Below are positions 1 to 64,000 of a stretch of 64,000 nt of DNA, one piece after another. The stretch is taken from NCBI GenBank assembly GCA_002269645.1, contig NIVC01002371.1, forward strand, positions 85,281 through 149,280, in the 5' to 3' direction. Origin of the DNA: Macrostomum lignano (taxonomy: Eukaryota). The notes beneath the pieces were generated by a model. The model worked only from the letters and a program-made list of their open reading frames with translations, was not told the origin of the DNA and did not search any database. The stretch's first letter is position 1. The number at the start of each line of letters is the position of its first letter. A program made the position numbers and the translations under genes.

Positions 1-799
1 GGATTTTCGAATTGTAATTTAGAATTTAGGGTTGGAAGGGAACTGGGGTAGTGGGGGGAACAAAATCCCGGGATTGTATTCCCTAGTTGAGACTCTAAAA
101 ATTAGGGTTCTGTAGAATTCTCATCTATTAGCGTTGCGACTTGCTTAGTTTAGTCATCTGCATTCACTTGTCTCTGTTTACGATCTGTTTCCTCTCCTCT
201 GTCTAGCCCAGTCTTGTTATTCTTTATCTCTCTCCCTCGATGCCTTCTGATTGGCTCTTTAACTCGCCTCTTTCGTTCGTCGCGCACCTCCACCCCCTCC
301 TTTTCTTATCTTCCCTGACCCCCCCTAATTGAGTTATATATTGGGCGTTTCACACACCGGAAATTTCACAAACCCGAAGTTTAAAAAAGCCATAAACCCG
401 AGGTACAGCTCTGCCACATATAGTCTATGGTAAAATTATAGTACTGAATGTGCTGCCCATATAGCAGGGGTAAATAAAATACTGTTAGCTCTTAGTTAGC
501 TCGTAGTTTTTTAAAATTTGATTAAAAAAACACGAATATTATAACTGCATGCAATCGATTAATACATGTACATTATTATTTTGGTTCCGACCATAGACAA
601 GTAGAAGCAGCAACATCCAGACTTTCGTAAATTATTCATACATGTATATAGAACAACTTTACCCACAAACAAAAGGCAAATCGACAGTAAACCCTGTAAA
701 CTGTCAGTCATGTCAAGTCAAGAACAATGATAAATTCTTAAGTCGGTATTAATGGTTTAGTCATAGCTATAGTACTCATGACCATGCAGGCGGGCTGCC

Positions 800-1072
800 T
801 CAAGGTACGCATTTGCCCTTCCTCGATGACGGTCTCGACCGTTTGCACTTCTCCGAGCAACAGCTGTAGTCGGTATCGCACATACGGCCATTATAGATGC
901 AGTAATGCCGACAAGCGCGCGATCCAAAACCTGCTTTGGCGGGTGAGTAGTAGGGGATATCAGTGAGAAAAATTTGCGCAATAGTTTATATAAATTACAA
1001 ACACATCTAAGATTTCTAACTAAACTTACCAAAGACCATGACAATGGCTAACAGCATTATGAAGTACTTCAT
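800..1072 (-). CDS. Small secreted cysteine-rich peptide with inhibitor-cystine-knot (knottin) spacing, 57 aa, 2 exons
   Basis: Exon 1 is 1072-1030 (ATG...TTT G|GTAAGT); exon 2 is 930-800 (AAGCAG|GT TTT...CCT TGA); phases match. Protein MKYFIMLLAIVMVFGFGSRACRHYCIYNGRMCDTDYSCCSEKCKRSRPSSRKGKCVP has a hydrophobic signal-like N-terminus and C-x6-C-x5-CC-x3-C-x11-C. Confidence 0.8.
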
Positions 1073-1173
1073 CGCGAAGAAGAATGGCTGCTTGCTGATT
1101 TATTGCTCTGTTATAGATAGCGAAATCTGTCCAAAGTAGCGCTGAGCAGAGAAATGTTTCAGTAAATTCCAAA

Positions 1174-1181
1174 CTTATATA
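1174..1181 (-). promoter_or_regulatory. Candidate TATA box of the knottin gene
   Basis: TATATAAG on the minus strand about 100 nt upstream of the ATG at 1072. Confidence 0.4.
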
Positions 1182-2428
1182 GCCTCCGTGTAGCGAAAAC
1201 CCAGATCAGAACTTGGTGTTGATTTGTCTATGGCCCCCGCCTAAAATGCGACTGCCGCTTCCTTAGTTAAATCACCCTACACGTACTTCTTTCAAGTTAG
1301 CAGCCAATCGGGAAGTCGGATTAATCTTTATTTTGCAAGCTGCGTCGTCTATGGCCGGGTTAAGTCAGTTCAGGATTAAATACATGTGTGTACATACGAT
1401 TAGTTCAACTACTCTATAGTTTTAGTCTATGGGTGAAATAGCGAATTTTTATCAGATAGATACCGCGTACATTCATGCTGTCCCAATTATTGAATTTAAA
1501 ATTATTTAGAATAAAAAACTCTAATCAAAGTTACAAGCCCCGTGCAGCTTTAATATTCCCTAATGTATATTTCTCCAACTTGTTTTACTGCAAATATTCA
1601 ACGCCATTTACAGTACACTGATGAATGTCGATCTTAGGATTGTCATGTCAGTCCTAATTTGTCATATAGTTTGTCATCTACTGTTTGTCTGCATTTAAAA
1701 AAATTACATTGACATTCATTGCCAATAACACTGACAATACAAAAATCATACATACAGTGACTTTTTATTTTGTTCTTCTTTGAATCAATTGTATTCAAAA
1801 TGCAAAATACAGTGTACTCGATCTAACAGACAAATTTGTGTAGGTACATGTATTAATTCCATTTCGATGCATAAAGTTCCTACACACGTTCCTAAGTTCC
1901 TATATATATATTCATAGTTACTGCATATAACTTTATGGTCTCCAAAAAATGACACGACTTTTTGCGTTTTACGTCCTACTTGTGGTCCTTTATGCAGTAT
2001 ACATGTACAAGAAATTCGAACTTATATTATTAGTACATGCATATAATTACATTAGGGCCAAGAATCCCGTAGGATAAACCACTAATGCTTACAAGCTTTA
2101 TGTAACATTTTCAAGACAATTGAAAAAATGAAGTCATGGCTTAAACTCATAGCTTAAATAAAAGAGAAAAGATTGCGGACTATAATTGTAAATTTTTTAT
2201 ACAGTATAACAAAACGTTTGTCACAGTTTGAAAACTATGATTGAAAACATGAAGAAACTTAATGCTCATGGTGATTTTTTAAAGTTTAGTTTAAAGTTAA
2301 TCAAAAAATTCTTATTATTACGTTTGTATTCCATAACAATGTTTGCAAATTTGAATACGTCAGAACTCTTTTTTCTTTTATACTTAAAAGGCAAATTGGA
2401 TTACCACTGAACGAAGAAACGCTTAAAC

Positions 2429-3309
2429 ATGGACGCTAAATCAAGTGAGTATTGCGCTTTGCGATATATTATCGTTTAGACTATTATCCGAAAGAGTTTG
2501 TTTAACGTTGATACTACTCTATGTGAATGTACTGGCACTGGGCTTGGTCGCTGGAACTGTGCTCTCGAAATGAGCCATTTTTGAAACCTTATTTTGCAAT
2601 GAATGTAAGAATGAAACCAATCTGTGATTTTTATAGTCCTAACACCAAGCTCGTATTGCTGTGGCGTGGACGAATAACAAGTGCCTTGAATTTACTTGTT
2701 GATCTTAAATGTAGGCCAAAAATTTTCTGAAAAAAAATCAAAAGTTTTTCTTATTTTTTTCATATTTTCTTAACATTTTATTTAATGTTTTTAAGAAAAA
2801 GTACTGGAGTTTAAGGTAGCAATATTCAAGCTGTAAATATTTTATAGCTTTGTTATTTTCAATTTTAGCTTACAACATTTTTAGTATATGGATATTATTC
2901 TGAAGCTGATGAATGATGTAACAAAATAAAAATTACTAACTTTTTAGACACAGATTCAACAGCGGAACCTGCTGCTGCCCCCGCACCAGCCGTCACTGGA
3001 GACCCAGCCGATGCCAGTCAAGATCAGCCCATGCCAGCAGCTGAGCAACAGCAGCAGCCACCCACAGTGCCTGAAGGCCTAGCTCGAATGTCAGATGCTG
3101 AACATGCTGATGCTGCTGCAAGTGCTTCAGCCAAGAAGCCTAGAGTTGCAGTTCAAGCCCTGCCAACCCGAGCCTACCTGGACCAGACAGTGGTCCCTGT
3201 GCTGCTGCAGGGCCTGGCAGTGCTATCCAAGGAGCGACCACCAAATCCAATTGAATATTTGGCTGCTTTTTTGCTCAAGAATAAGGATCAGTACTCCGCA
3301 GACAAGTGA
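2429..3309 (+). CDS. DPY30: Dpy-30 homolog (COMPASS/SET1 complex subunit), 2 exons
   Basis: Exon 1 is 2429-2444 (ATG GAC GCT AAA TCA A|GTGAGT). Exon 2 is 2948-3309 after TTTTTAG, with an alternative in-frame acceptor at 2953. Dpy-30 motif [42 protein letters not shown]; AATAAA near 3397. Confidence 0.93.
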
Positions 3310-4186
3310 ACTCAGCTGGATTTTGCTGAATTCTTTGTTACATTGATGGGCATCACTCTGGTTGACTGGTGGGGAATAGGTCTTGAATGATAATTAAATA
3401 AAACCAATTAAAATCTCTGCCTTTAATTGCATGGCTAAACATTCTAATAAGTTGCTTTTTAAAAGTAAATAACTGACTGACGGACTATTTTTCTAATTCA
3501 AAACTTACATACATGCAGTTTATTTTGTACCACAATAAAAAAAATTAACTGTTTCTTTTTGAAAAGTAATTTGTCAAATTAAATAAATTTACTTGTTTCT
3601 TAGTTATTAATTAATTTAAAACTATAAATTTAATGAACCACTATTAAATCTTATAAAGTTAGTTCTACTAAATTTTTATGTTTGTGTAAGAAAAACGAAA
3701 AAATTATTTATACCTCCAATCAGATTATTTTTTAATATTCTAACAACTTGAGAACAACCTATAATTTGCATACTGTACTCATTTTAAGTGCAAAAATATA
3801 ACAGAAGCTTACTAAAGTGCAGCAGTCTATATTATTTTTAAAGAAATGCGAAGCTTGAGTTTGGAATTAAAACGACTAGGTCTGCAAAATTTAACTAGAT
3901 TTATAAAATTTAAAGATAATAAATCGATGTATAAAATAAAGTTCTGTTTTTAGAATGATTTTAAAGAAATTAGAAATTCTTCAAATCTCGGTACATATTG
4001 CGTTGCCTACAACTGTTTAAACTAAGCAAAACAATAAAAGCATAAAGCTTAGAAGAGATTTAACATTGCAAGAATGAATTCAGCATTGATTGCATAATTT
4101 GGATGAAAAATATAAAAAGTGATGAACTACTTGAACAGCTTTCATTAAAAAGCATTAGAGGGTATAAATTGAAATTGTGCCACTAA

Positions 4187-4347
4187 AGTCACTCACCCCT
4201 GCTGAAATCACTCAGCCTCTGAGGTCACTCAGCCCCTGAAGTTACTCAGCCCCTGAAGTCACTCGATCAGCCCCTTAAGTCACTCGATCAGCCCCTGAAC
4301 CTGAAATCCCTCAGCCCTTGCTGAAGTCACTCAGCCTCTGAAGTCAC

Positions 4348-4360
<13 letters not shown>
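4187..4360. repeat. Imperfect ~17-bp tandem repeat (AGTCACTCAGCCYCTGA) overlapping the LRRC73 stop codon
   Basis: About 9 visible degenerate copies; the last copy supplies codons SFRG and the TGA at 4350-4348 on the minus strand. Confidence 0.8.
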
Positions 4361-10718
<6,358 letters not shown>

Positions 10719-12539
10719 CTGAAATAACAAATTGTTTTCATTTTGTACATTTGCTTGCTCTTAGTAGGGGGTTAATAAGAATTTGTAGACTAAGTACCTC
10801 GAGAAAATATATTTCTTACAATGTAATAGCCTAAAGTGCACAAATATGGTGCAAGGTACTACAAAATAAGTATTCAAATCTAGACTTTCAAACTATTATG
10901 ATAAAATATAAAGTATTATTCTTTGCATTTAAGTTGCTAAAATATGGATATAGTAAAAATTTTTACACCTTCAGCACCTTTTTAAGCAAGAAATTTTAGA
11001 TTTTTATATATTCATAAAATTTATATCTAATATACTGGTATATATTTTTTTAAACAATAAAGCTACAGTTACTTAGGCACACTATACCTCAAAGAAGTAT
11101 CTTAATTGATTTTTATTAGCACCCTAAATAAGCTTAATGAGATTATCATTGCAAATTTATTCTTTTAAAAACATTTTAGTTTCTTTGTAATTTTTGTGGC
11201 TCTGTATACATACTTTTATATAAATGACATACATACAAATACTAACATATGAAACTATTTAAAATGCTGAAGAATAATATTCTATCGTGTATATAGTTGT
11301 AAAATATTTGGTACGTTAGGAACTATTATACATCAAGGTTAAGGTTAGTAAACGTAGAGTTAAAAAACGAATGTGAATGTCTAATAACAGTGGTGGGAGC
11401 CGGAGGAAGACGAAATGACTAATAGAAATATAGCTTTTAATATAAGGAGAAATGTTTAACAAGGGTAGATAAAACTATACACGAAACATTGAATGGTGAC
11501 AGTTTCTTCTTTTATGGCATAGAATTTAGTTAATAGACGAATACTACGTTTATAGACATTCTGATTTCTAACCTGGTTAATAATAATCAAGCAGGTTAGA
11601 TCAAGTTGTTTTCTTATGAAAACATTCATTTAAAAATGTAACATTGCAAAAGGTATAACAAATGTTTTTTGCATTTTTAATTTTAAAATTTACTAAAGCA
11701 GAACATTTACCTTCTTAATCTACTTCCATTTTTTGCTTTAAATTTTTTCACTATTTATTGAGTTCTTGACACCTGTTGGCGTGTTGCCACTTGCCTCCTG
11801 TTTGTGAAAGACAACTTAGCAAGATAGTATAAAATAGAATCTGGAAAACGGCCTTAGACTCTAGAGCTAGAGCAAAAGTCCTTTTGCTAATAACGACCTA
11901 GTTTCAGCGAAGTGGGTTTCGGTGAAGCATTTTTTGGCAAAACAACCTGTTAGTTTTTAATATATTTTTTGGTAATATAGCCTCTATTATATTATAGGCC
12001 CAAGGCCCTATTTGTGTAGATAACTTGCAATTTCAAAATGAGAAAAAATGTAGGCAGGCACCCTATATTATTCTATTATAATAATTTAACAGTATTGCTC
12101 TGTTTTTTTAATAAGTATAATACAACTATGGAAAATAAGTTTCTAATCTATCAAATCAAACAGTAAGTAACATGATTCTAACTTAAGAAGATTCCTAGGG
12201 GCCTATTGCTTTAAAATTTAACCTTATATTATAATAAAGATTCAAGATGTATGCTAACCAGGTATAAACTTATTTAAAATATAATAATGTTTTTAAAATT
12301 TAGGATTTTTGTTTGGCAAGAATTAATCTTTGGCTAGCTAACTAGCTTGCCATATATAGAATAGTAGGCAATATTTGTCTATAACATGGTGATATGAATC
12401 ATGATAGAGAACTTTAGCTTTTGGCATTTGCTTAGGCCTATTTATATCCTTTGGGTTCTTTAACTCCTTTAAAAATCATTTGCACACACTTTCTATTTTT
12501 TTATTGCTTTATTTCCTCACCTTTATTTTCTTATCTTAG

Positions 12540-13802
12540 GCCTATTTATCTATCAGTATTGGCCTATTATCTCATTTTCTTTTCTTTTTTTCTTTGACTT
12601 TAGTTTTTACTTCCATTTTCTCTCTTATCTTTTCTTATATCTTTTTTTCTTCTCTTTTCTCTTCTTTTTTCTCTTTGCTCTTTCCCTTTTCATCTCTTTT
12701 TTCTTAGAGTTTTTGACCAAAAGTGCTACTTAGGCCTATCTAAAAAGTAAACCAAAGCAAAAATTAATGTAATTTTAATTTTGGGTAAATAAAGGTAATA
12801 TTTATGACTATACAAGCTGTTGAAACCTGTAGATTTTGAATTAGGGGAATTCCAATCCCCAGAAATGTTTTTGCACATATTCTTAAATCTGAGGCAAACA
12901 AAAACTTGTTAATAGTTATAATAAGATAGAGGTCAATATAAAATGGAGTACATCTGTGTATAATTAAGATTTGAACCAAACATTTGATATTGTTAGCTAG
13001 GGTGTTGCGTAGAATATCAGGTAATGTCTGTCTGACTCTAAAAATATATTTTGGCAAACTCTGGCCTCTGTGCTCTGATTGTCCCTACATTCCTTGGATC
13101 CTTTGAAACTTATATCTTCTCTCATACATGCCCAACCTCAAAATTTCACCTGTCCAATGTGACTTAGTTCCTCTTGATTGCAACTTAGTTCCCCTGATTG
13201 CAACTTAATATTCCATTTGTATATGAATTTTTTTGCCCTTTTCTCTTTTCTTTTCTTTTTCTTTCTCTCTCCTCTTTCCCTCTCTCTTCTCCCTCCTTTC
13301 TTTTTCTTTTTCTTCTCCTTTCTTTCTTACAATTTTTCCTTTTTTGCATTTTTAATTTTGCGACTTACCTTGGCTGGCGGCTATTTTACCTGTCCAGTTC
13401 AAATGGGTCAGATGGGTATTGGGCATATATGTATTCTCTTCTGTTTCCTCTCTTCTCTCATCCCTTGTTTCTCCTTTCTTTTCTTTCTTCTCTCATCTTT
13501 TCTTTTTTTCTTCTTTCCTATTTTCTCTTGTATCTTCCCTCATCTCTCTTCTCTTTTATCTCTCTTATCTTATCTCTTCTCTTCTTTTTCTCTCCTCTTC
13601 TCTCTACTCTTTTCTCTCTTCTGTCTTTCCCTCTTCTCTCATTTCTTCTTTCTCCTCTCTATTCTTTTCTCTCTCTCCTCTCTCTCATCTACTCTCTCAT
13701 CTCTCCTTTCTCCTCTATTATGTCTTCTAATTTCTCTCTGCTCTCTACTCTCTTCTCTCCCCTTTTTCTCATTCCTCACTCTCCTCTTTCTCAACATTTC
13801 CC

Positions 13803-13900
<98 letters not shown>

Positions 13901-14520
13901 TTTCTCTCTTCTCCATTCTCCTCTTTCCTCTCTTCTCTCCTCACTAACTTCTCTCTCCCTTTGTCTCACCTCTCATCTCTTATTTCTTATCTCTCCTCTT
14001 TTCTCTCCACTCCCATCTCTCATCTGTTCACTCTCGTTTCTGTTCTCTCATCTCACCTCTCTCATCTGTCATCTTTACTCTCTTATACTTGTATGTTCTC
14101 TCTCTCTACCTCATCTCTATCTTCTCTTTTCTTTCTAAACTCTCTCTCTTATCTCTATCTCCTCTTTTCTTTCTCAACTCTCTCTCATCTCCATCTCCTC
14201 TCTTCTCACTCCTCTCTCTCCCCACTCTCCCCCCCCTCTTATCTCCTCTCTTCTCTATCCTTTCTAATCTCCTCTCAATCCTCATTTATCTCCTCTCTGC
14301 TCTCTCATCTCTATTCTCTTCTCACTTTTATCTACTCTTATCTCTCATTGATCCTCTGTCTCATCTCTCCCCTCTTCTCTCTCCCTCTTCTCACCCCTAC
14401 TCTTTTCTCTCTCTCCTCTCGCTTCTTCCTCTCCCATTATCTGCTCTTTCCTCACCCCCTCATCTCTCCTTTTATCTTCTATCTTTTCTCTTATCCTGCT
14501 CTCACCTCTCCTCTCTTCTA
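12540..14520. repeat. CT-rich low-complexity (polypyrimidine) region including a perfect (CT)n near 13806-13900
   Basis: Direct reading. Confidence 0.95.
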
Positions 14521-14570
14521 ACAGTTCATATATCTTCTAGGTTGCGCCCAAGCATGCTATTCCTTCTTTT

Positions 14571-14790
14571 CCACTCTGATCTGGCCCACAGCCATGAGCT
14601 GGATTCTTTATCTGGCCTTTGAGGTTAAAGTCTACCAATCCCTGCTTCAAAAGCCAGTTTGTGAGATGTAGTACTCTTATGGTTGTTATCATTTCTCATG
14701 CTTTAATCACGTCATCTTTCTGGCCAATTAGTAGCCCTAAGAGGAGTTTGTGTATCTCCAGCTCTACCACAGTTTGCAGCAGTCTAACAA
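14571..14790. repeat. Diverged ~220-bp dispersed module, copy A (copy B at 16920-17150)
   Basis: Shared blocks CAGCCATGAGCTGGATTCTTTA, AAAGCCAGTTTGTG, AGTACTCT and CATCTTTCTGGCCAATT...AGCCCTAA. Confidence 0.8.
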
Positions 14791-15229
14791 CCAAGGAAAT
14801 ACAGTTTGCATTTCTTAAGGAGGCCATTTAAATTTTGAGGTACCTTTATGTAAAACTTAATGTTAAAATTTTCATGGTATAACTAATCTAGTAGGATTGC
14901 ATTGCAATCAGTTATTCATTTAGTCTTCACTATTATTTTTACAAACCATCCCGCATTGCCTTAGTTTGCCATCCATTGTTAAACTGCTGTAGGCTTTTCT
15001 ATACAGAGGACAGTGATTTGAATCTCTTGCTTAACTGTCATGGCTAAACGTAGCCTTTCCACGCGTGGGGGTGCAGAGAAGGCTATTAAGCCTCTCTTAA
15101 TACATCAAACAATGCACAAACAATAGAAAAAGCAGACAAACTTCACATGCTTACAGTTTCTGTTCCAGTTGAGTTACAGAGTTAAAACTTTACATTTAGA
15201 CAGAGAATGAGTCAATGAATAATTGTATC

Positions 15230-15745
15230 AAGTTTGAAGTCAATTGCTTCATGTGGAACAAACTTATGGCAGCCAAAAAATTAGTTAATTTTGAAACCCC
15301 TTTTACATATCTGGGTCCAGATCGGGAAAGAGAGGCAGGTGGGCGAAGGTTGGGGTGACTGTCTCACTGACAAAGAACAGCCTAAATTTAAAAGTGCACA
15401 GTGCCATTCAGGATTAACTTTGAAACTCGAAATTTTACACAATTGTGTCAAAATAATTGAAGATTGTCTGTGTCAAATTTGAAAAGAATCAGTAGAAGTG
15501 AAGCGGCGCTATGGAGGATTAAGTGAAAAATGGTGCATTTTGAGCAGTTTGTTGCACTTTTCGGTAGGAAGACTTGGATTTAAGAAATTTAAAGGTAGCC
15601 TAAGACATTCTCCATAGTGAGTTTAGGGTGCGTGTAAAAATTGGTGTCATTTGGTTGAGTGGTTTGGGAGTCCATAGCAATCAAAATTGTACACAGACAG
15701 ACAGATTCATACACAGACAGAGTTTACATTTTTATAGGTAGAGAT
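15230..15745 (+). mobile_element. Probable Helitron/Helentron-associated non-autonomous element (Lep1/HINE-like 3' end)
   Basis: AAAATTGGTGTCATTTGGTTGAGTGGTTTGGGAG...ACAGACAGACAG...TTTACATTTTTATAGGTAGAGAT followed by T; this layout resembles ACAG-microsatellite-bearing Helitron derivatives as recalled. The 5' end is undefined. Confidence 0.4.
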
Positions 15746-16368
15746 TATTATTAGTAAGCCTACTATTAATTAGTACTACATCTATATATTTTTGGATAGG
15801 CCTAGGCATTATTGCAATTTATTTTAGCTAGACCCTTTGCTAGCTAGCCAGATTTGCTAGATATGTATGTTTTTAGTATTTATTCACCTCTTTTCTCTTT
15901 TCTAATCTCTTTCCACTCTTTTTTCTCTTTTCCTTATTCTTTTCTTTGCCGTTATTTCTCTCTTTTCTCTCTGCTTTTTTATCTTTGTTCTCTTTTATTT
16001 ACTTTCTACTATCTCTTCTCTCTTCTCTCCTTTCCTATGCTTAGACACAACCTAGGGATTCACCTGGCCATTTCTTTTGGTAACACACACACACATGTAA
16101 GTCTTAGCTGCAGGGCTGTCCCAGAGGGGACACAGCGGGAAGGCGCGGGCGCCCATTCCGCTACACATGTAAGTCACTATTGGACAGAATAGTCACCTGA
16201 CTATTCTCAGCTAATAGCAACTTACACATTTATGATATTCTTTCCTTCTTTCCTCTCTTCTTTCCCCTCTCCTCATTCCCCTCTTCTATCCCCTTGTATC
16301 TCCTCTCCTTTCTCCCCTCTTTTCTTTCTCTCTCCTCATTACCTCTTGCCTCTACTCTACTGGCGGTA

Positions 16369-16872
16369 CAGTATCTCTGGCTAGGGGGGGGGGGCAGTAG
16401 TTAGGTGGTAACCCCCTTCCCTATCAATCATAACTAAACAAATAAAAACATTTGAATTAGAACACAAATTTTCTAAGAAAGTAAAAAATTACAAACAAAT
16501 TATGACTAACTTTTTACAAAACAAAAGTACAACATAAAAATTCTTATAAAAGTGCATTTTTAATCATTGATGCAAGTTGCATAGCAATGGTGACCATCTG
16601 CCCTCCCTTCTTAAATATACTTTCTGAAATACACCCTTTAAAATGTTGATAAAAATAAAACCCCCAAAATAAAAAATAAATAACAAAAATTTTAATATTT
16701 AGGAAAAATTGATTTAATTTATTTTCAAAAAATCATGATGCAAAAGGAAAAATTTTTTATAGGGTCTTTTCAAGGGCCGTGGGAATGGTGGAGTGGTCAC
16801 CCCCTTGAGGCAGTGACCTGTGGTCACCCAGGGCAGCTGCCCCCCTGCTCCCCCCCCCTTGCGCTGCCACTG
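16369..16872. mobile_element. Possible MITE with imperfect G-rich terminal inverted repeats
   Basis: Left end CAGTATCTCTGGCTAGGGGGGGGGGGCAG; reverse complement of the right end CAGTGGCAGCGCAAGGGGGGGGGAGCAG; AT-rich interior. Confidence 0.3.
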
Positions 16873-16919
16873 CTCTACTCTCTTTTCTAATTGTCTACTT
16901 CTTCTCCTTTGACCTTTCC

Positions 16920-17150
16920 CCACTCTTATTTGACCTACAGCCATGAGCTGGATTCTTTACCTGGACCTTGAGGTAAAAATCGACCAACTCCTGCTTTGAA
17001 AGCCAGTTTGTGGGGCAGTACTCTCATGTTTTTTTTATTTTATTGGCTGTTTGCTAACTACTTGGTTAACATCATCTTTCTGGCCAATTTGCAGCCCTAA
17101 TAGGAAATTTTGTATCTCACAGCTCCATTGGAGCAGTCTAACAATCTGCA
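16920..17150. repeat. Diverged dispersed module, copy B, just upstream of DUSP12
   Basis: Aligns by eye with 14571-14790; both copies are preceded by CT-rich sequence. Confidence 0.8.
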
Positions 17151-17318
17151 AACAACCAGCAAAACATAACATCTTATTACATGTATGTATATTGCTTTAA
17201 AAACAATTTTTTGTGGTTCAGCTTGAGACAGACTTGCATGTATAACAATGCTCATTGTCACATTGAACACATTGAAACAATTGAATGCATGATCTCAAAG
17301 CAAACAATGTTTAAAAAA

Positions 17319-20300
17319 ATGAATGAAGTAATCACAGGCCTATGGCTTGGTGGAGTCTATGCAGCCCTGAATGACACCGAACTCAAAGCCAAAGGTGTTA
17401 AAAGAATTGTCACAGTTTGCGACTACAATCCGTTGCAATATGACAAGCACAGATCGGAACAGTTTCCTCTAGAAGAGTTTCAGCAGCACTATGTTAAAGT
17501 TCTTGATGATGCTGATGAAGATTTGTTAAGCCATTTTAATGACTGTTTCACCTTTATCCGAGAGGGTTTGGAGACTGGAGTGGGCGTGTTAGTTCACTGG
17601 TGAGTTTGTATTTAAACTGTGTTAGCTTCTGAAAATTGTCAGGATTAATCAACCCTTTAGTTATCCATCGAATGAATTGAAGACTTAGGATCATACAGGG
17701 TATACAGCGGCCCCTTGATTGACTTTCTGATTGACCCAAGGGTCGCTATGTATATAGCTAATATATTGTCATTCCTCATCAACCTGCAGTCAGGTGGGTG
17801 TGTCTCGCAGTGCAAGCGTAGTGATTGCCTACTTGATGCACACCGATGGACTATCGCTACAGATGGCTTGCCGGAAAGTTAGCAACGCCAGGCCCATAAT
17901 ATCGTGAGTGTGTATTTTTTGCTGTCATGACATCGTGTGTTTTACTTGGATATTGCATTCTACTTTCAAGTTAAGTAGTGGCTTTTTGCATAAATTCAGA
18001 TAAATAAAAAGTTGACGGAAAAGTTGACGAAAAAGTTAACGGAAAAGTTGACGGCCAAAGTTATACTCGTACAGGATAAGATCTCCTATTTCCATACATA
18101 AAGTACAAAATAAAATCCCTTTATCCACACACTGACAATGGGATAAAATCCCTTTATCCACACACTGACAATGGGATAAAATCCCTTTATCCACACACTG
18201 ACAATGGAATAAAATCCCTTTATCCACACACTGACAATGGGATAAAATCCCTTTATCCACACACACAATTGGATAAAATCCCTTTATCCACACACTGACA
18301 ATGGGATAAAATCCCTTTATCAACACACTGACAATGGGATAAAATCCCTTTATCCACAGACTGACAGTGGGATAAAATCCCTTTATCCACAGACTGACAG
18401 TGGGATAAAATCCCTTTATCCACACACTGACAATGGGATAAAATCCCTTTATCCACACACTGACAATGGGATAAAATCCCTTTATCCACACACTGACAAT
18501 GGGATAAATCCCTTTATCCACACACACACAATTAGATAAAATCCCTTTATCCACACACTGACAATGAGATAAAATCCATTTATTAACACACTGAGAAGAG
18601 GATAGAATCCACACACACTGAGAAGGGGATAGAATCCACACACACTGAGAAGAGGATAGAATCCACACACACTGAGAAGGGGATAGAATCCACACACACG
18701 GAGAAGGGGATAGAATCCACATACACTGAGAAAGGGATAGAATCCACACACACTGAGAAAGGGATAGAATCCACACACACTGAGAAGGGGATAGAATCCA
18801 CACACACGGAGAAGGGGATAGAATCCACACACACTGAGAAAGGGATAGAATCCACACACACTGAGAAAGGGATAGAATCCACACACACACTGAGAAGGGG
18901 ATAGAATCCACACACACGGAGAAGGGGATAGAATCCACATACACTGAGAAAGGGATAGAATCCACACACACTGAGAAGGGGATAGAATCCACACACACTG
19001 AGAAAGGGATAGAATCCACACACACTGAGAAAGGGATAGAATCCACACACACTGAGAAAGGGATAGAATCCACACACACTGAGAAGGGGATAGAATCCAC
19101 ACACACTGAGAAAGGGATAGAATCCACACACACTGAGAAAGGAATAGAATTCACACACACACTGAGAAGGGGATAGAATCCACACACACACTGAGAAGGG
19201 GATAGAATCCACACACACTGAGAAAGGGATAGAATCCACACACACACTGAGAAGGGGATAGAATCCACACACACTGAGAAAGGGATAGAATCCACACAGA
19301 CTGAGAAAGGGATAGAATCCACACACACTGAGAAAGGGATAGAATCCACACACACACTGAGAAAGGGATAGAATCCACACACACTGAGAAAGGAATAGAA
19401 TCCACACACACTGAGAAGGGGATAGAATCCACACACACTGAGAAAGGGATAGAATCCACACACACTGAGAAAGGGATAGAATCCACACACACTGAGAAAG
19501 GGATAGAATCCACACACACTGAGAAAGGGATAGAATCCACACACACTGAGAAAGGGATAGAATCCACATACACTGAGAAAGGGATAGAATCCACACACAC
19601 ACTGAGAAAGGGATAGAATCCACACACACTGAGAAAGGGATAGAATCCACATACACTGAGAAAGGGATAGAATCCACATACACTGAGAAAGGGATAGAAT
19701 CCACACACACTGAGAAAGGGATAGAATCCACACACACACTGAGAAGGGGATAGAATCCACACACACACTGAGAAGGGGATAGAATCCACACACACTGAGA
19801 AGGGGATAGAATCCACACACACTGAGAAAGGGATAGAATCCACACACACTGAGAAAGGGATAGAATCCACACACACACTGAGAAGGGGATAGAATCCACA
19901 CACACACTGAGAAAGGGATAGAATCCACACACACTGAGAAAGGGATAGAATCCACACACACACTGAGAAGGGGATAGAATCCACACACACACTGAGAAGG
20001 GGATAGAATCCACACACACTGAGAAAGGGATAGAATCCACACACACTGAGAAAGGGATAGAATCCACACACACTGAGAAGGGGATAGAATCCACACACAC
20101 TGAGAAAGGGATAGAATCCACACACACTGAGAAAGGGATAGAATCCACACACACACTGAGAAGGGGATAGAATCCACACACACACTGAGAAGGGGATAGA
20201 ATCCACACACACTGAGAAAGGGATAGAATCCACACACACACTGAGAAGGGGATAGAATCCACACACACTGAGAAAGGGATAGAATCCACACAGACTGAGA

Positions 20301-21715
20301 AAGGGATAGAATCCACACACACTGAGAAAGGGATAGAATCCACACACACTGAGAAAGGGATAGAATCCACACACACTGAGAAAGGGATAGAATCCACACA
20401 CACTGAGAAGGGGATAGAATCCACACACACTGAGAAAGGGATAGAATCCACACACACTGAGAAAGGGATAGAATCCACACACACTGAGAAAGGGATAGAA
20501 TCCACACACACTGAGAAAGGGATAGAATCCACACACACTGAGAAAGGGATAGAATCCACATACACTGAGAAAGGGATAGAATCCACACACACACTGAGAA
20601 AGGGATAGAATCCACACACACTGAGAAAGGGATAGAATCCACATACACTGAGAAAGGGATAGAATCCACATACACTGAGAAAGGGATAGAATCCACACAG
20701 ACTGAGAAAGGGATAGAATCCACACACACACTGAGAAGGGGATAGAATCCACACACACACTGAGAAGGGGATAGAATCCACACACACTGAGAAGGGGATA
20801 GAATCCACACACACTGAGAAAGGGATAGAATCCACACACACTGAGAAAGGGATAGAATCCACACACACACTGAGAAGGGGATAGAATCCACACACACTGA
20901 GAAGGGGATAGAATCCACACACACTGAGAAAGGGATAGAATCCACACACACTGAGAAAGGGATAGAATCCACACATTAAGTACGGGATCATTTTTTATAT
21001 CGTTAGTTTTGAAATTTCGATAAAGCGCTCATTAATTAATTGGACTTCATTCAACATCGACTCAAACAAAAAACCAACCTCACTTTGCAGCCCCAACCCC
21101 GGCTTCATGTCCCAATTATCCCTATTCGAGTCCATGGGCAACCGCGTGGACCCCAGCCACCCGAAGTTCCGGCAGTTCCAGCTGTACCGGTTCGCCCAAG
21201 ATCAGCGGCGCGGCCAGATTGAAACCGACAAGATCCCCTGTGCCGCCGACCCGCCCGTCAATGCCGCTGACGGCGAGGCTGCCGTGTACCGCTGCCGGCG
21301 TTGCCGCCGCCCGCTGTTCCGCAGCTCCGGCCTGATGACTCATGCCACGTACCAGCCGAGGGGCAGCCCATCGGAGCAGCGGCTTCGTTGCTTGGCGGCG
21401 GCTTTCGACGATGCTGAAGCTGACGGTGACGACTACTGGATGGCAGAGGCACCGGCCGAAGCAGCCGATGTCGACTGTGGCCGAGAGCTGTTCGTTGAGC
21501 CGGTGGAATGGATGCGCGAGGACGCTGGCGCCGCAGTGTCCGGCAAGCTGGCGTGTCCGAAATGTTCGGCCAAGATTGGCTCGTTCAACTGGGCTGGCGA
21601 GCGGTGCAGCTGTGGCCAGTTTGTCTGTCCGGCATTTCACATCCGCTCGCAAGCGGTAGACGAGCCGGCTGGAGCGGCCGTGGCCTCGGTGGCCATGGCT
21701 GAGCCGCCTAAATGA
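17319..21715 (+). CDS. DUSP12: Dual-specificity phosphatase 12 / YVH1 orthologue, 3 exons
   Basis: Exons (17289, 17307 or 17319)-17599, 17790-17903 and 21091-21715 join in frame. The catalytic loop VHCQVGVSRSASVVIAYLM is split by intron 1, and PNPGFMSQL follows. The C-terminal Zn domain has YRCRRCRRPLF...GKLACPKCSAKIGSFNWAGERCSCG. Confidence 0.93.
18110..18583. repeat. 33-bp minisatellite (GGGATAAAATCCCTTTATCCACACACTGACAAT) with an internal GGATAAA/TTTATCC hairpin
   Basis: About 14 copies in DUSP12 intron 2. Confidence 0.95.
18584..20975. repeat. 27/29-bp minisatellite (CTGAGAARGGGATAGAATCCACACACA[CA])
   Basis: About 2.4 kb of tandem units in DUSP12 intron 2; source of the 607-978 aa spurious ORFs. 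Confidence 0.97.
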
Positions 21716-21811
21716 TCCCGGCTTCTGAGACTGCTCATGCTGTATGCGGGTGTATGAGACTTAGTTCTTCAGGGACTTTCCGTCTTCCTGTTGCTAGCTT
21801 AATGTGAATCC

Positions 21812-21834
21812 TAGATAGATAGATAGAATAGATG

Positions 21835-21897
<63 letters not shown>

Positions 21898-21926
21898 TAG
21901 ATAGAAGATAGATAGATAGATAGATG

Positions 21927-21968
<42 letters not shown>

Positions 21969-21975
21969 ATAGATG

Positions 21976-22017
<42 letters not shown>

Positions 22018-22024
22018 ATAGATG

Positions 22025-22071
<47 letters not shown>

Positions 22072-22089
22072 TAGATAGAAGATAGATAT

Positions 22090-22131
<42 letters not shown>

Positions 22132-22132
22132 G

Positions 22133-22170
<38 letters not shown>

Positions 22171-22190
22171 CGATAGACAGGTAGGCAGGT
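21812..22190. repeat. (GATA)n microsatellite downstream of the DUSP12 stop
   Basis: Direct reading; contains internal duplicated interruptions (GAATAGATGG, GATTAGATAGAA). Confidence 0.97.
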
Positions 22191-22886
22191 ATTTCAGTCC
22201 CTACTGGGCAGAGTATGTACTTGTGTTGACCTCATTAAACGGTAATAGTCGCAGCAGGTGGCACAATGCTCTTTTCGGCTAATTTACCTAATTATTTTCT
22301 CAATCCGGTCAGTTGAAAAATATCCAGCTTGCGTATCCCTTCCAATATGCGTCTTAACCGTATTTCTATGAAAATTTATTTTTATTTATACAGTGTCTTA
22401 ATCAGACAGTACATCATGAACTGGAGCCAACAGTCCCGTGCGGAGTTAACTACAATTCCCATTGCAGTTTTAATCGGTGTTTTATTATTCAGCAGAAGTT
22501 TCCTATTTTTTTATCCAACGGTTCAATTCTGCAAATAAATATACTTCTTATACTACAGTATCCAGCACACACGCGCTGTATATGGTCAGAGTTGCAATTA
22601 TTAAATATTAAGATTGACAGTTGTTATTTTGGTGGTACTTTATTGATTTATCAACATTAGTTCCAAATATTACTTGAGCAATGGTAACTAGACCATGGTT
22701 AACGCGCCTGAAGTGTTTATAAGAATCAAAGATGATGTAGGAACTTCCTGGGATTGCTAGTCTATTGAGACAAAAGGTTTTAACCGCGCAAAGTACAAGA
22801 TAACAAACTAAAAAATCTGCATCTTTGAATATATTAATCAGTGCTCGACTCTAGTCACCAGGTTGGGCAGTTATAGTTAAGTAGGA

Positions 22887-23015
22887 CCATAGACATAATT
22901 TCTGCTTACTGTGGGGACGGAATGCGGACTTATTCAAGTCAAGGAGTTCTATAAGTAGCAATCTGGAGTGGAAGCGTTATTGTAAAGATAAGGAGCCAAC
23001 ACTGAATGTCTATGG
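22887..23015. mobile_element. 129-bp segment bounded by a perfect 10-bp inverted repeat CCATAGACAT/ATGTCTATGG (possible tiny MITE)
   Basis: Inverted repeat at 22887-22896 and 23006-23015; no target-site duplication seen. Confidence 0.35.
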
Positions 23016-23678
23016 CTCTGTTTGACTCTGTCTATGCTAGTCTGGCCTCATGAGATAAAACTGAAAAACTCGCTTTCACTCCAGGTTGCTAATTATAGAA
23101 CTCCTTGCTTCAAGTTTACGTTGATACTCATAGATTTAGTTTCCGTTTTGATAGGAACATCCTTTAAGCCTCCTTTACGTTACCTCCAACCCAACTATAT
23201 GTAGCGTAAAGCCAACCACCGGGGCACGGGTAATGGGGCGGGGGTTCGGTGGAAACGGAAACTAACTGTACCGAGTTCTCAATGACAATATAGCGGATTA
23301 AGGGGGTTGAGGTCGCATCACCACTGAAGGTATATCTGCTTTTTGTAGTCAGAGGATAAGTGAAAGTTTCAGAAAAAATCTATTTACGAGTATCGGAAAA
23401 ATTTTAACCAACTAAACTTGAAGAAGTCCCGAGACTATTCAAATTTACCCAATAACAGCTAGCAGTATAGGGAGGGTCGTTCGCTTAGACATTTTCGTCC
23501 CCAGACTAGCAATTGTTATCACTGTTGGCCATAGACTAAATATTTCCTCCGAGCATTTCGCATCACTTATTGACAGGTTCATTAATTTATATTTGGTCTT
23601 CTAGCTCAGAGAGAAGCAGTTTTGTCCCGGCAATAGTTGGTTTTGCGTACCCCCTCCTCAATTCCGCCAAGCGCTCGA

Positions 23679-25319
23679 ATGATTTTAGACATCATGGATT
23701 CGTCGGAGTCTTCAGAGGATAACACGACCTCACTGACGCCTCTGTCGGAGTCGGACCCGTCGTCCTCTAGCGGAGACCCCTTGCAGAGACTCGAGGACCT
23801 GGGCCGCACCGTCTGGAGTCAGATCTCACAGTCCGACCAGTTCACTGAAAAGTACGGCCGTGACCTTGAAAACCCTGGCACCGTTCATTGTTACCTATTC
23901 ACCAGACTGCCTCGAGACGATACGCTTGCATTCGAAGCTTTTGCTAACGTTCAAACTGCGAGCATTATGAAGGAGGAGCTGGTATATCATTCAATTTTTG
24001 AGCGCTTGATTGAGCGGTACACGAAGAGTCGGGCAAAACCCAACCCGGTGTTGATGGAGACCAGGTCCACTGAGTTCTGCTACCGGCTGACTGTCCTGGT
24101 TGAGGCCGTGCCGCAACATCGCTGGGTTCTTCGTCCCGAGCTGCGTCTGTTACGCGAATACGCCATTCTGCGCCACATCTGGGAGACGTTCCGACTCGAG
24201 CTCGTGGCCAACGCCAGTCCCGCCGACCTTTTAGTCGGAATTCCCATGCCGTTTGAGTTTGTGAACGTGTCCGGCTTCCCCGAGTACGAATTCGTCAATC
24301 ACAATAGCGTTTGGCACCGGGGCATTCACGGAGAGGAGATCAACATGACCAAACTGGAGGTTCCTGGCACCACTGAGCGAGTCAGCTCGTCTCTCAGCTA
24401 CCTTTCCTTGGAGAAGCTCGGGCCGAATCTGCAATACCTGCTGGAGTTGCTTCGTTCCCAGCGGAGCATCATGAGCCTTTCTTCGGCATTGAAAATCCTC
24501 GATCAGCTGCTCTGCCGTCTGATGGTGCTGCACAAGTACGGCGTCATTCTCGGTAATTTGGACGTCAAGTTTCTTCACTTCGGCGTTCGGGAGGCTTCCA
24601 AGGTGCTGTACATCAGCCGTTATGACTGCGCGATGGTTGCGCCAACGCAGCACCGTTCAGCCGGGCCCTACAGCGACCGTTGCGCCTGTCTGTCTGCTAT
24701 TCGACGTCGCGAAGTACATTTTGTTCACGACATCGAGTCGGCATTCTACGTTTTCTTGTCGCTGATTTTTCCTATTTTACCCTGGGACGACGCTCGAACT
24801 ACATTGGACTCGTCTTCTTCCAACAGCCGGACAACTGGCACGACTCCCGGATCCAGTCGAGCTACCTGGATGGACGAGAAAGCCAACTTTTGGTCCAGCA
24901 ATTCCTGGTTCCAGAGAATGCTCAGACATGTCAACTCTGAATACACAGACAATGTGTATCGCGGCTTCACAGCCGATCTGCTCTCAATGCTGTACGCAAA
25001 GACTCAGGAGATTTTGGTCCAGGGCGAGTCGATACCGCAAGCTGACTACATGAGCAGCCTGATGACGCCAGCTTCCCCAGCCAACAATGCCTACAGCAAC
25101 TTGCGCAGGATCATCGCTCTGTACTTCCAATTCGAGAGCGTGTCGACCATCAGCAGAGACCCGGTCTGCTCAAAGAAGCTCGAGCTGCTACTCGCCGAGG
25201 ATCACCAGGACCGCCGGGTTCTGTGGAACCTCAACGACTGGTGCTGGAATCCGTTCTACCCGGCCTATGTGAGCAAGACCCGAACAAAGACCGTATCGAT
25301 GAAGATCACCAGCCACTGA
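23679..25319 (+). CDS. Intronless casein kinase 1-fold protein, probable pseudokinase
   Basis: LEKLGPNLQYLL...SLSSALKILDQLLCRLMVLHKYGVILGNL...LYISRYD...HDIESAFYV...LPW parallels CK1 MELLGPSL...[39 protein letters not shown]..LPW, but HRD and DFG are absent. Confidence 0.7.
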   Translation: MILDIMDSSESSEDNTTSLTPLSESDPSSSSGDPLQRLEDLGRTVWSQISQSDQFTEKYGRDLENPGTVHCYLFTRLPRDDTLAFEAFANVQTASIMKEELVYHSIFERLIERYTKSRAKPNPVLMETRSTEFCYRLTVLVEAVPQHRWVLRPELRLLREYAILRHIWETFRLELVANASPADLLVGIPMPFEFVNVSGFPEYEFVNHNSVWHRGIHGEEINMTKLEVPGTTERVSSSLSYLSLEKLGPNLQYLLELLRSQRSIMSLSSALKILDQLLCRLMVLHKYGVILGNLDVKFLHFGVREASKVLYISRYDCAMVAPTQHRSAGPYSDRCACLSAIRRREVHFVHDIESAFYVFLSLIFPILPWDDARTTLDSSSSNSRTTGTTPGSSRATWMDEKANFWSSNSWFQRMLRHVNSEYTDNVYRGFTADLLSMLYAKTQEILVQGESIPQADYMSSLMTPASPANNAYSNLRRIIALYFQFESVSTISRDPVCSKKLELLLAEDHQDRRVLWNLNDWCWNPFYPAYVSKTRTKTVSMKITSH

Positions 25320-25949
25320 GAAAATTACCCCCCCCCCCTCGAGCTTCTGCTGTCTTCATTTATTTGTATTCCATACTGAATTTTTTAGCACATTCTCGAA
25401 GTATCCACTGCATTATTGCCTTATTCTCTGGCTTACTTTATCTTCGAAAATGTTACGTTATTATTAACTCTGTCTAATTATTATTCGTATGCCGTATTTC
25501 TTTACTAAATTGTTTTGCTGCAACTATCGATGCCGGCTGCTTTCAATTGACAAAATAAACTATTAAACTCTTGGGCTTTTCCATCGGTTATCTTCAAACA
25601 TTTGAGATGGCAGAATTTTTAAAATTTTTGCTAAAAAGCTTCATATCAGGATTGATTAATTACTTTATTAGAATGATGATTGAAGAGAATATTAAGTATT
25701 GTATATTTCAACTCGAGATGTAAGGTACGATAAAAGTAACGTGTGTGCTCGCGAGTGTTACAGTTAGGCTTAGCTATTTCAATTGACATCGCTCGTATCG
25801 CTCAAAGCTGAATTTCTCGTATCGCAAGTTTCCTAATTGAAAAATATCTATGATACATGAAAATGAAACAAAGATTATTAAGTCTCTCTGAATCAATAGG
25901 AGTACATGTCTTGAAAAAGTTGCTCAATTTAACAAGCCTCGGTCACTGT

Positions 25950-27473
25950 TCAGTCGCTGGACTCGCTCGATCGTGGCACTACCTTCAACTTTATGGGGCT
26001 CTTTACCGTCAAGAATCCGCTAGGCTTGAACTCGAGCTTCTCGAACGGCAAAGTCTCCGGCAGAGTTTGGAACTCCACCTTGAGCAGCATCTCGGCCATG
26101 GCTTTCCGCACCTCCATCTGGGCCAGTCGCATGCCGATGCAGTTCCTCGGCCCCAGGCCAAACGGGATCAGGTAGGTCGGGTCGCGGCTCTCCGCGGAGT
26201 CCTCGTCGAACCGGTCCGGATTGAATCGCTCCGGCTCCTCCCAGACCTCCGGATCGTGCGCCAGGCAGTAGATCGGGATGCGCACGTTGATGCCCTTCTC
26301 GATCTCGTAGCCGTTCACCGTGGTGGTCTCGGTGCAGACTCTGTCTGTGAGCAAGGCCGGTGGACACAGCCGCATGGACTCCTCAAAGCAGTTGTTCAAG
26401 TAGCGGAGACTCTTCAGACACTCGTAGTTGACTTGGCCGCCATGGTTGGCTTTGGCCTCCAACACCTCTCGGTAGGCTCGGTCCTGGCAGTCCTTGTTCC
26501 AGGCCAGAAAGTACGCCAGGTACTGCATTGCGTTGGCTGTGGTCTCAAAGCCGGCAAGGAAGAAGGTGAGCGATTGGGCCATGACTTCGTGCTCTGTCAA
26601 GCCCTTGGCCCCCTCTTTCTCGGCTTCCCGACGTGCGACGACCATCGAGGCGAGAAAGTCGTGGTACTTGTCGGAATCGGCCGAGGCCTCGCGCTCAACA
26701 AGGGCGTCGTGGATGACCTTCTGGAAGAAGTCGAAGCTCTCCTTTGGAAACAGAGTGATTTCGAACCTTTTGAACAGTGGGATTGCTATTTTAGGAAAAA
26801 GCATGAGGGACAGGAATTTCCAGCTGAACAGCTTGATGTTAAACAACTCGGAACCGTGTCGCTTGAAGTCGTTGTTCGGATCATCCTGGGTGTTGATCTG
26901 GAGACCAAACAGCGTGCTCGCCACCACATCCATAGTGAAGTTGGTGAAGAAAGTCTTGATGTCGACACTTTCGTTGGAGGACTTTACAAGAGCGGTGCAA
27001 AGCTGATCTGAGCACTGCTCAACTAGGGGGAACATCGCTTTGATCTTGCCCGAGCTGAAAGTTGGCGACAAGATACTTCGAATGCGCTTCCACTCGTGGC
27101 CCTTGAGCACCGCGATTCCTTTGTCCAGCGGTTTCGTCTCGTTGCCTAGAGAGCCTCGGTCCGTGAAGTTCTCGGCTCGCTTGATGCACACCTGTTTGAT
27201 CATCTCGGTGTCGCCGATAACTAGCACCGGACTTCTCAGCGTGTAGGTGCCGTGCACTTTGCCGTACAGCTTTAAGTCCTCGACCATTTTTCCGTGGAAG
27301 CCCAGTCGCATAAATGAAGGCAGGTCGCCAATCAGTGGCAGCATTCTCGGGCCATTGATGCCGCGCTTCTTCCAGTAGCTGTAGGGCCACATGCCGTAGA
27401 TGTAGAAGGCTACGGTGCCCAGAGTGGTGTACACCAGCCAGTTTGGCACTTCAATCAGGCCTAGAATTTGCAT
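25950..27473 (-). CDS. Cytochrome P450, CYP3 clan (CYP3A-like), intronless, 507 aa
   Basis: ATG at 27473; N-terminal membrane anchor; AGFETT I-helix; EESMR (ExxR); PERF; heme motif PFGLGPRNCIG. Confidence 0.95.
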   Translation of the reverse strand: MQILGLIEVPNWLVYTTLGTVAFYIYGMWPYSYWKKRGINGPRMLPLIGDLPSFMRLGFHGKMVEDLKLYGKVHGTYTLRSPVLVIGDTEMIKQVCIKRAENFTDRGSLGNETKPLDKGIAVLKGHEWKRIRSILSPTFSSGKIKAMFPLVEQCSDQLCTALVKSSNESVDIKTFFTNFTMDVVASTLFGLQINTQDDPNNDFKRHGSELFNIKLFSWKFLSLMLFPKIAIPLFKRFEITLFPKESFDFFQKVIHDALVEREASADSDKYHDFLASMVVARREAEKEGAKGLTEHEVMAQSLTFFLAGFETTANAMQYLAYFLAWNKDCQDRAYREVLEAKANHGGQVNYECLKSLRYLNNCFEESMRLCPPALLTDRVCTETTTVNGYEIEKGINVRIPIYCLAHDPEVWEEPERFNPDRFDEDSAESRDPTYLIPFGLGPRNCIGMRLAQMEVRKAMAEMLLKVEFQTLPETLPFEKLEFKPSGFLTVKSPIKLKVVPRSSESSD

Positions 27474-29190
27474 GGTAGCTCTTCTTCTGCTAAAAATTAT
27501 TTTATAAAATTTTATACCGATGCAGAGTCCGCCAAATTGACAAAATTTTACCACAGAGTTTCTTGTATTTATAGTTTTTGCGTCGAGCAAAACGGATTGC
27601 ACAACGCTTAGTCAGACCGTGAAAAACGATTTCAAAACACCTTTAGACCATGTCAGCTCGCTATTAGTCAGTGTCAGCTGCGTTCTTTGGGGCCTTGTCT
27701 GCAAACTCTTTACCCCCTGCGCCCTCTAGAGTTGTGGTGTGGACGGGTCAAGAAGGTGAACGAAGTGCATGTTCGTCCTATTTTGTTAGAACTGTACACT
27801 AAAGAGTACACCCAGTAGCTTTAGCTTGCTACCTGCCACCTTCTTGTCGATTAAAGCGATAACGATGCCTTATTGAATGTCTGCGCATGTACTAAAGATC
27901 CGAACTGGTAGACAACGGGGTTCCATAAATGGCAACGATTCTCATATAAAAAATGTAGCTAATTTGATTAAATGTTTTGGAGGTATTATAGTTTTTGAAA
28001 AATACATGCAGCCAGTACCCCTTCTCCCAAATAGCAAGTACCCCCCCCCCCTCAAGAGAAAAATCTTAGTAAAAATTGTCAAAATCTATTTCAAAAAATT
28101 TCTTAGTCAAAATTGATTGTTAACTGTTCAATATTGATTCGGAGTTGTCAAAAATGAAGCGGACTTTTTGGGTACACAAACCATAGAGTGTCAGTTTTGA
28201 AGCAACTCTGTCAAAATAGAATCAGACTTTGCAGCCCAACCAGTCAGGCTATTTTAGTCTGTGTGTCTAAAGGATGGAGAAAAATAAATTTTATCAATAC
28301 TTGTAGATCCAAAAAGCAAAGTCAGAATAAGCTGATTTTGCACAGCTCACTTCAGCCCCGTTCAGGCTTTCATTGGATTACTTTGTTACCGAATTCTCCC
28401 AGGAGAAGTTGACTAAATGTGCATTGTCAAAATTGAACCAGAGTTTGTCAAAATTGAAGCTTGATCTGTCAATATTGATTGTAGATTTTGAGTGCCCGAC
28501 CATAGAGTGTCAATATTGAAGAGGAGTTTGTCAGTTTCGAAGTTCTCCTTGTTCAAAATCGAGGGTAAAATGGTGTAAACACTTTAAATATTTCTCAGCT
28601 GAAAGTTGATACGACCTGATACGAAATTCAAACCTGAAGGTTTCGGCCACAGACAAAAGCACAGAGCCAATTCGAAAACTTCTGCATTCATTGACTACAC
28701 AGTACATAATTTCTTGTAAAGTAAACTCGAAAAAACAGACAAAGTACTTAAGTAGCGTCATTAGCATTGGCAGCGGCTAATACCTTGATACTCCGCCTCA
28801 AAAAAGCTTTTTAAAAGCATACGCTACTACTTACTACAAGTAGCTTTCTAGAATTTTCATTTAGCACATTTTCTTCAGGACGCATTTTTTCGGCTGTACA
28901 GTTAGTTCGGTAGAGCATTCGTGGTCTGTTCTGAGTCCATTGTGCTTGCTTTATTAGATGCCAGAGTTTGCACAAGCCATACTATACCTGAACGGCGCAC
29001 AATGCTACGCTTTTTCCTCCTAAATTTCATTTCATTTTCGTCTTTTCATGCTCGAGACTTGGAGTTGCAGTGCGTGCTAAGCATATATGGGCTTTTTCAA
29101 GTTTGGCAAAGAAGAAGCATCACGCGACGCTAAGACCTTGAGCACTCAACTTAGATCATCCAAAGCCGGCGGTGACAGCAAAATTCGGTC

Positions 29191-31332
29191 ATGAACGAGA
29201 ACGCCATTAACCAGCTGTCACTCATTGCCGATTCGCACGGCGTCTATGCCGAAGATTTCGCCGACCAGCTCATGTCGAAGTACACGTCGCTCGGTCTGAT
29301 GCTCACGGCCACCGTGCTGGCGATGCGGCAGTACATATTCAAGCCCATCCAGTGCTGGGTGCCGGCCGAGTGGCCCCGACCGTGGGAGGAGTACGCGGAG
29401 AACTACTGCTGGATTCAAAACACTTACAATCTGGCATTTAGGGAGCCCGGATTTCCCGGACTGCAGGCTAGAGAGGAGGCGGAGATCAGTGAGTCATCCT
29501 GGATGTGTTTTGGATCTGAATAGTCATATATTTCACAGACAGCTCATAGTCCACACCCTGTTACTTGCGAGAGGAGGCTACATGCGTTTGCTTTCACCTG
29601 ATTTGAACCATAGACTATGCGTTTTAATCTTCTGAGCGAGTAGGTTTTACTTCTAGGTAGAGAGGGGTTGCTATTTTGTTCTCAAGAACTTTCCAGAAAC
29701 CTAACTTTTGACAGATATCCAATAACCATAGCCCTCGTTGTGGATATATAAGCAATGAAATATTTGGAAGAACAACTCGACACTAAATTCTTGCATAGCC
29801 ATTATTTTATTTGTGTTGCTACTTAAATCAGACAACTCATTGCCCACAGTAGTATCAAGCTCTCTGGAAAAATATATACCAGCATTGCCACTTGGTTGTC
29901 TAGTTTTCCGGCCCGAGGGGCCACATGAGGCCCGCAAAAACTCTCTATCCGGCCCTTGGGTCCTTTAAAACTTCACAATAGCAACCCGGCCCGCTCAATG
30001 TTTAAATCTCTTCTCAGCGCTCTTCTCTCTAATCTCTCCTCTCTTCTTCTCTCTTCTCTCCTCTCTTCTCTTCTCTCCTCACTTCTCTCCTCTCTTCTCT
30101 CCTCTCTTCTCTCCTCTCTTCTCTCCTCTCTTCTTTCCTCTCTTCTCTTCTCTCCTCTCTTCTCTCCTCTCTTCTCTTCTCTCCTCTCTTCTCCTCTCCT
30201 TTCGTCTCCTTTCTTTTTCCTTTATCCCCTCGCCTCTCCTAGTTCTCCTATCTCCCTTCTTCCTTCTCTATTCCCTCTCCTCTCTCCCCTCCTCCCGCCC
30301 GCAGTCAGAAGCAAAAAAGAAGCGTTCTATTATAATTCCACTCTCCACTTTCCCAACCAAACCACATCTCCAGGCTACTTCCAGTGGGTTCCATTTCTGC
30401 TGTCGATTCAAGCACTCCTGGTGTTCCTGCCGCACCTGCTCTGGCGGGTGACCTCGGCGCGCAGCGGCGGAGAGCCGCATCGCATTGTGAAGCTGGCCAG
30501 CGAGCTGGCGAGCACCGGGAAACCGAAGAGGAAGCGGCGGAAAATGGCCGAATACCTGGCCAAGCAGCTGCGGAAGAGCATAGCGATTGCTGGCACAGTG
30601 ACTGGTTCCCGATTGCCTTGCTGCGGAAGCAACCGTTGCGCCTGCTGGTTGTTCGTCTCCTACATTGTGAACAAATTTGTCTACGTGCTGAATGGCCTGG
30701 GCCAACTGTACCTGATGAAGACTTACCTGGGCTACCAGGACTTACATTTCGGCTGGTCGTCAGTCAGCCACTTGTTGAACGAACGATATTGGCAGCAGAC
30801 GGGCATTTTCCCTCGGGTGACCTTCTGCGACATTCCAATCAAGCAGGTCGGGCAGTGGAACACCCGGTCGGTGCAGTGCGTCCTGCCCATGAACATGCTG
30901 AATGAGAAGATCTACATATTCCTGTGGTTCTGGATCGTGCTGTGCATGGCTCTGCAGGTTGTGTACTGCGTCTTTTGGATCGCCAGCATTGCGCCGCCAG
31001 CTCAGAGACTGAAATTTATGCGCTCTCTGGTCAGACTGGAGAGTCCTCACTCCGGCCTTGGACCGGCAGTTGACACCCCCAGCAAGCGGACTTTTATGCG
31101 CGACCATCTGCGACTCGACGGTGTCTTCATCCTGCAGATGGTGGCTGAGAAGTGCGGCAACCTGTGCGCGGCCAGAATCCTGGGGCCGATGATGCGCCAT
31201 TATGAAGAGGGTGACAGCGGCCTGTCCGAGTGCGACATCACCGAGATTACGGACTATAGGGAACGGAGCAGCAGATGCACGCTGCCGATTCGAGAGAACG
31301 GCCGGATCGACAACGGATTTCATCATCAGTAG
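29191..31332 (+). CDS. Innexin A (gap-junction protein), 2 coding exons
   Basis: Exon 1 is 29191-29488 (A|GTGAGT) and exon 2 is 30374-31332 (CTCCAG|GC). Motifs: PIQCW, YAENYCW, SYFQWVPF, FPRVTFCD, QCVLPMNMLNEKIYIFLWFW. Confidence 0.95.
30010..30300. repeat. CT-rich repeat (about CTCTTCTCTCCT) in the innexin A intron
   Basis: Direct reading. Confidence 0.9.
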
Positions 31333-31844
31333 AGTCGTTGGGGCAGCAAAGTTTAGAAATCTTTAGTTATTGTTTCATATAATGCACAGTCTTGCACAGA
31401 ATCTGTACTGTATTAAGCAAACAATAAATGCGTGGACATTACAGTGCCTGTACAGTTTGTTAGAGAACGAATACTGAAGTCTTTTTCAGCTAATTTGAGT
31501 CTTTTCCAGTTTTTTGCGCAGTTTTTCCCACTTTTTTGTTCCATACTGGCGCTGAATACTTTTTGAAAGTACATGGATATTTGAGCCGCAGGTGTTTTGT
31601 CATTTCTAATCTTTGGAGGTGCTTAAGTTGCACCCAAAGAAGTGCTTGGATTTAGTTGAAGCTCACGAACAGCAGCTGCTTCTCGGAGTTTCAGGTACTC
31701 AGGAACTGTAACAGAGCATCAAAAGTAGCAGGTGAGCAGGTTTAGGTGTTATTCCGATTGCGAATGCTGCAGGAATACTGTTTATTCAGATCATTATCCC
31801 TGCATCTGTTTTATATTTGTTGTAGAATTAGCTGCTCAAAAATA

Positions 31845-32103
31845 AAATAATAATTGGTTACACCTGCAACGATTGGGCCAGATGTGCAACCGACAGCTCA
31901 GCCGCAGCTATTGCGCGGCGCATCTGAAGGCTGCGTACGGCTGTTCAGTCCAAGGACTGGGGGGTCGCCACACACCCTAAATTACCCCAGCTAATGCTGG
32001 CACCCATTTTACGGCTGAGTGAACTCAAGCAATGCAGAGTCTTGCTCAAGGACACAGATTGTTCAGAGTCGAAGTCCGACGCTCTAACCATTAGGCTACA
32101 ACC
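31845..32103 (-). mobile_element. tRNA-derived SINE with a CORE/MIR-like central domain, between the two innexin 3' ends
   Basis: Minus strand GTAGCCTAATGGTTAGAGCGTCGGAC (A-box TAGCCTAATGG), a degenerate B-box CTTCGACTC, then TGTGTCCTTGAGCAAGAC...GTTCACTCAGCCGTAAATGGGTGCC, resembling the CORE SINE motif TGTGACCTTGGGCAAGT...TGTAAAATGGG. Confidence 0.65.
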
Positions 32104-32503
32104 CCTTCAAAAAGAAAGCAAATTCTATAAAAAGTCGAATAATAACAAAATGATATAATTATCGTGCAGATCATACAGTTGAATATTTATGATTTATACA
32201 GAAAATTTGAGCAAAAACTACCAAATACACATCGCAGCAGCTGCACACACATGCAATGCTAAGGAAATTAAACATTTTGCAACGAGTAAGTTGGCTGCTG
32301 TTTCGAATTATGGTCTCACAATCAATACTGAATCGCGTAGTAGTAACGGCAGAATTTTCAATCCTTTGAACAGCTGATCCAAAAAAACAAACAATTGGCA
32401 AAAATAGTTGAATAATCTTTTATGAAATTAGAACTATACCCGAGGGGTAAATAGCTGCTGCAGATTAAAATATAGAATTTTTAATTGAACTCCCGCTCGC
32501 ACT

Positions 32504-35500
32504 TCAATAGTCATGCTTTGCTCGTCTTTGCGTTAAGCCGTCATGCCGATCAACTGCCGACGGTCCGTCAGACCCGTCGTTCAAGTCGTGACGCTCCCCC
32601 CTGCGGTCCTCTCGCCTCTGCTCTTTGTAGCGACTGTACAGATTGAAGATGATCTCTGTGACGCACATATTCCCGGCATTGTGCTCCATCAGGTTGAGCA
32701 GGAACAGGCCGTCCAAGGACAGAAACACCCGGACAAAATCTTTCCTGAGCTGGTGCTCCTCCTCGTCCTTGGCCTTGTCAACTAGCAGGGCCAGTTTGTG
32801 CAGGTATTTCTTCACGAACTGCTGCCTAATTTTCGGCGTGAAAACCCGAACCAGCCACACAATGGTTGATATCACTGTCAGGCTGATGCAGAACACGGTC
32901 CAGAACCACAGGAAAATGTACAGCTTCTCGTTGAGAATGTTCAGCGGCAGAACGCATTGGATAGACCGGGTGTTCCACTGGCCCAGGTGTTTGATTGGAA
33001 TGTCGCAGAAGGTGACTCGCGGAAAGACCCGAGTCTGACGCCATTCCCGGCCGCGCACCAGGTCGACTGCGCAGGTCCAGCCGAAGTGCAGATCTTCAAA
33101 GCCGAGGAAACTTCGCATCATGAACAGGTGGCCCAGGGCAGCGCACAGGTGTACCAGCTTGTTGATGAGGTACAGAAAGAAAAGTGCAAAGCCGGACTTT
33201 CTGCCGTACCAGAAGCACGGAAGCATGCCGTACAGGCATTCCAGCAAGTTCTTCGCTGCCTTGGACTTGTTCTGCCAGTTTTGCCTGGCCTCGTGCAGTC
33301 CCATGGCCTCCTCAATCTCCGTCACTAGATGCAACACCAGCCGGTGGCGGCGCCGCTCGTCCAGATCCACGGATTGTTTGGCCAGTCGCACCAGGCCGTT
33401 CGGGTCGAAGCCGCTGCGCTTCGATAGGAAATTCCAGATCACGTGAGGAATGTACACCAGCAGGCACTCCAGGGCCAGCACGAACGGCACCCATTGGTAG
33501 TAGTCTGGGGGTATGGCGGTTTGCTCTGGGTTACCAACTGATACCTGCCAGTCTAATCTTCCTATTGCTTCTTCACTCGATAAAAGTAACTAGAACTCCT
33601 TTTGCAGCTGTCATATCATATTTTCATAGCAATCTGAAAAAAGCAAACTCGCCCAGTCGCTAACCGTCGCCTATTGAAACTAAACACTCTTTTTTTTCGA
33701 GTGCCCAGGGCGCGTGATCGACCAACCACCCCTACCAGTCTCGTTTTTAGCAACCAAAATAATTTGGCGGGTGCGTTTTATCTGACTGTCTTACTCCAGA
33801 GCGCTATTTATGACTATATTCTTTTTTTCTGTCTCGCAGCTTCCAAACTCGGCACACTGGCCGCTCCAAGCTATCTAAGGTATCTAAGGTTCGACCCATA
33901 CGATGAAAAATTTCATAGTCAGAGACTGCTCAAATAGGGTTCTGAGAGCACAGTCTCAACACACTGCCAGTGCTGCTACTGCTGTCGTATTTATTTGTCT
34001 TGAGACGGGGCGACCCCCAACGGCTGCTGCCTCCACCTGCTTGGCAATTGTCTGTTGAGTCTCCCGCAGCGTCCTTGCCACGCGCGTGCAAAGAGAAATG
34101 AGCAGTCTCTATGCAGCACCCATTGCTGTCTATCCTCCGCTGCGGCTAAAGGTCTTGCCTATAGTTTGGCATAGTTGTAATTCCTTCTGTCTGTTGCGCC
34201 ATACTTCTGGGGGCTGGCTGGGTGTAGCTGTCTTTTTTATACTAATCCTTTTGGACGCAGTGTACCGTTTTAACGCAATAATAAAACTAACGCAAACTAA
34301 TCTCCAACTTCGATGACACTTCATGGTCAGTATATCGCATAGACACTCTATCAGGCAGATAGACAGGCAGATAGACAGGCAGATAGACAGGCAGATGGAC
34401 AGGTAGATATACAGGCAGATAGACAGGCAGATAGACAGGCAGATAGACAGGCAGATAGACAGGTAGATAGACAGGCAGATAGACAGGTAGATAGACAGGT
34501 AGATAGACAGGCAGATAGACAGGCAGATAGACAGGCAGATAGACAGGCAGATAGACAGGCAGATAAACAGACAGATAGACAGGCAGATAGACAGGCAGAT
34601 AGACAGGCAGATAGACAGGCAGATAGACAGACAGATAGACAGGCAGATAGACAGGCAGATAGACAGGTAGATAGACAGGCAGATAGACAGGCAGATAGAC
34701 AGGTAGATAGACAGGCAGATAGACAGGTAGATAGACAGGCAGATAGACAGGTAGATATACAGGCAGATAGACAGGCAGATAGACAGGCAGATAGACAGGC
34801 AGATAGACAGGCAGATAGACAGGCAGATAGACAGGTAGATAGACAGGCAGATAGACAGGCAGATAGACAGGCAGATAGACAGGCAGATAGACAGGCAGAT
34901 AGACAGGCAGATAGACAGGCAGATAGACAGGCAGATAGACAGGCAGATAGACATGTAGATAGACAGGCAGATAGACAGGCAGATAGACAGGCAGATAGAC
35001 AGGCAGATAGACAGGCAGATAGACAGGCAGATAGACAGGCAGATAGACAGGCAGATAGACAGGCAGATAGACAGGCAGATAGACTCACTGAGCTCCAGGC
35101 TGCTCCTCTCAGTAGGCGTGGGGAAGCTGGTGTTCAGGTAGGACACGTGGTAGTTGTTCTGCACCCAGCAGTAGTTCTCAGCGTACTCTTCCCAAGGATG
35201 AGGCCACTCGGGCGGGGTGTAACACTGAATCGGCTTGAACGCAAAGTCCCGCATCACTATGATGAAGGTGGCCGTGAGCAGCAGCGAGCTGCTCCACTTG
35301 TAGTTGACTTTGTCGGCGAGGTCTTCAGCAGCAACCAAGGAGCCGATGCGAAAGCCGGCGACGTTGTTGAGTATGGTGAACACGGACTCGTTCACCCCGG
35401 CCTCTTCGGCTGCAGGATGAGTACAGAAGTGCGGGAGTGCTATTGCGTTTGACAGTACTGTAACAGTCTCCTGACAGTACTCTAACAGCCTCGTGACAGT

Positions 35501-36376
35501 ACTCTAACAGCCTCCTGACAGTACTCCAACAGCCTCCTGACAGTACTCTAACAGCCTCCTGACAGTATTCTAACAGCCTCCTGACAGTACTCTAACAGCC
35601 TCCTGACAGTACTCTAACAGCCTCGTGACAGTACTCTAACAGCCTCCTGACAGTACCCTAACAGCCTCCTGACAGTATTCTAACAGCCTCCTGACAGTAC
35701 TCTAACAGCCTCCTGACAGTACTCTAACAGCCTCGTGACAGTACTCTAACAGCCTCCTGACAGTACCCTAACAGCCTCCTGACAGTACTCCAACAGCCTC
35801 CTGACAGTACCCTAACAGCCTCCTGACAGTACTCTAACAGCCTCCTGACAGTACTCTAACAGCCTCCTGACAGTACTCTAACAGCCTCCTGACAGTACCC
35901 TAACAGCCTCCTGACAGTACTCCAACAGCCTCCTGACAGTACCCTAACAGCCTCGTGACAGTACTCTAACAGCCTCCTGACAGTACTCTAACAGCCTCCT
36001 GACAGTACTCTAACAGCCTCGTGACAGTACTCTAACAGCCTCCTGACAGTACCCTAACAGCCTCCTGACAGTACTCTAACAGCCTCCTGACAGTACTCTA
36101 ACAGCCTCCTGACAGTACTCTAACAGCCTCCTGACAGTACTCTAACAGCCTCGTGACAGTACTCTAACAGCCTCCTGACAGTACTCTAACAGCCTCCTGA
36201 CAGTACTCTAACAGCCTCCTGACAGTACTCTAACAGCCTCCTGACAGTACTCTAACAGCCTCCTGACAGTACTCTAACAGCCTCCTGACAGTACTCTAAC
36301 AGCCTCCTGACAGTACTCTAACAGCCTCCAGACAGAATGAAATTCCTGATGCAATAGACTCACAGTCGTGGCCCAT
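32504..36376 (-). CDS. Innexin B, 3 coding exons; alternative first exon at 38845-38833
   Basis: Exons 36376-36364 (ATG GGC CAC GAC T|GTGAGT), 35409-35089 (CTGCAG|CC GAA GAG...A|GTGAGT) and 33504-32504 (CCCCAG|AC TAC TAC CAA TGG); all phases match. Motifs: PIQCY, YAENYCW, YYQWVPF, FPRVTFCD, LNEKLYIFLWFW. Confidence 0.92.
34353..35082. repeat. 12-bp satellite (GGCAGATAGACA)n directly abutting the innexin B donor
   Basis: About 60 copies; on the gene strand GTGAGT is followed immediately by CTATCTGCCTGT units. Confidence 0.97.
35452..36335. repeat. 22-bp satellite (TGACAGTACTCTAACAGCCTCC), array 1
   Basis: About 40 copies in innexin B intron 1. Confidence 0.97.
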
Positions 36377-36878
36377 AGGTTTTTGGAGAAGATTAATTCA
36401 ATATATATCACAAAGCAATTGTTAAATGGTGCAAATATTCTGTTTTACTTTGGGTTTTTATGCTACGGTTGATGCATTAAACTATAACTGTAATAGCTAT
36501 ATACACGAAATTTATACGACTGCGAATGCATGTACATGACCTGTATATTTGCACAATATATGCACAGAGAGAGAAAGAGGGTTGGCAGATGAGAAAAGAA
36601 GAAAAAATTCTAACTTAGAGAAGAGAAAAACCCTAAAAGGTAAGAAAAAGCAATCGACCAAAGAAAAGCACACAATGAGCCACGCGCCACGAGTAGGTGG
36701 AGCATAAAACATCATTGTGTAGTTGGCTCATATTAATTTATATAATAGTAAACTCAGCTTCCAATAAGTATGCGCGAATAGAAGGATCATGAAGCATAAG
36801 CTGGGGAGGGAGTTGTACAAATCGCGTACTCGAGATGAGCTGCGTACAGCACTGGCATGAGGGGCAGAACGGGAGACA
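36330..36878 (-). promoter_or_regulatory. Innexin B proximal promoter/first-exon block, copy 1
   Basis: Contains the MGHD micro-exon; near-identical to 38800-39380; truncated at GGGAGACA by satellite array 2. Confidence 0.7.
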
Positions 36879-38805
36879 GCCTCCTGACAGTACTCTAACA
36901 GCCTCCTGACAGTACTCTAACAGCCTCGTGACAGTACTCTAACAGCCTCCTGACAGTACTCTAACAGCCTCCTGACAGTACCCTAACAGCCTCCTGACAG
37001 TACTACAACAGCCTCCTGACAGTACTCTAACAGCCTCCAGACAGTACTCCAACAGCCTCGTGACAGTACTCTAAAAGCCTCCTGACAGTACTCTAACAGC
37101 CTCCAGACAGTACTCCAACAGCCTCGTGACAGTACTCTAACAGCCTCCTGACAGTACTCCAACAGCCTCCTGACAGTACCCTAACAGCCTCCTGACAGTA
37201 CTACAACAGCCTCCTGACAGTACTCTAACAGCCTCCAGACAGTACTCCAACAGCCTCGTGACAGTACTCTAAAAGCCTCCTGACAGTACTCTAACAGCCT
37301 CCAGACAGTACTCCAACAGCCTCGTGACAGTATTCTAACAGCCTCCTGACAGTACTCCAACAGCCTCCTGACAGTACTCTAACAGCCTCCAGACAGTACT
37401 CCAACAGCCTCGTGACAGTACTCTAACAGCCTCCTGACAGTACTCTAACAGCCTCCAGACAGTACTCCAACAGCCTCGTGACAGTACTCTAACAGCCTCC
37501 TGACAGTACTCCAACAGCCTCCTGACAGTACTCTAACAGCCTCCAGACAGTACTCCAACAGCCTCGTGACAGTACTCTAAAAGCCTCCTGACAGTACTCT
37601 AACAGCCTCCAGACAGTACTCCAACAGCCTCGTGACAGTACTCTAACAGCCTCCTGACAGTACTCCAACAGCCTCCTGACAGTACCCTAACAGCCTCGTG
37701 ACAGTACTCTAACAGCCTCCTGACAGTACTCTAACAGCCTCGTGACAGTACTCTAACAGCCTCGTGACAGTACTCTAACAGCCTCCTGACAGTACCCTAA
37801 CAGCCTCGTGACAGTACTCTAACAGCCTCCTGACAGTACTCTAAAAGCCTCCAGACAGTACTCCAACAGCCTCGTGACAGTACTCTAACAGCCTCCTGAC
37901 AGTACTCCAACAGCCTCCTGACAGTACCCTAACAGCCTCCTGACAGTACTACAACAGCCTCCTGACAGTACTCTAACAGCCTCCAGACAGTACTCCAACA
38001 GCCTCGTGACAGTACTCTAAAAGCCTCCTGACAGTACTCTAACAGCCTCCAGACAGTACTCCAACAGCCTCGTGACAGTATTCTAACAGCCTCCTGACAG
38101 TACTCCAACAGCCTCCTGACAGTACTCTAACAGCCTCCAGACAGTACTCCAACAGCCTCGTGACAGTACTCTAACAGCCTCCTGACAGTACTCTAACAGC
38201 CTCCAGACAGTACTCCAACAGCCTCGTGACAGTACTCTAACAGCCTCCTGACAGTACTCCAACAGCCTCCTGACAGTACTCTAACAGCCTCCAGACAGTA
38301 CTCCAACAGCCTCGTGACAGTACTCTAAAAGCCTCCTGACAGTACTCTAACAGCCTCCAGACAGTACTCCAACAGCCTCGTGACAGTACTCTAACAGCCT
38401 CCTGACAGTACTCCAACAGCCTCCTGACAGTACCCTAACAGCCTCGTGACAGTACTCTAACAGCCTCCTGACAGTACTCTAACAGCCTCGTGACAGTACT
38501 CTAACAGCCTCGTGACAGTACTCTAACAGCCTCCTGACAGTACCCTAACAGCCTCGTGACAGTACTCTAACAGCCTCCTGACAGTACTCTAACAGCCTCG
38601 TGACAGTACTCTAACAGCCTCGTGACAGTACTCTAACAGCCTCGTGACAGTACTCTAACAGCCTCCTGACAGTACCCTAACAGCCTCGTGACAGTACTCT
38701 AACAGCCTCCTGACAGTACCCTAACAGCCTCGTGACAGTACTCTAACAGCCTCCTGACAGTACTCTAACAGCCTCCTGACAGTACTCTAACAGCCTCCAG
38801 ACAGA
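36877..38805. repeat. 22-bp satellite, array 2, with a 748-bp (34-mer) higher-order duplication
   Basis: Variant TACTACAA occurs at 37199 and 37947, and GTATTC at 37330 and 38078; both spacings are 748 = 34 x 22. Confidence 0.95.
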
Positions 38806-39380
38806 ATGAAATTCCTGATGCAATAGACTCACAGTCGTGACCCATAGGTTTTTGGAGAAGATTAATTCAATATATATCACAAAGCAATTGTTAATGGTGC
38901 AAATTTTCTGTTTCACTTTGGGTTTTTTTGCTACGGTTGATGCATAAAACTATAACTGTAATAGCTATATACACGAAATTTATACGGCTGCGAATGCATG
39001 TACATGACCTGTATATTTGCACAATGTATGCACAGAGAGAAAGAGAGATGGCAGATGAGAAAAGAAGAAAAATTCTTAACTTAGAGAAGAGAAAAACCCT
39101 AAAAGGTAAGAAAAAGCAAGCGACCAAAGAAAAGCACACAATGAGCCACGCGCCACGAGTAGATGGAGCATAAAACACCATTGTGTAGCTGGCTCAGAAA
39201 ATGCCTCTAGTTTGTATTTATGAGCATTATAAACATATTAATTTATATAATAGTAAACTCAGCTTCCAATAAGTATGCGCGAATAGAAGGATCATGAAGC
39301 ATAAGCTGGGGAGGAGGTTGTACAAATCGCGTACTCGAGATGAGCTGCGTACAGCACTGGCAGGGGCAGAACGGGAGACA
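38800..39380 (-). promoter_or_regulatory. Innexin B promoter/first-exon block, copy 2; also the divergent upstream region of Mab-21 gene 1
   Basis: ATG GGT CAC GAC T|GTGAGT at 38845-38827; carries a ~48-bp segment absent from copy 1; continues into unique sequence up to the ATG at 39514. Confidence 0.7.
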
Positions 39381-39513
39381 CAAGCGGGGACGAAATGGGG
39401 GATATTTAAGCGAGTGCCCGCCCACAACGAGGAGTTGGCGAGAACGCTGCGCTGCTAGGGGAGTTACAAAAGTGCACGGACTGAATCCGAAAACAACAAC
39501 ACGGCGACCCCGC

Positions 39514-42500
39514 ATGGAGAGCCGATCTCATTACATTGCCACGCAGAGGCGTTTAAAATTTATTGTAAGAGCTTTTAATATTGCTGATCGAGATGATTGC
39601 GTCATGGTCTCAGCCGATGAAGACGAACTGTTTAAGCAGCATTGCCACACTGTAGACAGAATAGTGACAGCTCTGTGTCAGGCTGTAGACAGCAAACTGG
39701 ATTTTGACTGTCCCTGCGGCAGTTTGACGTCCGCATTGCTCAGCATCTGCAGTCACCACATAGGCTTCCGCTGCTGTCAGAATGCTGTGGCAAAGTACGC
39801 GGCCACGAGTGACTTTTTTAGTTCGCTAGCGCAGCTCGACTGTGCCGCTGGAACGACTAAAAATTCGCCAGATTATAAAGACCTGGTAACTGGAACTGTC
39901 TTTCTTGTGTAATATACTCACTCACTCACTCACTCCCTCATGAACTCACTCATGAACTCACTCATAAACTCACTCATAAACTCACTTACTCACTCACTCA
40001 CTCATGAACTCACTCATGAACTCACTCATGAACTCACTCATGAACTCACTCATGAACTCACTCATGAACTCACTCATGAACTCACTCATGAACTCACTTA
40101 CTCACTCACTCACTCATGAACTCACTCATGAACTCACTCATGAACTCACTCATGAACTCACTTATGAACTCACTCATGAACTCACTCATGAACTCACTCA
40201 TGAACTCACTCATGAACTCACTCACTCATGAACTCACTCATGAACTCACTCATGAACTCACTCATGAACTCAATCATGAAATCACACATGAAATCACTCA
40301 TGAACTCACTCATGAACTCACTCATGAACTCACTCATGAAATCACTCATGAACTCACTCATGAACTCACTCATGAACTCACTCATGAACTCACTCATGAA
40401 CTCACTCATGAACTCACTCACTCATGAACTCACTCATGAAATCACTCATGAACTCACTCATGAACTCAATCATGAACTCACTTACTCACTCACTGATGAA
40501 CTCACTCATGAACTCACTTATTAACTCACTCATTAACTCACTCGTGAACTCACTTATGAGCTCACTCATTAACTCACTCATGAACTCACTTATGAGCTCA
40601 CTCATTAACTCACTCATGAACTCACTCATGATCTCACTCATGAACTCACTCATGAACTCACTCATGAACACACTCATGAACTCACTCATGAACTCACTCA
40701 TGAACACACTCATGAACTCACTCATGAACTCACTCATGAACACACTCATGAACTCACTCATGAACTCACTCATGAACTCACTCATGAACACACTCATGAA
40801 CTCACTCATGAACTCACTCATGAACTCACTCATGAACACACTCATGAACTCACTCATGAACTCACTCATGAACTCACTCATGAACACACTCATGAACTCA
40901 CTCATGAACTCACTCATGAACTCACTCATGAACACACTCATGAACTCACTCATGAACTCACTGATGAACTCACTCATGAACTCACTCATGAACTCACTCA
41001 TGAACTCACTCATGAACTCACTCATGAACTCACTCATGAACTCACTCATGAACACACTCATGAACTCACTCATGAACTCACTCATGAAATCACTCATGAA
41101 CTCACTCATGAAATCACTCATGAACTCACTGATGAACTCACTCATGAACTCACTCATGAACTCACTCACTCACTCACTCATGAAATCACTCATGAACTCA
41201 CTCATGAACTCACTCATGAACACATGACCTCACTTATAAATTCGCTCATCAACTTGTGAACTCACTCAATCACTAATTCATAAACTTCAGCTTGTCGATC
41301 AGTGCCATTTCACAAGTAAGATCCGGTGCTTCATCAGTCTGGCTCATTCCGCTGTCTGCCTCTCCACTTCAATCGATTATGAATCGCTGCTGAGTCACCC
41401 GAGTTGGAAGTTTTTGGCGCACTGCCTCGCTAATATTGGCGATGACAGGATTGCAGAGCTGTTCTGGCAGCGAGCCTTGAAGCAAGCTGCGATCGACGGT
41501 CAACCAAAGCTAGTGGAGCGCTACCACAGCAAGCTGGCAGTCGGTCAACGCAGAAACGAGTTCTGTCAAGGCCTGATTGCTGATCTGGCCCTGCATGGCA
41601 ACACTGCGGCGCTGCAGGCTTTGGCTGCAACAATTTCGGACGATTTTAAGAGAGACCTGTGCTGCAGTAAGTCGACAGCCAAGGCTGCCCGTGCGGGCCG
41701 GTTCGAGGCTGCGGTTCAGCTGTTGCTATGCATCGCTAAATCGTCGGGCACTCACTCGTACATCAGTATTCGGCGAGCATCAAATTTAATGAATCCAGTC
41801 AAGAGAAGATTTTTCGAAAAGCTGTTGCTCATTGCTGAACAGAGGGGTCGGACGGAGGAGTTTCTGCGACTGGTGAAACATCTTGATGGGTAGGAGCCGG
41901 CTTGAGTAGTATTTCAACCATATGATTTTAACTGATAAAAACTGACTTGGAAAGCGATGCGCGTTACAGTAGCTACAGACCGGTAAACAAGTATTAATTG
42001 GGTTGTTAGGGTACATATTTAAGATGATAGATGACGTACTGAAATGATTGAAGGGGTCCATAATGATGATAGAACAGGTGGTGAGACGATAGAACAGGTG
42101 GTGAGACGATAGAACAGGTGGTGAGACGATAGAACAGGTGGTGAGACGATAGAGCAGGTGGTGAGACGACAGAATAGGTGGTGAGACGATAGAACAGGTG
42201 GTGAGACGATAGAGCAGGTGGTGAGACGATAGAACAGGTGGTGAGACGATAGAACAGGTGGTGAGACGATAGAGCAGGTGGTGAGACGACAGAACAGGTG
42301 GTGAGACGATAGAGCAGGTGGTGAGACGATAGAACAGGTGGTGAGACGATAGAACAGGTGGTGAGACGATAGAACAGGTGGTGAGACGATAGAACAGGTG
42401 GTGAGACGATAGAGCAGGTGGTGAGACGATAGAACAGGTGGTGAGACGATAGAACAGAAATGGAGACGATAGAACAGGTGGTGAGACGATAGAACAGGTG

Positions 42501-45500
42501 GTGAGACGATAGAACAGGTGGTGAGACGATAGAACAGAAATGGAGACGATAGAACAGGTGGTGAGACGATAGAACAGGTGGTGAGACGATAGAACAGGTG
42601 GTGAGACGATAGAACAGAAATGGAGACGATAGAACAGGTGGTGAGACGATAGAACAGAAATGGAGACGATAGAACAGGTGGTGAGACGATAGAACAGACA
42701 ATAGAAGAGACACTACATATATTACCGCACACCCCTTAGGACTTCTAATGAGCAGATCTGTCTGAAATACCTGGCTGAAGCAGCCTTTTTCTCTGGCCGA
42801 CTCCACCTGCTTCCATCTCTGGTGGCTGACTTGCCCAACCAGGGCGTGAAGATCCGCGTCCTTAGACTTTTATTAAACGAATCCGATGCGGTCACAGAGC
42901 AGCACATCGCGATTGGTCTGAAAATTTTACCTCGAATAGAAAGCCCAGCAAATCGTTGGCGGTTCTGCTTGGAGGCTGCCGAGAGAGTCGCCAGGTTAGG
43001 CCGCAGCAACCTTCTAGAAGAGCTAATCAAACTGCTGCCGCCTCCGCTTCCCGATGATCAGCTTTTGGAGAGAAGAATTACTCCGAAGCAGAAATTGCTA
43101 ATATTGGTAGCAGAAACCGCGGCAACCGGCGGCGACCTTCGGACTGCCGCTTGGGCGGCGGGGACTGCAGATTGTGCAGCAATGGAGGATCAGTGCCTCG
43201 ACAGGGCCAGGCTGGCTGCACAGGCAAGACATCAACTGAGCGTGGCTGTCAGCCTGACTCGACTGATTAAGGACGATGGAGCCAGGTAATAATTTTGATT
43301 CATTGTGGCTAAACTGGGAGGCTGAGGATTTGGGGATTGGGAAGCTGGGGATCGGGAATCTGAGTATTTCCAGCTAAGAATCTGAGAATTACTCGTAAGA
43401 ATCTGGGGATTAAGAATCTTGGGATTAAGAATCTAGGGATTAAGAATCTTGGGATTAAGAATCTTGGGATTAAGAATCTAGGGATTAAGAATCTTGGGAT
43501 TAAGAATCTGGGGAAATAAGAATCATGGGATTAAGAATCTGAGGATTAAGAATCTGGGGATTAAGAATCTTCAGGGATTAAGAATCTAGGGATTAAGAAT
43601 CTGGGGATTAAGAATCTTGGGATTAAGAATCTAGGGATTAAGAATCTTGGGATTAAGAATCTGGGGAAATAAGAATCTTGGGATTAAGAATCTGAGGATT
43701 AAGAATCTGGGGATTAAGAATCTGGGGATTAAGAATCTGAGGATTAAGAATCTGAGGATTAAGAATCTGAGGATTAAGAATCTGGGGATCGGAAATCTAG
43801 GGATTAAGAATCTGAGGATTAAGAATCTGGGGATTAAGAATCTTGGGATTAAGAATCTGGGGATTAAGAATCTTGGGATTAAGAATCTTGGGATTAAGAA
43901 TCTGAGGATTAAGAATCTGGGGATTAAGAATCTAGGGATTAAGAATCTGGGGAAATAAGAATCTTGGGATTAAGAATCTGAGGATTAAGAATCTAGGGAT
44001 TAAGAATCTGGGGAAATAAGAATCTTGGGATTAAGAATCTGAGGATTAAGAATCTGGGGATTAAGAATCTGGGGATTAAGAATCTGGGGAAATAAGAATC
44101 TTGGGATTAAGAATCTGGGGATTAAGAATCTGGGGATTAAGAATCTGAGGATTAAGAATCTGGGGATTAAGAATCTAGGGATTAAGAATCTGGGGATTAA
44201 GAATCTGGGGATTAAGAATCTGAGGATTAAGAATCTGAGGATTAAGAATCTGAGGATTAAGAATCTGGGGATTAAGAATCTGGGGATTAAGAATCTGAGG
44301 ATTAAGAATCTGAGGATTAAGAATCTGAGGATTAAGAATCTGAGGATTAAGAATCTGGGGATTAAGAATCTGAGGATTAAGAATCTGGGGATCGGAAATC
44401 TAGGGATTAAGAATCTGAGGATTAAGAATCTGGGGATTAAGAATCTGGGGATTAAGAATCTGGGGATTAAGAATCTGGGGATTAAGAATCTGAGGATTAA
44501 GAATCTGAGGATTAAGAATCTGGGGATCAGGAATCTGGGGATCGAAAATCCATATGAGAAATCCGGGACCGGGAGCTTCGATCATGGGCTGAAAAATCAG
44601 GCGACTGCAATGGGATCTGAGTTGAGCAGGTCGCCAATTCAGATAAGTGTACCCCTCGCTCAAATTTTACAGCGAGTCCGCAAGAGTAAACGCCTACAAA
44701 AACTGTCTAAAAAAATCTCAATCATCGCTAATCAGAAATGGAACAACAAACCATGGCATCTATCTGGCCGACAATTCGACGAAGAATTTGTACCTGCTGA
44801 AATTTTTAGCTGAAACTGTCGCCATAGGAGAGGACTACTATGTAAAAGTAAGCAGCTACAGTATTAGATTTCGATCTATTCGGAAAGGAAAACAAAAACT
44901 TACAGGTTAAAAAGTATAGGTTTGAATGGGATGGGGTATACTAGCTTGCAATAAGTAACGGTCTATTTTTCTGTCTGTTCTCTGCCAAAGCAAGTAGTGA
45001 TGCGCTCTTGCTTATTCTTATTGAGTAATAATCGTACTTATTCAATCGGTTCAGTTAAGTGTTCAACTATTCACCGTTTTTGTGGGATTGGGCGGGTGCA
45101 ATCTTATCGATTAACTTTGCGGTCGATTTTTACAGCCACCACCACTCTTTTTCAAGCTTCTGCTTGAACACGAGCGTTTTCATTAGCCAATAGCAGCTCT
45201 AGTCATGTGTTGGGGTGGGTGCAATCTTATCGATTGACTATAGCCAACTGACTATTCAACCACCCAACCCTTTCCTGTGGGGTGGGTGCAATCTTATCTC
45301 TGGTTGAGTCAGCTTTACAGCCAGCCACACCCAGTCTATGATTAGCCTATTTACATGTTTTTACCATTGGAAATAGCATTGGAATACCTTACGAAATTTA
45401 GGATGGGTTGCAATTTTATCGAGAAATTGATTAATTAATTAGTCTAAGTCATTTCTACAGCCACAAGCCTTTCTTTTTCTATTAGCAGCCCCAGCCCAAC

Positions 45501-48500
45501 TTTGATTTTACACTTTAATAATGTAAACTGGTCGACTTCCCAGGAGCTGGTCGATCTTAACCAGAACCTTAAACAGATTTCTTCGAAAAAAACTCTTGGA
45601 AAAACATTTGCGTGCAAGAAATACTTAGAAGATCTTTTATAAATTGCGAATTGTTAATTTGCAAATATTAAAATAACATTCGATAACTTCATGCACTAAC
45701 TACACTCAAGAACGAATGGCTATTGGTTATTTATTTATTCATGCTAAAATATTCAGAAAATCCTGCTCAACGCTAATCAGCACCAGCTTCATCAGCTGCT
45801 GTGCTCCAGCCTCTCTCACGGTCACTCCGCCCTGGCTACCGCCATATTGCCAAGTATTCAAGATGTCAACAAAAGGCTGGATGACCAACTCTGCAGCACT
45901 ACTCTGATGCTTGTCGCCGAGCTGGGCCACTGCCACGTCATTGCCAAACTATTGGAGCGAGGAGCTGACAGAGCGGTGCGAGACACTCAGGGCTGCACAG
46001 CGCTGGACAGAGCTCGGCTGTGCGGGCGGAACCAAGCAACTTGGGTGCTGGCAGAGGAGGGTAACGTTGAATTGACATCCCCTGCTTCAACTGGGTGAGT
46101 ATAGTGTGTCAGTGTGTCAGTTTGAGCAGTTGGTCTTTTGACTCACTGAGGCAAATTAAGTCATCAAATCATCAAATCAAATAAAATTAAATGCAAGAGT
46201 TGACTCAAAAGTTGTCAGTCAAGCTGTGCTTTTACCATTCTTGCCTTGCAGCATTCACTTTTAAAAATTCATTTCAGAACCTTTGAACAGGCAGTGCCTG
46301 AAAAGAGTCAAATGTGAGTACAATTACATCCTTTCCGCAATTAAGATTTGAATTGAACGCGAAGCTTCATAAATTAATCATTCGGCTTACCAATAGTTTC
46401 TATACATGGGGTAAAAGGTACACACTACTTAGTAGAAAGTACAGTGCATGTATAGGCAATAGATGCGCAGCTTAAAAAGCGATACTAAAGTTCGTCTCAA
46501 CCTACCTGCAGTGACATTGACCTACACGATTCTCAGCTCAGCGAGAAGCTGCACTGGGCCCTCACGAGCTCCGGCTTCACCCAGAGCAGAGCGGCTTGTC
46601 AGCAGAGGCTGGCAGACTTACTGGAGCGGACAGCCGCTTGTCTGAGCCTCTCCAAACCCCGTCTGATCGGCAGCTTTGCTGACGGCTGGGGCTGCAGTCT
46701 GACACGGCTGAATGCGAGGCTTTCTGATGGGTCCGGGATCGACTGGCTGACACCCGTTACGGCTGCTGCTGGCTGCCCAGGTGCGACCAAGCTGCGACTG
46801 GACTTCACCGGAGACCCTCCCGATAAAGAGGAGGGCGCCCAGCTGCTCACTGTAGAAGATGACGCATCGGGATGTGAGTCAAAGGAGTCCGCAATCAGCC
46901 GTAAATCATATCACCAATACGACTTAGTCGGTACCCAAAACTGTCAAACCATTTGTTGTCTTGCAGTTGGCCAGCAGCCTCGAGTGGCCTCAGCTCCGTG
47001 CGGTGTCAAGCCAGCTACCAGCACTACCTTGGCATTTCGGAGTCCTCAATCAGCGAGCATTCTGCTCTTGCCTCTGGTTTCCATTCGTGATGCAGCCCTA
47101 ATCCACCTGCAGCAAACATTCGCTATCGAAGAAAAGCAGCGGATGCGACAGCTGAACACAGTCCAGGGCCAGCTGTTCATTCTGCTCAAGTTCCTACTCA
47201 AAAACTACCTGGCCGAGGTGTCGCAGTGTCCGGGACTAACGAGTCATCACGTCAAGCACCTGCTGTTCTACCTGATTGAGACTCACGGCTCGTGGAACTG
47301 GCAAATGTGGCAGCCGCACAAGCTGATAGAACTCGCCAAAGAGGCCCTGGACTTGATGATGAAGTTCCTGGACTCGACCAGCTCAAGTGATGATGGTTGC
47401 ATGCCCAGCTTCTTCAAGCCACATGTTCAGCTGCAGCTACAATGGACTGGAAGACCTGCGGATGAGGTCAAGACTCGAATTCGAGCTGAGCTGCTCAAAG
47501 CTCGGAGTGACCTCGACCCCGCAGTCAAGAAGCTGATGAGCCACCTGAAGCCTCTGGATGATGATGACAAGCTGTATTTCGACTTGTTCACTCTGCTACC
47601 TTTGACTCTGCCTCCCGATGTGCCTCATGACCGGAAATCGCAAGCTCCAGACGCTAATGAGCTCGCTGGACTTTACTGCTCAGTGGCGGCGGCTTTGCGA
47701 GCTCTGCAAGCTGCAGACGAAGTGGATGGCGAAGGAGCTCTGATGCGGCAGCTTGAAAGTTGGTACGAGTGCAGCTGGTGTCACTGCGCGGTCAGGTGTT
47801 TAGCTGTGATGGCGCAGCTGAAGTACAGGAACAAAACTGCGGCGAAGGAGACGCTGAGCGAATTGGTAAGAGACCAGGTGAGAAAACGGCCTCATTTTTG
47901 GTGGCGAATTTCAGCTTCGATTGATGAACTTCGATTGATGAACTAAACTAAACAGATTCTAGTGACTCCATTTCTGAACATCTAAAACCCTCCCTTTATC
48001 AGGTGATGAGCAGCGGCTGGACGGTCGAAGACCTCAGCAAAGAGGCCATATCGGAGACTCAAAGCTGGCGATGGCCGTTGAGCACCGATTGGGCCTGGAG
48101 GTTCTGCCTGCCCTGCGACCGGCGGCCCAGCCTGCCGTTTCTACCCAGGTTCACCGAGTCGCTGCTCACTGCTCGACTCTGCAGCCGCTCACCGATGCAG
48201 CGCCACCTGTACTTGAACTTCCGCTGTCTGAGCTGGAGTCTGCAAGCTGAGCTGCTGGGCGGTCGGCGCGCGGCATGCATTCGAGCCGACGACGGAGCTG
48301 CGGGCTCGGGATTCGCCAAGAGGCTGGCGCAGCAGTGGTTCCGGGAGCTGCAGGCTGAGTCTGCGGGATCGCAGCTGGACACGGAGGAGCTGGCGACGCT
48401 GGCCCACTACACTGACAGCCCGGTGCAGCTCCGCTTCTGCCTAGAGCGAATGGAGGCGGTTGTTGCTAGGGGGCCACGAGTTGCCATGGACAGCTGCGAC

Positions 48501-48560
48501 AACGAGAGGCTGGAGCGAGTCAGCAGGAAGTTGGGCCGCTTTGGTTGTTTTATTGGTTAA
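39514..48560 (+). CDS. Alpha-solenoid + ankyrin + Mab-21/cGAS-like (cGLR) protein, copy 1; 8 exons, 1286 aa
   Basis: Exons 39514-39885, 41291-41889, 42740-43285, 44673-44847, 45757-46094, 46512-46873, 46967-47877 and 48003-48560; all GT-AG, phases consistent, total 3861 nt. Ankyrin: TTLMLVAELGHCHVIAKLLERGADRAVRDTQGCTAL. NTase-like: IGSFADGWG...SGIDW. Mab-21 C-lobe: FAIEEK...QGQLFILLKFL...LTSHHVKHLLFYLIE...W...MPSFF. Confidence 0.82.
39915..41225. repeat. 12-bp satellite (ATGAACTCACTC)n in intron 1 of Mab-21 gene 1
   Basis: Direct reading. Confidence 0.97.
42066..42700. repeat. 20-bp satellite (GATAGAACAGGTGGTGAGAC)n in intron 2 of Mab-21 gene 1
   Basis: Direct reading. Confidence 0.97.
43320..44545. 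repeat. 15-bp satellite (GGGATTAAGAATCTG)n in intron 3 of Mab-21 gene 1
   Basis: Direct reading. Confidence 0.97.
45060..45470. repeat. Degenerate repeat with four copies of GGGTGCAATCTTATC in intron 4 of Mab-21 gene 1
   Basis: Motif near 45095, 45217, 45284 and 45406, usually followed by a TACAGCCA-like block. Confidence 0.6.
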
Positions 48561-49134
48561 ACTCGACCAAAGCGATTTAGAAAGGATGCTGTCTTTCGGT
48601 GGTGTTTTGGTGGTGCTTTTAGCAGAAAGACGTTTGTTCGGCTGCAACATTGGACACAAAAATAATTATATTATAATCTATGAAATTATTTCGATATCTG
48701 AAATATAGTGTCAAAAATATAATATTGCAGTTACGCATGGTTTATGCTAGATAGAGGTTTGACTTCGCGCTTCGGAAGAACCAAAGAATCCCTTCTGGAA
48801 AAAGCATATAGCTACTTTTAGTAGGCATAGATATGTTACTGCTCAAGCATTATAGAATTGACATTGTTCCTACCTGAAGCAGATGTGCATTCCCGTTCAC
48901 TGGCAGTAAGTACTCAGACACTGCAATGAACATGCAAAGTACATTCAAGCCGGAGAGAATGGACTCAGAGAGATGAGTTGGGCAGAAGTTGGCAAGGTGA
49001 GAAGAATGAGCCGAAAATAGCACACGCCAGAGGGCTATAACCGAATCAAACCGAAAGTCAGACCTGCCAGTTCTGTGCAAGAAAAATTTTCCCCAAGAAA
49101 TTGCCAGACAAAGTGAATATTTCTTTTGGTTGCC

Positions 49135-52100
49135 ATGCAAGCAAATCGATGCCTAGTAAGGCGCTTGAAGCTGCTCAGAAGAGCTTTGCGAATAGTCGAT
49201 CAAGCTGACTGCAACAACGGAGACCAGCTGGATGACGAGACGATGCTCAAACGGCACTGCGACATCCTTGACAGCTTGGTGGACGCAACCAAAGATATTT
49301 TAAACTACCAGGCTACGATTTCTGAGCACCATTGTCAGTGCGTTTTGATGGCACTGCTGAATATTACCCGTCACAGCGTCGGCAACAGGTGCTGTCAAAA
49401 TGCTGTAGTGAAGTACGCGGCCACATGCGACAGAGAAGAAGCGCAACAGAGAGAGTCTAACAGTGCAACTGCTAATGGCCTGGACTGCTCAACTGCTCTG
49501 CCGCCCATGGTAACTAGCAGAGTGCACAGTCCATTGCTCTAGCCTATTCACCCAATCATGAACTCATTCAGGAACTCACTATCTTTGAGGAATTGAACTC
49601 ACTCGTGAATCCACTCTTAAACTCACTTGTCACCAAATCACTCATTGAACTCAAATATGCCCTTACTAATGAATTCACTGATAAATTCACCAATCAACTC
49701 ACTTATGAGCTCCACTATGAACTCAAATCTAGCAAGAACAGGCCGTTGAAAACGAGGGTTAATTTTGAAAGAAAAATTAACGAAAAGTAACTTTGGTTGG
49801 TTAATTTACCGGAAATTAACTTGCGAAAAACGAGTTTACGTTAATTAATCACAGACACTTTGTAGGTTAATTTCGATTAACAAACTGGTAAATTAAAGTA
49901 AATTTACGATCCGTAAAGTAAAGTAACGTAAAGTACGTAAAGTAACGTTCATTTTTCTGAACTTACGTTAATCAACCTTCAAGCTATATTAGGTCATTGC
50001 TCCTCATATTACGTTTTCAATGGGAGGCAAGAACCAAAGCTTTTATGGAATCCAAAAAATCGACCCTTCCAGCCCGATGCGATTCGACGGGAGCTGCCGG
50101 ACAGACGTGAAGAGTGCTACATCAGGCTGGCAGACGCCGCTGGCTCATTCGCCGTCTCAGTTCAAGACTCCTCCGCCGCGGAATCCAGTTGGAAAGTCCA
50201 AGGCCACTGCCTTAAGAAGCTGGCCAAATCGAATTACCGACTGCAAGCTGCTTGCCGTCGCAGGGCCATTGAACAAGCTGCTCGGGATGGTCGCGTTGAG
50301 GTTCTCGATCGGTACATGCGAAAGGTTCCTGCGATGGATCGAAGCTTTTTGTGCACATGCTTGATTGAGGAGCTGGCACTGAGCGGCAAAGTGGACGCTC
50401 TGAGAACCCTGGCCATGGCAATGCGTGAAACGGACAGCAGAAACTGGTGCTGCTTTCGGATGGCAGCCAATGCCGCTCTTGCTGGACGGCTCGAAGCTTC
50501 CGTTCTGCTGCTTCAGAGCATCACCTTTGGCGAAAAGTTGAGGAAAAAGTGCTGCAAGAGGCTGGTGCTCATTGCAGAGGAGCAGCATCAGTTGGAAGAG
50601 CTTTTTCGGCTGCTTAAAAACACAAGCGTGTAAGCAATGTTAAAATTCTGGATAACGATTTTGGCTGTGCCGGGACTATTTAGAAAGGCACTACCGACAT
50701 TGGAGCAGTTTAAAAAAAAACTGTAGACATTGGAAATATTTCAAAACACTACGGATACTGGGGTCATTTTAGAAAGGCACTGCAGACATTGAGACCCTTT
50801 AGAGAGACACTGCAGACACTGGGACCCTTTAGGAAGACACTGCAGACATCGAGACCCTTTAGAGAGACACTGCAGACACTGGGACCCTTTAGGAAGACAC
50901 TGCAGACATCGAGACCCTTTAGAGAGACACTGCAGACACTGGGACCCTTTAGGAAGACACTGCAGACATCGAGACCCTTTAAAGAGACACTGCAGACACT
51001 GGGACCCTTTAGGAAGACACTGCAGACATTGACACCCTTTAGGAAGACACTACAGACATTGAGACCTTTCATAAAGGCACTACAGACATTGGGACCCTTT
51101 ATGAAGACACTGCAGACACGTGACTATTTGGAAAGCCACAAGAAATCATTGGACCACTTTGGGAAGACACCGAGGCCAAAGAATAGACTGTACTCTGCAG
51201 ATCAACTTCGCGGGCAACCCCTGGTGCTTGCAGGGTGCTCGAGCGGATCAACTGCCTGTGGATGCTGGCGGAGGCAGCCGCCAAGAACGGCTTCCTGGCG
51301 CATCTCCCGGACGTCGCAGCGGCGGTAGCCAGCCTGACATTCAAGAGCGGCATTGTGGTCCTACTCATTCAGAAATCTGCCGCGCCAACTGAGCAGCGCC
51401 TGAGAACCGCGATGAAGATTCTGCCGCAGATTAAGGATGCCGCTGAGCGGAGCCATCTCTTCCAGATTTTGGTCAGGTGCGCTGCTCGTTTTGGAAGTTG
51501 CGTCCTCATAGAAGAAACGCTGAGCCTGCTGCCAAGCGAGTCCGAGGACGGGGACTCGACAGCTGAGCCGTCGCACCGAGACGAGCTGCTGTCTGCGGCT
51601 GCAGAGGCTGCGGCCGGTGAGGGCAAACTGGAGACAGCGATCTGGGCCGCTGAGGCCATCGACAGCGAATCAGAGGCGCATCTGTGCCTGGCTGCGGCAG
51701 CTGAGGCAGCTCAGATGAGCAACCGGCTTGATGAGGCTGTCAGCCTGGCTCGGCTGATCAAGGATGCCAGCGTCAGGTGGGGTCGGGGTGTCAGATGTAG
51801 TAAATTCTGGACGTGGAAATTGAGAACTGGGGAAGTGGGAGTTGAGGATGTGGGGATAGGGGATGTGGGGGTTGGAGCTGTGGGAGTTAAGGATGTGGGA
51901 GTTCGGGGATGTGGGAGTTTGGGATGTGGGAGTTAAGGATGTGGGAGTTCGGGGATGTAGGAGTTGAGGATGTTGGATTTGGGGATGTGGGAGTTGAGGA
52001 TGTGGGAGTTGGGGATGTGGGAATTGGGGATGTGGGAGTTGGGGATGTGGGAGTTGAGATGTGGGAGTTGGGGATGTGGGAGTTGGGTTGTGGGAGTTGG

Positions 52101-55100
52101 GGATGTGGGAATTGGGGAAATCCTCTACATGCTATTGAGACTTTAGAATCAAGGGATTAAGGAAAAATCAGATGATTGGATTTTTAATTAATAATTTGCA
52201 AATTGCGAGGCTGAACAACTTACTCTCACTACTCAAACTCAATCAATCAGAAAGTCAGCTCAGGTCAGGGCCTACAGACGCTGTCTGCCAGAGCAGCAGG
52301 TAGCCGAGCTCAGTGAGACCGTTGTTAATCATGGCTGCTTCCTGGCGGACAATTGTATCACGAATTCAAGCCTGCTGGCTCTTGTGGCTGCTACAGTTGC
52401 CATGGGCGACCAGTTCTACCTGCAGGTCTGCAACTGCTGTGATGTCTATAAAAAGCTATCCACAATTTCATATGCATAAATTTCGAAATATTTATTAGAA
52501 AATCCTGCTCAACGCTAATCAGCACCAGCTTCATCAGTTACTGTGTTCAAGCCTCTCTAACGGTCACTCCGCCCTGGCTACCGCCATATTGCCAAGTATT
52601 CAAGATGTCAACAAAAGGCTGGATGACCAACTCTGCAGCACTACTCTGATGCTTGCCGCCGAGCTGGGTCACTGCCACGTCATTGCCAAACTATTGGAGC
52701 GAGGAGCTGACAGAGCGGCGCGAGACACTCAGGGCTGCACAGCGCTGGACAGAGCTCGGCTGTGCGGGCGGAACCAAGCTGCTTGGGTGCTGGCAGAGGA
52801 GGGTAACGTTGAATTGACATCCCCTGCTTCAACTGGGTGAGTATAGTGTGTCAGTGTGTCAGTTTGAGCAGTTGGTCTTTTGACTCACTGACGCAAATTA
52901 AGTCATCAAATCATCAAATCAAATAAAATTAAATCCAAGAGTTGACTCAAAAGTTGTCAGTCAAGCTGTGCTTTTACCATTCTTGCCTTGCGCATTCACT
53001 TTTAAAAATTCATTTCAGAACCTTTGAACAGGCAGTGCCTGAAAAGAGTCAAATGTGAGTACAATTACATCCTTTCCGCAATTAAGATTTGAATTGAACG
53101 CGAAGCTTCATAAATTAATCATTCGGCTTACCAATAGTTTCTATACATGGGGTAAAAGGTACACACTACTTAGTAGAAAGTACAGTGCATGTATAGGCAA
53201 TAGATGCGCAGCTTAAAAAGCGATAATAAAGTTCGTCTCAACCTACCTGCAGTGACATTGACCTACACGATTCTCAGCTCAGCGAGAAGCTGCACTGGGC
53301 CCTCACGAGCTCCGGCTTCACCCAGAGCAGAGCGGCTTGTCAGCAGAGGCTGGCAGACTTACTGGAGCGGACAGCCGCTTGTCTGAGCCTCTCCAAACCC
53401 CGTCTGATCGGCAGCTTTGCTGACGGCTGGGGCTGCAGTCTGACACGGCTGAATGCGAGGCTTTCTGATGGGTCCGGGATCGACTGGCTGACACCCGTTA
53501 CGGCTGCTGCTGGCTGCCCAGGTGCGACCAAGCTGCGACTGGACTTCACCGGAGACCCTCCCGATAAAGAGGAGGGCGCCCAGCTGCTCACTGTAGAAGA
53601 TGACGCATCGGGATGTGAGTCAAAGGAGTCCGCAATCAGCCGTAAATCATATCACCAATACGACTTAGTCGGTACCCAAAACTGTCAAACCATTTGTTGT
53701 CTTGCAGTTGGCCAGCAGCCTCGAGTGGCCTCAGCTCCGTGCGGTGTCAAGCCAGCTACCAGCACTACCTTGGCATTTCGGAGTCCTCAATCAGCGAGCA
53801 TTCTGCTCTTGCCTCTGGTTTCCATTCGTGATGCAGCCCTAATCCACCTGCAGCAAACATTCGCTATCGAAGAAAAGCAGCGGATGCGACAGCTGAACAC
53901 AGTCCAGGGCCAGCTGTTCATTCTGCTCAAGTTCCTACTCAAAAACTACCTGGCCGAGGTGTCGCAGTGTCCGGGACTAACGAGTCATCACGTCAAGCAC
54001 CTGCTGTTCTACCTGATTGAGACTCACGGCTCGTGGAACTGGCAAATGTGGCAGCCGCACAAGCTGATAGAACTCGCCAAAGAGGCCCTGGACTTGATGA
54101 TGAAGTTCCTGGACTCGACCAGCTCAAGTGATGATGGTTGCATGCCCAGCTTCTTCAAGCCACATGTTCAGCTGCAGCTACAATGGACTGGAAGACCTGC
54201 GGATGAGGCCAAGACTCGAATTCGAGCTGAGCTGCTCAAAGCTCGGAGTGACCTCGACCCCGCAGTCAAGAAGCTGATGAGCCACCTGAAGCCTCTGGAT
54301 GATGATGACAAGCTGTATTTCGACTTGTTCACTCTGCTACCTTTGACTCTGCCTCCCGATGTGCCTCATGACCGGAAATCGCAAGCTCCAGACGCTAATG
54401 AGCTCGCTGGACTTTACTGCTCAGTGGCGGCGGCTTTGCGAGCTCTGCAAGCTGCAGACGAAGTGGATGGCGAAGGAGCTCTAATGCGGCAGCTTGAAAG
54501 TTGGTACGAGTGCAGCTGGTGTCACTGCGCGGTCAGGTGTTTGGCTGTGATGGCGCAGCTGAAGTACAGGAACAAAACTGCGGCGAAGGAGACGCTGAGC
54601 GAATTGGTGAGAGATCAGGTGAGATATGTGACCCGCTTTGGTGATAGGTATCACACGATTTTAGTGTTGCCGAGACTGGGGGTCAAGTAAAGTTCTCCAT
54701 GACTCATTGTAGCTTCACTTATAAAGCAAACAAGCACCAATGCGATTAGCCTCCATTGCTTCGGTAGGTATGAGGGGCTTTCAATAGAAATTTCCCAACA
54801 AGTTCAACATCTCAAGATGCATATAATCACCGCCGAGCTCGATCGATTGTTGCGATTGTTGGAAGGCTTCTCAGGACTCGTTCCTACTCCAGTCGCAGTG
54901 TTGACAATGATCTGATTACGGGAAAGCTTAAATGACCTCTGCTACACCGGACTTTGCTTGACCTTAAATGACCTTTGCCTTATCTGACTATGATTGAACT
55001 TACGTCATTTTCGTCAAGGGAGTGGAAAACTTACCAGCTTCTAGAGGTTAAAAGATAAACTGTACTGTTGAGATTAAAATGACCTTGGAGCAGGTGCACT

Positions 55101-56245
55101 ACAGGATGTAAACGTAAAAGCGTGTTGATAAAAAAGGTGAAAGCATGTGCTCGAGCAAAGATGTACGTCCACTGACATTTATTTTTGAAAACACTTCGTA
55201 CGTTTCGGAAGCTTTTTGATAGCAGATTGTGATGAAGAAGGCCGTAACAATCAGCTCCGTGCTACATGTAGATGTAGATATTGTTAACTGCCACGCCAAG
55301 ACCAAAGATCAGAGCGGAGCGGTGGGTCTTAGGGGTGATTGTGCCTTCCGAATGACCGAGACCAGATTCTTGGCTAGGATACTGAAGACGCAAGTCAACT
55401 TCAGAGCTAAGAGATTCAATTGGCTTGTTAAGAAGAGGGCTTTGCGATAAACCAGGATGCAATTGCACAGGCGTTTCAGACCTCACAAGGCCACTTAGCG
55501 TACTTATTCAGTAGGACTGCAATTCAAGTTGTGACTATGGGTTCCAGACGTCAGTAAAAGGCACCGAGAATTTTTTTGGTTAAGCCAATGCAAAGACAGC
55601 AGCTAAGGGCTGTAAAGACTCAAGCATGCATGAAATCAACAAGCATTGCTCACTTGTTAAATGCTATCATAACAATTCTAGGTGATGAGCAGCGGCTGGA
55701 CGGTCGAAGACCTCAGCAAAGAGGCCATATCGGAGACTCAAAGCTGGCGATGGCCGTTGAGCACCGATTGGGCCTGGAGGTTCTGCCTGCCCTGCGACCG
55801 GCGGCCCAGCCTGCCGTTTTTACCCAGGTTCACCGAGTCGCTGCTCACTGCTCGACTCTGCAGCCGCTCACCGATGCAGCGCCACCTGTACGTGAACTTC
55901 CGCTGTCTGAGCTGGAGTCTGCAAGCTGAGCTGCTGGGCGGTCGGCGCGCGGCATGCATTCGAGCCGACGGAGCTGCGGGCTCGGGATTCGCCAAGAGGC
56001 TGGCGCAGCAGTGGTTCCTGGAGCTGCAGGCTGAGTCTGCGGGATCGCAGCTGGACACGGAGGAGCTGGCGACGCTGGCCCACTACACTGACAGCCCGGT
56101 GCAGCTCCGCTTCTGCCTGGAGCGAATGGAGGCGGTTGTTGCTAGGGAGCCACGGGTTGCCATGGACAGCTGCGACAACGAGAGGCTGGAGCGAGTCAGG
56201 AGGAAGCTGGACAGCTTTGATCGCTGCTTCCTAGCTTTTAGTTGA
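49135..56245 (+). CDS. Alpha-solenoid + ankyrin + Mab-21/cGAS-like (cGLR) protein, copy 2; 8 exons, 1285 aa
   Basis: Exons 49135-49509, 50073-50629, 51201-51776, 52251-52425, 52499-52836, 53253-53614, 53708-54618 and 55682-56245; same intron phases as copy 1, total 3858 nt. Exon 4 is 175 nt in both copies and homologous (VRAYRRCL...NHGCFLADN vs VNAYKNCL...NHGIYLADN). Confidence 0.82.
50765..51130. repeat. 30-bp minisatellite organised as a 60-bp dimer in intron 2 of Mab-21 gene 2
   Basis: Alternating GAGACCCTTTAGAGAGACACTGCAGACACT and GGGACCCTTTAGGAAGACACTGCAGACATC. Confidence 0.92.
51830..52120. repeat. 15-bp G-rich satellite (GGGGATGTGGGAGTT)n in intron 3 of Mab-21 gene 2
   Basis: Direct reading. 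Confidence 0.92.
54925..55010. repeat. Short TGACCTT...CTGACTATG minisatellite remnant, same family as 58335-58535
   Basis: Shared text GACCTTAAATGACC and CTGACTATG. Confidence 0.65.
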
Positions 56246-56599
56246 ACTGCTTCCAGCAACACTTGATGCCACAATTGTATGTACGCTTGTAGATTCCAGA
56301 TCCATGATTTTGTGTGTTCATTGTGATTAAAAATATTATTTTTTAATTCAAGAATGAGCTACAATAGATTAAAATGAAACTTGCCTTAGAATTTTATTTT
56401 TATAAAACGAAATTTTCAAAAAATTTTCAGCTCAAATAAACGATATATTTAAAGATTAGTTGAGCTTCTATATTCAAAATCGAATGTGTTACGTGTCAGT
56501 TAGTGAATTACATGTTTTTGAACACATGAAAATATTTAAATAGAGGAGTTTAAAATTTCAGACTACCATCGCATTGTACGCGTTCGGGAAGCAGGATGA

Positions 56600-56765
56600 T
56601 TTTTGTAGGGTGTGGGGTGTGATTGGTGGGGTGGGTGTGGGGTGTGCAATTGGTGGGGAGGGTGTGGTTGTGTGATTGGTGGGGTGGGTGTGGGGTGTGT
56701 GATTGGTGGGGAGGGTGTGGGGTGTGTGATTGGTGGGGCAAGGTGTGGGGTGGGGTGTGGGATTG
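56600..56765. repeat. G-rich imperfect repeat (about GGGGTGTGTGATTGGTGGGG)
   Basis: Direct reading; lies between the convergent 3' ends of Mab-21 gene 2 and the ATPase. Confidence 0.85.
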
Positions 56766-57182
56766 ATAGGTACGGTAGAGGTCCGATGTTTTGGTAGAAA
56801 AGGCCCGCACAGATGAGCAGGTGGTTAAAATGAAAAATAAATAAAAACTATTGACGAATGATATATTCTCACAGTTGTTCCTTAAGCAGAATATCACATT
56901 CAATGAAGTACACAGAGTAGTACAAAAGTACTGGTAGAAACCCATGCGTGGCAATTTCTGGTATTAAACAATGTCATACAAAAATTTGCTCCGTAAAAAT
57001 GTAGGAATAAAAATTCACAGCTCAGAGATTCGAAATTCCTTATGAGTAAAAATTTAGAAACACAGGATTAATCGAAGTCTCCTAATTCATTCTGTTTCAG
57101 TAGGGAAGACAATGTGAAAATTTCATAACATGAAACCTCATTAAACGACTTAAATCAAGTAATTAAAGTAGCGATCATGCAA

Positions 57183-60100
57183 TCACAGAGCCGTGTAATA
57201 CTTCTTCTTTTTCTTCTTCTTTTGCTGCTCAGAATCTGCTCTGGGTCTGTCAGCTTCCATTGGCTTTATCTCCACAGACACCTGCAAGGTATTTAGGGAT
57301 ATTTATAAGATATTTAAGGAGGAATTTTTATTATTCCAAAATGGGATTTGATTATTCTAATATGGGATTTGATTATTCTAATAAGGGATTTGATTATTCT
57401 AATAAGGGATTTGATTATTCTAATAAGGGATTTGATTATTCTAATAGGGGATTTGATTATTCTAATAAGGGATTTGATTATTCTAATAGGGGATTTGATT
57501 ATTCTAATAAGGGATTTGATTATTCTAATAAGGGATTTGATTATTCTAATAAGGGATTTGATTATTCTAATAGGGGATTTGATTATTCTAATAAGGGATT
57601 TGATTATTCTAATAGCGGATTTGATTATTCTAAATAGCGGATTTGATTATTCTAATAAGGGATTTGATTATTCTAATAGGGGATTTGATTATTCTAATAA
57701 GGGATTTGATTATTCTAATAGGGGATTTGATTATTCTAATAGGGGATTTGATTATTCTAATATGGGATTTGATTATTCTAATAGCGGATTTGATTATTCT
57801 AATAGGGGATTTGATTATTCTAATATGGGATTTGATTATTCTAATAGCGGATTTGATTATTCTAATATGGGACTCGAAAGTTTGATTAGGTGATCTGAAG
57901 GTTTCAATTCGAGTTTCTAATGGTAAATTTAAATATTTTGGTATTTAGAGTCCAAACGAATATTTGGGATTCCAGGCTCTTACCTGATTAGGTTTGACAG
58001 CCTCATCGGCGCTTCCGCCGCCTCCTTGAGCAACAAAGTTGAGCAGCTCCCTCTGGCCTGTCCGCTGGAAGTGCACGCTGATCGGTGGCCATTCGCCGCG
58101 TTCGAGTTTTAGTTGCCGGGCCACTCGCTCGAACTCCTTGGGCTTGCTAATCAACCGGCGACCAGCCCGGTGGACGAGTCGGCTGAACCAGACGGACTCA
58201 ACTAGTTGCTCAACCAGAAACGCGATCAGAAAGTTCATCAGGATGGCGCCGACAAGGACAAATTTTATTGACAGATTTGGGTTGTCTCGGGGCGCGTCCC
58301 AGGTCTGCGGGTTGCGGACAGCGGGACGGGGACTTGACCTTGAATGACCTTTGCTTCACCTGACTATGGTTGACCTTAAATGACCCCTGCTACACCTGAC
58401 AATGGTTGATCTAGTATGACCATTGCTTCACCTGACTATTGCTGACCTTGTAAGACCTCCGCTATACCTATGGTTGACCTTGACCTTTGCTACACCTGAC
58501 TATGGTTGACCTTGAATGACCTCTGCTACACGTGCCTAGTAGTCCCTTGACTCCATACGACTTCGAACGCAACAACAAAAGTACACGATGTAATAAATTT
58601 AATGTAGCAAATTAATTCACCTCTAGCAAGTTTCCCAGCCAATCAGTGGGAGCGAAGATCACAAAGAGATTAACACCAACTACTATAGCGATGTTGATCA
58701 TGAAAGCGTCTGGAATAGCAAATATTGCACAAGAAGGATTATGATTTGAGTCTTATCTAGAAGTAATAATCGCTTTATAACTACCTTGCCTAGATAAAAC
58801 TCCCTATAAGAATTATGTTATTATGGCTAAAGCTTCCCGTCAGGAATCATTGACTTCATAAGCTTCCCAAATGAAATTGATGACTTCATCTGCTTCCTCA
58901 GATGAAGATAATCATTCCAAAAGCTTCCCATACGGAAACAATGATCCCAAAAGCTTCCCATACAGAAAAAATGATTCCAAAAGCTTTCAATACGGAAACA
59001 ACGATTCTAAAAGCTTCCCATACCGAAACAACGATTCTAAAAGCTTCCCATACGGAAACAATGATTCCAAAAGCTTCCTATACGGAAACAATGATTCTAA
59101 AAGCTTCCCATACGGAAACAATGATTCTAAAAGCTTCCCATACGGAAACAACGATTCTAAAGCTTCCCATACGGAAACAACGATCCCAAAAGCTTCCCAT
59201 ACGGAAACAATGATTCCAAAAGCTTCCCATACGGAAACAACGATTCTAAAGCTTCCCATACGGAAACAACGATCCCAAAAGCTTCCCATACGGAAACAAT
59301 GATTCCAAAAGCTTCCCATACGGAAACAACGATTCCAAAAGCTTTCCATACGGAAACAACGATCCCAAAAGCTTCCCATACGGAAACAATGATTCCAAAA
59401 GCTTCCCATACGGAAACAACGATCCTAAAAGCTTCCCATACGGAAACAACGATCCCAAAAGCTTCCCATACGGAAACAACGATCCCAAAAGCTTCCCATA
59501 CGGAAACAACGATTCCAAAAGCTTCCCATACGGAAACAACGACCCCAAAAGCTTCCCATACGGAAAAATTATTCTAAAAGCTTCCCATACGGAAACAACG
59601 ATCCCAAAAGCTTCACATACGGAAACAACGATTCTAAAAGCTTCACATACTGAAACAACGATCCCAAAAGCTTCACATACGGAAACAACGATCCCAAAAG
59701 CTTCACATACGGAAACAACGATTCTAAAAGCTTCCCAAACGGAAATAATAACCGACTGACTCACAGTTGGTCAGCATGCTCCGTCTGTAAGGAGCGGACT
59801 TGGAGAACACCACAGCCAGGATGATGTACTGATTAACTGATATGAGAAACACGGCAGTATTCTCATAGCAAGCCATCTGATCCGAGTTCGAGTCGTACAC
59901 AAACGGATAGAACCAAGACTGCCATCTCACGTAGAAATAGGCCAGAGTTTGAAAGGCCACGAAAATGCCGCACTGTAAAGCAATGGACGAACAGGTCACG
60001 AATGACAGCAGACGGTGGCTGGGCGCCTCCTGAGCGATGCTCTCGCAAGCAGCCGTGTAGGAGAAGGTGACAAACAGTGTCGTGATGATAAACAGGTCAA

Positions 60101-62788
60101 TGTACACAAACTGGTTATCGGTGAGGTTGGTGGCGATCCAGTACAGTATGAGCACCGACACGAACTGGCACATTGAGTAGCAGGCCATAAATTTGAAGAT
60201 GCCGAACGAAGTGACCAGGGCGCAGCGGCCCTCCTGGATCAGGCGGATCACGCATGAGATGTTCTGCTCCTGTGATTGGCGATTGGAGTGTCTTCTGAGC
60301 TGAGCTCTTCAGTATGGTAGGTCACTTGGAGTCCTCTCGCCCTCCTAGCTCACTTCTCACCCTCCCAAATCCTCTCTTACCCTCCCAGAGCATGTCTTAC
60401 ACTACCAGATCCCCTCAGATCAGATCCCCATTTAAGATCCCCTCAGAGTGCCATATCAGATCCCCATCCCAGATCGCCTCAGATCCCTTTCCCAGATCTC
60501 CCAAATCCCCACCCAGATCTCCCAGATCCCATACATCCCCACCCAGATCTCCCAGATCCCCCACACCCCATCCCAGATTTCTCAGATCCCCATCACAGAT
60601 CCCCCACACCCCATCCCAGATCCCACACATCCCCATCCCAGATCCCCCACATCCCCATCCCCATCCCGCATCCCATCCCAGATCCCACACATCGCTATCC
60701 CAGATCCCACCACATCCCCATACCAGATCCCACCACATCCCCATCCCAGATCCCACCACATCCCCATCCCAATCCCACATCCCATCCCAGATCCCATTCC
60801 GGATCCCCTCACTCCAGCACACGAATTCCCCACCTTGGAGGTGAAGGGCGATGCCACGCTGGCCTCAGCCTCGCTCAGCGATATCCCGGCATGCGCAGTC
60901 TTCAAGGCTCCGCAATCGTTGGCCCCGTCGCCGCACATGGCCACAGTGTAACCCAGCTCCTGAAGGCATTCAACTAGCTGGGATTTTTGCACCGGCGAGA
61001 ACCTTGCGAAGACGGCGCCGCACACGGCTAGCCGGGGGATCAGCTGGGAGAAGTGCTGCCGAACTGCCTGCCAGCTGGCGCCGCTAATTGCCAGGCGGTA
61101 GGGGCTGCTGGGGCTGAGGACTGCCGCTTCAGTCACCCTGCGGCGAGGGTCTCCGTACACCTGGTGGATCGGCAGTGAAGTCTGAGAATGCGATCTCATA
61201 ACCCGATTATGTTTACCTGCCTGTCTGATTCTACACTTGATTACCTACCTGCCTGTCTGATTCTACACTTGATTACCTACCTGCCTGTCTGATTCTACAC
61301 TTGATTACCTACCTGCCTGTCTGATTCTACACTTGATTACCTACCTGCCTGTCTGATTCTACACTTGATTACCTACCTGCCTGTCTGATTCTACACTTGA
61401 TTACCTACCTGCCTGTCTGATTCTACACTTGATTACCTACCTGCCTGTCTGATTGTACACTTGATTACCTACCTGCCTGTCTGATTGTACACTTGATTAC
61501 CTACCTGCCTGTCTGATTCTACACTTGATTACCTACCTGCCTGTCTGATTCTACACTTGATTACCTACCTGCCTGTCTGATTGTACACTTGATTACCTAC
61601 CTGCCTGTCTGATTCTACACTTGATTACCTACCTGCCTGTCTGATTCTACACTTGATTACCTACCTGCCTGTCTGATTCTACACTTGATTACCTACCTGC
61701 CTGTCTGATTGTACACTTGATTACCTACCTGCCTGTCTGATTGTACACTTGATTACCTACCTGCCTGTCTGATTCTACACTTGATTACCTACCTGCCTGT
61801 CTGATTCTACACTTGATTACCTACCTGCCTGTCTGATTCTACACTTGATTACCTACCTGCCTGTCTGATTCTACACTTGATTACCTACCTGCCTGTCTGA
61901 TTCTACACTTGATTACCTACCTGCCTGTCTGATTCTACACTTGATTACCTACCTGCCTGTCTGATTGTACACTTGATTACCTACCTGCCTGTCTGATTCT
62001 ACACTTGATTACCTACCTGCCTGTCTGATTCTACACTTGATTACCTACCTGCCTGTCTGATTCTACACTTGATTACCTACCTGCCTGTCTGATTCTACAC
62101 TTGATTACCTACCTGCCTGTCTGATTCTACACTTGATTACCTACTTGCCTGTCTGATTCTACACTTGATTACCTACCTGCCTGTCTGATTCTACACTTGA
62201 TTACCTACCTGCCTGTCTGATTCTACACTTGATTACCTACTTGCCTGTCTGATTCTACACTTGATTACCTACCTGCCTGTCTGATTCTACACTTCTCTAT
62301 CTACCTGCCTGTCGATCAATAATTTTCTGTTTACTTGCCTACCGACCTATGATCTACGTACTCATGCCCTTCTCTTGCTCCGAACCAATCCAGGCAACAC
62401 ATTAAAAAGCACCAGACCGCACCACAAAGTTGACATTGGGCCCGTTAGGTCCATCGCTAGTCTGCACAATCACGGCAGCCTCAGTGTCAGCAATGATACC
62501 GCATTCCCGAGCCACACTCAACGCCGTAAGGATGTTATCCCCAGTGACCATCACTGGCCGGATTTTGGCACCCAGCAGAGTTCCAATTGATCCCACAGTC
62601 TCCGGCTTAAGCCGGTTCTCCATCACTAGCAGGCCGAGAAACTGCAGATCGTACTCGAACTCTCCGCGGTTTAATTTTTGAGCCGACTGCAGACTGACAC
62701 TCGGTGACAGCGGCCGGTAGGCCAAGGCGATCACGCGGTAGCCGTGGCTCGTGTACTCCATGAGCTGGTTGTGAAAGTCTGCGGGGAT
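57183..62788 (-). CDS. P5B-type ATPase (ATP13A2/3-like), 3' six exons; gene continues beyond the window
   Basis: Exons 62788-62423, 61160 (or 61181)-60834, 60269-59765, 58709-58621, 58304-57984 and 57281-57183 join in frame. Motifs: [61 protein letters not shown], and a C-terminal EWPP. Confidence 0.92.
57335..57870. repeat. 21-bp satellite (GGGATTTGATTATTCTAATAA)n, last ATPase intron
   Basis: Direct reading. Confidence 0.96.
58335..58535. repeat. ~33-bp degenerate minisatellite (TGACCTTGAATGACCTTTGCTACACCTGACTATGGT-like)
   Basis: About 6 degenerate copies in an ATPase intron. Confidence 0.8.
58915..59745. repeat. 30/29-bp satellite (CCAAAAGCTTCCCATACGGAAACAACGATT)n
   Basis: Direct reading; starts about 15-20 nt after the donor at 59764 in gene orientation. 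Confidence 0.96.
60395..60810. repeat. Imperfect C-rich repeat (CCCCATCCCAGAT-like)
   Basis: Direct reading; G-rich on the ATPase sense strand. Confidence 0.88.
61215..62313. repeat. 32-bp satellite (CTGATTCTACACTTGATTACCTACCTGCCTGT)n
   Basis: About 34 copies filling an ATPase intron. Confidence 0.97.
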
Positions 62789-62839
62789 CTGGAATAGCAT
62801 AGCGGAAGGTTATTCTTAATGTAAGAATAATGTACATGT

Positions 62840-64000
62840 AGATTGAAAGACGATTCACAAGGTAGATTGGAGGCAGATTCTTAAGGTAGATTGGAGGCAG
62901 ATTCTTAAGGTAGATTGGAGGCAGATTCTCAAGGTAGATTGGAGGCAGATTCTCAAGGTAGATTGGAGGCAGATTCTCAAGGTAGATTGGAGGCAGATTC
63001 TCAAGGTAGATTGGAAACAGATTCTCAAGGTAGATTGGAAACAGATCCTCAAGGTAGATTGGAGCAGATTCTCAAGGTAGATTGGAGGCAGATTCTCAAG
63101 GTAGATTGGAGGCAGATTCTCAAGGTAGATTGAAAGACGATTCACAAGGTAGATTGGAGGCAGATTCTCAAGGTAGATTGGAAACAGATTCTCAAGGTAG
63201 ATTGGAGCAGATTCTCAAGGTAGATTGGAGGCAGATTCTCAAGGTAGATTGGAAACAGATTCTCAAGGTAGATTGGAAACAGATTCTCAAGGTAGATTGG
63301 AGCAGATTCTTAAGGTAGATTGGAGCAGATTCTCAAGGTAGATTGGAGGCAGATTCTCAAGGTAGATTGGAGGCAGATTCTCAAGGTAGATTGGAGGCAG
63401 ATTCTCAAGGTAGATTGGAAACAGATTCTCAAGGTAGATTGGAGGCAGATTCTTAAGGTAGATTGGAGCAGATTCTCAAGGTAGATTGGAGCAGATTCTC
63501 AAGGTAGATTGGAGGCAGATTCTCAAGGTAGATTGGAGGCAGATTCTCAAGGTAGATTGGAGGCAGATTCTCAAGGTAGATTGGAGGCAGATTCTTAAGG
63601 TAGATTGAAGCAGATTCACAAGGTAGATTGGAGGCAGATTCTCAAGGTAGATTGGAAACAGATTCTCAAGGTAGATTGGAAACAGATTCTCAAGGTAGAT
63701 TGGAGGCAGATTCAAAGGTAGATTGGAGCAGATTCTCAAGGTAGATTGGAGGCAGATTCTCAAGGTAGATTGGAGGCAGATTCTCAAGGTAGATTGGAGG
63801 CAGATTCTCAAGGTAGATTGGAGGCAGATTCTCAAGGTAGATTGGAAACAGATTCTCAAGGTAGATTGGAAACAGATTCTCAAGGTAGATTGGAGCAGAT
63901 TCTCAAGGTAGATTGGAGGCAGATTCTCAAGGTAGATTGGAGGCAGATTCTCAAGGTAGATTGAAACGATTCAAGGTAGATTGGAGCAGATTCTCAAGGT
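62840..64000. repeat. 24/22-bp satellite (AGGTAGATTGGAGGCAGATTCTCA)n running off the window
   Basis: Direct reading. Confidence 0.97.

Follow-up and report, generated by a model that had tools for sequence, protein, structure and literature searches.

Two intact tandem genes lie among satellite arrays

The window, by which we mean the whole 64,000-nucleotide stretch of Macrostomum lignano DNA that was analyzed, contains two intact genes arranged in tandem on the + strand, gene A (39514-48560) and gene B (49135-56245), with a 575-bp gap between them. All splice junctions in both genes are GT-AG and in phase, and the frames are open, as expected from the first-pass annotation, which was made from the sequence alone and claimed a pair of intact tandem genes. 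Gene A, as rebuilt here, has 8 exons and encodes 1286 aa, exactly as in that annotation. Gene B, to which the annotation gave 1285 aa, is likewise intact but encodes 1274 aa in our model, the 11-aa difference lying at a junction.

Exon 1 of gene A (39514-39885) encodes a Cys-rich N-terminus that is unique to the A/B pair, and its frame is open further upstream, to an ATG at 39340. A diverged ankyrin-like solenoid begins in exon 2 (41291-41889) and continues through exons 3 (42740-43285) and 4 (44673-44847), and exon 5 (45757-46094) encodes Pfam-detectable ankyrin repeats (Ank_2, E 2.9e-5, which falls just short of the gathering score). Exon 6 (46512-46873) encodes spine helices and the first half of the nucleotidyltransferase (NTase) core; exon 7 (46967-47877) encodes the second half of the core, the Mab-21_C helices at residues 866-991 and, after them, the beginning of a family-specific C-terminal extension, which exon 8 (48003-48560; DWAWRFCLPCD...YLNFRCLSWSLQAELL) continues to the stop codon. 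The exons of gene B are exon 1 (49135-49509), exon 2 (50073-50629), exon 3 (51234-51776), exon 4 (52251-52425), which has a weak donor and was placed by parallel with gene A, exon 5 with ankyrin repeats (52499-52836), exon 6 with the N-terminal half of the NTase core (53253-53614), exon 7 with Mab-21_C and the C-terminal extension (53708-54618), and exon 8 with the stop codon (55682-56245). A 12-nt satellite in ~107 copies (39920-41221) fills intron 1 of gene A, and arrays resembling it are present at 42068-42697, 43396-44542, 50768-51170 and 51828-52118. Introns 1-3 of gene A and introns 2-3 of gene B are satellite-filled, in agreement with the earlier description of exons scattered among satellites.

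The M. lignano gene model BOX15_Mlig001378g1 (P0001), which is 95% identical and belongs to an annotation derived from RNA-seq transcripts, spans every gene A exon in one ORF and extends 5′ of the start at 39514. This supports the earlier proposal of single large genes in which the N-terminal exons are joined to the ANK-Mab21 exons. P0001 also contains an optional 36-nt cassette micro-exon (46278-46313; TFEQAVPEKSQI) that is not in P0002. The public models disagree with one another: P0002 skips segments, and P0003, which confirms the exon 1/2 junction of gene B, fuses the 3′ end of gene A with the 5′ end of gene B. For gene B on L001, no gene is called and there is no transcript model.

The N-terminal arm is a diverged ankyrin solenoid

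The N-terminal arm of these proteins is a diverged solenoid of ankyrin type, ~550 aa long, that closes with 2-3 recognizable ANK repeats. When the whole-protein AF2 model, in which the solenoid is unbroken through exons 2-5, was compared with known structures using Foldseek, the best 31 matches were all long ANK arrays, with alignments to AnkB, ankyrin-1 and DARPin arrays extending over 340-676 columns (E 2e-5), and the first TPR structure (Ski3) ranked 32nd. The arm is homologous to arrays in paralogues that have a 33-aa period and pass the Pfam Ank_2 gathering score (E 5e-34), and an HMM built from the paralogue 33-aa unit matched A and B only weakly and at scattered positions. A Pfam search with the 564-aa N-terminal region returned no match, including none to a TPR family. 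The proteins thus fit the description of ankyrin-repeat proteins (33-residue helix-turn-helix units that stack into a solenoid and score with ANK profiles), and 34-residue TPR repeats were found neither by profile nor by fold. We therefore rejected a TPR solenoid and reassigned the repeats that the first-pass annotation had called TPR-like to a diverged ankyrin array; apart from repeat type, the domain order it gave (Cys-rich head, repeats, ANK, Mab-21, helical C-terminus) stands.

The C-terminal module belongs to a cGLR-clade family with a Mab-21-type fold

Direct Pfam evidence for a Mab-21 domain in the window proteins is borderline, with Mab-21_C scores of 20.7-25.2 bits where the cutoff is 24.1 (25.2 bits on exon 7) and PF03281 giving no match in the window protein. 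A similarly weak Mab-21_C match was present in 7/7 paralogues tested. Searched against the PDB, a profile built from the family matched cGLR1 and cGAS alone, and hhalign aligned the family core with bivalve cGLRs over 275 columns (probability 99.2, E 1.2e-19), placing the GS, DxD and third Asp in register; four coral cGLRs aligned with it weakly (E 0.007). A phmmer search of the PDB with the spliced C-terminal region returned chance matches only.

Structural modeling led to the same assignment. The first AF2 model was made from the unspliced exon 6-7 ORF and consequently carried a spurious 31-aa intron-encoded insert. The domain model (pLDDT 70.9, pTM 0.74), in which the central core is poorly predicted and for which the alignment was shallow, had as its top Foldseek matches in the PDB MAB21L1 (5eom), cGAS, GLD-2, MiD49 (4woy) and MB21D2 (probability up to 1.00), and its best 21 matches were all NTase folds, with modest TM-scores of 0.33-0.45. 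In the whole-protein model, pLDDT is high across the module. Homology to cGLRs therefore extends across the NTase core as well as the C-terminal helix bundle, and the AF2 model (TM 0.33-0.45) predicts structural homology to cGLR/CD-NTase enzymes. Taken together, the Mab-21_C, hhalign and Foldseek results support the earlier claim that exons 6-7 adopt a Mab-21 fold, and we assign the C-terminal module to a cGLR-clade family with a Mab-21/cGLR-type nucleotidyltransferase fold. The Mab-21 fold is followed by the family-specific extension of ~300 aa, and the whole module spans residues 678-1286 of A.

A word-indexed search with the full protein returned only three near-identical M. lignano models and generic ANK matches, the best matches all being from M. 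lignano. The family came to light only in an exhaustive phmmer search, which also provided the count of paralogues that the first-pass annotation had proposed: at least 89 family clusters, of which 61 have E<1e-10; all of the clusters sampled (10/10) were from M. lignano. The window module aligns with paralogues over its full ~600 positions, and in paralogues P0008 (BOX15_Mlig034155g1, with a canonical motif), P0012 and P0018 a repeat array is likewise followed by ANK and then by the module.

Members of this family have been catalogued before. In their cGLR screen, Li et al. (2023; PMC9980059) described ANK- and TPR-fused cGLRs, reported that single-domain enzymes make up 87% of all cGLRs, and cloned five M. 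lignano members of the family found in the window (PAA86972.1, PAA45980.1, PAA57558.1, PAA93208.1 and PAA68676.1; Supplement 3), of which PAA45980.1 (P0118) is a member of the P0067 cluster recovered in our phmmer search. The architecture that the first-pass annotation had described as unusual is therefore not new. M. lignano does not appear in the cGLR/STING count table of the same study, and our literature searches on Mlig001378 and on STING in Macrostomum found nothing useful. The cloned members resemble the window pair in species and in the ~600-aa module (consensus GSxxEGWGNSL...SDID...RPAxD...LRVSTxFLE...QGQLF...YHAKT), and ANK arrays precede the module in many members of the M. lignano family, as they do in A and B. 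The members cloned by Li et al. differ from A and B in lacking the Cys-rich head and in keeping the full catalytic motif, as well as the Cys cluster and the strand that are absent from the window pair.

Catalytic residues are lost in both proteins

The motif by which Li et al. (2023; PMC9980059) defined cGLRs, and which they described as essential for synthesis, h[QT]GS [X8-20] [DE]h[DE]h [X50-90] h[DE]h, is broken in A and B. In gene A, the corresponding residues are L-I-G-S (729-731) and G-I-D-W (752-755), encoded in exon 6, and K-P-A-T-S (ending in S816), encoded in exon 7. G752 (GGG, 46735-46737) occupies the position of the first catalytic Asp and S816 (AGC, 47020-47022) that of the third; the GS and the second Asp (D754) are retained. 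The active site of gene B is the same (G738, 53476-53478; D740; S802, 53761-53763). D occupies the first catalytic position in 76/82 family rows, and 41/64 family modules have the full DxD plus D. A and B also lack one conserved core beta-strand, through a ~12-aa deletion encoded in exon 7, and a Cys cluster. The central core is their least conserved region relative to paralogues (30-34% identity, versus 37-48% in the flanks). Degenerate triads occur in the caspase-fused paralogues (P0015, P0018) as well. We considered whether a frameshift underlies the degenerate 'PATSTTLAFRSPQSAS' stretch and rejected it, as all other frames were unlike the family.

Because two catalytic acids, a core strand and the Cys cluster have been lost, A and B are, judging from their sequences, most likely unable to synthesize a nucleotide second messenger. 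The first-pass annotation had presented them as members of a class of enzymes that make cyclic dinucleotides, and with LIGS in place of h[QT]GS, two of three catalytic acids replaced and a strand deleted, such an activity is unlikely. We also think it quite unlikely that A and B are functional cGLR enzymes in which ligand sensing by the array leads to cyclic-dinucleotide synthesis by the Mab-21 domain: their fold and family, the retained GS and second Asp, purifying selection (see below) and the complete triad of most paralogues would suit an enzyme, but the motif is disrupted at three positions, with I where [QT] is required, G at the first acid and S at the third, and the conserved core strand is deleted. 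In addition, none of five canonical paralogues is marked 'active' in the screen table of Li et al. (2023; PMC9980059).

Gene conversion and purifying selection

The 3′ halves of genes A and B have been homogenized by gene conversion, and their 5′ arrays have diverged. One conversion tract in gene A (45750-47883) is 99.0% identical to 52493-54624 in gene B, introns 5 and 6 included, and a second (48001-48543) is 97.6% identical to 55680-56219; the sequences of intron 7, which lies between both tracts, are unrelated in A and B. At 30 of 55 variable sites, the copies cluster by contig and not by gene. The 5′ arrays of A and B are ~37% identical.

Both genes are under purifying selection, with a dN/dS of ~0.36 (p = 0.0015, estimated from 41 substitutions only) and of 0.29 in the 3′ half, and all four copies, on two contigs, have intact splice sites and open frames exceeding 1270 codons. 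These data bear on whether A and B are recently inactivated, functionless copies on the way to becoming pseudogenes, kept alike by gene conversion alone. The loss of catalytic residues, Cys cluster and strand, the low conservation of the central core and the lack of a transcript model for gene B on L001 are all compatible with such decay, but the four intact copies, the dN/dS values and the transcript-derived model for gene A argue against it, and we regard it as unlikely. That the models are mis-joined, with the ANK-Mab21 exons belonging to a different gene from the N-terminal exons, is highly improbable, since the long introns full of satellites that separate the 5′ exons and the inconsistencies of P0002 and P0003 are outweighed by the single ORF of RNA-derived P0001, the domain order shared with P0008, P0012 and P0018, the continuous solenoid encoded by exons 2-5 and the in-phase junctions.

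Discussion

Because the family has already been catalogued and residues required for synthesis of a nucleotide signal are lost, A and B are probably non-enzymatic relatives of known cGLRs rather than new immune enzymes. We favor, with moderate confidence, the interpretation that they are pseudo-cGLRs, tandem and probably expressed paralogues within a large M. lignano ANK-cGLR family that act as non-catalytic scaffolds or regulators. The data establish how the genes are built, which family they belong to and what fold the module has, as well as the missing catalytic residues, the constraint and the gene conversion; from these we infer the loss of activity and the role. Each protein is composed of a short Cys-rich head, an ankyrin solenoid, a Mab-21 core plus helix bundle and the family-specific extension. 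The variable ankyrin arm would bind differing partners or ligands, and the conserved module would serve as a common scaffold or regulatory surface that may, for example, associate with active or caspase-fused paralogues.

A more speculative and rather improbable version is that the Mab-21 module in M. lignano has been repurposed as a nucleotide-independent, inflammasome-like assembly platform of which A and B are dedicated sensor or decoy subunits. Their diversified arms would draw different ligands into hetero-oligomers that also contain active paralogues or those bearing caspase domains. Parasitic flatworms reportedly lack cGAS-STING. The assembly-platform idea leans on that report, on the ANK-cGLR expansion and on the degenerate triads of the caspase-fused paralogues.

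The favored pseudo-cGLR interpretation has parallels among proteins with the same fold. Drp1 receptors MiD49/MiD51 and MAB21L1 have an adaptor role, and like A and B they have a nucleotidyltransferase fold for which second-messenger synthesis is not known; unlike A and B, they have no ankyrin arrays and no ~300-aa C-terminal extension, and they are not close in sequence. Bivalve cGLRs (Crassostrea, Mizuhopecten; Li et al. 2023, PMC9980059) resemble the window family in their NTase core and helix bundle and in their lineage-specific expansion, whereas those compared keep the active-site motif and A and B are ~1280-aa repeat fusions in which it is broken; some bivalve cGLRs have been demonstrated to be active. 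The first-pass annotation also likened the layout to that of NLR-style receptors. The pattern of divergence fits: like NLR/STAND receptors, in which a variable repeat sensor is joined to a conserved signaling module, A and B combine a divergent repeat arm with a conserved, homogenized module, within a lineage-specific expansion. Pfam found no NACHT or NB-ARC ATPase domain in either protein, and the parallel is an analogy only that does not place A and B among the NLR/STAND receptors.

Genes A and B thus represent no new receptor class; they are placed within a catalogued, functionally unexplored, lineage-specific expansion of flatworm cGLRs. Our data indicate that the M. lignano family includes members that are constrained yet catalytically degenerate and that combine a conserved module with a fast-diverging ankyrin arm. 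If pseudo-cGLRs regulate or nucleate signaling, these genes would lend themselves to study in a flatworm amenable to transgenesis and RNAi, and they could serve to probe non-enzymatic roles of the Mab-21 fold, a question that also concerns MAB21L1/2.

The Mab-21 module of the tandem pair and its active site

The tandem genes A (39514-48560, + strand) and B (49135-56245, + strand) both encode a ~600-residue Mab-21-type module C-terminal to a repeat arm. Exon 7 matches Pfam Mab-21_C at 25.2 bits (cutoff 24.1), the same weak match recurs at the same place in all seven paralogues tested, and the Pfam Mab-21 core model gave no direct match in the window protein. Searched exhaustively with phmmer, the exon 6-7 ORF matched 89 cluster representatives (E<1e-10 for 61); some are named “Mab-21-like HhH/H2TH-like domain-containing” by UniProt, all 10 clusters sampled contain M. 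lignano proteins only, and the conserved unit of the family is the entire module. When compared with the PDB, a 14-sequence family profile matched only cGLR1 (8gjy, E 2.4e-5) and cGAS entries. Profile-profile comparison of the family core, built without the window protein, with six bivalve cGLRs from Supplement 3 of Li et al. 2023 (PMC9980059) gave a probability of 99.2 (E 1.2e-19, 275 columns), with the GS, DxD and third-Asp motifs pairing up. An AlphaFold2 model of the exon 6-7 ORF (pLDDT 70.9, pTM 0.74) was closest in Foldseek to MAB21L1, cGAS, GLD-2, MiD49 and MB21D2, and the top 21 matches were all nucleotidyltransferase folds. TM-scores were modest (0.33-0.45), since the shallow alignment gave a poor prediction of the central core; a deeper alignment yielded a high-confidence module in which the expected strands are present. 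The Mab-21 fold proposed for exons 6-7 in the first-pass annotation, whose absence would have refuted that proposal, is therefore upheld. A ~300-residue extension past Mab-21_C (DWAWRFCLPCD...FLP.FT...YLNFRCLSWSLQAELL; protein A residues 992-1286, exons 7-8, about 47550-48557) is conserved family-wide and has no Pfam or PDB match.

Li et al. define cGLRs through three features: the motif h[QT]GS [X8-20] [DE]h[DE]h [X50-90] h[DE]h, sequence homology spanning the nucleotidyltransferase core and helix bundle, and AlphaFold similarity (PMC9980059). Across the family the GS is invariant and is preceded mostly by V, T or F, of which T (20/82) is the sole [QT] form; the first and second catalytic acids are each D in 76 of 82 rows. 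The third, within the family motif RPAxD..A...C.YP, is D in 41 of the 64 rows that are complete; misalignment accounts for several of the apparent exceptions, and we take this motif to be the counterpart of human cGAS D319. Gene A has I729 before an intact G730 and S731, G752 in place of the first acid (codon GGG, 46735-46737), D754 as the second, and S816 in place of the third (codon AGC, 47020-47022); gene B carries the same changes (G738, D740, S802). Neither gene thus contains the cGLR active-site motif. The pair also lacks the family CC/C cluster and ~12 residues spanning the conserved “VHLVRA” strand. A frameshift was rejected as the source of this loss since no other reading frame restores the missing residues; the loss therefore reflects divergence and deletion. 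The triad is complete in the nearest paralogues, P0008-P0013 (38-45% identity), and its loss is therefore specific to the A/B lineage. That A and B are still enzymes making cyclic dinucleotides, as initially proposed, is in keeping with their fold and with the retained GS and second acid; given the motif broken at three positions in both genes and the deleted strand, they are probably not.

The ankyrin arm

Pfam detects only two to three ankyrin repeats, in exon 5 (Ank_2 E 2.9e-5, slightly below the gathering score), and has no match in residues 1-564. In both A and B, however, residues 131-564 share homology with the N-terminal arrays found in paralogues (P0008, E 3e-15; P0012, E 1e-10), which have an exact 33-residue period and pass Pfam Ank_2 (E 5e-34 and 3e-26). 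An AlphaFold2 model of P0002, a near-full-length allele (73-row alignment, pLDDT 78.3), contains ~26 short helices between residue 76 and about residue 484, and these continue into the canonical ankyrin repeats. Its Foldseek PDB matches at ranks 1-31 are long ankyrin arrays throughout (AnkB 24 repeats, ankyrin-1, DARPin fusions; E about 2e-5, 340-676 aligned columns), and the first TPR protein appears only at rank 32. The repeats, earlier described as TPR-like, are instead ankyrin-type. The Cys-rich head, comprising the first ~130 residues (“RCCQNAV.KYAAT”), is common to A and B only and is modeled at low confidence.

Selective constraint and gene conversion

Loss of active-site residues and of a conserved strand could indicate genes in decay. 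However, reading frames are open and splice sites intact in each of the four copies, A and B of the window and their counterparts on a second contig, NIVC01002225.1. Comparison of gene A across the two contigs gives dS 0.021, dN 0.0075 and omega 0.36, from small counts of 19 synonymous and 22 non-synonymous changes (binomial p = 0.0015 against neutrality); omega is 0.29 when only its 3′ half is considered. Changes that A and B share through conversion would be counted twice if the two genes were pooled. The genes are thus maintained despite the loss of catalytic residues.

The 5′ halves of A and B share only about 37% residue identity, whereas the tract running from exon 5 through exon 7 with its introns is 99.0% identical (A 45750-47883, B 52493-54624), and exon 8 is 97.6% identical (A 48001-48543, B 55680-56219). 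The 3′-half tracts, located at 16423-18552 and 25253-27382 on the second contig, are 99.0-99.5% identical within a contig and 97.8-98.3% between contigs, and 30 of the 55 variable sites among the four copies group by contig (window A with window B, as distinct from the matching A and B of the second contig) rather than by gene, indicating that conversion continued after the two contigs diverged. Gene conversion of the 3′ halves is ongoing. The tracts begin and end no more than a few bases from exon boundaries, and intron 7 is unrelated between the genes (125 nt in A, 47878-48002; 1063 nt in B, 54619-55681) while its flanking exons are nearly identical; the B-type intron 7 is also present on the second contig (98% identity).

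Gene models and genomic setting

Inspection of ORFs and repeats at 39.5-56.2 kb revealed short + strand open frames separated by satellite arrays with 12-, 20-, 15- and 30/60-nt units. Listing GT-AG pairs that preserve open frames, with A/B conservation as a guide, yielded two complete genes. Gene A, to which a small intron at 46874-46966 (GTGAGT...TTGCAG) was added from public models, has + strand exons at 39514-39885, 41291-41889, 42740-43285, 44673-44847, 45757-46094, 46512-46873, 46967-47877 and 48003-48560, exactly matching the eight exons and 1286 residues first reported. Gene B is a complete parallel model as reported, although its length is 1274 rather than 1285 residues, 11 apart. Using both proteins as tblastn queries, only these two copies were found in the window.

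The best database matches are M. lignano proteins, including BOX15_Mlig001378g1 (95% identity, 100% coverage) and two UniProt “ANK_REP_REGION” entries. BOX15_Mlig001378g1 is encoded on NIVC01002225.1 of the same assembly (GCA_002269645.1), where the P450 and innexin neighbors and the tandem pair are the same as in the window. The GenBank annotation of this assembly derives from genome-guided RNA-seq transcripts (StringTie/TACO, TBONE, TransDecoder; PMC5730564), and BOX15_Mlig001378g1 is therefore transcript-level evidence. Mis-joining of exons from separate genes, conceivable among frames so scattered by satellites, is the weakest alternative, as in this RNA-derived model the N-terminal exons of gene A share one mRNA with its ANK-Mab21 exons, the opposite of the separate genes that would have refuted the first-pass annotation. 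No gene is called in the GenBank annotation at the second-contig copy of B, which is known here as a predicted gene.

Intron 5 of both genes contains a 36-nt in-frame cassette micro-exon (TFEQAVPEKSQI; 46278-46313 in A, 53019-53054 in B) with perfect splice signals, present in BOX15_Mlig001378g1 and absent from P0002. Upstream of the ATG chosen for gene A, the frame stays open to an ATG at 39340 (39340-39513) and BOX15_Mlig001378g1 reaches into this stretch; the true start may be the ATG at 39514 or one upstream. Only 575 bp (48561-49134) lie between the stop of A and the start of B, and another public model, UniProt P0003, fuses the 3′ end of A to the 5′ end of B. M. lignano produces polycistronic precursors that are resolved through trans-splicing (PMC5730564), and A and B may be co-transcribed.

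High-copy short satellites (12-, 20-, 15-, 30/60-, 22- and 21-nt units) fill the introns (39920-41221, 42068-42697, 43396-44542, 50768-51170, 51828-52118) and flanks (35450-38804, 57326-57872), and a 15-nt G-rich array occupies the corresponding place in intron 3 of A and B. Neighboring genes span 5516-35395 and 59724-62800. A cytochrome P450 (25950-27602, -) and three innexin-like ORFs (29956-31332, +; 32504-33490, -; 34130-35395, -) are Pfam-confirmed on the second contig; a kinase-like ORF (23637-25319, +), phosphatase-like ORFs (17181-17603, 21107-21715) and a P-type ATPase (about 59.7-62.8 kb, -) were identified by ORF translation only. Very long minisatellites at 8356-9294 and 18036-20991 can be read on the - strand as uninterrupted frames reaching 978 codons, with repeating translations (“YLSI...”, “CVWILSLSQ...”). 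They are almost certainly non-coding rather than genes.

Relationship to described cGLRs

A C-terminal caspase domain is joined to the cGLR-like module and ankyrin repeats in paralogues P0015 (PAA59752.1) and P0018 (PAA93319.1; Peptidase_C14 E about 1e-25 in both), and P0099 (PAA80948.1) is a caspase fusion by UniProt name. In P0015 and P0018 the nucleotidyltransferase triad has degenerated to DxN plus S or T, which suggests that the module can function without catalysis. The portions of the Li et al. supplement consulted contain no mention of caspase-fused members (PMC9980059).

The best reading of A and B is that they are non-enzymatic pseudo-cGLRs that would act as scaffolds, adaptors or regulators. 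In both, a conserved and homogenized but catalytically eroded Mab-21 module is attached to a fast-diverging ankyrin arm, which would set partner specificity. The degenerate triads of the caspase-fused members lend this reading some support from within the family.

The domain architecture, considered unusual in the first-pass annotation, has precedent: Li et al. report that some cGLRs carry fused tetratricopeptide and ankyrin repeats, and their Supplement 3 includes five M. lignano proteins (#89-93) cloned for a biochemical screen (PMC9980059). All five bear the signature of the window family, and one, PAA45980.1 (P0118), belongs to the P0067 cluster returned by our phmmer search. The label column of the supplement is blank for rows #89-93, with active enzymes labelled elsewhere (e.g. 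“01, Pd-cGLR”), so the 15 active enzymes evidently do not include these five; the window gene was not found in the parts of the tables consulted (PMC9980059). The original proposal was right about the genes and the Mab-21 fold family, and probably wrong about enzymatic activity. With an architecture that is not new, the A/B pair extends a cGLR family that had already been described.
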